Positions 1 to 64,000 of a stretch of 64,000 bases of DNA are shown here, piece by piece (position 1 is the stretch's first letter; every line of letters starts with the position of its first letter). A model generated the notes under the pieces. The model did no database searches and had not been told where the DNA came from. It saw nothing but the letters and a program-made list of their open reading frames with translations. The position numbers and the translations under genes are program-made. The stretch spans positions 72,900 to 136,899 of the forward strand of contig CAJTHL010000010.1 of NCBI GenBank assembly GCA_910576205.1, read 5' to 3'. This stretch comes from Clostridia bacterium. Its GTDB lineage: Bacteria; Bacillota; Clostridia; Lachnospirales; Lachnospiraceae.

Positions 1-403
1 AATTATAGTAGGCGTTTCCCCTGCTGTCAAACAGATACAGACCCTGGATATCATTGCATAGCAGATGGGTCTGCATCAGTTTATCCTGTAGCGCAACCTG
101 TTGTGACAGCGTGATATCCCCGTCCCTGCGCCCGCTCTCATCCAGAATGGAAAGTACCTTCTGATCCACGGTAATATTTATGAGAAGGGACTGGATCTGA
201 CTGATGTTCTCGTCAATATTGAGACTGATCTGCCATACCAGCTTCGAGAGAAGCTCCCCGGCCAGAATCCTGGAGGTATTCCGGGTAATGACAAACATGC
301 CGAAAACCGTAACCAGAATCAGGGAAACCGAACAGAGAATCCCGGCCAGCAGAACATGAATCCTGAATCCTTTATTTATAATGCTTTCAACAAACTCTCT
401 CAT
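1..403 (-). CDS. sensor histidine kinase, N-terminal part (YesM-like); gene runs off window start
   Basis: Manual translation of minus strand from ATG at 403: MREFVESIINKGFRIHVLLAGILCSVSLILVTVFGMFVITRNTSRILAGEL... TM helix then extracytoplasmic sensor region. Typical partner of a sugar ABC transporter. Stop of upstream permease at 430. Confidence 0.5.
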   Translation of the reverse strand, partial: MREFVESIINKGFRIHVLLAGILCSVSLILVTVFGMFVITRNTSRILAGELLSKLVWQISLNIDENISQIQSLLINITVDQKVLSILDESGRRDGDITLSQQVALQDKLMQTHLLCNDIQGLYLFDSRGNAYYN

Positions 404-429
404 CCACAGTTTCGCCACCTTTTCTTTGC

Positions 430-1275
430 TCAGCCCTTAACGGCCCCCGCCACCATACCTTTGATGAAATACTTCTGGCAGGCCAGAAATACAGCCAGAA
501 GCGGAAGCATCGCCCCAATGGAGCCCGCAAAAACCATGGTCCAGTTTGTAGTATAAAACGCTCCCACAAAATTATACAATGTCACAATCAAGGTCTGAGC
601 GCTGTTTCCCAGAAACAGAAGCGGGGTGAGAAGATCGTTCCAGATGCCAACCAGGCAGAAAATCATTACCGTGGTCAGAGGAGCCTTTATGAGTGGCAGG
701 ATAATGTGGAAAAATGTATAAGCAGGAGTGGCGCCGTCAATAAGAGCCGCCTCGTCCAGTTCTCCCGGAATGGTTTTCATAAAGCCTGTGAGAATCACAA
801 TGGCAATGGGCATAAAGCCCGCCGTATAGATACAGATCACACTCCAGTGGGTTCTCATTATCCCAAGGGTATGGATCAGTTTGTAGAGGGGAAGCATCGT
901 AAGCTGGAAGGGAATCATCATCCCCGCCAGAAAAAACAGGTACAGCCTGGAATAAACCGCTCCTTTCCGCCTTCCCAGCGTATAGGACGCCAGGGAGGCA
1001 GACAGAAGGATCAGCAGAATCGAGACAACGGAGATAAACAGGCTGTTGCAAAGCGCCGGAAAAAATTTCATTTTTTCCATAGCCTCTGCAATATTGCCCC
1101 ATTGAATCTCTGCTGGCAGGCCAAACCGGTTTCTTGCAAATTCCTCCTTGGATTTCAGCGCAATCGAGAAAAGAAGATATAAGGGGGAAAGATAAACCAC
1201 CAGCAGCAGCGCCATGCCGGCGGTCTTTAAGACAGCCGCCGCGCCAGCCCTCTTTTTTCCTGTCTGCCCTCTCAA
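430..1275 (-). CDS. carbohydrate ABC transporter permease (MalG/BPD-type)
   Basis: 281 aa, 6 TM. EAA loop 'LDEAALIDGATPAYTFFHIILP'. 4-nt overlap with upstream permease. Confidence 0.85.
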   Translation of the reverse strand: MRGQTGKKRAGAAAVLKTAGMALLLVVYLSPLYLLFSIALKSKEEFARNRFGLPAEIQWGNIAEAMEKMKFFPALCNSLFISVVSILLILLSASLASYTLGRRKGAVYSRLYLFFLAGMMIPFQLTMLPLYKLIHTLGIMRTHWSVICIYTAGFMPIAIVILTGFMKTIPGELDEAALIDGATPAYTFFHIILPLIKAPLTTVMIFCLVGIWNDLLTPLLFLGNSAQTLIVTLYNFVGAFYTTNWTMVFAGSIGAMLPLLAVFLACQKYFIKGMVAGAVKG

Positions 1276-2183
1276 ATTTCCACCTCCCTCTTATCAAAAA
1301 ACCAGTTTGTCACAACCGTTATCAACATAATCATCAGGAACAAAACCACGCCGATAGCGCAGCCATACCCGTAATCCGAATAGTCGAACGCCTCCCGGAA
1401 AATTTTGGTCGCAATAACCTCCGTGGCATAGCCCGGCCCTCCCTGGGTCATGGTATACACAAGATCAAACTGTTTCAACGCGCCGATCATACACAAAATC
1501 ATATTGATCTTAAAGGCCGGCGCCAGCATGGGCAGCGTGATATTCTTAAGCTTCTGGAAGGGCCTGGCCCCGTCGATTTCCGCCGCCTCATAAATGTCGG
1601 AGGGAATACTCTGAAGGCCGGACACATAGATGACCATGCGGTAAGACATCCACTGCCAGATCCCTGTCAGAATCACAAAATAAATGGCAATGCCGGAATC
1701 CCCGATAAAATCCACCGGCCCCATATGGAGCTTTTCCAGAAAGAGATTGAGTACCCCTTTGTTGTAGCCATAAATGTAGGTCCAGATATAGGATACCACA
1801 ATGGAAGGCAGGACAACCGGCACAAAGAACAGCCCCCGCATGATATTTCTTCCCCGAAGCTTTGTTTCCAGCAGAAGCGCCGTACCCAGGCCCAGCACAT
1901 TCTGCAGCACAACATCCATCAGCACAAACAGGAACGTATTGGAAAGGGCTTTTCTAAAGCCGGGATCCTTAAACATATAAATATAGTTTCCAAACCCAAT
2001 CACTCTCACATTAGCCGAAAAGCCGTCCCAGTTTGTCAGACTGTAATAAAAAGATGAAAACATGGGATAGATAGAAAAAACAACATAAACCAGCAGGGCT
2101 GGCAGCAGAAAGAGCAGGTAAGAGCTCTCTCTGCGCCAAAACGACTTATTTATTTGCCTTTTCCGTTGCCATATCCATATCAT
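1272..2183 (-). CDS. carbohydrate ABC transporter permease (MalF-type)
   Basis: 303 aa. EAA motif 'YEAAEIDGARPFQKLKNITLPMLAPAF'; multiple TM segments. Confidence 0.85.
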   Translation of the reverse strand: MIWIWQRKRQINKSFWRRESSYLLFLLPALLVYVVFSIYPMFSSFYYSLTNWDGFSANVRVIGFGNYIYMFKDPGFRKALSNTFLFVLMDVVLQNVLGLGTALLLETKLRGRNIMRGLFFVPVVLPSIVVSYIWTYIYGYNKGVLNLFLEKLHMGPVDFIGDSGIAIYFVILTGIWQWMSYRMVIYVSGLQSIPSDIYEAAEIDGARPFQKLKNITLPMLAPAFKINMILCMIGALKQFDLVYTMTQGGPGYATEVIATKIFREAFDYSDYGYGCAIGVVLFLMIMLITVVTNWFFDKREVEI

Positions 2184-3438
2184 TCAGCACCTCCACAGGG
2201 GTCTTGTCTCCGCCAATCATCTCCTGAATGCTGGAAAACATAACTGCCTGGACCCCGCTTGCAAAATTTGCGTCGTCAAAGGGATATCCCGGAAGGCCTG
2301 CAGCAGCGTCCATGGTCTCTGCCAGCGCGTCGCTCACTCCGGACTCAATATCGCTAAAACAGGTGATCTGCGAACTTGCGTAGGTTTCCAGAGCCTCCTT
2401 GGACAGTATATAGGCCAGAAGATCTTTTGCCGCCTCCACATTCTCTGAATCAGCGGAAACGCCCCATCCACCTGTGATGCTGACTGCAAAGCCCGTGGAG
2501 CCTCCCTCGGCGGGAATGGGGAATCCGCCCACTTCAAAATCGGGATTCAGCGCAAAGATACTGGCGTCTCCCCAGGTTCCCGTAAAGGTCATGGCCGCCT
2601 CCTTGTTAATAAACGCCTCGTACATCTGCTCCGACGTCATGCCAAGAGAGCCCTCGTTCATATAACCCTTCTTAATCATATCGTCGTATTTTGTCAGTGT
2701 ATCCAGCCACCCGGCATTGTCGGAAAACTTATTGATTCCGTCCGCCGTCCCCTCATAAAAAGACGGATCCGCCGCCTGGACCGCGCTTGCGTTCAGACTG
2801 TATGTAAGCATCTGTGTAACCCAGGTATCCTTGTGTCCCTGAACAACGGGTGTAATTCCGGCCGCCTTTAACACCTCGCAGCAGTTTATCAGCTCTTCCC
2901 AGGTAGCCGGAGCCGTAAGATTGTACTGGGCAAACATATCCTTATTATAGTAAGCCAGCAGAAACTGTTGCAGATATGGAATTCCGATGATTCCCCCGTC
3001 ATCTGCCACAAAGCTGGAAATGGCGCCCTCATTCAGACGGTCAAGGATCTCTGTCATATCCCTCAGATCTTCCAGATATCCGTTTTCATAGTAAGAAAAA
3101 TAATCTGCCGCCGAAAAAACGGGAAGGATATCCGGGGCGTCATTGGACGCCAGCTTCGTCTTAATAATGGTTTTATAGCTCTCTGTGTCCATGATCTGTA
3201 CATCCACCTTTACATTGGGATGCTGGTCACAATAGTCGTCTATTGCCCCTTGAAAAAATTCATTTCCGGTAATAAGAATAATAGAAAGAGAAATCTCCTC
3301 ATTTCCAGAGGCCTCTTTCCCGTCTGTGACGTCTGGTGCAGACTGTCCTCCCGCCTCTCCTTTTGTTTCCTTTGCCCCACATGCCGTCAGTGACAACACC
3401 ATCATAAATCCCAACAACCATGCAACCGCTTTTTTCAT
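2146..3438 (-). CDS. ABC transporter extracellular solute-binding lipoprotein (sugar family 1)
   Basis: 430 aa. Lipoprotein signal 'MKKAVAWLLGFMMVLSLTACGAK'. RBS aggtgaagg upstream. Confidence 0.85.
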   Translation of the reverse strand: MKKAVAWLLGFMMVLSLTACGAKETKGEAGGQSAPDVTDGKEASGNEEISLSIILITGNEFFQGAIDDYCDQHPNVKVDVQIMDTESYKTIIKTKLASNDAPDILPVFSAADYFSYYENGYLEDLRDMTEILDRLNEGAISSFVADDGGIIGIPYLQQFLLAYYNKDMFAQYNLTAPATWEELINCCEVLKAAGITPVVQGHKDTWVTQMLTYSLNASAVQAADPSFYEGTADGINKFSDNAGWLDTLTKYDDMIKKGYMNEGSLGMTSEQMYEAFINKEAAMTFTGTWGDASIFALNPDFEVGGFPIPAEGGSTGFAVSITGGWGVSADSENVEAAKDLLAYILSKEALETYASSQITCFSDIESGVSDALAETMDAAAGLPGYPFDDANFASGVQAVMFSSIQEMIGGDKTPVEVLNDMDMATEKANK

Positions 3439-3726
3439 TTTCCTTCACCTCTTTCGCTTTATTACACAAATAATTCTCTGTGTTGCTTATTATTATAGCA
3501 ATTCTGCACATACCGAAAAAGGCTGTCTGTCTTAGAATTATATCCGGATTATTATACCTCCCGAATAGAGCTCTGTCCGGCGTCCTTTATCTTCCAGGGT
3601 GGCTCTGGCGGAAAACGGAATTGTTATTGTTATGTAAACTTTTTTCCTTTTACCCCTATATAAAAACCACTGTAAGCCTGGTATAGCACGTGGGCCCACA
3701 GCGGTTACTCTTTTACGTCATTCAGC

Positions 3727-4524
3727 TTATAAAATGCCGATTGCTTCTTTCTTCCTTCTCACATAATCCCTCACATGGGAAGCGCTCCCCTTACCATATC
3801 TCTGGCAGAGCTCTACAACCCCCGTTCCCGCCATGACGCCGTCCGCCAGCCTGGCCAGGGAATCTGCCTCCGACCGGGGAAAGCTTCCGGTGTCTATAAC
3901 ACAGGGGATCTCTCTTTCCTGTCTTATCTGTCTTACCAGGACTTCCATGCCTTCTGTACGCCGGACGCCCGGGGCCGGCACACAGTATACAAACCCTTCC
4001 GCCGCCTGCACAATGCCGGAAATGCGTTCCCCTGGGGCAGGGGCAGCCTGCAAAATGAAGGCTATCCCGTTTTCCCGGCAGGGCAGCGCAAACTCTTCCC
4101 GCTCCTCAAAGGGCACGTCGGGCAGAATCAGCGCGTCCACGCCGGCCCCGGCGGCTCTTCTGATAAAAGCCCGGATTCCTCCCGGCTGTTCTTCGCCGGC
4201 CCCCTTTTGCCTGTAAGAAAATACCACGTTGGCGTAAGTCATAAACGCCAGGGGAATCACCGTGTGTCTCCGTATCCGCTCCACCATGGCAAATATCCCG
4301 TCTGTGGTTGCGCCGCCTGTCAGGGCCCGCGCATTTGCGGCCTGGATCACCGGCCCCTCCGCCGTGGGATCCGAAAAGGGAATTCCCAACACAATCAGAT
4401 CCGCCTGCGCCTCCGCCATGGCATACACCATTTCTTCCGTCGCCTCCAGGGAAGGATCCCCGCAGGTGATAAACGGAAGAAATGCCTTTCCATTTTCAAA
4501 TACACTCCTAATCCTGTTACTCAT
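3727..4524 (-). CDS. trpA: tryptophan synthase alpha subunit
   Basis: [31 protein letters not shown]... matches TrpA. Start chosen at MSNRI with RBS GGGGAGGA; 8-nt overlap with trpB. Confidence 0.85.
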
Positions 4525-5701
4525 AGATATCCTCCCCTCTGTAGCGGGCAATGGCCGCACAATCCTTGTCTCCCCGGCCGGATATGGTAATCACCAGAAT
4601 CTGCTCCCTGCCCATGGAGGGCGCCAGCTTTCTGGCATAGGCCACGGCGTGGGCGCTCTCGATGGCCGGGATAATGCCCTCTGTCCGGGACAGATATTCA
4701 AAGGCATCCACAGCCTCCTCATCCGTCACCGGCACATACTCCGCCCTACCCGTATCGTAAAGCCAGGCGTGCTCCGGCCCCACCCCCGGATAATCCAGGC
4801 CTGCGGAAATGGAGTATACCGGCGCGATCTGCCCGTCGTCGTCCTGGCAGAAATAGGATTTCATCCCATGGAAAATCCCCAGACGCCCGGTGGAGATGGT
4901 GGCTGCCGTCTCAGCCGTATCAATGCCCCGCCCTGCGGCCTCACAGCCGATTAAGCGCACTCCGGGATCCTCTATAAAATGGTAGAAGGTTCCCATGGCA
5001 TTGGAGCCGCCCCCCACGCAGGCCAGCACCGCGTCGGGAAGCCGCCCTTCCTTTTCCAGAATCTGCTCTTTGATCTCCCTGGAAATCACAGACTGGAAAT
5101 CACGGACAATGGTGGGAAAGGGGTGGGGGCCCATAACGGAACCCAGTACATAGTGGGTGTCCGAGATCCGGTTACTCCACTCCCGCATGGTTTCCGACAC
5201 TGCGTCCTTCAAGGTGGCTGTGCCGGAGGTCACCCCATGAACCTTCGCCCCCAGAAGCCGCATGCGGTATACGTTCAGCGCCTGGCGCTTTATATCCTCC
5301 TCCCCCATAAAGATCTCGCACTCCATGCCCATCAGGGCCGCCGCCGTGGCTGTGGCCACCCCGTGCTGCCCGGCTCCTGTCTCGGCAATCACCCGGGTCT
5401 TGCCCATTTTTTTTGCCAGCAGCGCCTGCCCCAGCACATTGTTAATCTTGTGGGAGCCCGTGTGGTTTAAATCCTCCCGCTTCAGATAGATCTTCGGCCC
5501 TTTTAAATCCCTGGTCATATGGGCCGCGTAGTACAGACGGGAAGGCCTTCCCGTATACTCCCGGAACAGTTCTGTCAGCTCCCGGTTAAACCCTTCCTCC
5601 TCTTTATAGTGGTTGTAGGCCTCCTCCAGCTCCAGCACTGCATTCATCAGTGTTTCCGGAATATACTGGCCTCCGTGAATCCCAAATCTTCCCTTTGACA
5701 T
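4517..5701 (-). CDS. trpB: tryptophan synthase beta subunit
   Basis: [29 protein letters not shown]...HTGSHKINN (PLP lysine motif). Start at MSKGRF with RBS GGAGAGAGGAGAG. ORF-track start 5770 is likely too far upstream. Confidence 0.9.
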
Positions 5702-5771
5702 GCTTCTCTCCTCTCTCCTGTCCCTGCCCCGGGCGTCCTGTCTTTGCAAACTGCCCTGGGGGCCTGGCACA

Positions 5772-6075
5772 CAAAAAACGCCCTTGACAGAATTTCTTAT
5801 CTGTCAAGGACGAGTATATTTCTAACCCGCGGTGCCACCTTGCTTCATGGTCTGATCCATGCCCTTAGCGGAATACCTGCATATTCCCGGCAACTGACGT
5901 ATGCCTCACGTCGCAGAATACTCGGCCCGGCTTCCAGGCAAAATCCGGCCTTTGACTGCGCCCTCCGCGGCCCATTTGGCAGCCTGCTGTCCGACCCGGC
6001 TCTCACCTGCCCGGGCTCTCTGTGCGCGCACAACTGCTTTTATCTCCGCTTCAACGGTTTTCGTTCTCAGATTTC
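5772..6075 (-). promoter_or_regulatory. T-box riboswitch leader (tRNA-Trp responsive) with intrinsic terminator, upstream of trpBA
   Basis: Minus strand: promoter TTGACA-17-TAGATT (6080-6108). T-box sequence 'AAGGTGGCACCGCGGG' (rc of 5825-5839). Candidate specifier UGG followed by A ('ttttgccTGGaag'). Terminator hairpin ccttgacag/ctgtcaagg (5781-5809) followed by U-run. UGGC bulge fits discriminator G of tRNA-Trp. Confidence 0.6.
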
Positions 6076-6170
6076 TTTAAATCTATCACATTCCCGAAGA
6101 TTTGTCAATGAGGGAAATGGAGCCGTATACGTGGAGCTGTTATGGTAAGGCCGCAGGGTTTGCCATGGTT

Positions 6171-7364
6171 TCACGAGCCGGCATGCTTCATGGCTTCAAT
6201 CTTCGCCATGGGATCGTATTTCTCGATCTCCTCCACCACCATGTCCCGCAGATAATCCGTAATGGGCAGGGACTGGGGACAGACCTTCTCGCATTTTTTA
6301 CAGCCCACGCAGGCGGAGGCCGGGCCGTGGCCCTGTTCGATGAGGGCACCGTAGAACATGGCCTGGGTCAGTACGTCATTGGGGGTACTGCTCTTCTCCA
6401 GCCGCTTCATATCGTTGTACAGGGCAAAATAGTCGGGAATCGCGATCTTCTTCGGGCAGGCGGTCTCGCAGTATCTGCACACGGTACAGGGAATCGGCGT
6501 GTTGGCATTGATGATCTCCACAACCTGGTCAATAACCTTGTATTCCTCCTGGCTCAAAGGCTTGAAATCCTCAAAAACGCTTATATTATCTTCCAGGAAT
6601 TCCATCTTAGGCATACCCGACAGCACTACCCGGACACCGGGAAGGCTGCCTACAAAACGGTAGGCCCAGGACGCAATGGAAGCCTCCGGATTGAATTCCC
6701 GCATAATTTTCTTGGCCTCCTCCGGAATTTCGGCCAGGGTGCCGCCCTTGCAGGCCTCCATAACAACCACAGGTTTCCCGTGCTTCATGGCCACCTCATA
6801 GGATTCCTTTGCGCGGATAGCGGGATTGACCCAGTCTATATAGTTGATCTGCAGCATGACAAAATCAATCTCCGGATGCTCCGTCAGCACTTTATCCAGA
6901 AATTCCGGGGAATCGTGGAAGGATACGCCAAACTCGCGGAATTTCCCCGCCGCCCTCTTCTGCTTCAAAAACTCAAAGGTACCCCATTCCTCACACCTGG
7001 CATAGGTGTCTTTGCTGACACAGTGAATCAGATAAAAATCAAAGTGATCCACATGGCATTTCTTAAGCTGTTCCGCGAAAATGCTCTCCATCTCATCACC
7101 GCTTCGCATCTGCTTAATGGGCATTTTTGTGGAGAGGAAGAAGGAATCCCTGGGGTAGCGGTCTACCACAGCCTCCCCAATGGCCCCCTCCGACAGCTCT
7201 CCGTGGTAAATATACGCGGTGTCAAAATATTTAAAGCCGTTGGCCATATAGACGTCCACAATCTTTTTCAACGTCTCCATATCGATAGACATGGGATTGT
7301 GGGGATCCAGCACCGGAAGCCTGAGGCCCCCAAGGCCCATACGTTTTCCAAAATCAATCGCCAT
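6171..7364 (-). CDS. aldo/keto reductase fused to C-terminal 2x[4Fe-4S] ferredoxin domain
   Basis: Start at MAIDFGKRMGLGGLRLPVLDP (RBS GGAGG). AKR fold 'DTAYIYHGELSEGAIGEAV'. C-terminal CTVCRYCETACP and CVGCKKCEKVCP motifs. Confidence 0.8.
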   Translation of the reverse strand: MAIDFGKRMGLGGLRLPVLDPHNPMSIDMETLKKIVDVYMANGFKYFDTAYIYHGELSEGAIGEAVVDRYPRDSFFLSTKMPIKQMRSGDEMESIFAEQLKKCHVDHFDFYLIHCVSKDTYARCEEWGTFEFLKQKRAAGKFREFGVSFHDSPEFLDKVLTEHPEIDFVMLQINYIDWVNPAIRAKESYEVAMKHGKPVVVMEACKGGTLAEIPEEAKKIMREFNPEASIASWAYRFVGSLPGVRVVLSGMPKMEFLEDNISVFEDFKPLSQEEYKVIDQVVEIINANTPIPCTVCRYCETACPKKIAIPDYFALYNDMKRLEKSSTPNDVLTQAMFYGALIEQGHGPASACVGCKKCEKVCPQSLPITDYLRDMVVEEIEKYDPMAKIEAMKHAGS

Positions 7365-7414
7365 ATAAAAGTAAACCTCCTTGTCAGATACGGTTACCGC
7401 TGTGGATCCGCGGT

Positions 7415-8224
7415 TTATGTCAGATTTTTCAGGATAAAGGACTGGCCGTGGGCGTAGATATAGCCCATTCCGCCCGCCACATACATGCAAAGGCCCGTAA
7501 CGTAAGAGGACAGCTCAGAGGCGAAGAACAGGGCCGGGCCCGCCACGTCCTCGGGAGTACCCATACGCGCCAGAGGAACCTCCGTGCCGGCAATACCGGA
7601 AAACAGAGCCTGACGCTTGTTGCCTTCGGGATCCAGCTCATCCCAGAAGGGCGTCATAATGGGGCCTGGTTTGATGCAGTTCACACGGATACCAAGGGGC
7701 GCGCATTCCATGGCCAGGTTAACCGTCAGGGACTCGCAGGCAGCCTTTGCCATATGATAAGAATACGCAGGCGTGGTGGGGTTAAAAGCTCCGTTGGAGG
7801 AGCAGAGGATTACCTTGCCGCTTTTGCGCTCCTTCATGTGGGGAATCACCTTGAATACCAGGTTGTAGGTGCCGTCCATATTGACGGTCATGGTTTTGCG
7901 GTAAGCCGTGTCGGGATCCAGACCGGCGCCGTCAAAGGTCTGGCCTGCAAACACGCTTAAGATATCGATCTGGCCAAATTCCGCCAGAGTCTGATCCACC
8001 ATAGCGTCAATATCCTCTTTTCTGGAGATATCCATGGAGCCGTAATAGCGGGCGACGCCGCCGGCCGCAGTGATCTCCTCCGCAATGCGTTTCCCCTTTT
8101 TCTCACTGCGCCCGCCAATGATAACGGCCGCCCCTTCCTGGGCATACAGCCTGGCTACGGCCTCTCCCATGCCGCTGGTCGCTCCGGCAACGATTGCAAT
8201 CTGGTCTTTTAACATTTTTTCCAT
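7415..8224 (-). CDS. SDR family oxidoreductase
   Basis: 269 aa. 'IAIVAGATSGMGEAVARLYAQEGAAV' Rossmann TGxxxG motif; YxxxK region present. Confidence 0.8.
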   Translation of the reverse strand: MEKMLKDQIAIVAGATSGMGEAVARLYAQEGAAVIIGGRSEKKGKRIAEEITAAGGVARYYGSMDISRKEDIDAMVDQTLAEFGQIDILSVFAGQTFDGAGLDPDTAYRKTMTVNMDGTYNLVFKVIPHMKERKSGKVILCSSNGAFNPTTPAYSYHMAKAACESLTVNLAMECAPLGIRVNCIKPGPIMTPFWDELDPEGNKRQALFSGIAGTEVPLARMGTPEDVAGPALFFASELSSYVTGLCMYVAGGMGYIYAHGQSFILKNLT

Positions 8225-8270
8225 ACAAAATCATCCTTTCTATTTTTAGTGCCACCCCCATAGGGGATAT

Positions 8271-9467
8271 TTATTTTCCAGCCCTGACGCTTACGTTGGG
8301 CAGAATCACGAAGATGACAGCCAGGATTACCCCGCAGAAGCTGGCGATGAGAAATGCGGCGTCGTTGATTCCTCCGGCCAGGGGCGTGATGACATAGGAG
8401 GGAATTAAAAACGCGCCTCCCATCATGACCGTGGTGATAAGGCCGCCGGCCGCGCCGATCTGGGCAGGGCCGATCTCGGGCAGAATCGTGGGCAGGGACA
8501 TCAAGGTTGGCAAAAGGCCTCCTATGGCAATGCCGCAGACGGCAATCCACACATTCCGCAATCCGTCCGCCTGGGCGTTCCATGCCAGGTACAGGCTTAA
8601 AGCCGCCAGCACAGACAGCACGGAGCAGGTAATCTTTGTATTAAAGAGCCTGCCGATTACGCCTGGCATCCCGATGCTGGCCGCCAGGGCCACCAGGGAA
8701 TAGATAATCACCGTCATACCGGCTGCCTCCTCACTTACGCCTCTTGCCACCAGACCAGGACTTAGCAGAGCGGAAACCGTAATATTCACTCCCATATAGG
8801 CAGCCGCGCCGGCCGCCGCCAGCCACATCCTGGGACTTTTCAGCACATCCCCCATTTTCACGGCCGGCGCTTCACCTCCGGACAGCGAAGGCTCCGGGGT
8901 TTTCTGCTCCTTCACAAACAGCAGCCAGAGCAAGGTGAGCACGGCAAAGACCACGCCTCCATAAAGAAAAGCTATATTGACGTCGGCGGACAGCTTTTTG
9001 CCCACAAACATGGCCAGCACGGTCCCGCCGTTGCCTGCCGCCAGAATAGCTCCGATAGCAATTCCCACCTCCTGGGGCGGAAACCAGGAGCTCATAAACT
9101 TGGCGTTGTTTGCCCCCAGCACCACGCCCCCTACGCCCATGAGCACTGTCACCAGCAATAGCAGAATATAATTCGGCGCAAAAGCCCGGCACAGGGCCCC
9201 AACGGTGGTAAAAATCAGAGACACCAGCACCACCCGTTTCACACCCATTTTGTCGGCCAGAGAGCCGGCCGCAAAACTGAGAAACACGCCCACCAGCATG
9301 GGCGCAGTGGCAATCGTCGCATACTGCTGCTCTGTCAGTGACAGCTTCTGCATCAGGTCTCCCGCGTAAGGCGTCGCCTGGAACTGGCAGAATGCCATCA
9401 TAAAACAGGGCAAAAATGTCAGCAGAAGAATGATCCAGCGATATGCCGGCGCTTTTTGTTGCGTCAT
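8271..9467 (-). CDS. MFS transporter
   Basis: 12 predicted TM helices. Start chosen at MTQQKAPAYRWIILLL (RBS GGGGGAAC). Confidence 0.75.
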   Translation of the reverse strand: MTQQKAPAYRWIILLLTFLPCFMMAFCQFQATPYAGDLMQKLSLTEQQYATIATAPMLVGVFLSFAAGSLADKMGVKRVVLVSLIFTTVGALCRAFAPNYILLLLVTVLMGVGGVVLGANNAKFMSSWFPPQEVGIAIGAILAAGNGGTVLAMFVGKKLSADVNIAFLYGGVVFAVLTLLWLLFVKEQKTPEPSLSGGEAPAVKMGDVLKSPRMWLAAAGAAAYMGVNITVSALLSPGLVARGVSEEAAGMTVIIYSLVALAASIGMPGVIGRLFNTKITCSVLSVLAALSLYLAWNAQADGLRNVWIAVCGIAIGGLLPTLMSLPTILPEIGPAQIGAAGGLITTVMMGGAFLIPSYVITPLAGGINDAAFLIASFCGVILAVIFVILPNVSVRAGK

Positions 9468-9607
9468 TGTCTGTTCCCCCCTTACCAAATACATAAAATT
9501 AGCAGATACTTCCATACAAAAAGTATATAACCTTGTCATTCTTTATGAAAATGCCACAAAACACTTGTTTTTTATGGGGATTTCCGATACAATTTGTAGT
9601 ATAGAAA

Positions 9608-11176
9608 ATGGAGAAGGGGGATTGGAAAGTGCAGTTAAACGGTGATCTTTTATTCTACTGGATTTCCAGAAAATATCCGGCATCCAAGCATATTTTCGGC
9701 GCTCATCTGGCCAGACCCTGCCAGGTGAGCCGGCCTATGTTCTGGGGAACACCGGACGCTATGCGTGGACATTTTGTAGTGTTAGGACCGGATATAAAAA
9801 GACAAATTGTACACCAACAGCGGGACGCTGTTTTTCTCTGTATCGGGGATTATGGAGAAAAACTGGAAGCTGGAAAAAACGAATACATTGTCGTGCCCTC
9901 CTCCGTCTCCACAGAGCAGGTGTTTAACTATGTTCTGGAAATTTTTGACATGTTTGAGAAATGGGAGGAGCAGCTCAGCCAATCTGTCAACACCTTTTTA
10001 AGCTACAACGCCATTATCCGCAGCTGCGACCAGCTCGTGCAGGATCCCCTGGGCCTTACGGATTCCCAGTTCCGCTATGTCAGCTATTCCAAGCGCCTGG
10101 CTCACGAGACCGGTTTCGAGGAAAAATATGGAACCACCGTGCTGCCCCTGGACACCATCAACATTCTGACCTCCCTCCCCAACTACAAGCAGATGGATGA
10201 GATACCAGATGTGTATAATTACGTGGGCGTGGAAAACATGCTCCATAAAAATATATTTTACAATGGCAGATATATCGGAAAGCTGTCCATTCTCAACAAG
10301 ACAGACCCTGCCCAGAACGCCTATTATTCCCAGATTCTGTTGATTCTTTCCGAATACATTGAACGGCTCTACGCCAAACTGGGGACTTTCTGGCACCGGA
10401 AATCCTCCGATACGAAAATCAAGATGATGCTGTGCAATCTCATCTGCGGCACTGCCACCGACACTAAGTTTCTTTATGAAAAAGCCGGTCGGCTTGGGCA
10501 TAAGAGCGGCGACCAGTATCGTCTGGTACAGCTGAAATCACATTTTTCCGCAAACCACGACAAGCTTAACTCTGTGCTGGCAACCCATATTGAGGATATG
10601 TGGCCCGGCTGTCTGGGGCTTGTCCTAGACGAGCAGTTTTATATTCTGGTAAACCTGTCCGAATTCCTCCGCAGGACAGATACGCCCTTTAAGGAAAAGC
10701 TGGCCCTGTTTCTGCGGGAGAGCCTGCTGGTAGCCGGTCTGAGCCGTTCCTTTACGGACCTGTCCCGGCTTCAGACGGCCAGTAAGCAGACACTGGTGGC
10801 GTTGGAAATGGGCGAGCAGGCCGATCCCTCCTACTGGTATTTTAACTTTGACGACTATGCCTTCCAATACCTGCTTCACAAGGGCTGCCAGGGATTCCGG
10901 CCCGAGCAGGTAATTGCTGCCGAAATCCTTCAGCTTCTGGAATACGACCGTCAAAACGATACGGATCTGAACCATACCTTAAAGACCTATTTCCAGCACT
11001 CCTACAACGCCGTGGCCACCGCGAAAGAACTGTTCATCGCCCGCAGCACCCTTCTCAACCGGCTTGACCGTATCGAAAAGCTCACCGGGCTTGATCTGAA
11101 GTCCTATGAAAAGCGGGTATACCTGGAGCTTTCCTATATGCTGATGGAGGAATTCCTTGTTAAGAAACCATCGTAA
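9608..11176 (+). CDS. PucR/CdaR-family transcriptional regulator
   Basis: 522 aa. C-terminal PucR-type HTH 'AVATAKELFIARSTLLNRLDRIEKLTGLDL'. Divergent from the MFS-SDR-AKR operon. A GTG start at 9635 is an alternative. Confidence 0.7.
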   Translation: MEKGDWKVQLNGDLLFYWISRKYPASKHIFGAHLARPCQVSRPMFWGTPDAMRGHFVVLGPDIKRQIVHQQRDAVFLCIGDYGEKLEAGKNEYIVVPSSVSTEQVFNYVLEIFDMFEKWEEQLSQSVNTFLSYNAIIRSCDQLVQDPLGLTDSQFRYVSYSKRLAHETGFEEKYGTTVLPLDTINILTSLPNYKQMDEIPDVYNYVGVENMLHKNIFYNGRYIGKLSILNKTDPAQNAYYSQILLILSEYIERLYAKLGTFWHRKSSDTKIKMMLCNLICGTATDTKFLYEKAGRLGHKSGDQYRLVQLKSHFSANHDKLNSVLATHIEDMWPGCLGLVLDEQFYILVNLSEFLRRTDTPFKEKLALFLRESLLVAGLSRSFTDLSRLQTASKQTLVALEMGEQADPSYWYFNFDDYAFQYLLHKGCQGFRPEQVIAAEILQLLEYDRQNDTDLNHTLKTYFQHSYNAVATAKELFIARSTLLNRLDRIEKLTGLDLKSYEKRVYLELSYMLMEEFLVKKPS

Positions 11177-11362
11177 GCCAGCCTTAACCAGGCGGGGAAT
11201 CGCCGTAAGCCAAAAAGTCCAGCGCCCTTAAAAATTTAACAGGCTTTACACCAGAACATCCGGAAAAATAATTGTAAAGGGGGAGGCATTATTATATAAT
11301 ACCTTTGGAATTTCCTTTTTTAAGGAAACCCCCGGTATTTTAAAGAAAGAGAGGGCAAAAAT

Positions 11363-12175
11363 ATGAGGGCGACGGTTATTGTGGACAATATCGCAGCGGA
11401 AACACTTAAGGGAGAGTGGGGCCTCTGTATTTATATTGAATATACAGACAGGAAGGTCTTACTGGACGCCGGTTCCTCAAAGCTTTTTGTGGAAAACGCA
11501 GAAAAACTTGGCCTTTCCCTAAAGGACATTGACTACGGCGTTTTGTCCCACGCCCACTACGACCACGGAAACGGGATGATACCCTTTTTCAAAATCAACG
11601 ACAAGGCGAAATTTTATCTGCGGGACGCGTGCGGGGAGAACTGCTACGCAAAAAAATGGATTTTCAGGAAATACATCGGGATTCCCAGAGGGATTCTTAC
11701 AGAATATAAAGACCGTATTGTCCCTGTGGCTGGAGACTGTACCATCGCGGAGGGAATCTATCTTGTTCCCCACAAAACGCCGGGGTTGTCCGCTATGGGC
11801 CAGCGGGAAAAAATGTACCTTAAGGGACGGGACGGATGGCGGCCCGACGATTTTTCCCATGAGCAAAGCCTTGTATTTGACTCCCCCCAGGGCCTAATCA
11901 TTTTCAACAGCTGTTCCCACGGCGGGGCCGACCATATTATCCGCGAGGTCTGCGACACATTTCCAGACAAAAAAGCCTATGCCCTGATAGGAGGCTTCCA
12001 CCTCTTTAACAAACCCCGGGAGGAGGTACTCTCCCTGGCCAGACGGATAAAGGACACCGGCATCCAGACTGTCTATACCGGGCACTGCACGGGAAACCAG
12101 GCCTTTGGAATCTTAAAGAATGTGCTGGGTGAAAAAGTGCAGAAACTTAAGACCGGGCTGGTGATGGATTTCTGA
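11363..12175 (+). CDS. MBL-fold metallo-hydrolase
   Basis: 270 aa. 'HAHYDHGNG' metal-binding motif; RBS AGAGAGGG. Confidence 0.8.
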   Translation: MRATVIVDNIAAETLKGEWGLCIYIEYTDRKVLLDAGSSKLFVENAEKLGLSLKDIDYGVLSHAHYDHGNGMIPFFKINDKAKFYLRDACGENCYAKKWIFRKYIGIPRGILTEYKDRIVPVAGDCTIAEGIYLVPHKTPGLSAMGQREKMYLKGRDGWRPDDFSHEQSLVFDSPQGLIIFNSCSHGGADHIIREVCDTFPDKKAYALIGGFHLFNKPREEVLSLARRIKDTGIQTVYTGHCTGNQAFGILKNVLGEKVQKLKTGLVMDF

Positions 12176-12208
12176 CACAAAATCTGACATAAAACTTGAA
12201 AAAAGTCA

Positions 12209-12237
12209 TTGACATTTTTCCGCAAGAGTGCTAATAT
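12209..12237 (+). promoter_or_regulatory. sigma-A type promoter for the tRNA gene
   Basis: TTGACA - 17 nt - TAATAT, about 45 nt upstream of the tRNA. Confidence 0.55.
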
Positions 12238-12283
12238 AAATAAGCGTTGTGAAATTACACAACATACGGATGTAACGCCGTAG

Positions 12284-12367
12284 GCGGAAGTGTCGGAACT
12301 GGCAGACGAGCAAGACTAAGGATCTTGTGGCATTCGTGCCGTGTGGGTTCAAGTCCCATCTTCCGCA
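12284..12367 (+). tRNA. tRNA-Leu (type II, long variable arm), apparent anticodon AAG; no encoded CCA
   Basis: Cloverleaf folded by eye. Acceptor GCGGAAG/CTTCCGC plus A. D-stem TCG/CGA. Anticodon stem CAAGA/TCTTG with loop CTAAGGA giving anticodon A34-A35-G36. Variable arm TGGCATTCGTGCCGT. T-arm GTGGG-TTCAAGT-CCCAT. Confidence 0.75.
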
Positions 12368-12500
12368 TTTATCTAAGAGGCTGAAAATGTTGATTTTTCA
12401 ATGTTTTTGGCCCTTTTTGTTTAAGCATGTGAAATTTTGTAAAGGCCTCAACTACCTGCTCGTAATCCGTCTCTTCCAGACAGCGGATACCCCGATCCAG

Positions 12501-12773
12501 CTACTTTGCCAACTGCCTTGTGGGGGCATTATAAATAGCGCTTCCCGTAAATATAGCAACGGCAGCTATAAGAACTGCCAGAATTGCCAGAATCACTCCT
12601 TTTCCACGGTGTTTTTTCCTTCCTTTCTTTTTCGGTCTGTATCGCCTGTTGCCCAATCTCATTTTTTCTCCGTTTGGAAGAGTGTATTCCAGATTAACAT
12701 ATGCGCCGCTTAACTGACAAAGCGTGGTTATTGTGGGCATATCCGGGATTCCAAGCGTATTAAACTCTTCCAT
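12501..12773 (-). CDS. small tail-anchored membrane protein (hypothetical)
   Basis: 90 aa. Soluble N-part, K/R-rich stretch, one C-terminal TM 'VILAILAVLIAAVAIF'. In frame with the upstream Cys-rich ORF, separated only by a TAA and 10 codons. Confidence 0.5.
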   Translation of the reverse strand: MEEFNTLGIPDMPTITTLCQLSGAYVNLEYTLPNGEKMRLGNRRYRPKKKGRKKHRGKGVILAILAVLIAAVAIFTGSAIYNAPTRQLAK

Positions 12774-12803
12774 CAGCCGCTTCCTGTATGCAATAAAGCA
12801 GCT

Positions 12804-12935
12804 TTAGCCACCCGATTTATAACACCCGGCGACAATACACTCTCCGCCAAATGGGCGTCCGTCTGTTTCTGTGCATCCTTTACAGCTGCTTTTAAATCCG
12901 CATCCGGTACAATCAATTCCACAAAGCGTTTCCAT
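12804..12935 (-). CDS. 43-aa cysteine-rich (7 Cys) zinc-ribbon-like peptide; not in ORF track (<60 aa)
   Basis: Manual translation: METLCGIDCTGCGFKSSCKGCTETDGRPFGGECIVAGCYKSGG*. Strong RBS AGGAGG 6 nt upstream of ATG. TAA stop at 12804-12806. Confidence 0.5.
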   Translation of the reverse strand: METLCGIDCTGCGFKSSCKGCTETDGRPFGGECIVAGCYKSGG

Positions 12936-13121
12936 TTTGCATTACCTCCTGCCTAAATTCTGCTGGCTATAATCCCGAATTATCCTACCATACCAGCCGT
13001 CAATATTCAATTCCCAGAGGACAGTTTTTTGCTTATATATGTATTTTTTTTCTGCAATCTGGAAAATTCCAGATGCATATAGTATAATACTCTCTATAAA
13101 CAGCAATAGGAGGATTTTATT

Positions 13122-13844
13122 ATGATTCACAGAAAACCATTCCTTTTTACACTTGCCCTGGTGTGTGCCCTGTGCCTTGGGGCCTGTGGGAAAGCCCCGG
13201 CAAATACCCAGCCGCCGGCCGCGCCGGCCGAAACGGAAAAAGAGAACCCAGACAGTAAAAACGCCGATGTGGCGGCCGCACCGGAAACGGAAGCCCCGAC
13301 CCCTACCCCCGCCCCGCCGCCAGACGTTTCCATCCCTCAGGACAACGCCGCCGCCCAGTCCGGAGAAGCCTCCGGCATCACTGTGGAGGAAGCGGAAGGC
13401 ATTGCCCTGGAGCATGCGGGCGTTTCCCGGGAGGAGGTCTCCTATATCCGCACGGAGCTGGACATGGATAACGGCGTACAGGAGTACGAAGTGGAATTTT
13501 ATGTAGGGAGCAAAGAATACGATTACGATATCGATGCGGCCACAGGCAGCATACGCAACTATGACTTCGAGATTGAGAATGATTTCTATCATCACAATGA
13601 TCGCCACCACGGCGGAAACTCCCAGGGCTCTTCCTCCGGCATCACTGAAGATGAGGCAAAAAGAATCGCTCTGGCCCAGGTACACGGCGCGGATTCCTCC
13701 CATATCCGCCTGGAGACAGACTACGACGACGGCTTCCTGATTTACGAGGGAAAAATCGTCTACAACGAAATGGAGTATGAGTTTGAGATCGACGCCGCCA
13801 CGGGAACCATTCTGGAGTGGGACGCAGAATCTGTTTTTGATTGA
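13122..13844 (+). CDS. lipoprotein with two PepSY domains
   Basis: Lipobox 'LCLGACGK', Pro/Ala-rich linker, two 'GITVEEAEGIAL.../GITEDEAKRIALAQV...' PepSY-like repeats. RBS GGAGG. Confidence 0.75.
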   Translation: MIHRKPFLFTLALVCALCLGACGKAPANTQPPAAPAETEKENPDSKNADVAAAPETEAPTPTPAPPPDVSIPQDNAAAQSGEASGITVEEAEGIALEHAGVSREEVSYIRTELDMDNGVQEYEVEFYVGSKEYDYDIDAATGSIRNYDFEIENDFYHHNDRHHGGNSQGSSSGITEDEAKRIALAQVHGADSSHIRLETDYDDGFLIYEGKIVYNEMEYEFEIDAATGTILEWDAESVFD

Positions 13845-13951
13845 GAAAAGGCTGATAAAGCCTTATATTTCCCTTGAAATACCAACGATTTTATGTATAA
13901 TAGAATGAGTGGCTTCAAACATGAAAATACAGAAAAACAGAGGATTTCAAC

Positions 13952-15589
13952 ATGATTAGCGCAAATAATGTAACTTTGAGGCTTGGTAAGAAGGCCTTAT
14001 TTGAGGATGTAAATATCAAATTCACCCAGGGAAACTGCTACGGACTTATCGGAGCCAACGGCGCGGGCAAATCCACCTTTCTCCGGATTCTCACCGGGGA
14101 GCTGGAACCCACCCAGGGGGATATCGTCATTACCCCGGGAGAGCGCCTCTCCTTTCTGAAGCAGAATCATTTCGCCTACGACGAATACACGGTTCTGGAT
14201 ACGGTTATTATGGGCAACGCCCGTCTCTACGAGATTATGAAGGAAAAGGACGCCATCTATATGAAGGAGGATTTTTCCGACGAGGACGGCATCCGTGCCA
14301 GCGAGCTGGAGGCAGAGTTCGCCGACATGAACGGCTGGGAGGCAGAATCCGACGCCGCCACCTTGTTAAACGGCCTGGGAATCGACGCCGAGCTGCACTA
14401 TAACCTTATGAAGGATATGCCCGGCGCACAAAAAGTCAAGGTGCTGCTGGCCCAGGCTTTGTTCGGAAATCCCGACATCCTTCTGCTGGATGAGCCTACG
14501 AACCACCTGGATCTGGACGCCATAGCCTGGCTGGAGGAGTTTCTTATTAATTTCAACAACACGGTAATCGTGGTCTCCCATGACCGCTACTTCCTGAACA
14601 AGGTGTGTACGCATACGGCGGACATTGACTACGGCAAAATCCAGCTCTACGCAGGAAACTATGATTTCTGGTATGAGTCCAGCCAGCTTCTTATCCGCCA
14701 GATGAAGGAGGCAAACAAGAAGAAGGAAGAAAAGATCAAGGAGCTGCAGGAGTTTATCTCCCGCTTCAGCGCCAACGCTTCCAAGTCCAGGCAGGCAACC
14801 TCCAGAAAGCGCGCCCTGGAAAAAATCCAGCTGGATGAGATCAAACCCTCCAGCCGGAAATATCCCTACATTGATTTCCGGCCCAACCGGGAGATCGGCA
14901 ACGAGGTGCTGACGGTGGAAGGCATTTCCAAGACCATCGACGGCGTAAAGGTGCTGGATAATATTTCCTTTATCATGGGACACGACGACAAGATTGCCTT
15001 TGTGGGCAGCAATGAATTTGCCAAAACCACCCTTTTCCAGATTCTCTCCGGGGAGATGGAGCCGGACGAGGGCTTCTACAAATGGGGCGTTACCACCAGC
15101 CAGGCGTATTTCCCCAAGGACAATTCTGCGGAGTTTGACAACGACGATACCATCGCCGACTGGCTGACCCAGTATTCCGAGATCAAGGACGCCACCTATG
15201 TGCGGGGCTTCCTGGGAAGAATGCTCTTTGCCGGGGAGGACGGCGTCAAGAAGGTAAAAATTCTCTCCGGAGGGGAGAAGGTGCGCTGCATGCTCAGCAA
15301 GCTGATGATTTCCGGCGCCAACGTGCTCATCCTGGATGAGCCCACCGACCACCTGGATATGGAATCCATCACCGCATTAAACAACGGCATGATAAAATTC
15401 CCAGGGGTGCTGCTTTTCTCCTCCCGTGACCATCAGATCGTACAGACCACGGCCAACCGCATTATCGAGCTGATGCCCGACGGAACCATGATCGACAAGA
15501 TCACCACCTACGACGAGTATCTGGAAAACGACGCCATGGCCAGAAAACGGACTGTTTACACGGCCAAAAAGGACGAGGACGAAAATTAA
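13952..15589 (+). CDS. ABC-F family ATPase (EttA/Uup-like, two ABC domains, no TMD)
   Basis: 545 aa. Two Walker A motifs (GANGAGKST; GSNEFAKTT), two signatures (LSGGEK...), inter-domain linker with K/E-rich coiled segment. Confidence 0.85.
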   Translation: MISANNVTLRLGKKALFEDVNIKFTQGNCYGLIGANGAGKSTFLRILTGELEPTQGDIVITPGERLSFLKQNHFAYDEYTVLDTVIMGNARLYEIMKEKDAIYMKEDFSDEDGIRASELEAEFADMNGWEAESDAATLLNGLGIDAELHYNLMKDMPGAQKVKVLLAQALFGNPDILLLDEPTNHLDLDAIAWLEEFLINFNNTVIVVSHDRYFLNKVCTHTADIDYGKIQLYAGNYDFWYESSQLLIRQMKEANKKKEEKIKELQEFISRFSANASKSRQATSRKRALEKIQLDEIKPSSRKYPYIDFRPNREIGNEVLTVEGISKTIDGVKVLDNISFIMGHDDKIAFVGSNEFAKTTLFQILSGEMEPDEGFYKWGVTTSQAYFPKDNSAEFDNDDTIADWLTQYSEIKDATYVRGFLGRMLFAGEDGVKKVKILSGGEKVRCMLSKLMISGANVLILDEPTDHLDMESITALNNGMIKFPGVLLFSSRDHQIVQTTANRIIELMPDGTMIDKITTYDEYLENDAMARKRTVYTAKKDEDEN

Positions 15590-15604
15590 AATCCCATTAC
15601 CCAA

Positions 15605-15643
15605 AAGACACCTGTGCAGTTTTTCTGCAAGGTGTCTTTTTTA
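15605..15643 (+). terminator. rho-independent terminator (probably bidirectional)
   Basis: Hairpin agacacct...aggtgtct followed by TTTTTT; lies between convergent genes. Confidence 0.6.
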
Positions 15644-15675
15644 TCCTCTCCTTAGGGCAGGACTTCCGGGCCCTG

Positions 15676-15987
15676 CTATTTAAAGCGGTTCTTCAAAGCC
15701 TCCTCCCACTCCCCCTGACGGGCCTCATAGCATTCGTTGAGATATGCCACCGCCTGGGCAAACCCCTCCTCCGTAAAGGGAAAGTCCTGGTACTCCTTTT
15801 TTTCCTCCGGCGTACATTCAAAACACAGGGGCTCCGGGTAAATGGCAAGGGCAAGTACCTTCTCCTCCTCTTCTCCCCTGGTCCGTGTCTCCTTACTCAT
15901 GCGGTAGCGCATGCCGCAAAAGCTTCCCGTATATACGCCCCGGTTGATGTAGGGCAGGCCGGCCTGTCCGTGTAAGTCTATTTTCAT
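15676..15987 (-). CDS. hypothetical protein
   Basis: 103 aa ORF, acidic C-terminus, no recognisable motif. Confidence 0.4.
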   Translation of the reverse strand: MKIDLHGQAGLPYINRGVYTGSFCGMRYRMSKETRTRGEEEEKVLALAIYPEPLCFECTPEEKKEYQDFPFTEEGFAQAVAYLNECYEARQGEWEEALKNRFK

Positions 15988-16168
15988 GGAAATCCTCCTA
16001 TTTCTTGACTTCTGTCCCTAATTGTATGCTATAATTTTATCCGTTTTCACCATTTTTTTCAATACACAAACCCATTTAACAAAGCAATAAAAAGAGCCGC
16101 CTTTTTGTAAAAGCAGCTCCTTATGGCTATCTCTGGTCTGTTCTGGATTTCCATCCCAAAATCCTCCC

Positions 16169-16924
16169 CTACACCGGCACCAGCTTACCGTGAAGCACAG
16201 ACCTGGCATTGTTAAACACATAGGCGCAGGTGGACAGCAGCACATAGCGCTCCCCCTCTCCAGGCTCCACATCCGCCTCAAAGTCGGATTTCGCCAGGGC
16301 ATTTCCGATATACTGGTCCAGCTCCTCCCCGGCTCCCTGGAAAATGGCGTAGGTATCCGACCCGGCCTTGGTGGTATAGCCGCTAAAAAGGACGATCTTG
16401 TAATTCTGTTCTGGCGTCAGCAGCCACATAAAGGGATGTTCCTCGTAAAACTGCTGATCCGCCCACTCCCCCAGAGGGGCGAACATGGTCTTGTTCAGCA
16501 TATGATGACCGTAGATAATGGTGTTGGAATCCGAAAAATCCGGCTGGTTTCCACAGTCTATAAAAATCGACCCGGAGGTGGTGTAGGTGCCGTCGTAGGC
16601 GTGCTTGAGATAATACTGGTTGTCGCTCCCCTGCACCACAGGGTAGTTGATAACCGTGCCCTCACAGTAAATCCAGCCGATCACATGTTCATTTTCCTGG
16701 CGCAGAGCATCAAAATCCACCTCAATGGGCGGAACCTCTACCGTCTCCTCCTTAATGTCCTCCTCATGCCTTGGGACATTGACGGCCGTAAACTGCTTCA
16801 TGGCCTGGCTGTAAAGCTGTTCGTCCGTATGATACTGATGCTGCGCGTAAAGAATCACGCCCACAGACCCCACAAACACCAGAAGAAGCAGCATTGTCAG
16901 CAGGCGCCTTATTTTCCGAAACAT
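16169..16924 (-). CDS. class B sortase
   Basis: 251 aa. N-terminal TM anchor; 'IYGHHM' and 'LLSTCAY' (TLxTC catalytic Cys) motifs. Confidence 0.8.
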   Translation of the reverse strand: MFRKIRRLLTMLLLLVFVGSVGVILYAQHQYHTDEQLYSQAMKQFTAVNVPRHEEDIKEETVEVPPIEVDFDALRQENEHVIGWIYCEGTVINYPVVQGSDNQYYLKHAYDGTYTTSGSIFIDCGNQPDFSDSNTIIYGHHMLNKTMFAPLGEWADQQFYEEHPFMWLLTPEQNYKIVLFSGYTTKAGSDTYAIFQGAGEELDQYIGNALAKSDFEADVEPGEGERYVLLSTCAYVFNNARSVLHGKLVPV

Positions 16925-16954
16925 AGTCTGTCCATTCCTTCCTGCATGATTATT

Positions 16955-17503
16955 CTATCCTTCTCTTCTGCGCTCCCGCATCCTTCCTGCCAGGATGTTA
17001 AACATCACCCCGCAGGCGGCAAAGCAGATCACATAAATCTTTCCCACGGAGCTGGTGTAAATCTCCAGAAACCGTCCAAAAAAAGGATAGTGGCGACTGA
17101 CCCTTCCAATCAGCGCGGAATAGTCCGCCTTTTCCATATCCTCCTCAGCGTTGGCGTCCCCCTTGGTGGTAAATTTTCCCTCCACCACCTGGTTTTCTAC
17201 CACCCGGTGGATAATGACAGAGTCGCCGCTTTGAAAGGCGATAACGTCGCCGCCGGCCACATCCTCGGCCCGCACGCCCTCCACATAGACTACGCTCCCC
17301 ACGGGAATCTCCGGCTCCATACTGCCGCTGACCACGTTGTAGATGCCGTAGCCCAGGAAGCGGGGCAGCGTAAGCGCCAGGCACAGGGCCAGTACGGCCA
17401 TTAGAATAAGGACTCCTAAAATATTGCAGAGCGAGGGAAGAAATCCCCCGCCCCCTTTTTTTCTCCGGGACAGCAAAGCATCATCCATGCCATTCATATA
17501 CAT
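16955..17503 (-). CDS. signal peptidase I, SipW (archaeal/ER-type)
   Basis: 182 aa. 'VVSGSMEPEIPVGSVVYV' catalytic Ser region, 'DVIAFQSGDSVIIHRVV'. Next to SipW-cognate substrates. Confidence 0.75.
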   Translation of the reverse strand: MYMNGMDDALLSRRKKGGGGFLPSLCNILGVLILMAVLALCLALTLPRFLGYGIYNVVSGSMEPEIPVGSVVYVEGVRAEDVAGGDVIAFQSGDSVIIHRVVENQVVEGKFTTKGDANAEEDMEKADYSALIGRVSRHYPFFGRFLEIYTSSVGKIYVICFAACGVMFNILAGRMRERRREG

Positions 17504-18533
17504 CTTCTTCTCTCTCCTCTTTGCGTCGGAAAAACAGGAAATAAGCCCCCAGGCTCACCAGCAGAATCACCAGGGAACATACGCCGAACCTGGCGGCCGT
17601 AGGCATGGCCATCATTCCCATCAGAACGGCAAAGTCTTTGGAATCCACGCTGGAACCCTCTGCCTCTTCGCCGCCTCCTGTATTTCCTGCCAGAGGTACA
17701 GACGGATTATCTATATCCACCAGATCAAAGGGTGTTGCGGGCAGGCTCTCTCCGCCGGGCTCCTCCCCGGCTTCCTCTTCCTCCCCCTGGTTTTCCTGGG
17801 CAGTATTTCCGCCGCCTCCGGCTCCGCCTGTGGCAGTATTCCCTCCGGTTGTTGTGGTGGTGGTATTTGTGGTGGTTGTCGTAGTCGTGGTGGTGGTAGT
17901 GCCGCCAGCCTCAGCCTCCACGCGGCTGTACACAAAGGTAAATACATTGTCCGCGGCATTTGCCTTTAAGGTTCCCGTCAGATTGTAGGCCTGGGGCTGA
18001 TACCCCTCAATATACAGGTGGGCGATTACCGGGCGGTCCCCCACGTTTCCGTAATACGTCTCGTCCGGGGCCAGCTCCTTTCCCGAGGAATCCTGGAATT
18101 TCACCGTGTAGGCCACAGACTCCCCCTTCATGCCGTAGGCAATAACATAATCCGCGTCCTCAGTCACCGTGAAAAAGGATTTTGCCACTTCCTCTGCCAC
18201 ATTATTGTCACGGCCGCTCTTGCGGATTCCCTTCACATAATATTTGCTGTCGTCGCTGACGGCAATACTGATATTGTGGGTCTCCCGGCTGCCTCCCCTG
18301 GAAATCGTCACCGTATTCTGGCGAAAGCTCACCGTGTCCCCATAAGACAAACCCTCCCAGGCCACCTGCCCCTCGTTATTGATGGAGCCCTGGGCCCCGG
18401 AAAGCAGGCGGATTTTGTAGGTATAGGCATCCTCCGCCCTGGCGGAAATGGGGAACATGCCCGCCAGGCAGACAAAAGCTGTCAGAAAAACAAGCCCTTT
18501 ACTGAATAAAGAATTTCTCTTCTTTCTCATCAC
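17481..18533 (-). CDS. cell-surface protein with Thr-rich linker and C-terminal TM/charged tail
   Basis: 350 aa. Signal peptide; poly-Thr (TTTTTTTTTTTNTTTTTT) plus Gly/Glu-rich low complexity; C-terminal hydrophobic segment + RRKEEREE tail. No canonical LPxTG. Confidence 0.6.
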   Translation of the reverse strand: MMRKKRNSLFSKGLVFLTAFVCLAGMFPISARAEDAYTYKIRLLSGAQGSINNEGQVAWEGLSYGDTVSFRQNTVTISRGGSRETHNISIAVSDDSKYYVKGIRKSGRDNNVAEEVAKSFFTVTEDADYVIAYGMKGESVAYTVKFQDSSGKELAPDETYYGNVGDRPVIAHLYIEGYQPQAYNLTGTLKANAADNVFTFVYSRVEAEAGGTTTTTTTTTTTNTTTTTTGGNTATGGAGGGGNTAQENQGEEEEAGEEPGGESLPATPFDLVDIDNPSVPLAGNTGGGEEAEGSSVDSKDFAVLMGMMAMPTAARFGVCSLVILLVSLGAYFLFFRRKEEREEDVYEWHG

Positions 18534-19291
18534 TTCGCCTCCTTCTTCTGCTTTTTCCGGTCTATGGCTCCGAAGAGGGCCAGAAACAGCAGCAGGGTTC
18601 CGCTGACGCAGGCCGCGCCGATAAAGGGCGTCAGATTAAAGTCATCCCCGGTACGCACGTCTGCGGTTACACGCCTTACCGCATGTTCGCTTACCGTGGC
18701 CGTCCGTGTACTAAGCTCCGTGGCAAACCGCATTTGCAGATCCGCCAGGGTGTTCTGGTAGTCGTTTCCGTTTGTCTCGCCGTCCAGGGCAATCTCCAGG
18801 GTAATCTTACTCTTCTCCCCTCCCGCCAGGGTATCCAGGAAAAAGAATTCCTCCAGGGCGTCCGTGGCCTCATGAAGGCCCTGTCCCGCCTGGCTTACGT
18901 CATCGCCGCCTACCGTCTCGCTGTCAAACAGAGTTTTAGGCACGCCGCTGGCATTGGTGTAGGTGAGAATATACGTGTATGCGCCGCCCCTGGTTCCCTT
19001 GTTGGGACTTCTGTCCTCCAGGGAATACAGGACTTTATTCAGCATATACCAGTCGGTAGCCTTCTTATTTTCATTTTTCAGATGAATCGTCAGAATAGCG
19101 TTGTCTCCGGGCTGCATTCCGTAAATCACGTCGTCCATGTCCGAAGTGGAAAAATTGCAGTCCATCTTGCTGTCCGCCGTAAAAACCACGCTCCAGTCGT
19201 CGCTTCCGTAGGAGGTCTCCGCCTGGGCCTTTATGGGAATAAAGACCAGCAAAAGCAACATAAGGAACAGGCCGTAACTCTTTTTTCTCAT
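18530..19291 (-). CDS. secreted protein with C-terminal membrane anchor (hypothetical surface protein)
   Basis: 253 aa. Signal peptide MRKKSYGLFLMLLLLVFIPIKAQA; C-terminal TM + KKQKKEAK tail preceded by 'VRTGDD'. Confidence 0.55.
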   Translation of the reverse strand: MRKKSYGLFLMLLLLVFIPIKAQAETSYGSDDWSVVFTADSKMDCNFSTSDMDDVIYGMQPGDNAILTIHLKNENKKATDWYMLNKVLYSLEDRSPNKGTRGGAYTYILTYTNASGVPKTLFDSETVGGDDVSQAGQGLHEATDALEEFFFLDTLAGGEKSKITLEIALDGETNGNDYQNTLADLQMRFATELSTRTATVSEHAVRRVTADVRTGDDFNLTPFIGAACVSGTLLLFLALFGAIDRKKQKKEAK

Positions 19292-19304
19292 GCTCCTCTC
19301 CCCC

Positions 19305-20102
19305 TTATCTCAGACTTAAGACGCCTTCGTTTACATCTACCCGCCGTCCCCAGGCGCTTAAGATAGCGTCCTTAGCGTTGTGCTCCTGGACAGCGTTCAC
19401 TTCAGCCTCCAGACAGAAGGTGACGCCATTGTAGTCGTAGGTGGTGGTAATCTTTGTACCGCCGTTTACCTTTTCCTCGGTCTGGGTCACCTTGGCCGCC
19501 ACCGCGTTGTCAATAGACAGGGTGTCGGAAAACAGCGGCGTTGCGGCTCCGGCCGCAAGCACCCGGTTATAATAGAGCACTGTGCGCTCCCTGGTGGAGG
19601 CCTCCTGGTCTAACAGCCAGTTCCCGCTGTTTACCAGATTCAGATTAATCCACTCCGGGGACATTTTCTGTGTCTTTTCCGTTTTCTGCCCGTTCTCATC
19701 CAACCAGTACCTGTAAATTATCACCCGGACATACTGTCCGATATCGCCGCTGTTCCGGACGCAGAGCTCCTCCTGGTAGGCCTTCCCCACCACAAGGTTT
19801 TCCGCCTTTTTCTCCTGGCTGTCCCCTTCTCCCAGCATATGTTCCAGCAGGACGCCCATGCCTTCGTCCCAACGTCCGTCCGCAGAGCTTCCGTAATTGC
19901 GCCATGATACGTCCCGGCCGTTCTCCACCAGGGTAACGCCGATGTTGCGGGTCTGCACCCGGGAACCATAAGTGTCCGAATAGTAGGTCAGAGCAGCCCG
20001 GGCTCCTCCCACCGAGGAGAATAAGAGCAGCGCCACAGCCAGCCCAAAAGCAGCCAGCGACACTTTGGGGGATGTGAGAAATTTCCTTATCTTACCCATC
20101 AC
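19305..20102 (-). CDS. SipW-cognate-class secreted protein (TasA/camelysin-like)
   Basis: 265 aa. N-terminal signal ending '...VGGARAALTYYSDT', resembling the GTxAYFSD SipW-cognate signal. Confidence 0.55.
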   Translation of the reverse strand: MMGKIRKFLTSPKVSLAAFGLAVALLLFSSVGGARAALTYYSDTYGSRVQTRNIGVTLVENGRDVSWRNYGSSADGRWDEGMGVLLEHMLGEGDSQEKKAENLVVGKAYQEELCVRNSGDIGQYVRVIIYRYWLDENGQKTEKTQKMSPEWINLNLVNSGNWLLDQEASTRERTVLYYNRVLAAGAATPLFSDTLSIDNAVAAKVTQTEEKVNGGTKITTTYDYNGVTFCLEAEVNAVQEHNAKDAILSAWGRRVDVNEGVLSLR

Positions 20103-20623
20103 GTATCGCCTCCTTTTTCCCCATCGAGGTTAAGCTTCAGTTCCCAGTCCGCATAGGGCTTTCCGTCCTTGTCATAGAGGACCGGGGTACACTCGTAAAT
20201 AACTATCACGTCAAAATTCTCCCCGTCCTCCAGAGGCTTTCCGTCCTCGCCTGTGGGCACTCCGTCGATCTTAACCAGCAGTTCCTCCGTGGCTTCCCCC
20301 GGGTATACCACATCGCTGTAATACCAGAAGCCGTCCCCGCCGTCAGACCATTTCCCGCCTGCATCCGAATACTTCAGCATATATTTGCTGTCGCAAAACG
20401 CCCTGGCGCGGACAAAAACCGCGCCCAGGTCTCCTGTATTCTCAATAGAAACATGTTTTGTCCAGGCGGAAAACTCCTCCTTCATCTCCGTCTTTTCCCC
20501 AAGCTTCAAGGGATAACCGCCCCTGGCCTGGGTGTAAGTGGTAAAATAAGCCCATGCGCCGTCCACAGCCGGAACCAGTAAGAGAACGAGGCAAAGCGCC
20601 AGCAGAAAAACATTTCTCTTCAT
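20099..20623 (-). CDS. SipW-cognate-class secreted protein (TasA/camelysin-like)
   Basis: 174 aa. Signal '...VPAVDGAWAYFTTYTQA'. Confidence 0.55.
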   Translation of the reverse strand: MKRNVFLLALCLVLLLVPAVDGAWAYFTTYTQARGGYPLKLGEKTEMKEEFSAWTKHVSIENTGDLGAVFVRARAFCDSKYMLKYSDAGGKWSDGGDGFWYYSDVVYPGEATEELLVKIDGVPTGEDGKPLEDGENFDVIVIYECTPVLYDKDGKPYADWELKLNLDGEKGGDT

Positions 20624-20624
20624 C

Positions 20625-21773
20625 TTATATGCCCTCCTTATCCTTCTGGCTGTCGGGAAGCTGTTCCCAGGCCCATCCGTTTCCCTCTGTGTAGGTAAAC
20701 CGGTTTGTCAGAGAGCCTCCGCTCTTTCGCTCCTCATTGTAGTCATTGGTAAAGGCAACCTCCGCCACCTTATCCGCCTCAATGGTAACTGTCTGGGATT
20801 TATCCGTCACCACCTCGTAAGAGGCGCCGGAATACACCTCCGTCACCGTCACCGTGGCCCCTATGGGAACGTCCTCCAGAAGAACGTGCTTCTGGCCGGG
20901 ATTGTCGTCAAAGACAATGGACACATACCGGATGGACTCTTCCCCGTCCAGCAGGGTTTTCACCTCAAAGACAAAGGCCGCCTGGCCGCCTGTCTCATAG
21001 CTTAGGAGATTCTTTACAATATCCAGGGAGCCGTAGCGGGGATCCTGCTCCGGCTTCAGACTGATCTGGGGATTGGGAATCCAGGGATTATGTCCATAAT
21101 TGCCGTCCTCATCCGTGATCCCCCAGGCTGTATTCCCTCCCTCTTTGTAGGGGGCAAAAATCATCATGGGCGCGAAGGTGTATGTGTATTCTCTGGAATA
21201 TGCCCTGGTGGCAATCCAGTCCCTGTTCTCCTCGTCCGTCACCTGGGTGATATAATCATCCTCTTCTATATCGCTTCCCCTGGGGATCAGCAGATACAGG
21301 CCCCAGCCTTCCGTTCCCAGTTCCAGCTCCTGCTCCAGCTCCCATGCCTCAAAGGAAGCCGTCATTCCCGGCTCCACAAGGGCAATCCGGGCAGCCGCGT
21401 CCGCCAGCTCCCGCCAGTTATCCTTCTGGGTATCCTGGGCAAGCCCCTTATAAATGTCCGAAAGCTCCTCATAGCCGGCCTTAAACTGGAATTCGTAATC
21501 GCCGGTATTTGCAGGAGCCGCCACATCCGCCAGCTTATACACATCAACCACAATATTCGCCGTCCGCAGATCCTCAGCCATGCCCTGCGTCCCTTCCGTA
21601 TCCCTGGGCGGCACAATGGTCAGAGAACAGGAATCCTTGTAATCTACGGCCATCTTTGTCCCGGTGGTCTGAGCCCCATACACTGGAAACACGCCGGGAA
21701 TCACAAAGAGCAGCGCCAATGCCAGCGCCAGGCACAGCCTGCGTCTCTGTCGTTTTCTCCTCTCCCCATCCAT
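20625..21773 (-). CDS. secreted hypothetical protein (pilus/fibre-associated)
   Basis: 382 aa. Arg-rich N-terminus then signal peptide; no sorting signal. Confidence 0.5.
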   Translation of the reverse strand: MDGERRKRQRRRLCLALALALLFVIPGVFPVYGAQTTGTKMAVDYKDSCSLTIVPPRDTEGTQGMAEDLRTANIVVDVYKLADVAAPANTGDYEFQFKAGYEELSDIYKGLAQDTQKDNWRELADAAARIALVEPGMTASFEAWELEQELELGTEGWGLYLLIPRGSDIEEDDYITQVTDEENRDWIATRAYSREYTYTFAPMMIFAPYKEGGNTAWGITDEDGNYGHNPWIPNPQISLKPEQDPRYGSLDIVKNLLSYETGGQAAFVFEVKTLLDGEESIRYVSIVFDDNPGQKHVLLEDVPIGATVTVTEVYSGASYEVVTDKSQTVTIEADKVAEVAFTNDYNEERKSGGSLTNRFTYTEGNGWAWEQLPDSQKDKEGI

Positions 21774-21776
21774 AAA

Positions 21777-22685
21777 CTAGTCCTCCTTCTTTTTGCGGAT
21801 ATCATCCAGCAGTTCCTGCTCCGATTTTCTGGGGCCTTTCCTGCGGTAATAGATCAGCATTCCCAGCAGTAGCAGGAACATCAGCGGGATGCCCACTGCC
21901 GGAATAACAATGTAGGTAGGTATGCGGAAAGCCTCCGCGGTTATCACCACGGTTTCCGACTGGTTATCCGTCCTGCGTCCCCGCACCAGCATCCTGTGGG
22001 TATTGACGCCGTAAGGCGTACAGGTCACTAATGTGCAGTAATCCTTCCCCTCCACAATGGCCAGGTCTTTTGTCTCCTCTGGCAGCACTATGCGGATCTG
22101 GTCTACCATATAGGTAATGGTTTCATCCATAACCGTAACGGTGAAAATATCCCCCTCCCCGATCTGGTCCAGGTCTGTAAAGAGCTTTGCGCTTGGAAGC
22201 CCCCGGTGCCCGGACAGTACACAGTGGGTACGCTCCCCGCCCACAGGCAGGGACGAGCCGTTCACATGGCCTACCGCGACCTGTAGTACGGATTCCTCCG
22301 TGCCGTGGTAAACCGGAAGATTTACATTGATGGCGGGAATCTGCACATACCCCATGATGCCTGTGCCCGACACATCCAGAAGGCTCTCATACAAGGCCTG
22401 CTCCGCGTCAGTCAGGGTAAAATGCACGCCGTTTGGCATGGAAGCATTGTATTCCCTGGCCGCCTCCAGGATGGCATCCTTATCCTCCTGGGACATCTCC
22501 TCCACCGCCTCCACATAGTTGGCAATGGCCTGGGTGGCATGCATGGAATTCCACCAGTCGCTGACCGTAGGGTACGCCATAATCCCCACGCCGGCCAGCA
22601 GGATAAGCACTAATAAAAACGTCGTGAGGGAAAACCCTTTCTTTTTCCCGGCCGGCTGTTGCTGTTGTTGTTTTTTCTTTTTCAT
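21777..22685 (-). CDS. class C (pilus-assembly) sortase
   Basis: 302 aa. N-terminal TM, 'CVLSGHRG', 'TLVTCTPYG' catalytic motif, C-terminal TM anchor. Confidence 0.85.
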   Translation of the reverse strand: MKKKKQQQQQPAGKKKGFSLTTFLLVLILLAGVGIMAYPTVSDWWNSMHATQAIANYVEAVEEMSQEDKDAILEAAREYNASMPNGVHFTLTDAEQALYESLLDVSGTGIMGYVQIPAINVNLPVYHGTEESVLQVAVGHVNGSSLPVGGERTHCVLSGHRGLPSAKLFTDLDQIGEGDIFTVTVMDETITYMVDQIRIVLPEETKDLAIVEGKDYCTLVTCTPYGVNTHRMLVRGRRTDNQSETVVITAEAFRIPTYIVIPAVGIPLMFLLLLGMLIYYRRKGPRKSEQELLDDIRKKKED

Positions 22686-22840
22686 CGGTTTCCCGTCCTA
22701 TTCATTTGCTGACGTTGGCCGGGCTTACGCCCGTTGCTCACCGCACACCGCTTGAAGGTGTCAGCCTGCGCGGCAGACGATGGAAGAAGCCTTCCATCGC
22801 CGCTTTAATTCCCCTAAACCTAAGAGGAATTACAAAACAA

Positions 22841-24457
22841 TTACTCTCTGCTCATGCGTTTTCTGGTTACCAGGAGTACAAGGGCTCCAAGCGCCAGAAC
22901 GCCGCCGATGATGTAGAAGAGCGTGGTACCGATTCCACCGGTGGAGGGAAGCTGGGTACCAGAGTGGTTGACAATGGTAATCTCGGATACATTGAAGGGG
23001 AATTCATAGGTCTGTGACGATTCTGCCTCTTCTTCCTTCACAATATTGCCGTCCTTGTCATAGTAAACGGTATAGGTTTTCTTGTAAGAGGTTGCGCCTG
23101 TTCTCTGGGCTTCCACAGTCTTGGGATCTGTCAGCATATTGTAGCCGTCCGGAGCCTTAAGCTCTGTAATCTCATAAACGCCTTCCCGGACGCCCTTGAT
23201 TATGATCTGGCCCTTGGCCGCGCCTTCCGTGCCTGTCACAAACTCTTTTACTGCGCCTGGTACATTCTCATCCTTTGCATGCTCGTATACTCCGGGCTGT
23301 CCTTCCACTGGTACGGCCCACAGATCTGTTCCATCCGGATTCTTGATGCCAAAGGTTGCTCCTGCCAGAGGATTTCCCTTCTCATCGGTTTTCTGAATAC
23401 CAAGAGCGTAGGTGTAGGTAATTGTCTCCTCCTCCCTCTCATCCTCATGGGGTTCTCCGTCCTCAGTTATATACTCAAATTTTGCCTTATTCTTGTTGCC
23501 GTCACTGCCATCTCCGGCAATCTCGGCATCCTTATTGATGGTTGTGGTATAAGTTACCGTAATCAGAGAGTTGGCGTCATACAACAGATTCTTGTCGTCT
23601 GCATTGTCCACCCAGGGAATCGTAAGTTTAAAGGCATGATCTGTAGCCGCATCCCATTCAACCGTATATTCCCCTGCCGCAGCGTCCAGAGTTTTATCCC
23701 CTACGGTCACAACCAGGGAATCCTTGTTGTAATCCAGACCCGGGTCAATGGTATCGTTGATGGTATACTCTATAATCTTCTTGTCGTCCAGGTAATTGGT
23801 GGCCTTCACAGAAATCTGGAATTTCACCTCATCCCCAAATGCGCCGTCGCTTATAATTTTGCCGTCTGCATCGGGAAGCATGGGCGTTCCATCCTCGCCA
23901 ATGATTGTCTTGCCCTCATCCGGCCAGCTGGGCTTCTGGTTTTTGTCAATAACGGAGGCCTTGGGCGTAGTGCTGGTAACAGTAATTACGCCGCCTGTCT
24001 CTTTTACATTGCTGGATACATAGTAATAGCCATACTCCAGGCCTTTAAATACAAGGGTCTGCTCTGTAGCTGTTGCCTCTGTCACTTTTGTTCCGTTTGC
24101 TTCAATCCATCCAATCGCGCCTTCAGACAGCTGCTCTGTACTGCCCTCTTTGAAAGCGTCAGGCAGAGCAGAAATATTCCCTTTGGCATCTTTGGCAAAA
24201 AACTCATTATCTGTCCATGTTTTGCCCTCGGGCCAGGTGTAGGCGATTCTCACATCATCCGGATTCTCGTCATTTACCGTTGCGTCAAACACCTTGTAGA
24301 GGGTATAAATGGCATCCTTAGTGGCATTGGTCACGGTAATCTCCGCGGGGCCGCTTCCCCCCTCAGCACCCGGCTCTGCAGCAGATACCGTCACCGTCAT
24401 GGCCAGAACCATAACCGCTGCCAGCATTAAGCTGACAAGTTTCTTCATATGTTTCAT
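22841..24457 (-). CDS. LPXTG-anchored major pilin (isopeptide-forming), E-box present
   Basis: 538 aa. Signal peptide; E-box 'YEITELKAPDGY'; C-terminal LPSTGG + TM + RKRMSRE. Confidence 0.8.
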   Translation of the reverse strand: MKHMKKLVSLMLAAVMVLAMTVTVSAAEPGAEGGSGPAEITVTNATKDAIYTLYKVFDATVNDENPDDVRIAYTWPEGKTWTDNEFFAKDAKGNISALPDAFKEGSTEQLSEGAIGWIEANGTKVTEATATEQTLVFKGLEYGYYYVSSNVKETGGVITVTSTTPKASVIDKNQKPSWPDEGKTIIGEDGTPMLPDADGKIISDGAFGDEVKFQISVKATNYLDDKKIIEYTINDTIDPGLDYNKDSLVVTVGDKTLDAAAGEYTVEWDAATDHAFKLTIPWVDNADDKNLLYDANSLITVTYTTTINKDAEIAGDGSDGNKNKAKFEYITEDGEPHEDEREEETITYTYALGIQKTDEKGNPLAGATFGIKNPDGTDLWAVPVEGQPGVYEHAKDENVPGAVKEFVTGTEGAAKGQIIIKGVREGVYEITELKAPDGYNMLTDPKTVEAQRTGATSYKKTYTVYYDKDGNIVKEEEAESSQTYEFPFNVSEITIVNHSGTQLPSTGGIGTTLFYIIGGVLALGALVLLVTRKRMSRE

Positions 24458-24573
24458 AAGTAGATTCTCCTTTCAAAAAGAATTTTGAAAATAAATATGT
24501 GGTTCTTTTGATCCTCTGGGATGGGAATGGTGTTCCCACCGGATCCTTGACGCATAGGTCGTTTAGGTTTTCA

Positions 24574-27500
24574 TCACCTGCCCATTCCCCCCTTTCTGCG
24601 TCTTACTTGTCTATACCCAAGCAGCGCCGCCGCAATCACAATCTGCAGCAGGGCCGCTATGCGTATCCCTTTTGTACCGGTACCGCCTGTCTCCGGAAGG
24701 GCGTAGCCTACCACCACATTCTGGTAACTCACCACATCGTCTCTTCCCCAGTCAATACTGCCCTCGGCCGTTGTACCGCTTTCAATAATATTGCTGCCAG
24801 AGATATCCGGCTTATAGCTCCCGTATTCCTTCTCCCTGATGCTAAAGGAAGCCCCGTCCGGAAGATTTTTTACCTCGATGGTCTGACCGTTTTTCAGGTA
24901 GAAGGTACCCCCATGTCTGATGGTTCCGGAAAAGTCAATGGTTCCGTCACTCCCCAGAATCATGTAGTCATAGTCGTTCTTTAAGATGTTTCCGGCCATG
25001 TCCTTAAGCTCTATTGCAAACTCAAAGGCCTCGTCTGTCTCCACAACCTCCCCGGTCACGGCCTTTCTTATGGTCAGCGTCTTTTTAAATCCCCCCACAG
25101 GCTCCTCAACCGGCTGGGAAGCCGCACATGGCAGAGTAAACTGCATCCAGCAGGTAGAACCGGAGGCGCCCCGCTCATTGTAGAAGAAGCGGAGGGTATG
25201 CTTTCCGGAATCTCCCTTTTTAATATAGTCCCACAGATCCACGTACTCCCCTACGGATGAGTGGACGCCTCCGATATCGCACACAAGCTTATCGTCCAGG
25301 TATACCCACATATCGTCATCACCGAAGAAATAATAGTTTAAGGGGCCCACATAATCCTCTGTCAGCTCAAATCCCACAGAGAAGTTCATGCTGAAATAGC
25401 TGTTGTGATCCTTCTCATCATCACTGACAGAAAAAGCTTCTGATCCGCCCTTGCTTCCGTGTGCAATCCGATTATCTTTTTTGGATGCATCTCCAAACTT
25501 CAGATCATGCCCATCAGTGCCCCAGGTGCTGGCAGAATCCATGGGCCAGAACTGATTGGACCAGATTTTTTTCCAGCCCCCGGGAGCCCAGGACACAGCC
25601 TTATCAAACACCAGCTGAAATTTATCCAGCCCTGTGACAGAGCTTCCGTTAACCGCCTTCAGCGTGTAGGTGTCCCCGCTTTTATCAAAATCAAGGGAAT
25701 ATCCGGGAACCCCTGTCTTACCTGTCTGTTCCTTATTGCTAAACAGATCCGGAGCCGCCACATTAAATACGGGATAGTCATTGCTTCCCAGAGTGTTGCT
25801 CACAATCCCAAAGGCGCATCCCCCTGTATTGGACGAATTATTCTTGTTTATAAAGGAATTGTTATACATTTCCTCCTGCAGTCCGGTACCGTTAACGTTG
25901 GCATTACCAAAGCCAAGCCTGGGGCCGGACTGCCCTTCAAAGTTCAACTTGTTGTTGATTCCCTGTCTGTTGGTATACCCATGCAGAACCCCCGTGGAAT
26001 TCCGGTCGCCAATCTTCCAGCCATTCGGATATGTATCCGTATAGTCGGAGTAAACCTGGCCGTCAGTAATATCAAAATCATAGAAGGCCACACTGTTATT
26101 GTGAGTGGTCTGCCTTGGCTTTCCTACCAGCCGCAGTACCGTGCCCTCCTTGATCACGATGCAGTTGGGATCATCCTCATATTGGGAGCTGTTTGTAAGC
26201 TCCAGATTTTCCATATCATCATAGATGATCCAGTCTCCGGGCTCCAGGCTTTTCTCGTCACTGCCATCTCTCAGTACCCAGATTTCTTCCACATCATAGT
26301 TGCTGACCCTTGTCTGGCCCTCGTCCTCATTATTTCTTTCATTGTCAAACTTATTAAAATTCTTAAGCTCGGGATATGTAGAAAAGTCATAGCCTTCCTC
26401 TTTATAAATCTCCTCCAGAGACTCTTTAAAGATAACGCTTCCCGTCTTTCCCTCCGCCTTCAGAAAAAGGCTTGCGGTATTCGTGGCCACGCCGTTTCTG
26501 GGCAGATTTCCGCCTGTGCCGTCCCCGTTTCCACTGGTGTCAATTAGGAGAAGCTCTGCGTCCGAGCTGGCCGGCGCCTGGTCCGGCACCTGGATACTGG
26601 CAAAAAACTGCACCTTGAAATGCACATTGGCGATTCCGTTGGCGCTCACACCCACAGTTGTGCTGTCCAGCGCCACATCCAGCGTCTCCTCCTGGACATT
26701 TTCCTCGCTGAGCAGCATATTATCAAGCTGGGCCGCCTGATTATCCTCCTGCAGCGTAAACACCCGGACACGGATTTCATTCTGCTCTTCCTCATTTTCG
26801 GAAAGTTCTTCAGCCTGCTGGATCAAAGACTCGGCCGGAGCGATTTCCGCCGTTATCTGACAGTTATTCAAAGGAATTTCCTGTCCCTCATGGGTTAAAG
26901 ACAGTGTCATGCCCCGAAGCGCAAGCGGAATACTGCCTTCCTCTGTCTCCAGCTCCTGGGCACACTCCGAAATAGCCACAAACTCCCGGGAGCTTTCATC
27001 CAGCTGGGCTACCTCAAGGAGAAACGCAGAATCCCCGCTGGCAGGCACCTGACAAACGCCGGCTGCCGGCGCCTGGTTATTTGTGTCTGTTTCCTGAGCT
27101 GTGCCGGCATTCTCTTCCGGCTCCTGGATCTGGGATCCGGCTGCCTCTTCCCCCTCTGCCAAAACGTCGGCTTTGGTCCGGTCTCCCGTCTCCGGCGATA
27201 CGCCTGCGTCCGAGGCTGCTCCAGTATCCGCCATGACGCCGGCTTTTGGGACGCTTTCCTCTTCCATGGCCTCGGTTCCCGGGTTTATGGCATCCGGTTC
27301 TTCCCCGGCTTCTCCCGCAGCCTCACCGGCCTCTTCCCCGTTTTCTCCTGCTTCCGGCGACACGCTGCCTGCGTCTGACATGGTATTTTCCTGTCCGGCG
27401 CCCTCCGCCGTTCCTGTGCCGGGGCTGTTTTCCGCCGCCAGCCTTGCTTTTCCTTCTATATGAAAGGTAATATGAAATTCTTCGTCGGCATAGGCAAAGG

Positions 27501-28818
27501 ATTCGGAGATCTCCACCATTTTCCCCATGCCTCTGCGCCCTATGGCGATCTCAGAGAAGCTATCCATCTCAAAGGTGGTGCTGTTGTCCTCCGCGTCGCT
27601 TCCGTCCAGCACTTCCGTACCCTTTTCGGCAAAATGCACTACCGTAATGGGCTCCCCGTCTGCCAGGCCGTTCTCGTCCAGGAACTGCACCGTAACCGTT
27701 ACCGCAGACCTGGGCTCAATCTCCTCCCCATCCACGTAGAAGCCGATATGGAAGAGGGCGCTCATGGTGACCTCCTCGTCACCCAGGGTTTCCTGGAATT
27801 CCTCTTCCCGCTGGGCATAATGCCCGGGATCCTCATCCGGGGTAATCAACCTGGCCACAAACTCTGCATCCTCCGGGATATTGGCGTTTGCGCCGTAGGA
27901 AGCGGTAACCACATAGCCGTTCCCCTCAAAAGTCTTTTCCCCTCCCGATGTCTGGCTGTTTTTATTTAAAATCTCGATTTCTTCATTTGTCAGCTCCATT
28001 ATTTTGAAGCATCCTTCCCCGTGGATATGCTCCTCCAGCTGCACACGACCACAGATCAGATTGCCTTCCTGGTCAAAGCATGCCTCCTCATGGGTATGAA
28101 GCTCCGGTTCGTCGCAGGCAGGCACCAGGTCGATTCCGTAGCATTCCTCCGTATGGGCATGACCACCCTCGCCCTCCTGTACGGTACATACAAGGCCTTC
28201 CGTCCATGCATAGCAGTTATCATCATGCGTATGCTCTTCCATACCGCAGTTTAAAATTCCGCTTTCCAGGGCATAGCATTCCTCTGTGTGTGCATGCTCT
28301 TCCGACTCCTCCACATCGCACACCAGAACCTGCTGCTGGCTGTAACAGTCATCTCCATGTGTATGCTCTTCCAGAGTGCAGGTCAGCGCATCCTTTGTCA
28401 TGGCATAGCATGCCATATCGTGCTGATGCCCGGCTGACTCCTCCACACCGCAGACCAGCGTCTCCAGCTCCTGGTAACACTCCTCTGTATGCTCATGGGG
28501 CTCTGTTTCCGGAAGCGGACAGACCAGTTCTCCATTTGTATCATAGCAGTCATCATTATGTATGTGGAGCAGGTAATCCGTATAACCACAGATCAGATTC
28601 CCTTCGTCGTCATAGCATTCCTCTCTGTGTTCATGTACCTCCGCACTGCATTCCAGCGTTTTTACCTGGTGGGTCATTGCCTGGCCATACATTCTGAGGG
28701 CAGCCACCGTCACCAGAACCACCAGAACGGCCGAACACAGAAACATAATCATCCACCGCTTATTCTGCTTCTTTTCACGCAGAAATTTTGCCGCCTGTGA
28801 AAAAAACGAAGCTTCCAT
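24574..28818 (-). CDS. LPXTG-anchored giant adhesin (putative pilus tip) with Cys/His repeats, PA14/fibro-slime-like domain and C-terminal Cna-B/SpaA-like domains
   Basis: Start chosen at MEASFFSQAAKFL (RBS AAGGAAGGGG), 1414 aa. About 10 tandem ~21-aa repeats C-x3-6-EEHxHxxxCY. Acidic G/E/A low-complexity region. 'GDDDMWVYLDDKLVCDIGG' PA14-like. C-terminal LPETGG + TM + RRRK. Confidence 0.8.
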   Translation of the reverse strand: MEASFFSQAAKFLREKKQNKRWMIMFLCSAVLVVLVTVAALRMYGQAMTHQVKTLECSAEVHEHREECYDDEGNLICGYTDYLLHIHNDDCYDTNGELVCPLPETEPHEHTEECYQELETLVCGVEESAGHQHDMACYAMTKDALTCTLEEHTHGDDCYSQQQVLVCDVEESEEHAHTEECYALESGILNCGMEEHTHDDNCYAWTEGLVCTVQEGEGGHAHTEECYGIDLVPACDEPELHTHEEACFDQEGNLICGRVQLEEHIHGEGCFKIMELTNEEIEILNKNSQTSGGEKTFEGNGYVVTASYGANANIPEDAEFVARLITPDEDPGHYAQREEEFQETLGDEEVTMSALFHIGFYVDGEEIEPRSAVTVTVQFLDENGLADGEPITVVHFAEKGTEVLDGSDAEDNSTTFEMDSFSEIAIGRRGMGKMVEISESFAYADEEFHITFHIEGKARLAAENSPGTGTAEGAGQENTMSDAGSVSPEAGENGEEAGEAAGEAGEEPDAINPGTEAMEEESVPKAGVMADTGAASDAGVSPETGDRTKADVLAEGEEAAGSQIQEPEENAGTAQETDTNNQAPAAGVCQVPASGDSAFLLEVAQLDESSREFVAISECAQELETEEGSIPLALRGMTLSLTHEGQEIPLNNCQITAEIAPAESLIQQAEELSENEEEQNEIRVRVFTLQEDNQAAQLDNMLLSEENVQEETLDVALDSTTVGVSANGIANVHFKVQFFASIQVPDQAPASSDAELLLIDTSGNGDGTGGNLPRNGVATNTASLFLKAEGKTGSVIFKESLEEIYKEEGYDFSTYPELKNFNKFDNERNNEDEGQTRVSNYDVEEIWVLRDGSDEKSLEPGDWIIYDDMENLELTNSSQYEDDPNCIVIKEGTVLRLVGKPRQTTHNNSVAFYDFDITDGQVYSDYTDTYPNGWKIGDRNSTGVLHGYTNRQGINNKLNFEGQSGPRLGFGNANVNGTGLQEEMYNNSFINKNNSSNTGGCAFGIVSNTLGSNDYPVFNVAAPDLFSNKEQTGKTGVPGYSLDFDKSGDTYTLKAVNGSSVTGLDKFQLVFDKAVSWAPGGWKKIWSNQFWPMDSASTWGTDGHDLKFGDASKKDNRIAHGSKGGSEAFSVSDDEKDHNSYFSMNFSVGFELTEDYVGPLNYYFFGDDDMWVYLDDKLVCDIGGVHSSVGEYVDLWDYIKKGDSGKHTLRFFYNERGASGSTCWMQFTLPCAASQPVEEPVGGFKKTLTIRKAVTGEVVETDEAFEFAIELKDMAGNILKNDYDYMILGSDGTIDFSGTIRHGGTFYLKNGQTIEVKNLPDGASFSIREKEYGSYKPDISGSNIIESGTTAEGSIDWGRDDVVSYQNVVVGYALPETGGTGTKGIRIAALLQIVIAAALLGYRQVRRRKGGMGR

Positions 28819-28850
28819 AACTGATATCCCCTTCCTTAAAAATCTTACAG

Positions 28851-29522
28851 TTACCTGTTTACCATTCCCATTTCCGAAAACGGCCACACCCGGAACAGCA
28901 CTCTTCCTATAACCATGTCGTTTCCCACGCAGCCCACGGCTGTGTTCCGGCTGTCTATGCTGGTAGCCCGATGATCCCCCATCACAAAGCACTTGTTGTC
29001 CGGCACCTGGTATGGCAGCTGTATGTTGCAGTCCCCCAGGGCCTTATCCGTGACGTAAGGCTCATCCAGCAGTTGATTATTCACGTACACATTACCTTCT
29101 TTATCGATATCTACCCAATCACCGGCGGAGGCGATCACCCGCTTTACCAGAATATTATTGTTATAATAAAATGCAATAATATCGCCGGTGGAATACTGGG
29201 AACTCTTGATTCCCACCACAATGTCTTTGTCCCTAAGGGAGTCCGACATGGAAGTTCCGCTGATCTGAAGTACCGGAAGCAGCAAAACGGCAATCAGAAC
29301 AGCTGCCGCAGCTACCACCATCAAAGAGAATACGGTGCTTTTTAAAACCCTGCTATAGCTGTTTTTATACTGCTCTCTCTTAAGCTCCTCTTCCAGGAGT
29401 TCAAGACTTGGAAAATCCAGCTTTACAGGCTCCTGCTCCGGCGGGTCCGAGGTCCCGGGAATCTCTTGCATAGGCAGCTGTATCTGTCCAAACTCCCTAG
29501 ATTTTTTTACGCCTACATACAT
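28851..29522 (-). CDS. signal peptidase I (LepB/SipS type)
   Basis: 223 aa. 'ISGTSMSDSL', 'VKRVIASAGD', 'GDHRATSIDSR' boxes B-E. Confidence 0.85.
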   Translation of the reverse strand: MYVGVKKSREFGQIQLPMQEIPGTSDPPEQEPVKLDFPSLELLEEELKREQYKNSYSRVLKSTVFSLMVVAAAAVLIAVLLLPVLQISGTSMSDSLRDKDIVVGIKSSQYSTGDIIAFYYNNNILVKRVIASAGDWVDIDKEGNVYVNNQLLDEPYVTDKALGDCNIQLPYQVPDNKCFVMGDHRATSIDSRNTAVGCVGNDMVIGRVLFRVWPFSEMGMVNR

Positions 29523-29528
29523 ATACTA

Positions 29529-30233
29529 TCAAACCTCGATATCCTCCCATCGCAGACTGTCTGACCTGCGTCTGCTTTTTCCACCCTTACCAGGCGTCAC
29601 GCCGATTCCCTGACGTCTGGCCTTCTGCTTCATATACAGCACTCTCATTTTGGAGAGCAGCTCCGGAATGGATCGGGATTCTGTCAGATCCTTCCACCTG
29701 GAACGCCATGTCTCTATCTCCGTTTTCTGTTCCTGTATCTTTGTATCCCTTTCCTCCATCTGCTGGCTCAGCTTTCTTATTAATACTTCTTTATCTTCCA
29801 GTTCATCCCGCAAACGGCTGTTAACCCTCTCTAACCGAAAGGTTTCATCATTCAGCTCCCGGTCTCTATCCTCCAGTTGCTTTCTCAGTCTTTTGATGGA
29901 GTCGTCCTTCTCATCCAGACGGCCTTTCAGCTTCTCCAGAAGCGCGTCCCGTTCGTTGATCTTCCCCTTCAGTCGTTCCCCGTCCTTCTGGGCCAGAACC
30001 TGAATGCTGTCTATCTCTTTGTCCTTCTCGTCCAGACGGCCTTTCAGCTTCTCAATCAAGGCATCCTTGTCGTTTAGCTTTCCCTTCAGACGCTCTGTAG
30101 TATCCATGCTCTGGGTCAGATCCGTATTTGTTTTTTCAAGCTCTTCCCGCAGCGCCAGATTCTCCTTGCTCTGGGTCACCAGAAGCTGCAGCAGATCCTG
30201 CCTGCGCAGTTTATGCAACTCTTTTCCCGTCAT
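29529..30233 (-). CDS. coiled-coil protein with internal ~40-aa repeat (hypothetical)
   Basis: 234 aa, K/E/R/L-rich heptads. 'LKGKxNxxDALxEKLKGRLDEKD' repeated, with ~120-nt DNA duplication. Confidence 0.5.
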   Translation of the reverse strand: MTGKELHKLRRQDLLQLLVTQSKENLALREELEKTNTDLTQSMDTTERLKGKLNDKDALIEKLKGRLDEKDKEIDSIQVLAQKDGERLKGKINERDALLEKLKGRLDEKDDSIKRLRKQLEDRDRELNDETFRLERVNSRLRDELEDKEVLIRKLSQQMEERDTKIQEQKTEIETWRSRWKDLTESRSIPELLSKMRVLYMKQKARRQGIGVTPGKGGKSRRRSDSLRWEDIEV

Positions 30234-30591
30234 ATCCTGTCAAGCCCTGTTTTCAAGATTTTATACCACACGAAAAAGTCTGAATTTCTTTTTTTCATAA
30301 AGTATTCCAGACTCTATCTGTCTCACACAATCTTTGTGTGCTAATATGAAACTTTACCCGTGAGCCGCATATCGGAAATATGCCGTATAAATAATTTCCT
30401 CCATTAGGAAAACACCCCCCCCCGGGAAATTTCGAGGGATTTGTCTGCCGTAACTGTCCGACTGCAATTATCTTCTCTACCCATATCGGAGAGCAGTTCC
30501 TTTTGTTCTGCAATCATTCGTGCCTGCCCCCCTGTTTTCTATTGTAAAGTATTACGCCTTACGACAAAATGTTTTATACTTAACTGCTCTC

Positions 30592-30620
30592 ATTTTATGC
30601 GAATTCCTATGAAATGTCAA
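30592..30620 (-). promoter_or_regulatory. sigma-A-like promoter in 420-nt intergenic region
   Basis: Minus strand TTGACA-17-TAAAAT. Confidence 0.4.
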
Positions 30621-30655
30621 TACGTTTTGGGAAAACAAAAAAACTTTGTTAATCT

Positions 30656-31339
30656 TTAGACATTCATCCGCAGCTGCCTTTCCCGCTCCGCAGCCATCCG
30701 TCCAAACAGCTCCACTTCCTTCTCCACTTCTTTTTTATTGCCACCAAAAACTGCCCGCTGGATAGCGCCCACCTGGCTCATCATACCGTTTTCCAGGGCT
30801 GCCACCCTGGGGGCGGACTTCACCTGGCAGCTTCTGGCCGTATCATAGGCCTTCTCCACAAGCTTGCGGATATCCTTGTCCTCCACGCTTCCCATAATGC
30901 CCTCCAGCTGGGCCGTGGCAGTGCGGACAAATTTCAGCTCTCCCTGCATCCGCGCCTCGTTGGAAGCCGTCTTTTCGTTGGCCAGCATGCTCGTCAGAAG
31001 GGCAAAGGCATAGACCGCCAGAAGGAGAATCTGGACTATCAATGCACCCTTCCACCCCTCGGGATGCACCAGGATAAAGATCACGCCGGCCACCAGCTCA
31101 ATCATAAAGTAGGCACTGGCAATGGTATACAGGGAAAACCCGTACACATCGCTGCTCTTTCCCCTGGTGACCATATGCGGGGTCAGCAGCATCAGCCCAT
31201 ACGCCCCGTGGATAAAGCAATAGGAAATCCAGACCGATGCCGGATGCCCTTTCACTCCCGCCATGGTAAAAAACAAAATATTAAATGCTAGCAGAAAAAT
31301 AAGATCTAAAATAATCCATAAAATTCTTGTCTTTTTCAC
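30656..31339 (-). CDS. membrane protein (YdjH-like?) with cytoplasmic C-terminal domain
   Basis: 227 aa, ~5 TM then soluble coiled region. Confidence 0.5.
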   Translation of the reverse strand: MKKTRILWIILDLIFLLAFNILFFTMAGVKGHPASVWISYCFIHGAYGLMLLTPHMVTRGKSSDVYGFSLYTIASAYFMIELVAGVIFILVHPEGWKGALIVQILLLAVYAFALLTSMLANEKTASNEARMQGELKFVRTATAQLEGIMGSVEDKDIRKLVEKAYDTARSCQVKSAPRVAALENGMMSQVGAIQRAVFGGNKKEVEKEVELFGRMAAERERQLRMNV

Positions 31340-31366
31340 TCCGGTTCCTCCTTTTTCTTTCCTGTC

Positions 31367-32635
31367 TTATATTACCGGCGTCCCGCACTCGCTGCAAAAG
31401 CGCACCCCCAGCTCCAGCTTTGCGCCACAGCCTTTGCAGTTCTCCTGGGCCGGCGCCGGGTTCACGGGCGAACCGCAGTTGTTGCAAAACTTTGCTCCCA
31501 CCGGGTTTTCCGCCCCGCAGACGGGACATTCAGGCTTCTCCTGTTCCAGCTTTCCCCCGCAGTTATTGCAGAATTTCGAGCCCTTCTTATTGGGACTTTT
31601 GCAGGCAGGACATTTTATCTCCTCTGCCAAAGGAGCCCCCTGGCTCTTTTCTGACGGGGAGGGCTGGGCCTGCCGGGAGGCGGCCGGGGCCGCGCCTGCC
31701 ATACCGCCCTCCATGGGGACGAACATCTGCTGGGCCATGGTTCCAAACACGCTTCCGGCCGCCATACCTATGCCAAAGCCCGCTCCGGCCGCAGCCGTTC
31801 CGCCGGCTCCCGGATTCCGTGCCACATCCCGCAGGATATCTGCGGAGGTTCTCTGGGCCCAGCTGATCCCGTAAATCTGGTCTGCCCGGTGCTGGGCGTA
31901 AGCCTCCTCCAGACGGATACGGCCCGGGTCATTCTCCGGAATATCCAGGGCGGCTATGGAAAAGTCCACCAGGCGGATCCCGTATTCGTCAAAGGCCTCC
32001 CCCATTTGCCGGGCAATCTCCTCCGCCAGCATATCCTGCTGGGAACAGATGCCCAGAATTTCCTCGTTGGAATTTTTTATATATCCGGCAATCAGGCTTT
32101 TGATATGCTGGGAAAACCGGCTGCGGAAATATGCGGTCATGTCCTCTTTTGTCATATACGCCTTGCTGTTTCCCACCATTTTCAAGAGGAATTTTTTAGA
32201 ATTCTGCACCTGCACCCGGTAAGCGCCCCTGGCCATAACGCTGGTAGCAATCCCCTGAATGGGATCCCGCACCTGGATGGGGGAATCCGTGCCCCAGAGC
32301 ACCTCCATGGAATGCACCTTGTTTACAAAATACACCTTGCAGTTGAAGGTGCTGATACCTCCTGTCAAGGCATTGCGCAGACGGCTTATAAAAGGATAAT
32401 TGCTGGTATCCAGCTTGTATTTTCCGCCAGTAAACACCTGCTCGATAACGCCATCCTTGAAAAACAGCGCCTCCTCCGACTCCGCCACAATCAGCGTAGA
32501 GTTGTTGTTGAAATCCTCTTCTCCGTTAAGCCAGATCAGGGTATCCACAGGGGAAGTATTTTTGATGACGTCGGCAAAATGCTTTTTCCCGCCCACATAA
32601 TTCACTTCATTTTCATTTTTTGCAAATAATCCCAT
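31367..32635 (-). CDS. SPFH/band-7 domain protein (YdjI-like) with three C-terminal zinc ribbons
   Basis: 422 aa. N-terminal SPFH-like domain; C-terminal 'CPACKSPNKKGSKFCNNCG', 'CPVCGAENPVGAKFCNNCG', 'CKGCGAKLELGVRFCSECG'. Confidence 0.6.
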   Translation of the reverse strand: MGLFAKNENEVNYVGGKKHFADVIKNTSPVDTLIWLNGEEDFNNNSTLIVAESEEALFFKDGVIEQVFTGGKYKLDTSNYPFISRLRNALTGGISTFNCKVYFVNKVHSMEVLWGTDSPIQVRDPIQGIATSVMARGAYRVQVQNSKKFLLKMVGNSKAYMTKEDMTAYFRSRFSQHIKSLIAGYIKNSNEEILGICSQQDMLAEEIARQMGEAFDEYGIRLVDFSIAALDIPENDPGRIRLEEAYAQHRADQIYGISWAQRTSADILRDVARNPGAGGTAAAGAGFGIGMAAGSVFGTMAQQMFVPMEGGMAGAAPAASRQAQPSPSEKSQGAPLAEEIKCPACKSPNKKGSKFCNNCGGKLEQEKPECPVCGAENPVGAKFCNNCGSPVNPAPAQENCKGCGAKLELGVRFCSECGTPVI

Positions 32636-32789
32636 ATCCGTTATCTCCTCTCATTAAAAATCCGGAAATGCCGTCTCTGGCAAAAATGCAGGGACCGTAA
32701 GCCTAAGGTCCGGAAAAAGTCTGGACGGTCAGACCTTTATCAGACTGACCGCCTTATCTTTCCCTGCATATTCTATTTACATGCTTTTC

Positions 32790-33788
32790 CTATGCATTTT
32801 TCTTGTCGCGGATCAGATTGCGCATAGCCGTAAACCGGTCAGCCAGGACAGACTCGTTCTCCCCGCTGGCTCCCAGGCTGGCGCAGAAACTACAGCCTCC
32901 CATGTAAAGTACAAAGCTCTCCCTCTTCTGATTGACATATACTTTCTTTTTGCGGTTAAACACCTTGTACAGGGATTCTCTAAAGTTCATGGCCTCAACC
33001 TCCTGGTAGAAGCACTCGCTTGTCTCTTCCCGGTAAATAAGGCCCGTGGAAATATCCACGTCCGCCACATACATGAGAATCTGGGTATCGGTAAACACAA
33101 AGGTGGAAACCTCCATCAGCATAGAACGGATCCTGTCGTCCGAGCCGATCTTGTAAACCTCCTCCGGATCGTACTCCGTTCCGTCCGCCTTCTTAAACAG
33201 CGCCGAAATCCACCCAAATAAACTGAATCTGCGCCCTCTTCTTGCCTGGGATTCCGCCCTGGCATTGGAAAAGCTGTCATCCGGGGACGCGCCGAAGCCG
33301 ATCAGGGTCACCGGGTCGATAATGCTGGTCTGCTCCTGGATAAGGTTGAGCTTTTCCATACTCCTGGCCTCCAGACGGTCCGCCTGTTTTCTCCATGCCT
33401 GGTCCACGCTGGACTCGCCAGCATAGCTCTCCTTCATCAGCAAGATGATGCCAACGATAATGAGAATCAGGCCAAGACCCATCATACAGATAAAGGGTAT
33501 GCCCACAATAATCAGAACCCAGGGCAGTACCCGGTTGCTTAGGAAATATTTCCGCACTGTCTTCACGTCCACATCCCCATAGCCGCCCTGTCCCCCCGAC
33601 GTATAACCGCCCCCGGAGGGGCAACCTCCCGGCGTATAGCCGCCTGGTGTTCCCGGGGCGTAGCTTCCCGGCGTATAACTGCCAGCCCCATAGACGCTCT
33701 GCTCTGCCGGCGCCTCCACCGGACTTCCGCACACGTTGCAGAATTTCGCGTCGTTTTCCAGCGGCGCGCCACACTTTGTACAATTCAT
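32790..33788 (-). CDS. zinc-ribbon membrane protein (YdjG-like)
   Basis: 332 aa. N-terminal 'CTKCGAPLENDAKFCNVCG'; G/Y/P-rich linker; TM; C-terminal domain. Confidence 0.5.
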   Translation of the reverse strand: MNCTKCGAPLENDAKFCNVCGSPVEAPAEQSVYGAGSYTPGSYAPGTPGGYTPGGCPSGGGYTSGGQGGYGDVDVKTVRKYFLSNRVLPWVLIIVGIPFICMMGLGLILIIVGIILLMKESYAGESSVDQAWRKQADRLEARSMEKLNLIQEQTSIIDPVTLIGFGASPDDSFSNARAESQARRGRRFSLFGWISALFKKADGTEYDPEEVYKIGSDDRIRSMLMEVSTFVFTDTQILMYVADVDISTGLIYREETSECFYQEVEAMNFRESLYKVFNRKKKVYVNQKRESFVLYMGGCSFCASLGASGENESVLADRFTAMRNLIRDKKNA

Positions 33789-33872
33789 AACACAATTCCC
33801 TCCTTAAGATAATATTTCACAAAAGCCCTTCTACCCATAATTTTAAAGAAGAGAACGCTATTCTGACATAAT

Positions 33873-34466
33873 TTACAAGCAATCCGGTTTGGGCGTTCCC
33901 AGAATTCCATATAGCTGTTCCACGTCATAGACCGACAGGCCTGCCTGCACCGCCCCATTAAGAAGCTCCCGGTAATCCGGTGTGGTATTCAGCCGCTTGC
34001 AAAAATAATAGTCGTACTTTACATAGGAAAGGAAATAATAGAAAATTCCCCTGGGCTCTATCAAAAGCGCGGCATTGATGTACTCCTCAATCTTTTCTAT
34101 CACCGGCTTCACCGTCATAAAGGGCCGCTTCCCCTTAAGGAGGCAGACCGCCCCATAGAAAAAGGTTTCCGGGTTATCAAACTCCTGCTCTGCCGCCTTC
34201 TCAAAAGCTTCCTGGGCCTTGTCATAGAGACGAAGCTTAAGGTAGCACATGGCAACGGAGCGATTCAGTTCTGCGTTTTCCGGGTTTTCCGCCAGAGCCT
34301 GCCGGTAAGCGCCTGCATAGCGATTGATCTCCGGCATGGGCATGGTATAGACACTGTTAAATGTAGAGATAATGACCGGCCTGCCACAGTAACGGCACAC
34401 GGTTTCCCCGGCGCCAGACGGCGCGCCGCAGCCCGGGCATTTTAAATCAAGGATCTGATGGGCCAT
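33873..34466 (-). CDS. zinc-ribbon plus TPR-like protein
   Basis: Start at MAHQILDLKCPGCGAP (RBS GAGGGGGAAG); CxxC...CxxC then helical repeats. Confidence 0.5.
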   Translation of the reverse strand: MAHQILDLKCPGCGAPSGAGETVCRYCGRPVIISTFNSVYTMPMPEINRYAGAYRQALAENPENAELNRSVAMCYLKLRLYDKAQEAFEKAAEQEFDNPETFFYGAVCLLKGKRPFMTVKPVIEKIEEYINAALLIEPRGIFYYFLSYVKYDYYFCKRLNTTPDYRELLNGAVQAGLSVYDVEQLYGILGTPKPDCL

Positions 34467-34572
34467 AAATGACTTCCCCCTCATTTATGTATGGATGCAG
34501 TTTCGGCAAGATGTTAAAAAAAATAACTTCTTCTGGAATATTATAGTGCAAAATGTCCATTTCTGTCAAGTT

Positions 34573-37020
34573 TTATGTTTTCCAGAATTCTTCCAGATAT
34601 CCCTTAAGCTCCGGCATCCGGCATATCCTGTGCTCTTCCCATTCCCTGGGAAACAGTTTCCGGTAAGCATTCTGGGTGAAACGCTCATCCAGCAGAAGAA
34701 TCACCCCCCGGTCCTCCTGGGTACGGATCACCCGTCCGGCCGCCTGCTGCACCTTGTTCATGCCCGGGTACTGATAGGCGTAGGCAAAGCCGTCCATCCC
34801 CCGCTCCTCATAAAACCGGCGCAAAAGCTCCCGCTCCCGACAGATTTGGGGAAGCCCGGGCCCCACAATAATGCTGCCGATAAGGGCATCCTGCTTCAGA
34901 TCAATCCCCTCGGAAAAAATGCCTCCCATAATGCAAAAGCCAAGAAGGCTTTCTCCGCCTCCCTGCTCCTCAAAGGCCTCCAGAAATTCCTCCCGCTTTT
35001 TCTCCGTCATGCCTGCGTACTGGGTAAGAAAGCGGACGTCCGGCCCCAGAAACTTCTCCTCGTAGAGGTCTGCCACCTCCTGAAGCATTTTATAGGACGG
35101 AAAAAACGCCAGGTAATTGCCGGGACGGCTGTCCACGGTCTGGCTGATATACGCCGCAATCCGCTCATACTCCCCGGCATTTCTCCTGTTGTAGCGGCTG
35201 CTCACATCCCTGCCCACCAGAAGCAGGCGGTTTTCCCGGGAAAACGGAGACTGGGCATAGATGGCGTAGTCGTCCTCCGCCCCCAGAAGATGCTTATAGT
35301 AGGGCATGGGCAAAAGCGTGGCGGAAAAGAAAATGGCGCTGTTTCCCTTGTCCAGGCATTCCCGCAGGTTCCGGGCCGTCTCCACGCAGTAGAGCTTTAT
35401 CTTAAACCGGCCGTCTTCCTGAAGCTCTGTATAGATGATATAGTCCCCCCCGGACAGCTCTTTTTCCTCTGTCTCCTGCTCCGCCCCCGGCACAGCTTCC
35501 TCCCGGGCCTTCTGTCCAGGAGGCAGTCCGCTCTCTCTTTCTGCCAGCGCGTAAATATTCAGAAAATGCCGTACCTGGAAATAAAACTCCGGCACAGCGT
35601 CGGAAAGCTCCGCCTCCAGGCCCTCCTCCCGGATTTTTTCCAGCTCCGCCATCACATCCATAAGTGCCATCACAAAGAAGGTGATCTCCGTGTGTACCTG
35701 GCAGTCGCCGCTTTCCCGCTTAAGGGCCAGCAGGTATTTGTTGCACTTGTCAAGCTTCCTGCAGAATCCCGGCCATCTGCCCTTCATCTGACGCTTAAGG
35801 GACAGAAAATCCTCCTTGTAGAGCGTGGCACTGTACATCTCCCTCCCCCGCTCCACCAGATTGTGGGCCTCGTCGATGAGAAAAAGATATTCTCCTTTGA
35901 CCCCCTCGGAAAAAAAACGCTTCAGATGCACATTGGGGTCAAACACATAGTTGTAGTCGCAGATAACGGCGTCCGCCCAGGTGGAAAGATCCAGGCTCAG
36001 CTCAAAGGGGCACACCTGGTATTTCAAGGCCTGCTCCTCAATGACTTCCCGGTTCCAGTCGTCCTCCTCCCGGGTAAGCAGATCAAACATGGCCGCGTTT
36101 ACCCGGTCATAGTGGCCCTTTGCATGGATACAGTTCTCTGGATTGCAGTCCATGCGCTCACAGGTACACAGTTTTTCTTTTGCCGTCAGCACCACCGTCT
36201 TCAAGCGAAGCCCCTGGTCCCGCAGCAGGGAAAAGGCCTCTGCGGCCACAGTCCTTGTGATGGTCTTTGCCGTCAGATAGAAAATCTTGTCCCCAAGTCC
36301 TGTTCCAAGGGCTTTCACAGCCGGAAACACTGCGGACATAGTCTTTCCCACCCCCGTAGGAGCCTGGATAAACAGCCGCTTCTTCCGCAGCATGGCCCGG
36401 TACACATTTGTCGTCAGCTCCCGCTGTCCCTCCCGATAGGGGAAAGGGAATTCAAGAGGTTCAATAGAGGCCCTCCTGTGCATTGCCCATTGATACTGGA
36501 AAGATGCCCATTTTCCATATTCTTCCATCAAAGAGAAGAACCATTGCTTTAGATAAGCCGCCGAATAGGCTTCCCGGAAATATTTCTTCTCCTCCGTGTC
36601 CAGATTACAGTAGGTCATCTGCACGCCTATGGAGTCAAGCCCCTTCTGGCTGGCGTAAATCCAGGCATAGCACATGGCCTGGGCCAGATGCACCGGCACG
36701 GGCTCCGTAAAAGCGGCCAGATCCCGGTAGACCCCCTTGATCTCATCCACAAAGGTTTCCCCGTCCTCCGGGAAAATCCCGTCCGCCCGGCCCTCCACCT
36801 GGCAGTCGAAATCCCCCATGGGAACCAGAAGCTTAAGCGCCACCTCCGCCTGGTAGGAAGCTCCCATCTGACGCTGGATTTTCCGGTGGAGCCGCCCGCC
36901 TGCCAGCATGGCCTCCCGGTCTGCCCGGCCTCCTCTTCGGTTGTCCAGATCCCCGCTTCTTAAGATAAATTCCACAAGATTGCGGACGGAGATCCTTATA
37001 AGCTTTCTCTCATTTTCCAT
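34573..37020 (-). CDS. Cas4/RecB-like PD-(D/E)xK nuclease fused to SF2 XPD/Rad3/DinG-family helicase
   Basis: Start at MENERKLIRISVRNLVEF. Nuclease motifs 'EGRADGIF', 'VDEIKG', 'QAMCYAWIY'. Walker A 'APTGVGKT', DEAH box 'LIDEAHNL', helicase C-terminal motifs. Confidence 0.75.
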   Translation of the reverse strand: MENERKLIRISVRNLVEFILRSGDLDNRRGGRADREAMLAGGRLHRKIQRQMGASYQAEVALKLLVPMGDFDCQVEGRADGIFPEDGETFVDEIKGVYRDLAAFTEPVPVHLAQAMCYAWIYASQKGLDSIGVQMTYCNLDTEEKKYFREAYSAAYLKQWFFSLMEEYGKWASFQYQWAMHRRASIEPLEFPFPYREGQRELTTNVYRAMLRKKRLFIQAPTGVGKTMSAVFPAVKALGTGLGDKIFYLTAKTITRTVAAEAFSLLRDQGLRLKTVVLTAKEKLCTCERMDCNPENCIHAKGHYDRVNAAMFDLLTREEDDWNREVIEEQALKYQVCPFELSLDLSTWADAVICDYNYVFDPNVHLKRFFSEGVKGEYLFLIDEAHNLVERGREMYSATLYKEDFLSLKRQMKGRWPGFCRKLDKCNKYLLALKRESGDCQVHTEITFFVMALMDVMAELEKIREEGLEAELSDAVPEFYFQVRHFLNIYALAERESGLPPGQKAREEAVPGAEQETEEKELSGGDYIIYTELQEDGRFKIKLYCVETARNLRECLDKGNSAIFFSATLLPMPYYKHLLGAEDDYAIYAQSPFSRENRLLLVGRDVSSRYNRRNAGEYERIAAYISQTVDSRPGNYLAFFPSYKMLQEVADLYEEKFLGPDVRFLTQYAGMTEKKREEFLEAFEEQGGGESLLGFCIMGGIFSEGIDLKQDALIGSIIVGPGLPQICRERELLRRFYEERGMDGFAYAYQYPGMNKVQQAAGRVIRTQEDRGVILLLDERFTQNAYRKLFPREWEEHRICRMPELKGYLEEFWKT

Positions 37021-37030
37021 TGGTTCTCCA

Positions 37031-39028
37031 CTATCCCTGCATCCCGTGCATGGGCACCAGATTGTATACGCCATAGGTATAAAAACAGTACAGGGACAAC
37101 AGGCAGGTAAGGCACAGGAACACCCGGAAAACCTTATCCTTCCCCTCCCGGTCTGCCCGGTAAGCCAGAAAGGCCCCATAAATAAGGATGGGGACAAGAT
37201 ATCTCCCCTGGGGCTGGAAATCAATCACCCAGCCGTTATACACAATCAACGCATAGTGTACCCCCATGGTAAATACCGCCGCAGCCAGCTCCCACCAGGC
37301 CTTAGCGCTTTTTGCCCGCCAGACCCTGTATACAAAATATCCCAGCAGGGCCAGGTAAAGTATTCCCATCACCATATAATACCAGTCGGCCGCCCCAAAG
37401 GCGTAGGAGCCGAAAAATCCCGCAAAGGTGCGGAAAAGATTCTTGTTAAAGTCAAACCCGGTAAGGAATTCTCCCAGAGTGACGCCCTTTTCCATAAAGC
37501 TCATGGAATATGCCCGTTCCATGGGCGGCGTGGAAAACTTATAGCCGTAGTCCGCCGTTTTCTCCAGCATTTCCATATAGACATCGTATTTTGCAAACCC
37601 GTAATAGGGGAAATCCGTAATCATGTAGCGCAGGGCAAAAATCACAAGCGTAGCACCCAGGATGGTGAGATACCGGAAAAGCAGCGTCCGCTGTACCTTT
37701 CGTTTTTCCTCTATGCCAGTGTTCCCCCCATCTCCCGCCGGGCCGGAAGCGCTCTCCCAGCCGTCTGTCCAGGGATAAAACAGCCGGATCAGAAGAATAA
37801 GGAACACAAAGATCAGCACCGGATAAAAGGAGGGCTTGCCCCACAGAATCTGCACAAATAAGAGCCCCAGTAGGAACACATACCAGATATGTTTTTTGCA
37901 GAAAGGCTTCCCGATCACCTGGTTAAGCATACTTTCCTTTCTGATAAGCTCATAGAGGCACAGAAAGCTCATAAAATAATCGTAGGAATCCGAAGTACAG
38001 TAGGAAAAGAGATACCACACCTGGGGTGTCAGAAGAACGGCAAAAAGAAGCGCGCTGTTTTTCCTGATATTTTTAAGGGCCATTCCCGCCATAATGCAGA
38101 AGGTGATGGTGGTAAAGAGGCGCACCCGGATAATCTCGTCGGTAAACACCTGTCCGGTTTTTGCAGTGAGGAAATAAAAAAGATTCCATTCGCTGTGGCG
38201 GGTGGTTCCGTAAATGGCATAAGAATTGATAATGGCCGGATCCCGCATGTCCGGCGGCATAAAATGGGAAAAATAATGCTCCACCACGGTAAGGGTGTGG
38301 ATTTCATCCGGGTTGAGGTAAAAAGGATTGCGAAATCCCACATATACGGTAAGGAAAACCGCGCCCAGAAGCCCCCCGGACAAAAGAACGGCCGTACAGC
38401 GGTAAAAGAGGCCCCAACCGGAAATCTCCCTTTGAAGCCACAAAACCAGCAGCACAAAAAGGCAGATCCCTCCGCCAAAAACCAGAATGCCCAGTATTTT
38501 TACCGAAAAAGGCGTCGCCCCATACAGATCCTTAAAAGCATCCGTGGGAAGCATCTGGGGATCGTCCCCGGTTACCAGGAAGGTGAAATCCTCCCCCTCC
38601 AGAAGTTCCATATCCCCGTTTACTGTAAAGCACTCCCGAAGCTCCCCGCCGTCAAGCTGCAAAACGGGAATGCCGTTTTTTGACACGGTAATGCCGGTAA
38701 GCGTCAGGGGCTCCCCGCTCTTGTAATACTGATCCAGAGGGTCGATACGCTTTAAGGCGCAGCGGCTCCCTATCTGAACATCCAGGTAGGAGACCCGGGC
38801 AGTTCCCCGGTTCACCACCCGGTATCTGGCATCCCTGGCCGCCGCCTGCTCCCGGGGACCTGCAAACACCGTGACGATAACCTCCCCATGGGGATCCTCC
38901 GCAAAGTTCAGGGTCACCGTCGTATAGACAGGCGTCAGAAACAGACACAGGACAGTCCACAGGGCCGCCAGCGCCAGAATCACCAGTTTTTTATTGGAAA
39001 ATTTCAAAGAGACTTTCTTCATCATCAT
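37031..39028 (-). CDS. large polytopic membrane protein (YfhO/DUF2142-like?), function unknown
   Basis: 665 aa. Signal/anchor + extracytoplasmic N-domain then >10 TM. 10-nt gap to the helicase gene, likely co-transcribed. Confidence 0.5.
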   Translation of the reverse strand: MMMKKVSLKFSNKKLVILALAALWTVLCLFLTPVYTTVTLNFAEDPHGEVIVTVFAGPREQAAARDARYRVVNRGTARVSYLDVQIGSRCALKRIDPLDQYYKSGEPLTLTGITVSKNGIPVLQLDGGELRECFTVNGDMELLEGEDFTFLVTGDDPQMLPTDAFKDLYGATPFSVKILGILVFGGGICLFVLLVLWLQREISGWGLFYRCTAVLLSGGLLGAVFLTVYVGFRNPFYLNPDEIHTLTVVEHYFSHFMPPDMRDPAIINSYAIYGTTRHSEWNLFYFLTAKTGQVFTDEIIRVRLFTTITFCIMAGMALKNIRKNSALLFAVLLTPQVWYLFSYCTSDSYDYFMSFLCLYELIRKESMLNQVIGKPFCKKHIWYVFLLGLLFVQILWGKPSFYPVLIFVFLILLIRLFYPWTDGWESASGPAGDGGNTGIEEKRKVQRTLLFRYLTILGATLVIFALRYMITDFPYYGFAKYDVYMEMLEKTADYGYKFSTPPMERAYSMSFMEKGVTLGEFLTGFDFNKNLFRTFAGFFGSYAFGAADWYYMVMGILYLALLGYFVYRVWRAKSAKAWWELAAAVFTMGVHYALIVYNGWVIDFQPQGRYLVPILIYGAFLAYRADREGKDKVFRVFLCLTCLLSLYCFYTYGVYNLVPMHGMQG

Positions 39029-39099
39029 GTAATTTCCTGGATCTGTAAAATTATGTAAAATACTGTGCGATCACAAAAAAGACTGTCCCGTCCTTCTTA

Positions 39100-39672
39100 T
39101 CAGATCATATCCGGGGAGGTTTCCTGCCCAAAAGCCGGCTGGACGGACACGTTAACCGGCTCCGCTCCGGCTTCCGTAGCTTCCCCGTTTGTTCCTCCTT
39201 CTTCTGGAAGAGCTTCCCTGTCCGTATCTCCTCCCTCTGCCGGAAGAGCTTCCCCGTCCGTATCTCCTCCCTCTGCCGGAAGAGCTTCTCCGTCCGTCTG
39301 CCCTCCCTCTGCCGGAAGAGCCTCTCCGTCCGTCTGCCCGTCGCCCTTGATAAGGCCTTCCTCTGCCGGAAGGGAGCCTTCCTCCGTGATCTCAATCTGA
39401 TCCATCATTCTGGCCAGCATGGTGTCCACGTGGAAATCCTCTGTCATATCCTTCTGGATATGGGCCAGAATCCCGGCGCTGTCCAGGGTATGCAGCTTCA
39501 TGCCCGTATAGTCCAGCAGGACATAGCACAGAAACAGCGCCAGGCTCACATAAAACCGGATGCGGAACCAGGGAATCTCCGAATCCTCCCCGCTTCCTGC
39601 AAAGGAGCCGTATCTCCCCCGCTCCTGCCGCTCCAGCAGCATCTGGCGATACTGACCGGATTCTCTCGCCAT
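39100..39672 (-). CDS. membrane protein with 12-aa tandem repeats (GEALPAEGGxTD)x4
   Basis: 190 aa. One TM; C-terminal acidic repeats encoded by 36-nt tandem DNA repeats. Confidence 0.5.
   Translation of the reverse strand: MARESGQYRQMLLERQERGRYGSFAGSGEDSEIPWFRIRFYVSLALFLCYVLLDYTGMKLHTLDSAGILAHIQKDMTEDFHVDTMLARMMDQIEITEEGSLPAEEGLIKGDGQTDGEALPAEGGQTDGEALPAEGGDTDGEALPAEGGDTDREALPEEGGTNGEATEAGAEPVNVSVQPAFGQETSPDMI
39207..39375. repeat. 36-nt tandem direct repeat x ~4.5 (coding)
   Basis: ggaagagcttccctgtccgtatctcctccctctgcc repeated with a few substitutions. Confidence 0.8.
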
Positions 39673-39726
39673 AAAACCCCCCCTTTCCTCTTCCCTATAG
39701 CTTATGCAAAAAAGAGGGATTTCATG

Positions 39727-40824
39727 TCAGCGGTTGGCCAGCTCCCTGGTCACGTCCTCCCAGGTGACGCCCCGCTCCACCATCAATACCATGGCATGGT
39801 ACAGAAGATCCGACATCTCGTAACGGATTTCCTCGGGATCCGGATTCTTGGCGGCGATAATCAGCTCCGCCGTCTCCTCCCCCACCTTCTTTAAAATCTT
39901 GTCGATGCCCTTGTCAAAGAGATAGTTGGTGTAGGAGCCCTCCTTGGGATGGGCCTTCCGGTCCGCAATCACGCCATAAACCTTTTCAAAGACCTTTAAG
40001 GGATTTGTGCTGCTAAATTCCCTCCTGGCAATATCCTGGTAAAAACAACTATGGTTTCCTGTGTGGCAGGCCGCCCCGGTCTGGGATACCCTGGCCAGAA
40101 TGGTGTCGTAGTCACAGTCTACCATAAGCTCCTTCACATACTGGTAATGGCCGCTGGTATCCCCCTTGACCCACAGCTCCTGACGGCTTCTGCTCCAGTA
40201 GGTCATTTTCCCTGTCCGGATGGTAGCGTTGTAGGCCTCCTCATTCATATAGGCCACCATAAGCACCTCATCCGTCTTGTAATCCTGCACCACCACGGTT
40301 ACCATGCCGTCGGAATTTAACTTAAACTCCGCCCACTCCATATTGCAGTCGAGGGGCTTTACACACTCGGTAAAGGGCTTCAGCTCATTTAAATATATCA
40401 GCTCGCTGACATACTCCTCCACCAGGGCCGCCGGCGCGCTAACCACATCCGTGCTGTCCACCGCAGCCGCGATTTTCTCCCTGCCAAAACGCCGGGAAAC
40501 CTCCTCTGTCAGGTCAATGTTGGACTGCTTGCCATAGTTCAGAATAGCCTTGGCGCATCCTGTATAGAGAACCTTTTTCACATCCTCCATGCGGTTAATA
40601 TGGCCCCCCGCCTTCACGGGTGTCTCCGCCACACGGACAATTTCTTTCAGCACGCCCATATTCCGCTCGTGCTCCGCGTCGCTGTCAGCCAGATCAAACA
40701 CCAGAATTTCATCGGCCCCGTTATCGCTGAAATATTTCGCCAGAGTAACGGCGTCCCTTCCGTCCTCCGCCTTGCCGTCCGCCAGACGGATACATCCGAT
40801 ATTTTTCGTGTTCATCATAATCAC
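39727..40824 (-). CDS. hisI: HisA/HisF-like N-terminal half barrel fused to bifunctional phosphoribosyl-AMP cyclohydrolase / phosphoribosyl-ATP pyrophosphatase
   Basis: 365 aa. Residues ~1-150 align to HisA/HisF beta1-beta5 ('NIGCIRLADGK', 'LAKYFSDNGADEILVFDL', 'KAGGHINRMEDVKKVL'). Then HisI ('VVVQDYKTDEVLMVAYMNEEAY...GHYQ') and HisE ('EETAELIIAAKN...EMSDLLYHAMVLM'). Confidence 0.75.
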   Translation of the reverse strand: MIMMNTKNIGCIRLADGKAEDGRDAVTLAKYFSDNGADEILVFDLADSDAEHERNMGVLKEIVRVAETPVKAGGHINRMEDVKKVLYTGCAKAILNYGKQSNIDLTEEVSRRFGREKIAAAVDSTDVVSAPAALVEEYVSELIYLNELKPFTECVKPLDCNMEWAEFKLNSDGMVTVVVQDYKTDEVLMVAYMNEEAYNATIRTGKMTYWSRSRQELWVKGDTSGHYQYVKELMVDCDYDTILARVSQTGAACHTGNHSCFYQDIARREFSSTNPLKVFEKVYGVIADRKAHPKEGSYTNYLFDKGIDKILKKVGEETAELIIAAKNPDPEEIRYEMSDLLYHAMVLMVERGVTWEDVTRELANR

Positions 40825-41408
40825 AAACTTCCTTTCGTTGATAATACATCCACAATGCGTGGATCCTTTGCCACCGCCATATCCAGGGCCTTGGCAAAGG
40901 CCTTAAACATTCCCTCTGTCATATGATGGCTGTTGGAGCCGGACAGCATACGAAAATGCAGATTCATGGCCGCCTGGCAGGATACCGCATAGAAAAACTC
41001 CGCCACCATCTGGGTGTCGAAATCTCCCACCTGCGGGCTGGGAAACACTGCGTCAGATACATAATAGGGCCGCCCGGACAAATCCAGGGAGCAGAGCACC
41101 AGGGCTTCATCCATGGGCAGAATGCAGGTTCCAAACCGCACAATGCCCTTTTTATCCCCCACCGCCTCCTTTATGGCCTGCCCCAGCACAATTCCCGTGT
41201 CCTCCACGGTGTGATGGCAATCCACCTGCAGATCCCCCTTTACCCTGCAGGTCAGGTCAAAGAGCCCATGGCGGGCAAATCCATCCAGCATATGGTCAAA
41301 AAAACCAATGCCCGTGGAAATCTCCGCCTTTCCGGCGCCGTCCAGATTAAGGCCCAGGGAAATGTCCGTCTCCTTTGTGGTCCGCGTAATCTGTGCTACT
41401 CTCTCCAT
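40821..41408 (-). CDS. hisB: imidazoleglycerol-phosphate dehydratase
   Basis: 195 aa. 'RTTKETDISLGLNLDG...GFFDHMLDGFARHGLFDL' matches HisB. Confidence 0.9.
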   Translation of the reverse strand: MERVAQITRTTKETDISLGLNLDGAGKAEISTGIGFFDHMLDGFARHGLFDLTCRVKGDLQVDCHHTVEDTGIVLGQAIKEAVGDKKGIVRFGTCILPMDEALVLCSLDLSGRPYYVSDAVFPSPQVGDFDTQMVAEFFYAVSCQAAMNLHFRMLSGSNSHHMTEGMFKAFAKALDMAVAKDPRIVDVLSTKGSL

Positions 41409-41480
41409 CTCTATCCCTCCTATAAAAGTCGCTGCGCGACAGCACTAAAGGGTAAAGTCGCTTCGGCACACCTGTAATGA

Positions 41481-41520
41481 GAGGAACTTTCATTCGAAAG
41501 AACACTCATGAAAGTTCCTC
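41481..41520. repeat. 13-bp perfect inverted repeat (hairpin) in hisD-hisB spacer
   Basis: gaggaactttcat-N14-atgaaagttcctc. Confidence 0.7.
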
Positions 41521-41613
41521 TCGTGTACCTTTGCGGCTTTACCGGCCAGCCAAAAGTATTTTTTATAAATACTTGACATTTCTTAGCTGGACTGTTATAA
41601 ACCGCTGCATTTT

Positions 41614-42906
41614 TTACTCTTCGAAGCGCACCGCAATGGAATTTGCATGGGCCGTAAGCCCCTCCGCCTGGGCAAAAGCCTCCACGTCCGTGTGTACGGC
41701 TTCCAGGGCTTCCCGGGAATAATACACGATGCTGGATTTTTTCACAAAATCGTCCACACTTAGGGGAGAAAAAAACTTTGCCGTCCCGTTGGTGGGCAGA
41801 ATATGGTTGGGGCCCGCAAAATAATCCCCCAAAGGCTCGCTGGCGTATTCCCCCAGGAAAATGGCCCCGGCATTTCTGATCTTTGTCATTACATAGAAGG
41901 GATCTCTTGTGACAATCTCCAGGTGCTCCGAGGCGATCTCGTTTGCCGCGTTGATGGCGTCCTCAAGGCTGTCTGCCACCAGGATATACCCGTAATTTTC
42001 CAGGGATTTTTCCAGAATTCCCCTCCTGGAAAGTTTCTCCACAAAGGCGTCCACCTCCTCTGACACTGCCTGGGCCAGTTCCCGGCTGGTGGTCACCAGA
42101 ATGGCGGAAGCCATCTCGTCATGCTCCGCCTGGGAAAGTAGGTCTGCCGCCACAAAACGGGGATTGGCTGTCTCGTCCGCCAGCACCAGGATTTCGCTGG
42201 GCCCCGCAATGGAGTCAATGCTGACATAGCCAAAAACCGCCTTTTTTGCCAGGGCCACATAGATATTTCCGGGGCCCACAATCTTGTCCACCTTGGGAAC
42301 GCTCTTTGTTCCAAAAGCCAGAGCCCCGATGGCCTGGGCTCCGCCTGCCTTGTACACCTCATCCGCCCCCGCCTCCATGGCCGCTACCAGGGTATTGGGA
42401 TTCACCTTCCCGTCCCTTCCGGGCGGGGTCACCATAACGATCTTTCCCACGCCGGCCACCTTTGCGGGAACAATGTTCATCAAAACGGAGGAGGGATACA
42501 CCGCCTTTCCCCCGGGCACATAGACGCCGCAGGAGGCGATAGGGGTGATTTTCTGTCCAAGCATGGTTCCGTTTTCCCCGCTGTCAAACCAGCTGTAACG
42601 TCTCTGCTTCTCGTGATAGGCCCGGATATTTTTAAGGGCTTTGCGAATCACCTCCAGAAGCTCCGGCTCCACCTGCCGGTAAGCCTCTTCCACCTCCCCG
42701 GGCGTCACCCGCACCGTTTCCGCCGTCACCTGCGCGCCGTCAAAGCGGCTGGTGTAATCAAAAAGGGCCGCGTCCCCCTCTTTCCGTACCCGGTCTACGA
42801 TCTCTGACACCCGGTCCATATATTCCCCGTAATTATTGGGGCTTCTCTTCAAAAGCTGATCCAGCAGGTTTTTCCGGCTGTTCTCCTCCAGCTGTAATAT
42901 CCTCAT
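41614..42906 (-). CDS. hisD: histidinol dehydrogenase
   Basis: 430 aa, HisD-like throughout. Confidence 0.9.
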
Positions 42907-43544
42907 TCTGCCAAAACCTCCTTCAGATTGCGGAGCAATTCCCCGATCCGCTGGTTTTCCATCTTCATGCTCACCTGGTTTACCACCATGCGGGCAGACA
43001 GTGATACGATCTCCTCCAGCACCTGGAGGCCGTTTTCCTTTAAGGTGGAGCCTGTCTCCACAATGTCCACAATCACCTCGGAAAGTCCCACTATGGGCGC
43101 CAGCTCTATGGAGCCGTTCAGCTTGATGATCTCCACAGTCTGATGCCTTTTATTATAGAAGTAATCCTTGGCAATGTTGGGATATTTCGTGGCTACCCGT
43201 ATCAGTTCCTGGTGCCGCAGAAGTTCCCGGGCGGATTCCGGCCCGCACACGCACATGCGGCATTTTCCAAAGCCCAGATCCAGCACTTCGTACATGGAAC
43301 GGCCCTCTTCCAGAATCGTATCCTTGCCCACCACGCCCATGTCCGCGGCGCCATACTCCACATAGGTGGGCACGTCCGGCCCCTTTGCCAGGAAAAACCG
43401 GAGCTTGTGCTCCTCGTTTACAAATATCAGTTTCCGGCTGGCCGGATCTTTCATTTCCTCACAGGTAATGCCTGCCCGCTCAAACACATCCAGGGTTTTC
43501 TTTGCGAGGCGGCCCTTTGTCAGAGCAAAAGTGAGATATCTCAT
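42903..43544 (-). CDS. hisG: ATP phosphoribosyltransferase, short form
   Basis: 213 aa '[26 protein letters not shown]'. Confidence 0.9.
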
Positions 43545-43556
43545 ATGGTATTCCTC

Positions 43557-44753
43557 CTATTCCAGTCCCGCATCTGCTACACAGCGGACATCGTCCACAC
43601 CCATGCGCCGGGCGTAAGAGCGATAGGCCTCCATGGTCTTTCCCTCCTCCATCCGGAGAAGCTCCACCGGCGTGCCCGCCTCCCGCAGGGTCTTTGCCTG
43701 GGCGACGGCTTTAGCCCGCTCCTCCTCCCGGTAGAGAAGCAGCAGGGCCGGCATGGGGGTGGGAATCTTGATATTCTGCCGGTTCAGCGCCATAAGAAGC
43801 TGGTCAACTACGATGGCAAAACCCACGGAGGGAGCATTTTTTCCGAAATGCCCAAGAAGCGTGTCGTAGCGGCCTCCTTTTACCACCGGCTCCCCGGTGC
43901 CGTAGGTGTAGGCCCTGAAGAGAATACCCGTATAATATTTGTATTTGCTTACGATTCCCAGGTCAAAGGAAATATATTTTTCCAGACCGTAAAGCTTCAA
44001 AATTTCATAGAGCTTCGCCAGGCGTTCCACCGCCTCTCTCCCCTCCCGGTTCACCGCCAGGGCGGAGGCTTTTTCCAGAATTTCCCTGGAACCATACATC
44101 TGAGGCAGACAGACCAATGCTTCCTTTACATTCTCCCTTATGGAAAGCCCCGACAGCAGCTCCTCCGCGCCAAAATGATTCTTGTTGGAGATCAGCTCAC
44201 GAAGGGCCAGCTCGTCCTCCTCACCGATCTGCGCCTCCCCAAGAAGGCTCTTAAAGTAACCGATATGGCCCACGCTGATCTGGAACTCCCGAAGTCCCGC
44301 GCTTATCAGGGATTCCGCCACAAGGGCCAGCATTTCCGCGTCCGCGTCCACGGACAATTCCCCCATGCATTCCGCCCCCAGCTGGGTGACCTCCTTTAAG
44401 CGCCCCTGGAAATTGGCGTTGTTGATAAAGGTATTTCCCATATAACACAGGCGGATGGGCATGTCCTCCTCCAGAAAATACCTGGACGCCGCCCGGGCAA
44501 TGGAAGGGGTGATATCCGGCCGCAGTACCAGGGTATTTCCCTCCCTGTCAAAAAACTTGTACAGCTCTCTGGAAGGAACCGTCCCTACCTCCTTGCTGAA
44601 CACGTCAAAAAACTCAAAGGTGGGCGTCTGGATATTCCGGTATCCGTACCGCCGCAGGGTATCGTGCAAAAGCTCCTGAAGGCAAAGCTTTTTCTGACAC
44701 TCCTCATTGTAAATATCCCGCACGCCCTCCGGCGTATGCAAAATCTGTTTCAT
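43557..44753 (-). CDS. hisZ: ATP phosphoribosyltransferase regulatory subunit (HisRS paralogue)
   Basis: Start at MKQILHTPEGVRDIYNEE (RBS GGGAGGAG); class II aaRS-like motifs. Confidence 0.85.
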   Translation of the reverse strand: MKQILHTPEGVRDIYNEECQKKLCLQELLHDTLRRYGYRNIQTPTFEFFDVFSKEVGTVPSRELYKFFDREGNTLVLRPDITPSIARAASRYFLEEDMPIRLCYMGNTFINNANFQGRLKEVTQLGAECMGELSVDADAEMLALVAESLISAGLREFQISVGHIGYFKSLLGEAQIGEEDELALRELISNKNHFGAEELLSGLSIRENVKEALVCLPQMYGSREILEKASALAVNREGREAVERLAKLYEILKLYGLEKYISFDLGIVSKYKYYTGILFRAYTYGTGEPVVKGGRYDTLLGHFGKNAPSVGFAIVVDQLLMALNRQNIKIPTPMPALLLLYREEERAKAVAQAKTLREAGTPVELLRMEEGKTMEAYRSYARRMGVDDVRCVADAGLE

Positions 44754-44855
44754 AAGTCTGCTCCTCCCGCCCGGCCCGCTTCCATTTTCCGGGAAACCGC
44801 CGGCCAAACACGCCTTTTACTTTACTCTGGTAAATTACAAAAGTACAGTGTAACT

Positions 44856-44884
44856 ATTATAGGGCAGGACAGGGAAAAAGTCAA
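44856..44884 (-). promoter_or_regulatory. his operon promoter
   Basis: Minus strand TTGACT-17-TATAAT about 95 nt upstream of hisZ; overlaps recU 3' end. Confidence 0.5.
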
Positions 44885-45429
44885 TCCATCCCTTTATCCT
44901 TTCTCTCCAGGTCTTTTTGCAGCCCTTCCAGGTAAGGCACCAGAACGTTTCCTCCCTGGCGCAGAAAAAATGCCGCGTCCAGCTCCTCGTAGCGGAAGCT
45001 CTTGCGGCCGCCCTCCTGGGCCCTGTCCCAGAATTTCTTCATGTGATCGTAGGGCAGATAATAAAACACACCCCTTCCGCTGTAAAAAATCAGAAGAAAG
45101 GCGCATCCCCCCTGTTTTTCAAAATCCCCCATAAAGGCCACCTGATGGGCGTGGATATTCTGCAAAGGGAAGGTGTCCGTGGCGCACTCCTTGGCGTCAA
45201 AACACACGGGAATCCCTTGAACCGCGCCGATATAATCCACCGTGCTTTTCTGGTCAAAATAAGCCAGGGTAATATGGCGGTGCTCCTTATCGATTTTAAT
45301 GGGCGTAATGGGCGTGGGCACCTTCTGAATCAGCGCCAGCCCTTCTTCCCGGTATTTGTCGTTGGCCCGGTTGACGAGGTCTTCCAGGGTGGAACCCCGA
45401 AGCCCCCTGGAATTCCAGGTCGCCATCAA
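44881..45429 (-). CDS. recU: Holliday junction resolvase RecU
   Basis: 182 aa 'STLEDLVNRANDKYREEGLALIQKVPTPI...FDAKE' RecU family. Confidence 0.8.
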   Translation of the reverse strand: MMATWNSRGLRGSTLEDLVNRANDKYREEGLALIQKVPTPITPIKIDKEHRHITLAYFDQKSTVDYIGAVQGIPVCFDAKECATDTFPLQNIHAHQVAFMGDFEKQGGCAFLLIFYSGRGVFYYLPYDHMKKFWDRAQEGGRKSFRYEELDAAFFLRQGGNVLVPYLEGLQKDLERKDKGMD

Positions 45430-45530
45430 TCCTCACGCATCCTTTCTCTCCTCTATATCGTCCGGGACTTCCCGCCCCTTCCAGGCGGCTTCCAATAGTC
45501 CGCCCCTCCTCTTTTAATCCTTCTGGCCCT

Positions 45531-46514
45531 TTATCCCTCTCCCATATCCTCCAGCAGTCTCCCAAACAGCTCCGGCAACGGCGCAATAACCTCACTCTCT
45601 GATAGCCCTGCAAGCGCTCCGGAAAGTCTGGGAAACTCCATACGATACGCGTGAAGAAGCTGATGGGACAGGCCATATGTCTTCTTAAAGTACCTGTTCA
45701 TTTCCGGGATCCCGTATTTCCCATCCCCCACCAGGGGATGTCCCATACTGGCCAGATGGACCCGGATCTGGTGTGTGCGCCCGGTAATGAGATTCACTTC
45801 CAGATAAGTATAGGGACGCCCCCCTAAAGTAAGCCCCCTAAGGGGCCTGTACTCCGTACACACGGGAAGCGCCCTCGGCCGCTCTTTTGAAAAGAGATGG
45901 GCCTGGTTTGCCGCCTCGTCCTTTAAGAGCCAGCCCTGGATTCTCCTGGACTCCTCCACCAGGCCCGCCACAATGCAGCGGTAATATTTGTGAAGGCCGC
46001 GCTCCTTAAAAAGTCCGTTCATAGCCCGAAGCCCCGAAAGGCTTTTTCCCGCCGCCACCAGGCCGCTGGTATTCCGGTCCAGCCGGTTGCAGACGCCTGG
46101 CCGGAATACCCGAAGCTCCTCCTTTGTAATCTGGCCGGATTCCAGAAGATAGGCCGTCACATGCTCCACCAGGGAGACATCCGTCTCCTTCGCCTTCTGG
46201 GAGAGCATGCCCGCCGGCTTATTGAGAAGGAGCACATGGCTGTCCTCATAGATAATGGAAAGATCTGTCTTTTCCCTCCGGAGAGGGAGGCTTTTCTTCT
46301 GAAAGCCTTCCAGGGTTTCCTCGGACAGGTAAATCTCCACCGTGTCCCCCAAAACCAGCCGTTCGCTCCCCAAAGCCCTCTTTCCGTTCAGCTTGATATT
46401 CTTTTTGCGCAGCATCTTATATAAAAAGCTTTTTGGCGCCTGTTCCAGGTATTTTGTAAGAATCCTGTCCAGACGCTGTCCCGCCTCATTTTCCCCAATC
46501 CGCAATGTCCGCAA
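45531..46514 (-). CDS. RluA-family 23S rRNA pseudouridine synthase (RluD-like)
   Basis: 327 aa. S4 domain N-terminus; 'HQIRVH' catalytic region. Confidence 0.8.
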   Translation of the reverse strand: MRTLRIGENEAGQRLDRILTKYLEQAPKSFLYKMLRKKNIKLNGKRALGSERLVLGDTVEIYLSEETLEGFQKKSLPLRREKTDLSIIYEDSHVLLLNKPAGMLSQKAKETDVSLVEHVTAYLLESGQITKEELRVFRPGVCNRLDRNTSGLVAAGKSLSGLRAMNGLFKERGLHKYYRCIVAGLVEESRRIQGWLLKDEAANQAHLFSKERPRALPVCTEYRPLRGLTLGGRPYTYLEVNLITGRTHQIRVHLASMGHPLVGDGKYGIPEMNRYFKKTYGLSHQLLHAYRMEFPRLSGALAGLSESEVIAPLPELFGRLLEDMGEG

Positions 46515-46625
46515 AATCCGTGCCTCCCATTTCCCCAGCCTGCAAGGCCTGCTCCTCCAGCTCCCCAGCCTGCAGGAGCTGTCTGTTCCTCTAAGCCCCC
46601 GGACTGTATTTCAAACCGCTGTATC

Positions 46626-47225
46626 TCAGATGGAAATCGCCAGCATCAGATGCATGATAAGCTCCTCCCTGGTAAGCCCCGGATACCGCTCGTCCGGCGT
46701 ATAGGGAATGTCCTCCTTCTCCGTTCTGGCCGCCAGCGTATCCACCCGTTCCAGGTAATGCTTTAAATCCGTAAATATCTTCACATTCTGCCGCAGTCCG
46801 TTGTCTTTCAGCACCTTGCGGATATGGTTTTCCCCGGTCCGGATATCCAGATCCTTCCCGGAGGTGTAGCCCACAAGGCTGCTGCCGCAGATTACCATGC
46901 TGTCCACGGGATAATTTTTCTCATAGGTGGTCAGCACCAGCTCATAGAGATGCACCAGTTCCCCCACATGGGGATGGATTTCTTTGTAGAGGGCTGCGTC
47001 CATGGATTTCCTCGGAAGGAAAAGCAACAGGTTCACCATCTCCTTACAGGCGGGAAGCGAGCCCACCATGCCGATCACCGCCAGCAGGTTAATTCTCTCG
47101 TTGGTGCTTAAAAGTCCCACCGCCACCAGAGCCAGGGGCAGGGAAAAGAACAGCAGTGTCTTGACCGCCTGCCGTTTTTTATGATTTGCAATATATCCGT
47201 AGGAACCCTTCGCTATCTTTTTCAT
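46626..47225 (-). CDS. hypothetical membrane protein
   Basis: 199 aa, 2 TM N-terminus plus soluble domain. Confidence 0.45.
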   Translation of the reverse strand: MKKIAKGSYGYIANHKKRQAVKTLLFFSLPLALVAVGLLSTNERINLLAVIGMVGSLPACKEMVNLLLFLPRKSMDAALYKEIHPHVGELVHLYELVLTTYEKNYPVDSMVICGSSLVGYTSGKDLDIRTGENHIRKVLKDNGLRQNVKIFTDLKHYLERVDTLAARTEKEDIPYTPDERYPGLTREELIMHLMLAISI

Positions 47226-47228
47226 CGC

Positions 47229-47414
47229 TCACTCTTCTCTTGCCAGCGCCTGACGGATAACGTCGCAGTTTCCGTTGTGTACGCATTTTTCATAGTCGCA
47301 GTCCACATGCTGCAGACTTAAGCCATCTGGCAGCTTTTCATATTCGCAGGTCACAATCTGGGTCAGATTGTGGGCCTTGCAGTACCCGGTAAATATCTCT
47401 TCCACAATTTCCAT
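47229..47414 (-). CDS. small Cys-containing hypothetical protein
   Basis: 61 aa with 5 Cys (CxHxGxC). Only 3 nt from the downstream gene, so translationally coupled. Confidence 0.4.
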   Translation of the reverse strand: MEIVEEIFTGYCKAHNLTQIVTCEYEKLPDGLSLQHVDCDYEKCVHNGNCDVIRQALAREE

Positions 47415-47428
47415 TCTCTGAATCCTTT

Positions 47429-47920
47429 CTACAAAAGCCGGTAATGGGGAATAATGTCTTCGTAAACGCCGTCCCGGTTCAAAAATCCTCCGGGAATCAC
47501 CCCAAGCCGGGTAAATCCAAGCTTCTCATACAGATGCAGGGCCGGGGCGTTGGAGCCCACCACCGCGTTAAACTGAAGAATGGTAAACCCAAGCTCCCGC
47601 CCTTTTTCCAGGCAGTGACGCACCAGCTTTTCCCCGATGCGCTGCCCCCGCACGCCCTTCTTTACCGCGTAGCTGGCATTACAGATATGGCCGCAGCGGC
47701 CCACATTGTTGGGGTGCAGGATATATAAGCCTGCGATCTCCTTCGTATCCCTGTCAAAGGCAATGCCCGTAAAGGACTGTTCCAGGAAAAAGGCCTGTCC
47801 CGTCTCCTCTGTCAGCGTTTCCATCTGGGGAAAAGCCACGCCGTCCTCCACAACTGTGTTCCAAATGGCGGCCGCTGCCAGCGTGTCCTCCGGCCCGTAA
47901 GGCCTGATCTCTATGTCCAT
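47429..47920 (-). CDS. GNAT family N-acetyltransferase
   Basis: Start at MDIEIRPYGPED (RBS GGAGGTAGGAG). 'RGQRIGEKLVRHCLEKGRELGF' acetyl-CoA-binding motif. Confidence 0.8.
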   Translation of the reverse strand: MDIEIRPYGPEDTLAAAAIWNTVVEDGVAFPQMETLTEETGQAFFLEQSFTGIAFDRDTKEIAGLYILHPNNVGRCGHICNASYAVKKGVRGQRIGEKLVRHCLEKGRELGFTILQFNAVVGSNAPALHLYEKLGFTRLGVIPGGFLNRDGVYEDIIPHYRLL

Positions 47921-48137
47921 ACTCCTACCTCCATTCCAGTACCGCATCCCCCCTCCCAAGACCCTGGTCATCTGGAAGAATTTCCGGCTGCTTCGCATCC
48001 GGCAATCCTTCCGGGGCCTTGTACGGGTGGATACTGTTTTCCAGTACCGCATCCCCCCACTTTTACTTCCCTATTACTTTACACGTTATCGGCATTTCTG
48101 ACAAGTAGTTTCTGGAAAAAAGGTGCTTGCGGACACG

Positions 48138-48896
48138 TTATTGGGTCAGCTTTTCCTCCAGATTGCCGGCCCAGGCCTCCACTTTTTCCTCATACTGGCG
48201 TTCCAGCTCTTCAATGCGCCGCCTTGTCTCCTCCGAGCAGCTCTCCGCGTTTATGTTTCCCATAAAGGCATTGATAAACTCCTCGCCAAGCTGAAGCTTC
48301 CACCCGTCCTCCTCCTGGCAGACATGGACGGTTACCTCTGCCTCAAATTCCGGAAGCTCTGGGGAATCCATAATGGTTAAGAGGCTGCTCTTATCGTACC
48401 CCAAATCCCGGATCTCCCTAAAGAGACTTCCAAGGCCCATGCCGTCGCTCTCCACCATGCCTTCCAGAAGAGCCGCCATATAGTTCCCCATAGCCTCCGC
48501 CATATCCAGGTTGGAAATCCTGAGATCAATCTCTGCAGTGTTCCCCTCTTCCCGCACTTCCAGGATCTCCCATTCCAGGTTTTCCACCAGCTTCCGGGCA
48601 AAGTCCTGGTTCCAGCGACAGGCCTTCGTTTTAAAAAGTCCTGGCTGCTGTAGTTCGTTGAATACCCGGTATTCCCGTCTCACGGGAAGGCCGAAAAAGT
48701 TTCGGTGAACCCGGATAAAATTATCAGAGCATGCGTTTAAAGTGTCCATATCTAGTTCCTTTAAACTCTCCATCACACATTCCGCCGCCTCCCGGGGCGT
48801 ATCCGGGCTCTTCCGTGGCTCCTCTGTTTTACATGCCGTCAGACTTAAGGCCACCGCTAAGGCCAGAAGGCCTTTGATTACATGATTCACTGCCAT
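48138..48896 (-). CDS. lipoprotein (hypothetical)
   Basis: Start at MAVNHVIKGLLALAVALSLTACKTE, lipobox LTAC, RBS GGAGG. Confidence 0.6.
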   Translation of the reverse strand: MAVNHVIKGLLALAVALSLTACKTEEPRKSPDTPREAAECVMESLKELDMDTLNACSDNFIRVHRNFFGLPVRREYRVFNELQQPGLFKTKACRWNQDFARKLVENLEWEILEVREEGNTAEIDLRISNLDMAEAMGNYMAALLEGMVESDGMGLGSLFREIRDLGYDKSSLLTIMDSPELPEFEAEVTVHVCQEEDGWKLQLGEEFINAFMGNINAESCSEETRRRIEELERQYEEKVEAWAGNLEEKLTQ

Positions 48897-49065
48897 ATCT
48901 GGTTCCTCCTGTTCTTGTCTTAGAGAGGCTGCCGTAATTTTCCGACAGCCCCCTGCTGTTTTTTCCATTATATTTCCGCCCCTGCCTCCTGGCAACCAGC
49001 CCGTCACGAATCGACGGCTGCACAGCAAAAAAAGGCGCTTTCGCGCCTTTGTCTTTGAAAATATC

Positions 49066-50340
49066 CTAGGAGGGTATCATGGCCGAAAAAGAAAACCAGC
49101 CCTCCTCACATGTCAATACGCTGGTGCCCTTGTTTTTCCTGATTACCGCGTCCACGTTCCGAAGCCCGATGCCGTGACGGAAGGCGTTCCCCTTGGTGGT
49201 GACAATGACATTTCCCTGGATGCGAAGGGGCTCCTTTACCGGATTGCGGATGGACAGAATCAGCCAGCCCTCCTCCATCGTCAGCTTAAGCTTGATTATC
49301 CTCTGGGTTTCCAGCTTCCCGCAGGCCTCGATGGCATTGTCCAGGAGATTTACCAGAAGTACGATCAGATCCTCCTCGTCCATGGAAAGCCCGGACAGAT
49401 CGTTTACCGCCATGGTTACGGCAATGCCCTTTTCGCAGGCCTCCTGATATTTCCGGTTTAGCACAATGTTGACTACCCTGTGATTGGTGTTTACCGCGTC
49501 CCCGCTCTTTCGAATGCCTCCCACAAGCCGGGAAATATAGGATAAAGCATCCTCCTTCTGTCCATCCAGGAGCATCCCCTGGATGGACTGGAGCTGGTTC
49601 TTATAGTCGTGGAGATACCGCCGCTGCTGCTCATACTGGGCCTGGATACTCTGGTACAGCTCCATCTGGTTCTGAATCCGTTCCTGGGACAGCCGCGCCT
49701 CCTGCAGCTTCCCCTCTGTCTCCAGAAAATTTCCGAAAAAATAAAAAACGCCCATCCACACCACCCCAAAGGCTGACAACGCCGCCAGCCGGGCCGCGTT
49801 TTCCCCTCCATGGGAATCCTGGGAAATCATGCTGAGGGCCATAAGCACTACCATGCCACAAAGGGGAAAGAGGGCAAACATCCCCCTCCCCTCCTGTGTC
49901 TGCCACAGGGCGCGCTTCCTGTACCGGAAATGAAAGGCATATATAGCGGCGAGGAACAGGCCGTCCGTAAGAATTTCTATGGCATTGCCTAAGGCAGTCG
50001 TCCATTCTCCTGGAAACATCAAGAAAACAGATAACACCAGCATATTCACAAGCCAGTAAACCGCACACAGCAGGAGAGAAAAAACCAGATTTTTCCATAT
50101 TTTTATATAATAATACATCTGCGCTACAAAAGCCACAAGAACTATAAACCGCACCGGCTGTAAAATATACGGGGGAATCTCTGTGAAGGCTATCACAAGG
50201 AAAGCCGCCGTAAAAGCCCAGGAAGCTGTGCGGCCTGCCGGGGATTCCGGGCGGCGAAGGGGCGCAAGGGTATCAAAAAACAGCCTGCAGCTAACGCCGG
50301 CCATCCAGGACAGCAGAAGGCACTTTATTAACACTTCCAT
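49066..50340 (-). CDS. sensor histidine kinase, AgrC/LytS-like (HPK10, GHKL ATPase)
   Basis: 424 aa. 6-7 TM N-domain; H-box 'RRYLHDYKNQLQSI'; N/G boxes at C-terminus. Confidence 0.75.
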   Translation of the reverse strand: MEVLIKCLLLSWMAGVSCRLFFDTLAPLRRPESPAGRTASWAFTAAFLVIAFTEIPPYILQPVRFIVLVAFVAQMYYYIKIWKNLVFSLLLCAVYWLVNMLVLSVFLMFPGEWTTALGNAIEILTDGLFLAAIYAFHFRYRKRALWQTQEGRGMFALFPLCGMVVLMALSMISQDSHGGENAARLAALSAFGVVWMGVFYFFGNFLETEGKLQEARLSQERIQNQMELYQSIQAQYEQQRRYLHDYKNQLQSIQGMLLDGQKEDALSYISRLVGGIRKSGDAVNTNHRVVNIVLNRKYQEACEKGIAVTMAVNDLSGLSMDEEDLIVLLVNLLDNAIEACGKLETQRIIKLKLTMEEGWLILSIRNPVKEPLRIQGNVIVTTKGNAFRHGIGLRNVDAVIRKNKGTSVLTCEEGWFSFSAMIPS

Positions 50341-50367
50341 AATGCTTCACCTCTCTCAGGCCGCCAG

Positions 50368-51630
50368 TCAGTCTGTCGCAGATTCTGTAATTCCAGGCGG
50401 TGATTCATCGTATTCGCAGATATACCCCGTATTCCCTTTATAGGAGGGCGCCGCATCCAGCATATCGTCCGGCACATCGTTCAGGTAATATCTGCCGTCC
50501 TCCTTGTTGTACATCATAACAAGACAGCTCTCCTCCACCTCCCGGCCGTCCTCGGTCATTCCCCGGTAGGTGGGCTCCATTTTATAGTCCCCGTAATGCC
50601 TCCAGAATCCGTAATAAGCCCGGAATGGCATTTCCCGCCTGCTGCCGTCCGGTTCTATCCAGTTGTAGCCAAATGTGGTTTCCCCATCCATGCGCCCGTT
50701 GTTTGCCCCCACGTAAAAGGTGATGCCTGTCATTCCCTCCTCCCCTATCCGGGCTTCTATGGCCTCCCGCTCCTCCTGGGAGGTGATTACCGCAAGATAC
50801 CCGCCTCTCTTCCTGCATTCCTCCCTGGCCTCCCGCCAGGTGAGATCTTCCACTACCAGATCATAAGTATGATCTGCCGACGTATGCCGCCCTGTCTTTA
50901 GAAGGGACTGAAGCTCTTTCCAGTCGTAGTAAATCTCTGGCGACTTTGCCCGGCTCCTGTCGTAGACTTCCTTAAGAGCTGCCTCATATTCCTCCCCGGA
51001 TACCTGTTTTCCTTCCCAGCTGTACTGGAAAATAAAGTTGTCCTCCTCGTCCAGCACAGGGCCGCCCTCCGGGTCCCCGTACTCTCCCTCCGCCATGAGA
51101 ATCCATTTCCCATCCTTCAGCGCAAAAACCCGGTCATAGTAGAATCCCATATTTCCGTCGGAATTGCACAGGAGGCCTTTCCTCTCCAGATAATCAAAAT
51201 TAAGCCGGTAGGTCTGGACGGCGTCTACCTCCCTGTGACTGTATGTGAGAATCAGACATCCCCCGGCCTCAAACCCGCTGTCGCACACCAGCTCGGGAAT
51301 CTGGTCATCATCCACATAAATAAAGCTATAGGTACAGCCTGCCGCATATTTCCCCCCTGCTTCCTGGTCCAGGGCCTCCAGATACTTTGCATACGCTGTC
51401 CGCCAGGCGTCCCCAAAAGTCTCCTCACGCAAGGCTTCATTTCCGGTTTCTTTTTGTTCTTCCCGGCTTTTTCCATTTTCCGTCTCCCCGGAAGCTTTCG
51501 GCGGGTTTGCTCCGGCGCGCTCCCTGGGAAGTCTCCCGGAATCCTCCTGGCTGCATCCCACAAGGGCCAGCGCCAGAAGGATTCCCCCTATGGCTCTTTT
51601 CAGATATCCGTATCTTTTGCATGTTTTCAT
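50368..51630 (-). CDS. lipoprotein with C-type lectin-like domain
   Basis: Start at MKTCKRYGYLKRAIGGILLALALVGCSQ. CTLD signature 'WREAREECRKRGGYLAVITSQEEREAI...YVGANNG'. Confidence 0.6.
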   Translation of the reverse strand: MKTCKRYGYLKRAIGGILLALALVGCSQEDSGRLPRERAGANPPKASGETENGKSREEQKETGNEALREETFGDAWRTAYAKYLEALDQEAGGKYAAGCTYSFIYVDDDQIPELVCDSGFEAGGCLILTYSHREVDAVQTYRLNFDYLERKGLLCNSDGNMGFYYDRVFALKDGKWILMAEGEYGDPEGGPVLDEEDNFIFQYSWEGKQVSGEEYEAALKEVYDRSRAKSPEIYYDWKELQSLLKTGRHTSADHTYDLVVEDLTWREAREECRKRGGYLAVITSQEEREAIEARIGEEGMTGITFYVGANNGRMDGETTFGYNWIEPDGSRREMPFRAYYGFWRHYGDYKMEPTYRGMTEDGREVEESCLVMMYNKEDGRYYLNDVPDDMLDAAPSYKGNTGYICEYDESPPGITESATD

Positions 51631-51631
51631 C

Positions 51632-52345
51632 TCACATTGCCCCTTTATACGCCACAAAGGCCTCCCTGACGCTCCGGTAGCGAAGCCTTGGAATGGGCAG
51701 CTCCTCCCCGGTATCAAGAAACACCCTGTAATTACTGATCCTGCGGATATGCCGCATATTTACCAGGTAACTCTTGTGAATGCGCAAAAAGCCATACCCC
51801 TGAAGCCTCTCCTCTACGGCGTCCAGCTTATCGTATAACTGATAAGTTACAGGCCCTGTCTCCATATAGGAAAAGAGGGTTTTGTGCCTGCGGCTCTCCA
51901 CATAGAGAAGGTTGTCGGTGTAAAGGTTTTTCTCTCCCTCCAGAAAAGAAAACCGCACCCGTGCCAGCCGCATTTTTTCCAGAATGGCCTCCATACACTC
52001 CGCCACTCCCGCCTCCAGGGCATCCTTTAGAATATAACGCACGGCGTTGACCTTGTACCCCTCCAGCACATAGCTGATAAAGGCCGTCACAAGGACTATA
52101 TACGTGTCCGAGTGAAATGCACGGATTTCCATGGCTGTCTGGATGCCGTCCACCTCTTCCATGTTGATATCCAGAAATACCACGTCATATTTTACCCGGT
52201 TTTCCCCCTCCTCCAGAAAAGCCTTCCCGGAGGGGAACAGGCTGATCTCATAGGGAAGCCTGCGGGCATCCAGGTATTTTTCCAGAAGGGCTTTGATTTT
52301 TTCTAAGTAATACGGTTCGTCGTCGCAGATGGCAAGGCGCAGCAT
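51632..52345 (-). CDS. LytTR-family response regulator
   Basis: 237 aa. Receiver 'LAICDDE...VVFLDINM' plus LytTR DNA-binding domain. Confidence 0.8.
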   Translation of the reverse strand: MLRLAICDDEPYYLEKIKALLEKYLDARRLPYEISLFPSGKAFLEEGENRVKYDVVFLDINMEEVDGIQTAMEIRAFHSDTYIVLVTAFISYVLEGYKVNAVRYILKDALEAGVAECMEAILEKMRLARVRFSFLEGEKNLYTDNLLYVESRRHKTLFSYMETGPVTYQLYDKLDAVEERLQGYGFLRIHKSYLVNMRHIRRISNYRVFLDTGEELPIPRLRYRSVREAFVAYKGAM

Positions 52346-52379
52346 ATTAATATAGGACTCCTTTTTAAAAAGGCAAATC

Positions 52380-53330
52380 TCACCAGATCTTTTTCAACAA
52401 TTCTTTCAATTCCTTTAATTCTGTTTCACAAAAAAGTTTATGATTGGAATTTAATAGATTAAGAATCCGCTTCCTGTCTATTACACAAGTATGTATCTCT
52501 GTGGCATTTTCAAATCTCCCGGAAGCATTCTGACAAAAAAACGGTACAAACATACAGGACCAGAAAGGGGCTAAGGGCGCAATCCTGGTACTCCATACGT
52601 CGTAACCGACAGCCTTTTGTTTATCTATCCATTCATCATAACTACAAGTACATTGGGCAAAAGCAAAAGGAATATGCGATGAATCATCTAATTTAAGAAA
52701 GGAAACAATATCCAGCCCCCCATCTCCTCCACGGATCCTGTCATACCTCTCATCCTGATCTATAATCTTTGTTGTCTGTGCTCCCAGGCATTCAGCAAGC
52801 TGCATAATTCGTGTACGCAGATTCCCATGAAATACACCCTCGTCACGTGCCGTTCCAAATAATTCTGTCTGTGCATTTACAGGCATTAAACATTTCATAA
52901 ATGGATAACAGTATTTTTCAAATGCATAGGTAACCTTCTGCATAGAAAGCTTATCCATAAAACTTATATTTGAGCAAATCAGCAAAAAGAAATAATGTAA
53001 ATATTCTCCAGTTAAGGTTTCTTTTATGGTGATACATTGTCCATCCTCAATCTCAAAAGGATAGTATTCTGAAAACATTTCATTTCGATATTTGATTACT
53101 TCGTAATAATTATCTATATTTGTACTTAATTTATCATAATTCGCCGAGTGAACGCTTTGTCCCCGCTGCAAATCCAGAATATCTTCATCAAAAAACAAAT
53201 CAAGTACGTCATCTTTGGTTATTATGTGATCATCTACATACAAGCATCGAAACTCTATATAATCTGCCCAGCGATTCACATGATACCCACTCCAATCTGG
53301 TATTTTTAATGAATTCTCTGTCTTTATCAT
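52380..53330 (-). CDS. hypothetical protein in low-GC island (partner of ParB-like protein)
   Basis: 316 aa, no recognisable motif except 'GGDGGLDIVSFLKLDD'. ~30% GC versus ~57% flanks. Confidence 0.55.
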   Translation of the reverse strand: MIKTENSLKIPDWSGYHVNRWADYIEFRCLYVDDHIITKDDVLDLFFDEDILDLQRGQSVHSANYDKLSTNIDNYYEVIKYRNEMFSEYYPFEIEDGQCITIKETLTGEYLHYFFLLICSNISFMDKLSMQKVTYAFEKYCYPFMKCLMPVNAQTELFGTARDEGVFHGNLRTRIMQLAECLGAQTTKIIDQDERYDRIRGGDGGLDIVSFLKLDDSSHIPFAFAQCTCSYDEWIDKQKAVGYDVWSTRIAPLAPFWSCMFVPFFCQNASGRFENATEIHTCVIDRKRILNLLNSNHKLFCETELKELKELLKKIW

Positions 53331-53338
53331 AATCGTTT

Positions 53339-54487
53339 TTATTTCCTTAATAGCTTTCTTAGCTGTTCCAGTACTTCCGGGTCAGAAGCAAGCTTCTCTA
53401 TACTAATCCCCTGCTCTTCATTCCGTCCAAAATTAGCTTCCAATCCTCCCGAGATTGTCTTTAATAAACGATCAATATCTTCCAATAGCCCCTTCGCCTC
53501 AAGTGGCTCTTTGCCAAGCTGCTCAATGGCATCTTTAGCCTGTTTTAATTGTTGTTTTGCCTTTGAAAGCATTTCAATAAACGCCTCGGCTGGAGCTGAA
53601 GTATACAGCAAAGCTTCGTCTACAGTACTGCCTTTTTCCAGCCTGGCCAATGCTGCAGGAGATTCTGTAATCTTTGCAAGGTCAGAGATCTCCCTTACCT
53701 CTCTGATAACGGCTTTTCCGGGATAAAACATCCATGTGAATATTTTTTTAAAATGTTCTTCCTCTAAGCTGCTTAGGGAGGCATCCGTTGTGCCAGACAA
53801 GCCAATATATTCTGATATCCCCCTAAAGCCCAAAGCAGTTGTCAGCCAGGAAAACTGAATATCCTCTTCCTTAATATCTGCACCATAATAGGCTCTGTCA
53901 TTTGCTCTCTCATACAGCTTCAGAGCCTTATGGAGCTTTGCAACATAGTCCGTGCGGCTCCCAATAATTTTTGCCAGTTTCTGGTATATTTTATCTAATT
54001 GCGTATTTTGAATATGAATCTTATATAACTGGTCAAGATAACGCGCCTTTTCCAGCGCTCCCCAGTCCTTTACACCTGTAATATGCCTATAGCCCAGATA
54101 ATCCAGAACATCCTCTTTATTTGCATAAAGGATACAAGGTATTACCTCTGGTTTAAACTTTGCTTCCAGAATCACATTTTTAATAGCCTGCTGCCTTATC
54201 TTGGTCAGACCTGGATTATTCAGCAATTTTAAAGCGGCTAACCGCCGGTTTCCCTCTACAACGATATACCTTCCATCTGCTTCCCTTACAACCAGAAGAG
54301 GCTCCGCATCTGAATATCCCATTTCAGCAATGGAAAGCATTAATTCAACAATATTTCCATATTTTACCATATAATCTATAATTTTATTTTCATCCGTCTC
54401 ACCTTGCAGGCGTATGGGTAACCTTGGATTTCTCTCATCAAACCACAAGCTTTTTAACTCTATTTCCAGTTTTTTTCTATCTGCCAT
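53339..54487 (-). CDS. ParB/Srx-fold (ParB N-terminal nuclease-like domain) protein
   Basis: Start at MADRKKLEIELK (RBS GGAGG); ORF track begins at an upstream TTG. 'DGRYIVVEGNRRLAALKLL' ParB-box GxRR motif; long helical C-terminus. Low GC. Confidence 0.6.
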   Translation of the reverse strand: MADRKKLEIELKSLWFDERNPRLPIRLQGETDENKIIDYMVKYGNIVELMLSIAEMGYSDAEPLLVVREADGRYIVVEGNRRLAALKLLNNPGLTKIRQQAIKNVILEAKFKPEVIPCILYANKEDVLDYLGYRHITGVKDWGALEKARYLDQLYKIHIQNTQLDKIYQKLAKIIGSRTDYVAKLHKALKLYERANDRAYYGADIKEEDIQFSWLTTALGFRGISEYIGLSGTTDASLSSLEEEHFKKIFTWMFYPGKAVIREVREISDLAKITESPAALARLEKGSTVDEALLYTSAPAEAFIEMLSKAKQQLKQAKDAIEQLGKEPLEAKGLLEDIDRLLKTISGGLEANFGRNEEQGISIEKLASDPEVLEQLRKLLRK

Positions 54488-54602
54488 AAGGACCTCCAAA
54501 GCATTTTTATCAAACGATATTATAACCTTGTCAGCAATAATTATAAATGAATCCTTAATAAATAGCAATGTATAAAAAGTATTTATATGCTGTAAGAAAA
54601 GA

Positions 54603-54650
54603 GACGCCCACCGCCCCTTTTAAAGGCTGTGACGTCTCTTTCCTTTATAA
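54603..54650 (-). terminator. rho-independent terminator after anti-sigma gene
   Basis: Minus strand gagacg-loop-cgtctc followed by TTTTCTT. Confidence 0.5.
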
Positions 54651-54678
54651 AATACGCTTCACAATCCCAGAGCTGATT

Positions 54679-55881
54679 TTACTGCTCCGGCACTTTATAC
54701 ATATACACGGCAAAAGTTGCGGTTCCGTCTCCATTCCATGTCATGGTGGGGACTTCAAGGTCTGTAACGCCGTCGCTATACATATATCCAAGAATCCCCA
54801 AAGCGCCCGTGGCAGGCTCCTTCCCAAAGAGTTCCTCACAGAAGCAGGTGCCGCTTCCCCCACTACCATCTTCTCCCACCTGGTAGGAATAGGGAACCTC
54901 ATTTCCTTCCACTTTCAGAACCTGCACAGTAGACTCGATAACCGTGGCGTACTGATCCATGAATTCCTTTGTCAGAGTTTTCTCCTGGCTCATGTTTATA
55001 AGCGTCTCCATCCAGTCGTCCACCGCCAGATCTGACTCACTCTTCTCTATGGGCTCCTCCGGGGCATCCCATTCTGCCTGCAGTTCCCTTAAAAACGCTT
55101 CCGCCGCCGCCGGATCTCCCTTGGCTTTATCAATAGGCACGGTAAACAGGGCGTTGACACCGTTAAAGTCTTCATTTCGCGTAATTTCCCCTGTAGCCTC
55201 ATTGAAATTATACGCCTGGGAATCGTAAAAAGTGCCGGAATTGACGCCAAAGTAAATTCCCCTGTCGGCAAACATTTCGATGTTGTTTGTCTCCGCCATG
55301 CGGTAGGTAACTCCGTTCTGTACAAACTCCGAATAGCCGCCGTGCATGGTTATACAGTTGTATTCATTTGGATTTAACCCTCCAATGTACAGGGACGCAA
55401 AGAAGGGATCCTTTCCATAGTTTTCGTCGCTTGTATCTGGCATAGGGGTTCCATCTGTGCGCTCAATGGCCGTGGCAATATACATACGCTCATCCAGAAG
55501 GCTTCCGGCCTCTGTCCCCATATATTTACTGACGTCCTTTCCCCCCACAATTCCCAGAAATGTGATTTTATAGTCCCCAAACTCCTGACTTTCGTTGACC
55601 AGCACTGCGTTTTCCCCCGCAAATGTCTCTGCCAGCTTATCGTCGTTCATCTCCTCTGCCATCTGGGAAGGCGTAAAATATTTGTATGCGGCAAATCCTG
55701 TAATGGAACCAAATGCCAGCGTCAGACACGCCGCCAGGACGACTGCCGGGTATTTTTTTCTTCCTCGTTTCATATAAGTCATCTCCTCTGCCTGCTTAAG
55801 GATACTCTGGTTAAGCCGTGCTTCCGGTCCTCTCTCTGGAGACAACGCCTGCTTTAAAATCCTGTCCATATCTCTGCTCAT
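54679..55881 (-). CDS. anti-sigma factor-like membrane protein
   Basis: 400 aa. Cytoplasmic N-terminus, one TM 'AVVLAACLTLAFGSITGFAAY', large extracytoplasmic domain. Overlaps the sigma gene by ~60-70 nt. Confidence 0.55.
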   Translation of the reverse strand: MSRDMDRILKQALSPERGPEARLNQSILKQAEEMTYMKRGRKKYPAVVLAACLTLAFGSITGFAAYKYFTPSQMAEEMNDDKLAETFAGENAVLVNESQEFGDYKITFLGIVGGKDVSKYMGTEAGSLLDERMYIATAIERTDGTPMPDTSDENYGKDPFFASLYIGGLNPNEYNCITMHGGYSEFVQNGVTYRMAETNNIEMFADRGIYFGVNSGTFYDSQAYNFNEATGEITRNEDFNGVNALFTVPIDKAKGDPAAAEAFLRELQAEWDAPEEPIEKSESDLAVDDWMETLINMSQEKTLTKEFMDQYATVIESTVQVLKVEGNEVPYSYQVGEDGSGGSGTCFCEELFGKEPATGALGILGYMYSDGVTDLEVPTMTWNGDGTATFAVYMYKVPEQ

Positions 55882-56398
55882 TTAAAACAACCTCCAATTC
55901 TCTTTCCAGCAGCTTTTTGGCCCTGTATAGCCGGGTTTTTACCGTGCCCTCCGGGATTTCCAGAATCCGGGAAATCTCCGAGAGTTTCTGCCCCTCCATG
56001 TAAAAGAGAAGGACTGGCAGGCGGTATTTCTCCGGCAATGCCTGGACGGCCTGCCGCACCATGACCCGCTCTTCCCTGGTAATGTACTGCTCTTCCGGGG
56101 AACCCTTTCCGTCTGGTGGATCCTGGGTCATGTCCTCTATTGGAATCTGAGGACCCGTGATCTTCTGCCGCCATGCGGTTTTCCGTTTCCGGTTGGTCCA
56201 GATATGGACGGCCACGGACAGAAGATAGCTCTTGGGATTCCTTGACAATTCCAGTTTTCCCCTGATTTCCACCATTTTCAGAAAGGTGTCCTGGTACAGA
56301 TCGTCCGCATCCTGTCTGCTGTGGGTAAGATACAGGCAAAAAGCGTAGACGTCTTTTCCGTAAGCCTCAATATACGCTTCCAGCGTTTCCAGTTTCAT
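55811..56398 (-). CDS. ECF-type RNA polymerase sigma-70 factor
   Basis: Start at MKLETLEAY (RBS GGAGGAAACAC). Region 2 'DADDLYQDTFLK'; region 4 'LSEISRILEIPEGTVKTRLYRAKKLL'. Confidence 0.8.
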   Translation of the reverse strand: MKLETLEAYIEAYGKDVYAFCLYLTHSRQDADDLYQDTFLKMVEIRGKLELSRNPKSYLLSVAVHIWTNRKRKTAWRQKITGPQIPIEDMTQDPPDGKGSPEEQYITREERVMVRQAVQALPEKYRLPVLLFYMEGQKLSEISRILEIPEGTVKTRLYRAKKLLERELEVVLNEQRYGQDFKAGVVSRERTGSTA

Positions 56399-56507
56399 GT
56401 GTGTTTCCTCCATTGCGCTCCAGACTGTCTGGTTGAAGAACCATTGCCCTTCACTCATATAGGGTCATAAGAGGAAGAAAAGTTTCAGATTATTATAATT
56501 TTTATTT

Positions 56508-57413
56508 TCACGCACTGTTTGATTTCCGGCGTCTCTTTCCCTCATAACCGGAAAGAACCAGCCCGGTTATTGCAAGCCCGGTTCCCCCAAGGGAAATCCA
56601 GGTCACAGGCTCCTCTAATATCAGCGCGGAGGTCACGGTGGTTATGACGGGAACCATATAAATATAGATACTGGTTTTTACGGCCCCCAGAGCCCGCACC
56701 GCAAAATTCCAGGTGAGAAAACAAAGCGCAGAGGCTCCGACTCCCAGGTAAACTATATTGAAAAGGTTTGTCATATCTGTAAAGCGTTCCGCTCCCAGGC
56801 GGAAATCAAAAAACGCCAGGGCAGGCATCATAAACAGGATGCCATAGAAAAAGGTTCTGCGGGTTATAAGAAGAACCGGGTAACCAAAGCCGTTGATCTT
56901 CCGGGTCAGGACAGAATAAACGCCCCACACAAAGGCTGCGGCCACTGCCAGAATATCCCCCAGGGGATTTATCTCCCATCCCGCCCCCTGGAGGCTGATA
57001 AGGACAATCCCCGCCATGGCCACCACGAACCCCACAAAAAAGCCCGGACGCAGCTTTTCCTCTGATTTTCCGGTAAAATACACCAGAATAGCCGTAAAAA
57101 AGGGAGCTACCGAGGTCATAACCCCCACATTGGAGGCCAGGGTATAGGTCAGGGCAATATTTTCCAGCAGATAATACAGGCAGATTCCGCAAAATCCTGC
57201 CATGGCAAATACCGCTTCCTGCCTGATGGTTACTCCCTTCATCCTCCGGGGGCAGACAGGCCACAACAGAAGATATCCCATGACAAAGCGGAAAAACAGG
57301 ATTTCTACCGGCCAAAAATCCTCCAGCAGTATTTTTGTGGAGATAAATGTAGTGCCCCAGATCAGTATTGTAAATAATGCCGCCAGATGGCCGGTCATTC
57401 GTTTATTGTCCAT
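56508..57413 (-). CDS. DMT-superfamily (EamA) transporter
   Basis: Start at MDNKRMTGHLAALFTILIWG; 10 TM, two EamA repeats. Confidence 0.75.
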   Translation of the reverse strand: MDNKRMTGHLAALFTILIWGTTFISTKILLEDFWPVEILFFRFVMGYLLLWPVCPRRMKGVTIRQEAVFAMAGFCGICLYYLLENIALTYTLASNVGVMTSVAPFFTAILVYFTGKSEEKLRPGFFVGFVVAMAGIVLISLQGAGWEINPLGDILAVAAAFVWGVYSVLTRKINGFGYPVLLITRRTFFYGILFMMPALAFFDFRLGAERFTDMTNLFNIVYLGVGASALCFLTWNFAVRALGAVKTSIYIYMVPVITTVTSALILEEPVTWISLGGTGLAITGLVLSGYEGKRRRKSNSA

Positions 57414-57414
57414 G

Positions 57415-57688
57415 TTATGTCTCCCTCTCTTTTTTGCAAAGTATCTCCCGGTATGCCCCAGGGGGGTAAGTCCCATTAAGCTGTTGAAACAGCCGGTAAA
57501 ATGGCTCTGATCCGAAAATCCCGTCCGGGCGGCGGCCAGGGCAGGCGTCTTTCCCTGCTAATGGCACATTCTTTCTCCTTGCAGGACAGAATCCTCTCCC
57601 CCTCCTCCACAAAACCAACCACATAATACTCATGAAAATGGTTAGGAAAGGACTGCGCCATCCCTTCAAAATGGCAGCTTATGGACAA
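57415..57688 (-). pseudogene. AraC-family regulator remnant (N-terminal cupin start and extreme C-terminus in different frames)
   Basis: 70-aa ORF 'HFHEYYVVGFVEEGERILSC' (AraC cupin) and 84-aa ORF ending 'FYRLFQQLNGTYPPGAYREIL' (AraC HTH C-terminus); ~270 nt in total. Confidence 0.4.
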
Positions 57689-57783
57689 ATGTATATCCGT
57701 AAGCTGCCAGTATACAAGCTCCCGCTATTTATTTTTCCTGTTTTCCGTCTTAAGCTTATAGGATTCTCTGACAGAATACCGCC

Positions 57784-58500
57784 TCATCCGAGAATCCGCG
57801 CTCCCAGCCGCACAAGCTTTACCGGCAGGCCGTAGACAGACAGCTCTTTTCCCGCCTCCGCATCAAAGAGGGCTTTGCACACCACTTTTTCCGGCTTTAC
57901 CAGAAAGGGCTTCTTCCAGGCCGGAAGCGCAATATTTCCGTGGACGAAAAATTCCGTGTCCACCGGCCCCGGACAGACGCTGGTAACCGTAATCTTCCGT
58001 TTCTTTAACTCCCGGTGAAGGGCCCTGGAAAAAGAGGTCACATAGGCCTTTCCCGCCCCATAGACGGCAAAACGCGGCTGGGGGCAGAACGCAGAGCCAG
58101 AGGAGAGCTGCAAAATGCGGCTTCCCTTTGTGAGATAAGGCAGACAGAAAAGCGTCACCTGGGTTAATGCACGGCAGTTTAAATCGATCATCTGAAGCTG
58201 CTCCTCCACCGTCAGCTCCTCCACAAGACCATAATGTCCCACCCCGGCCCCGTTTACCAGTATGCGGATGCAGGGCCTGTTTTTCCAAAGCTCCCCCTTC
58301 AAGGTTTCCATATCCGCTTCCCTGGTCAGGTCAAGAGGCAGCAGACGCAGGCGGGAACATCTCCCAGGAAATTTCTCCAGTCCTTCTACTTTCCTGGAGA
58401 TCGCCCAGATCTCATCCAGGGACCTGTAGGCTCCGCCGATCTGCCTGACAAATTCCTTTCCCATGCCGGAGGAGGCTCCGGTAATCACGGCAATCTTCAT
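57784..58500 (-). CDS. SDR family oxidoreductase
   Basis: 238 aa 'MKIAVITGASSGMGKEF'. Confidence 0.8.
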   Translation of the reverse strand: MKIAVITGASSGMGKEFVRQIGGAYRSLDEIWAISRKVEGLEKFPGRCSRLRLLPLDLTREADMETLKGELWKNRPCIRILVNGAGVGHYGLVEELTVEEQLQMIDLNCRALTQVTLFCLPYLTKGSRILQLSSGSAFCPQPRFAVYGAGKAYVTSFSRALHRELKKRKITVTSVCPGPVDTEFFVHGNIALPAWKKPFLVKPEKVVCKALFDAEAGKELSVYGLPVKLVRLGARILG

Positions 58501-58574
58501 AAAACAGCTCCTTTTTGTGTCCCGTTCCCCAAGACCCGGACTCCCCCCTAAAGCGCAGCTTCCCGGTCCCTTTG

Positions 58575-58922
58575 TCAGCTTCCCTCTGTCCGCGCTATAA
58601 ATTCCTCCAGATCTTCTGTTCTTATATCAATATAGGTGTCTATATCTTCCACAAGCACAAGCCGTATGTACATGGGCTTCCCCCCGGAAGTGCCCCCGAT
58701 TATCAGTTTATATTGCCTATCAATATCATACTCCATAATATAAAGGCCGGAACCGGTCTCAATGCCCTCATACTGCTCAAAGTCGCTCCAGGTCAGCTCC
58801 TCTCCCTTCCCGGAAAGCTCCCTGACCTTTTCCAGGGTCAGCCTGTCCGGCTCTCTGGCAGAGCAGCCTGCCAGTATTGCCAGACAGATACACAGAAAAA
58901 AACCAGTCAGTTGTTTTTTCAC
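58575..58922 (-). CDS. small lipoprotein (hypothetical)
   Basis: 115 aa, lipobox 'LAGCSA'. Confidence 0.55.
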   Translation of the reverse strand: MKKQLTGFFLCICLAILAGCSAREPDRLTLEKVRELSGKGEELTWSDFEQYEGIETGSGLYIMEYDIDRQYKLIIGGTSGGKPMYIRLVLVEDIDTYIDIRTEDLEEFIARTEGS

Positions 58923-58949
58923 CAGGTTCCCCCTCTCTTCTTTAAACCT

Positions 58950-59660
58950 TTACACCCCGTTTCTGGCACAGATATCCCGAATACAGCATTTCTCACAGTG
59001 AGGGTTTGTCCGCGCAGTGCAGACATCCCGGCCGTGATATACCAGTCGATGGCAGAAATCACTTCCCTCCTGGGGAGGGATAATCTTCCACAAAGCCATC
59101 TCCACTTTTTTCGGCTCCTTAAAGCCGTCCACCAGACCCATGCGGTTTACCAGGCGGATACAGTGGGTATCTGTCACAATGGCCGGTTTTCCAAACACAT
59201 CCCCCATAATCAGATTGGCGCTCTTTCTCCCTACGCCGGGAAGCGCAAGCAGGTCGTCAAAGCTATCCGGCACTTTCCCCTGGTATTTTTCCTTTAAAAT
59301 TTTCATGCAGGCACTGATATCCCGCGCCTTGCTGCGCCCCAGGCCACAGGGCTTCACAATGGCCTCTATATCCTCCACATCCGCCTCCGCCAGGGCATCC
59401 ACATCGGGATATTTCGCATAGAGATCCTTCACAACCACATTGACCCTTGCGTCCGTACACTGAGCCGCCAGCCGGACAGACACCAGAAGCTTCCATGCCT
59501 GGTTGTAATCCAGCGTACACCCTGCATCCGGGTACGCCTCCTTCAAGCGTCCAATAATTTCCAGGGCCAGCTTCTGTTTTCTTCTGTGTTCCGCCAGGGC
59601 CTTTCCGTTCAGCGCCTCTGAGGTTTTTTTTGTGTTTTGTGCCTTCTTTTGTTTTTCCAT
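58950..59660 (-). CDS. nth: endonuclease III (HhH-GPD, 4Fe-4S)
   Basis: HhH 'LLALPGVGRKSANLI'; catalytic K/D; C-terminal CxxxxxxCxxCxxxxxC cluster; Lys-rich N-terminal extension. Confidence 0.85.
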   Translation of the reverse strand: MEKQKKAQNTKKTSEALNGKALAEHRRKQKLALEIIGRLKEAYPDAGCTLDYNQAWKLLVSVRLAAQCTDARVNVVVKDLYAKYPDVDALAEADVEDIEAIVKPCGLGRSKARDISACMKILKEKYQGKVPDSFDDLLALPGVGRKSANLIMGDVFGKPAIVTDTHCIRLVNRMGLVDGFKEPKKVEMALWKIIPPQEGSDFCHRLVYHGRDVCTARTNPHCEKCCIRDICARNGV

Positions 59661-59718
59661 CTTTTGTGTCTGCCTCTCCTGTTTTAAGATACCGTTTCTT
59701 TACGTTTTCTCTTCTGCC

Positions 59719-61101
59719 TCAATCCTGACGGATTTTACTTCTGATCGCCTCAACATCCTTTCTTTTTTCCTCTTCGCTGAGTTCCGCGAAAGGAATCAGA
59801 CAATTATGTACCCTCTTTATGCTGTCTGTGACAGGTCCAAACTTCCAATTATGGATGTAATGATACCTGTTCCACCGGATATGCTCCAGTTCCGCAATGA
59901 CTTCCATGCTGACTCCTTGTTCAAGCAGACGGTTGATCGTATGCATATAATCCGATGAGCTCACATTTGAGTAGCGTTTAAAAGAATCAAGCTTTTCCCA
60001 TGGCGTTCCCCCATATCTCTTCTGATAAAACTCATGCTGCCTGCGGGCAGCCTCCATAGACCGTCCGTTGAAGATGATCTCGGGAGTCGCCGTTTCCTTT
60101 GCCGTCCCGAAGCATATGATTCTGTCGTTTCCCAAAATACTGCTGATAATATCGCCGTTTGGAGCATAGACATAAATCTGGTGACGGAGGGGCGCCGCTG
60201 TCAGCAGTCTCCCCGCTATCTCAATATTGTGGTCCGCCTCCTTGCCGCCACAGATTATAATCCTGTCAAAGCTCTCCATTTCCGCAAATTCATAGACACC
60301 GTCATCGTGAAAAATGATTTCATCAGGCTTCATTTGCGCAAGTTCTGTATGTTCCCTTCTGAATTCCGCTCCATTTCCATAAATATGATATACAAAATGC
60401 TGCCCGGGATCAATCAGATTCATCTGCAATCCATACAGCAGAATATTTTTTCCTACGTTCCCAAATCCGATGATCGCCACCTTTTCGCTGTGCGTGACCG
60501 GATAGTCCTTCCAGTACTGCCTTGCACAGTTTTCCGAAATACTGAAAACCGTAATCAGCGGGTTCTCAATATTCTGCCTTGCAATATTTTCCAACATGAT
60601 ATAGACGTTTTTGCTCTTCAGCGACTCATAATTCCGATTATAAAAAGCAAGATTCCTGGCATCGCTTGAAAACATAAGCACATATCTTTCCGCACTGTCT
60701 ATAAACTTCTCTTCCCCCCGTATCCGCTGTTTTAATTCCAGATTCTCAAACAGGTATCCCGCATAAACAGAATCCCCATAAACAACCGTCGTATTAAAAT
60801 CCAGAAGCTTAACCCGGTTTATAATGTCCGTCATCTTGTTAAGCCCGTTAATCAACAGGTTAAGAGTTGCCGCCAGTGCCAGAAAACGGGCAATCTGCAA
60901 AAGACCTCCCACTGGAATCCCGCTCTCGGTTGAACCGGAGTAGAGCTTGATAGACGAGTAGACAGCATCCAGAAAAGGGTATACACGGTCCTGTCTGGCA
61001 AAGACAGGAAAATAACAATATATGCCAATAAAAAATGGAAGTATTTTATACAGTATGCTTAGGAGTCTGCCCATTGTCCGATAATTATTTTTCATGACCA
61101 T
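59719..61101 (-). CDS. membrane protein: 2 TM + tandem Rossmann-like (GxGxxG) domains + C-terminal RyR domain
   Basis: 460 aa. TM helices at N-terminus; 'VAIIGFGNVGKNILLYG'; C-terminal 'ELEHIRWNRYHYIHNWKFGPV...LIPFAELSEEEKRKD' matching the RyR-domain consensus. Lower GC than flanks. Confidence 0.6.
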   Translation of the reverse strand: MVMKNNYRTMGRLLSILYKILPFFIGIYCYFPVFARQDRVYPFLDAVYSSIKLYSGSTESGIPVGGLLQIARFLALAATLNLLINGLNKMTDIINRVKLLDFNTTVVYGDSVYAGYLFENLELKQRIRGEEKFIDSAERYVLMFSSDARNLAFYNRNYESLKSKNVYIMLENIARQNIENPLITVFSISENCARQYWKDYPVTHSEKVAIIGFGNVGKNILLYGLQMNLIDPGQHFVYHIYGNGAEFRREHTELAQMKPDEIIFHDDGVYEFAEMESFDRIIICGGKEADHNIEIAGRLLTAAPLRHQIYVYAPNGDIISSILGNDRIICFGTAKETATPEIIFNGRSMEAARRQHEFYQKRYGGTPWEKLDSFKRYSNVSSSDYMHTINRLLEQGVSMEVIAELEHIRWNRYHYIHNWKFGPVTDSIKRVHNCLIPFAELSEEEKRKDVEAIRSKIRQD

Positions 61102-61133
61102 TCCCTTTTTTCCACATGAAGGAGACGCCCGGC

Positions 61134-63326
61134 TCAGTCTTCAACTTTCTCACCGTTTTCCCATTTCACTACAGTGCCGTCTGCGTTGGTTCTGATGCAG
61201 TTAAATTCCTTGCCGTCTTTAAATTCTCCTTCCAGGATATCTCCATTGGCAAAAGTCAGTTTCCCCTGACCATTTATGAGGCTGTCCTTCCATTCGCCCT
61301 CGAGCACATCTCCATTGGCATAGGTCAGTTTCCCCTGGCCGTTACGACTGTTATCTGCCCATTCGCCTTCATACACATTTCCGTTGGCGTAGGTATAGAC
61401 TCCCTGGCCGCCACGGCTGCCGCTTTTCCATTCGCCCTCATACGCGTCCCCGTTGGCATAGGTCATGGTACCCTTTCCGTTGAACAGGCCATTCACCAAT
61501 GCGCCCTTGTAGACGGATCCGTCTTTGAAAGTTATCGTTCCGTTACCGTTAGGCGTGCCATCCTTTGTCGGGCCGGTGTAAACGCCGTTATCCCATGGGA
61601 TGTTATCATCCTTCACCCATTTCTCGTTGACCGTAGTACCGTCCGCCTTGGTATAGATGCCGTCGCCGTCCTTTACGCCTTCCTTGAATTCACCTTGGAA
61701 AAAGCTTCCGTCAGCATAGGTCAGCGTTCCCTGTCCCTGGTACTTGTTGTCTTTCCATTCGCCCTCGTACACTACGCCGTTATAGTATGTCATAATACCC
61801 TGACCACTGTAGTTGCCATCCTCAAATTCACCCTCATAGACACTGCCAGAAGCGAAGCTCAGCGTTCCCTGACCATGGTATCTGCCATCTTCCCATTCGC
61901 CTTCATAGGCCTTGTAGGTACTTCCGTCGGGGTAGGTTATCGTACCACTTCCATGGGGCGTACCGTCCTTTGTGGTGCCGGTGTAAGTGCCGTTATCCCA
62001 TGCAACGGTTTCAATCTTTTGTCCATGTACCCATGTTTCATTTTCTTCCACGCCGTCTACAGTAGTGTAGACGCCGTCGCCGTGCTTTTCACCTTCGCTA
62101 AATCCGCCCTTATAGACAGAACCATCGGCATAAGTCAGTTTTCCCTGGCCGTCTGGCAGATCGTCCTTAAATCCGCCCTCGTAGACAGAGCCATCCGTAT
62201 AGCATGCCGTTCCCTGGCCGTCGATCTCGCCTTCTTTCCATTCTCCCTCGTAAGTCGTCCCGTCCTCCCCTGTAAAAGTCCCTTGACCTTCGGGCTGTTC
62301 CTTTTTCCACTGGCCGGTATAGGTGCCGGAAGTCCCGCCAGGGGTCGTATAGGCTTTGTCGGTGACATTCCCCATCCGGACAATGAATACAATAACCAGC
62401 ACTGCCACAGCTACGGCAATGCCCCCCAGAATAAGTTTCAAATGCAAAGCTTTTTTTGTTTTCTTCTCCGTCTCGTTATCCGTGAAGGAAAAATCCGCCT
62501 TCCTTTCCGGCTGGCTCTCCTGTCCCGCCTGCAAAACCGGCGCGGGCTCCTGTCCGGATTCCGGATCTGGTTCCCGGGCAGGCTCCTGTCTGTATCCCGA
62601 AGCCGACCCACCGGCAGATTCCTGCGCCGGTCCTGGCTGCGACTCAATAATCAGAGACTTGTCAAACACATCGCCGCTGACGGACCTGATGGTTCCCCGT
62701 ACTGCTTTTAGGTCATTAATACTCTTCCGGTTGATGGAGGCATCACGGAAAAAATTGATAAAGGCGTCGGAAATATCATACCTGGACAGCGCATCCTGTT
62801 CCAGCAGAGTGGACAGGCTGGTAAAAGACGACTTCATGGCCCTCATAATATCATTGGAAGTATTATTCGTATTGGTAGCGATATTCGCACCCTGATTAAG
62901 GATCTCATTCTTCACGCCCCGCTCTATAACAGGCTGGTCTGTAGTATCTCCCAGATGAAGGTGTTCCTCCAGCGAGACAAACACAACCTGCTTCCGATTG
63001 TTTACGGCAGTCAGAAGTTCCAGAAAACAGGCATAGCTCTCTATATAGCTCTGGCTGATAAAAGCTATAACCACATCTGCGCCGCGCACATTGCGCAGCA
63101 TAGGAACGATCCACTTATCGTTCACCTTGTCAAAAGCTTTGTCCGCATAAACCCGCAGACCATACTTTTTCTGCATGGGCACCACAGCAGATTTAAACAC
63201 AGCCTCCCAGTTATCGCTGGCGTAGCTTATAAAAACATAAGGCTTTCTCTGAGAGCACTCCGTAATCTTTAGATTTTTCTCCAGAAACTCCGAACGCTCT
63301 TTCTTTTGTACTTCATTCAATCCCAT
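61134..63326 (-). CDS. TIR domain - TM helix - MORN-repeat protein (N-in/C-out topology predicted)
   Basis: Start at MGLNEVQKK (RBS GAGGGAGA). TIR motifs 'KPYVFISYASDN' and 'SQSYIESYACFLELL' (SxxYxxSxWCxxEL). K-rich segment then TM 'LILGGIAVAVAVLVIVFIV'. About 14 MORN repeats 'YEGEWKDGxxxGQGxxTYADGSVYEGEF'. Confidence 0.7.
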   Translation of the reverse strand: MGLNEVQKKERSEFLEKNLKITECSQRKPYVFISYASDNWEAVFKSAVVPMQKKYGLRVYADKAFDKVNDKWIVPMLRNVRGADVVIAFISQSYIESYACFLELLTAVNNRKQVVFVSLEEHLHLGDTTDQPVIERGVKNEILNQGANIATNTNNTSNDIMRAMKSSFTSLSTLLEQDALSRYDISDAFINFFRDASINRKSINDLKAVRGTIRSVSGDVFDKSLIIESQPGPAQESAGGSASGYRQEPAREPDPESGQEPAPVLQAGQESQPERKADFSFTDNETEKKTKKALHLKLILGGIAVAVAVLVIVFIVRMGNVTDKAYTTPGGTSGTYTGQWKKEQPEGQGTFTGEDGTTYEGEWKEGEIDGQGTACYTDGSVYEGGFKDDLPDGQGKLTYADGSVYKGGFSEGEKHGDGVYTTVDGVEENETWVHGQKIETVAWDNGTYTGTTKDGTPHGSGTITYPDGSTYKAYEGEWEDGRYHGQGTLSFASGSVYEGEFEDGNYSGQGIMTYYNGVVYEGEWKDNKYQGQGTLTYADGSFFQGEFKEGVKDGDGIYTKADGTTVNEKWVKDDNIPWDNGVYTGPTKDGTPNGNGTITFKDGSVYKGALVNGLFNGKGTMTYANGDAYEGEWKSGSRGGQGVYTYANGNVYEGEWADNSRNGQGKLTYANGDVLEGEWKDSLINGQGKLTFANGDILEGEFKDGKEFNCIRTNADGTVVKWENGEKVED

Positions 63327-63464
63327 TGTTGTTTCTCCCTCATAAATTCTTGTCCTAAGTTTATATCCATTATAAAACACAGTTTACTAGAAATTAACGA
63401 AACTTTCAATACTTTATGCATGTTCCCCAACCTATCGGCGCATCCGCATGCCTTAAGCCGGTAC

Positions 63465-64000
63465 TCACAAAGCGCCTCCACATCCCGCCTGCCCTGCAAT
63501 CCACCTTCCGGCCTCCCCCAGGTCCGCAAATTTCCCTGCCAGAATCCCTTCCACATCCCTTAAATCCTGGGCCAGATCCGGGATCAGCACAGGGAGCATT
63601 CCCGCATAATGGGCCGCCAGAATGCCGTTTACAGAATCCTCCAGGGCTACCGCCTTCCCCGGGGGACAGGCAAGCAGCTCACACGCCTTCTGGTAAATTT
63701 CCGGGGAGGGCTTGGCCTTTTCCACCATGTCTCCTGTGACAATTTCCCGGAAATACCCAAGAATCCGGTGTTCCCCAAGCTGTCCCAGGGCATACTCCCG
63801 GCTGGAGGACGTGGCCACAGCCAGGGGAAGCTTTAATTCCCGCAGAATTTCCAGAATTTCGTGAAGCCCCTTTCTGGCCGGAATGCCGTGCCTGGCCGCA
63901 TAGTCCATAAAGGCCTGCCTGTTTTCCCTGGAAAATACCTCAAAGGGAAAATCCTTCCCATATTTTTCCATAAAATAGGCTTCCCGGCTCTTCCGGCTCA
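63465..64000 (-). CDS. HAD-IA family hydrolase (beta-phosphoglucomutase-like), C-terminal part; N-terminus beyond window
   Basis: 'LPLAVATSSSRE', 'KPSPEIYQKACELL', 'ALEDSVNGILAAHYAGM' HAD motifs II-IV. Confidence 0.6.
   Translation of the reverse strand, partial: SRKSREAYFMEKYGKDFPFEVFSRENRQAFMDYAARHGIPARKGLHEILEILRELKLPLAVATSSSREYALGQLGEHRILGYFREIVTGDMVEKAKPSPEIYQKACELLACPPGKAVALEDSVNGILAAHYAGMLPVLIPDLAQDLRDVEGILAGKFADLGEAGRWIAGQAGCGGAL

Follow-up and report, generated by a model that had tools for sequence, protein, structure and literature searches.

Organization of the locus

Two adjacent genes on the minus strand of the 64-kb window (the entire stretch of gut clostridial DNA analyzed here) encode the components of a predicted signaling system. 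The upstream gene (gene A; 61134..63326) encodes a 730 aa protein that consists of a TIR domain, a linker, a single transmembrane (TM) helix and 13 MORN repeats, and the downstream gene (gene B; 59719..61101) encodes a protein of 458 to 460 aa that contains a TM region followed by tandem RCK domains and an RyR domain. Both ORFs are located in the positions indicated in an earlier note on this DNA. The ORF of gene A is formally open up to a GTG at 63380; the assigned start, the ATG at 63326, is backed by the N-termini of the homologs (MGLNE or MALNE) and by a ribosome-binding site, GAGGGAGAA, located approximately 8 nt upstream. For gene B, the second ATG at 61095 (MKNN...) is probably the true start, with better spacing from the AAGGGA ribosome-binding site and a better fit to the homolog consensus. 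The intergenic gap (61102..61133, minus strand) harbors this AAGGGA site and spans 32 to 38 nt, depending on the start of gene B. The short gap and the lack of a terminator-like site within it suggest that the two genes are probably co-transcribed, as previously surmised. The region upstream of gene A on the same strand (63327..63420) contains, besides the ribosome-binding site, promoter-like hexamers (TTGAAA-17-TAAACT) and a TATAAT. However, such hexamers are no more common here than in shuffled sequences, so that the evidence of a promoter is weak, as is the argument that the pair possesses its own promoter-like elements.

The claim that the pair has a lower GC content than its neighbors is partly true but makes a weak argument: the TIR module of gene A (0.458) and the whole of gene B (0.442) fall below the window (0.517), whereas the MORN part, at 0.517, equals it. 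Housekeeping genes, namely, nth and those for a HAD hydrolase and an SDR, lie on either side of the pair, which occupies the same site, between housekeeping genes, in a 99% identical relative, where a type I-C CRISPR-Cas locus lies 2 kb away. In the window itself, a PD-Lambda-5_A-like gene is located 5 kb from the pair.

The TIR-TM-MORN protein

The N-terminal portion of the gene A product is an extended TIR module (aa 1-228; 62643..63326, minus strand) with the invariant motif SQSYIESYACFLEL. Pfam TIR_2 covers residues 31-121 (E-value 2.2e-9; 38.3 bits, with a cut-off of 28), and the AlphaFold2 (AF2) model of the module (pLDDT 87.7) retrieves, among the matches listed by Foldseek, almost exclusively TIR domains; the best matches, all of them TIR, are RPS4, RPP1, L6, RUN1, SPARTA, AbTir, ThsB and SARM1. 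The TIR assignment of the earlier note is thus supported at the levels of both profile and fold. The glutamate that the note singled out within 'FLELL' is E103 of a C-x-x-E-L motif, which is invariant in 20 sequences and aligns to the glutamate of 'CVREL' in RPS4. In plant TIRs, we take the latter to be the catalytic position, and by this alignment E103 is the putative catalytic residue of the gene A TIR domain.

The TIR module is followed by a low-complexity linker rich in Pro, Glu and Gln and then by the only TM helix (62307..62642, minus strand; helix at approximately aa 316-334, after KKTKKALHLK). The N-terminus is hydrophilic and accordingly lacks a signal peptide, and in the single-TM homologs, there are 71 Lys and Arg residues in the N-terminal flank of the helix versus 32 in the C-terminal flank. 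Under the positive-inside rule, this bias predicts a cytoplasmic TIR domain and MORN repeats located outside the cell, the same topology that had been deduced previously.

The predicted extracytoplasmic MORN region (aa 341-730; 61134..62306, minus strand) matches Pfam MORN (PF02493) in 13 stretches with an E-value of 5e-79, in support of the original repeat assignment. No other part of the protein varies as much: its identity to the homologs is 34-55%, and in other members of the family, it is swapped for TPR, FHA, DUF4190 or Zn-ribbon regions. By comparison, the TIR module is 78-89% identical across all partner proteins, and this near-constant module pairs with RyR proteins that are only 30% identical to each other. 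Such a pattern, in which the enzyme stays constant, the sensor ends vary and the partners can be exchanged, is associated with conflict systems. The gene A product can be predicted to be a signal-generating sensor.

The RyR-RCK membrane protein

The product of gene B is the predicted signal receptor and effector. In the AF2 model (pLDDT 88; pTM 0.79), helices 2-36, 42-55 and 66-98 are followed by two alpha/beta domains and a helical C-terminus. The N-terminal membrane region (aa 1-99; 60805..61101, minus strand), in which the two long helices surround the short helix and a loop (residues 56-65), has a layout resembling M1-P-M2. The tandem RCK/KTN (TrkA_N-like) domains (aa ~100-345; 60067..60804, minus strand) are C-terminal to the membrane helices, and the Rossmann-like region recognized in the earlier note is, as guessed there, RCK/TrkA-like. 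The GxGxxG motif is partly conserved, and neither Ion_trans_2 nor TrkA_N of Pfam matches gene B of the window.

The formation of a pore by this protein is a topology-based guess, for several reasons. There is no TVGYG-like K+ selectivity filter in gene B, where the loop reads SGSTESGIPVG; members of the wider family do not share this loop sequence, whereas R72 of the second helix is conserved in at least 80% of them. An hhalign comparison of the gene B profile with a manually entered MthK sequence yielded no pore alignment, and a relative from Arcobacter has a single TM helix.

The C-terminal RyR domain of the Repeat12 type (aa 346-460; 59719..60066, minus strand) is the most conserved part of the protein and is present in 127 of the 129 full-length representatives of the TM-RCK family. 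Pfam RyR (PF02026) covers residues 399-458 (E-value 1.7e-8; 35.0 bits, with a cut-off of 27.4), a search of the PDB sequences with gene B detects RyR repeats with an E-value of 4e-13, and Foldseek matches the C-terminus to Repeat12 of RyR3, so that the domain assignment made from the sequence alone is well founded. According to two preprints from 2026 (PMC13232231; 10.64898/2026.06.04.730250), 2'cADPR, 3'cADPR and cADPR are ligands or substrates of the phage RyR-domain proteins RyDEP and RyR Tad, and six residues of RyR Tad bind 3'cADPR (10.64898/2026.06.04.730250). We therefore compared gene B with the ligand residues of RyDEP (H75, W78, H100 and D117) and RyR Tad (H129, W132, K147, H154, K170 and D171). 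Residues 397-449 of gene B align without gaps to residues 119-171 of RyR Tad (gp68 of phage CB1) with 36% identity, and five of the six RyR Tad ligand residues are retained: H129, W132, H154, K170 and D171 correspond to H407, W410, H432, K448 and D449, all invariant or nearly so in the family. The sixth, K147, is replaced by T425 in gene B, although the consensus of the family has Lys at this position. The phage precedent and the conservation of these residues are consistent with the suggestion that the RyR domain is a plausible binder of NAD-derived messengers, and we infer from the alignment that its ligand may be an ADPR-type nucleotide. The ligand could also be an ordinary adenine nucleotide, given that the R12 domains of animal RyRs bind ATP and ADP analogs.

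The same residues raise the possibility that the RyR domain hydrolyzes the signal rather than senses it because H407 and D449 align, with equal spacing, to the catalytic dyad H75/D117 of RyDEP. Gene B would then remove the signal while tethered to the membrane, either as a glycosidase similar to RyDEP or as a sponge, and would thus restrain a self-acting, NAD+-depleting TIR or shield a mobile element from the Thoeris system of the host. All RyR-domain proteins of demonstrated function so far are indeed sponges or hydrolases. However, this explanation leaves unaccounted for approximately 345 residues of the conserved TM and tandem RCK regions; the phage matches do not extend beyond the short RyR domain; and stable chromosomal pairing in a probable operon better suits a signal-and-receptor pair. 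Such a role therefore appears improbable. More probably, the RyR domain of gene B is a receptor that switches an effector on, considering that it belongs to a membrane RCK protein encoded beside a TIR.

Conserved association of TIR and RyR-RCK genes

The pairing of TIR and RyR genes is conserved and occurs far more often than expected by chance, in agreement with the synteny anticipated in the earlier note. A TIR gene is adjacent to gene B in 16 of the 25 distinct close orthologs and lies within three genes of it in 13 of the 16 close orthologous loci with full flanks. Among the distant members of the family (28-34% identity), a TIR gene is adjacent in 14 of 47 and is found within three genes in 16 of the 33 fully flanked loci; the immediate neighbors of these distant members (n = 81) include 14 matches to TIR_2, 4 to ThsB_TIR and 4 to DUF4062. 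DUF4062-STAND proteins are encoded beside RyR-RCK genes in three more loci (L047, L052 and L068), and an Arcobacter plasmid carries consecutive TrkA_N, RyR and DUF4062-TPR genes, with a type I restriction-modification gene and recombinases next to them. The partner TIRs are fused to varied sensor-type domains, including TM with MORN, WD40 and STAND/TPR, and the TIR-WD40 partner in one locus (L038) shows a weak match to ThsB.

Many members of the family, such as P0006, P0011 and roughly half of the distant loci, lack a TIR neighbor, some gene B orthologs stand alone, and the gene order is variable, with RyR preceding TIR in most relatives and the reverse arrangement in the window. These features are what would be expected if gene A and gene B were two unrelated membrane proteins that happen to be neighbors. 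Nevertheless, TIR or TIR-like genes flank this family in two phyla and across clades that are only 30% identical, with different TIR subfamilies involved, and of the 44 TIR ORFs identified among the 1101 ORFs of the fetched loci (duplicate copies of some loci included), only 3 lie farther than three genes from the RyR gene. A meaningless adjacency is thus very unlikely and carries hardly any weight. The computational outcomes that the earlier note had named beforehand as refuting its proposal, namely, TIR or RyR assignments without profile support, the absence of synteny in relatives and a predicted cytoplasmic MORN region, did not materialize, and each part of its interpretation that could be assessed computationally is supported.

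A gene for a DHH-DHHA1 phosphoesterase, which is missing in the window, recurs in 12 loci and would complete a layout of synthase, receptor and degrader. This arrangement would be equally suited to a housekeeping second-messenger circuit and to an immune one. In the former, the extracytoplasmic MORN repeats would report the status of the envelope or the environment, the TIR would make an ADPR-type messenger, the RyR-RCK protein would tune cation (e.g., K+) flux, and the phosphoesterase would reset the system. K+ transport is the classical target of RCK regulation, and the location of the pair between housekeeping genes both here and in the 99% identical relative, the very strong purifying selection on the TIR module and the apparent confinement of the family mainly to gut Clostridia are all compatible with such a circuit. 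The genomic context, however, varies among close orthologs, some of which adjoin Mob, resolvase or integrase genes; the C-termini are exchanged among MORN, TPR, FHA and Zn-ribbon domains; and partner TIRs carry WD40 and STAND/TPR fusions, that is, domains associated with immune sensors. Furthermore, to our knowledge, the bacterial TIR signaling systems characterized to date are all antiviral. Taken together, a housekeeping role seems rather unlikely, although it is to be considered more seriously than signal removal.

Relationships with known systems

The closest parallels are with Thoeris. In Thoeris types I-IV and V-XI (Yirmiya et al., 2025, bioRxiv 10.64898/2025.12.03.692087), a TIR protein is encoded beside an effector with a nucleotide-sensing domain, an arrangement that the clostridial pair would share, and gene B is a membrane protein, as are the Macro-TM effector of type II, the DUF2270 effector of type V and the SLATT effector of type VII. 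Thoeris signals are cADPR isomers, and these are now among the known ligands of RyR domains. The differences are equally clear: the Thoeris ThsB is small and cytosolic, whereas gene A combines a large, plant-TIR-like TIR_2 module with a TM helix and predicted extracytoplasmic MORN repeats, and, unlike the Thoeris effectors, gene B employs RyR as the putative sensor and tandem RCK as the body. The ThsA and ThsB models of PADLOC match neither protein, and the terms 'RyR', 'MORN' and 'TrkA' are absent from the text of Yirmiya et al. (2025) and from the portions of its supplements considered here. Type X Thoeris, which consists of ThsB and the 'ion channel' effector ThsK and is found in Bacillus sp. 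BH32 and Vibrio rather than in Clostridia, resembles the clostridial pair in combining a TIR with a predicted channel effector. The type X TIRs, however, fall within the ThsB cluster of type II, and an hhalign comparison of the TIR profile A3 with one type X TIR (from Table S1) detects no profile similarity (probability 0.1). It seems unlikely that the type X effector belongs to the RyR-RCK family because the authors, although they discuss both cADPR and the ryanodine receptors, make no mention of an RyR domain.

The phage anti-Thoeris proteins RyDEP and RyR Tad (the latter from Pectobacterium phage CB1) share PF02026 with gene B, including a single RyR repeat that is expected to dimerize. These small, soluble proteins turn the signal off by acting as sponges or glycosidases, whereas in gene B, the RyR domain is the C-terminus of a 460 aa membrane RCK protein. 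The order TM-RCK1-RCK2 of gene B is the one found in GsuK, and Foldseek alignments with full-length GsuK chains extend over approximately 500 columns; compared to the RCK-gated channels and transport regulators (GsuK, MthK, CASTOR/POLLUX, BK and KtrA/TrkA), gene B lacks the TVGYG-type filter and has the additional RyR domain. In animal cADPR and ryanodine receptor signaling, an enzyme of the ADP-ribosyl cyclase type (SARM1 being a TIR) is similarly linked to a membrane protein with Repeat12-type RyR domains. However, animal RyRs are 5000 aa, six-TM Ca2+ release channels, and the homology to gene B is confined to the RyR repeat of approximately 60-90 aa; we know of no demonstration that the animal R12 domain binds cADPR directly. 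Finally, the DUF4062-STAND/TPR proteins encoded next to RyR-RCK genes link this family to the TIR-like DUF4062 NADase defense proteins Swarozyc, described as an NAD+ hydrolase activated by the phage portal (10.64898/2026.05.01.722283), and Evangelion (10.64898/2026.06.25.731849). The enzyme in the window differs from these in being a classical TIR_2, and neither preprint mentions an RyR, TrkA or channel partner.

Predicted function of the pair

With PADLOC v2 (2023), gene A has no match, and gene B shows only a marginal one to Csx3 (E-value 0.023); no description of a TIR-MORN/RyR-RCK pair was found in the searchable literature. A few of the 127 neighbors from related loci match defense models, namely, AriA, AbiLi, GajA, mad2/3, HEC-01 and ShosA. 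We infer a defense role, and a Thoeris-like, two-component module that signals through an NAD-derived nucleotide is the most likely, moderately probable interpretation. In this scheme, gene A would sense a trigger, perhaps an attacking phage or a perturbed envelope, through or near its MORN and TM parts, resulting in the assembly of the TIR domains, which would then turn NAD+ into an ADPR-type nucleotide (2'cADPR, 3'cADPR, cADPR or ADPR). The RyR domain of gene B would bind this nucleotide via H407, W410, H432, K448 and D449; the RyR domains of neighboring subunits might pair, as in the phage proteins, and the RCK ring would pass the change on to the TM helices. The outcome would be an ion leak or membrane depolarization that leads to growth arrest or abortive infection. 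In many relatives, the neighboring DHH-DHHA1 phosphoesterase probably clears the signal. Altogether, gene A and gene B look like an undescribed immune-type signaling pair.

Domain architecture of the two proteins

The two genes, both on the minus strand, exactly fill the interval 59719-63326 that the earlier note had assigned to them. Gene A (63326..61134) starts with the ATG at 63326 and encodes a protein of 730 aa; the upstream GTG at 63380 is not the start, given that the homologues begin with MGLNE or MALNE and that a ribosome-binding site, GAGGGAGAA, precedes the ATG. A plus-strand ORF of 531 aa (61116..62711) lies wholly inside the gene A coding region and is taken for a by-product of the latter rather than a real gene. 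The gene A protein contains a TIR_2 domain (residues 31-121; Pfam, E 2.2e-9) and 13 MORN repeats (Pfam, E 5e-79), which are connected by a Pro/Glu/Gln-rich linker and a single hydrophobic helix (residues ~316-334). Searches of PDB sequences with the TIR module yielded nothing better than E ~0.3-1, so that confirmation of the domain required a fold search. The best Foldseek matches in the PDB for an AF2 model of residues 1-235 (pLDDT 87.7, pTM 0.86) are exclusively TIR domains, namely those of RPS4, RPP1, L6, RUN1, ROQ1, SPARTA, AbTir, BtTir, ThsB and SARM1, and the alignments with plant TIRs extend over ~200 columns; the 228-residue module is thus a single extended TIR domain. Conservation of the motif SQSYIESYACFLEL is nearly complete, and the invariant E103 is aligned with the Glu of the 'CVREL' motif of RPS4, which we take to be the catalytic position of plant TIRs. 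The protein lacks a signal peptide, and the homologues with a single TM helix contain altogether 71 Lys and Arg residues in the 15 positions N-terminal of the helix vs 32 in the 15 C-terminal positions; this bias predicts a cytoplasmic TIR and a MORN array outside the cell.

Gene B (61101..59719) encodes a protein of 460 aa, probably starting at the second ATG (61095). Its C-terminal RyR domain (residues 399-458) is recognized by Pfam above the gathering score (E 1.7e-8) and matches RyR repeats among PDB sequences with E 4e-13. In the AF2 model (pLDDT 88.3, pTM 0.79), three helices (residues 2-36, 42-55 and 66-98) are followed by two alpha/beta domains (~100-340) and a C-terminal helical domain. 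Foldseek aligns this model with full-length GsuK chains over ~500 columns and its C-terminus with Repeat12 of RyR3, which together indicate the domain order of GsuK (membrane helices, RCK1, RCK2) but with an additional RyR domain. A K+ selectivity filter of the TVGYG type is absent from gene B, and in the hhalign comparison of the gene B family with MthK, the pore is left unaligned. The sole match to the MthK filter, TVVYGD against TVGYGD, falls within RCK strand 1 in the hhalign alignment and was dismissed as a chance similarity; conservation of the loop SGSTESG is limited to the close clade. A distant relative from Arcobacter has one TM helix. In its domain order, gene B is channel-like, with a pore that is at most putative.

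A phmmer search with residues 1-345 of gene B against 1.84 billion representative sequences delineates a TM-RCK family of 434 clusters (50% identity). Conservation in this family is highest in the RyR domain, which is present at the C-terminus of 127 of the 129 proteins that are full-length among the best 150 of the 434 matches. Two family members lack it: in one (P0194), MORN repeats replace the RyR domain at the C-terminus, such that fusion of MORN repeats to an effector-type protein is possible as well, and in the other (P0234), the C-terminal region is unassigned.

Conservation of the TIR-RyR pairing

The gene B family, which is abundant in gut Clostridia, was scored as 192 clusters at 90% identity, and 79 distinct loci were obtained using one genome per species; ORFs were called in the retrieved loci and searched with HMMs built in the present analysis. 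Among the 25 distinct loci of close orthologues (57-99% identity), a TIR gene is adjacent in 16, and it is located within three genes in 13 of the 16 loci that are flanked by 2.5 kb or more on each side. For the distant members (28-34% identity), the respective numbers are 14 of 47 distinct loci and 16 of 33 with full flanks. The adjacency of TIR and RyR genes is accordingly a conserved feature, and its origin by chance is very unlikely. The 81 immediate neighbors of the distant members, examined with Pfam, include TIR_2 in 14 cases, ThsB_TIR in 4 and DUF4062, a TIR-like NADase (10.64898/2026.05.01.722283), in 4. These TIR and DUF4062 neighbors are accompanied by WD40, TPR and STAND NTPase domains, with DUF4062-STAND proteins identified in three loci (L047, L052 and L068). 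In another phylum, the module is split on a plasmid of Arcobacter sp. (L101; CP146529, 5650-9373): three genes in a row encode a TrkA_N protein (Pfam, E 5e-9) that has a single TM helix, a separate RyR protein of 166 aa and a DUF4062-TPR protein, and the flanking genes are those for a type I restriction R subunit, integrase, recombinase and transposase.

RyR-TIR is the usual order of the genes, with TIR-RyR found in the window and in its 99%-identical relative (L094). Solo RyR genes also occur. At one of the solo loci (L098, 3818-5392; 74% identical orthologue), three small genes for proteins of 238, 147 and 142 aa come after RyR; the first protein has no Pfam match and the other two have no confident one, and the three may represent an alternative partner set. 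In four Oscillospiraceae loci (L007-L009 and L022), the gene after RyR encodes a 189-aa protein that consists of a TM segment and three MORN repeats without a TIR domain; this protein may be vestigial or represent a minimal partner. In 12 loci (L001 of Parablautia muri, at 10073-11662, L010, L011, L014, L015, L016, L020, L025, L029, L034, L075 and L081), the RyR gene has beside it, on either strand, a gene for a phosphoesterase of the DHH-DHHA1 type (513-571 aa). This enzyme, which is absent from the window, may be a third component that degrades the signal.

Across all partner proteins, the TIR module retains 78-89% identity. Identity is 59-72% for the RyR proteins paired with it (~30% in L075 and L081) and 34-55% for the MORN parts. 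Alternative fusions join the TIR module to a TM segment with TPR, to FHA (without a TM segment), to DUF4190 or to Zn-ribbon repeats, and truncated forms are present as well. Such a combination of a constant enzyme, divergent sensor or anchor ends and interchangeable partners is one that we associate with conflict systems.

Probable operon structure and genomic surroundings

The gap between gene A and gene B is 32-38 nt, and no terminator-like site was found between them. The promoter-like elements of its own that had been attributed to the pair are a weak argument, as the scans for promoters and terminators gave the same counts in shuffled sequence and are uninformative on independent transcription. 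The claim of a lower GC content is true in part: gene B has 0.442 and the TIR module 0.458 against a window mean of 0.517, with which the MORN part coincides. With low GC confined to these two segments and the pair occupying the same site in the 99%-identical relative, there is no clear island boundary, and the possibility of a horizontally acquired low-GC island was rejected.

The pair itself sits among housekeeping genes, being flanked by endonuclease III, HAD hydrolase and SDR genes. In the relative (L094; RyR protein 99% identical), of which the stretch 9531-13383 was compared with ~54600..57500 of the window, the order HAD, TIR-MORN, RyR, nth, 115-aa ORF and SDR is kept, and beyond the SDR gene lies a type I-C CRISPR-Cas system (Cas3, Cas5d, Csd1). 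In the window, its place is taken by EamA, by an ECF sigma factor together with its putative anti-sigma partner, and by the PD-Lambda-5-like islet. The region beside the pair looks like a variable hotspot. This islet (52380..54568, minus strand; 5 kb from the pair) has a GC content of 0.38 against 0.517 for the window and encodes a 409-aa ParB-like protein matching PADLOC PD-Lambda-5_A (E 3.7e-26) and an adjoining 316-aa protein without matches; together, these probably form a PD-Lambda-5-like defense pair. Upstream of the islet (49066..52345, minus strand) are the genes of a GHKL-type sensor kinase, of a protein of 449 aa that weakly matches C-type lectin and of a LytTR response regulator. 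The ECF sigma factor gene (55811..56458) overlaps that of the 400-aa putative anti-sigma protein (54679..55881).

Among the 127 neighbors of the TIR-linked loci, a few match models of mad2/3, AriA, AbiLi, GajA, HEC-01, ShosA and PsyrA. The defense context is suggestive, not decisive. A rival reading, in which the pair is a housekeeping second-messenger circuit, would fit the genes immediately around it.

Relationship to known TIR systems and phage RyR proteins

Yirmiya et al. propose 29 putative Thoeris types, among them type X, for which they give an 'ion channel' as the effector and no known signal (10.64898/2025.12.03.692087). No mention of RyR, TrkA or MORN was found in the text and supplements searched, nor one of PF02026 or the motifs of the gene A TIR in these supplements, which included part of Tables S1 and S3. 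A type X TIR shows no profile similarity to that of gene A. In a tblastn search of plasmids with a type X TIR, every inspected locus was of type II (TIR and Macro). PADLOC recognizes neither gene A nor gene B, NCBIfam gives no useful match for either, and no description of a bacterial pairing of TIR and RyR-domain genes was found in the searchable literature. Considering the dissimilar type X TIR, the negative PADLOC result and the lack of a published TIR-RyR pair, the system is filed as a TIR signaling system outside every named Thoeris type.

Two preprints of 2026 describe phage proteins with RyR domains whose targets are Thoeris signals (PMC13232231; 10.64898/2026.06.04.730250). RyDEP, a phage enzyme, cleaves 2'/3'cADPR via H75 and D117, with W78 and H100 as further ligand contacts, and its homologues are nanomolar sponges (PMC13232231). 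RyR Tad (gp68 of Pectobacterium phage CB1) binds 3'cADPR at 43 nM, as well as 2'cADPR and cADPR, through H129/W132, K147/H154 and K170/D171 (10.64898/2026.06.04.730250). With gene B as the tblastn query, gp68 is matched directly, and BLASTP aligns residues 397-449 of gene B with residues 119-171 of gp68 without gaps at 36% identity. Phage matches are limited to the RyR domain, and gene B was accordingly rejected as a phage-borne gene. Five of the six ligand residues of gp68 are conserved in gene B (H407, W410, H432, K448 and D449); the sixth, K147, corresponds to T425 in gene B and to Lys in the family consensus. Furthermore, H407, W410, H432 and D449 match H75, W78, H100 and D117 of RyDEP with identical spacing. 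The correspondence to H75 and D117 is also what would be expected if gene B were a RyDEP-like remover of the signal, a rival for which the membrane helices and RCK domains joined to the RyR domain would have to be accommodated.

The best-supported model is that gene A and gene B constitute a Thoeris-like module. The membrane-anchored TIR sensor would produce a nucleotide of the ADPR type, which would be bound by the RyR domain of gene B, and the ligand-bound RCK membrane protein would then perturb the membrane or conduct ions. What the analysis shows are the domain identities, the conserved adjacency and the retention of ligand residues; the enzymatic product, its binding, the gating, the topology and the biological role are inferred from these. 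A more specific version is offered tentatively, as a minority bet: a nucleotide made by a TIR cyclase would be sensed directly by the RyR Repeat12 domain, gating or activating the channel-like RCK protein, with the TIR triggered from outside via the MORN ectodomain. It would give a cellular, non-viral RyR domain its first role as a receptor, and animal cADPR-ryanodine-receptor signaling a counterpart or an ancestor in prokaryotes. To our knowledge, the demonstrated functions of RyR domains are so far confined to phage decoys, and we know of no description of TIR activation from outside through a MORN ectodomain in bacterial TIR signaling systems.

Implications

Should the model be right, the pair would represent a new class of effector and sensor in TIR-based bacterial immunity, common in gut Clostridia, and would reveal the purpose of cellular RyR domains; the phage RyR decoys, in turn, may derive from a host receptor of the gene B kind. 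Gene B would also provide a small bacterial test system for whether ion flux can be coupled to cADPR-type ligands via Repeat12, a question that, as far as we know, also stands for animal ryanodine receptors. Finally, the membrane TIR with its outward MORN array, together with the TPR, FHA and Zn-ribbon variants, would suggest that TIR signaling can be triggered at the cell surface.
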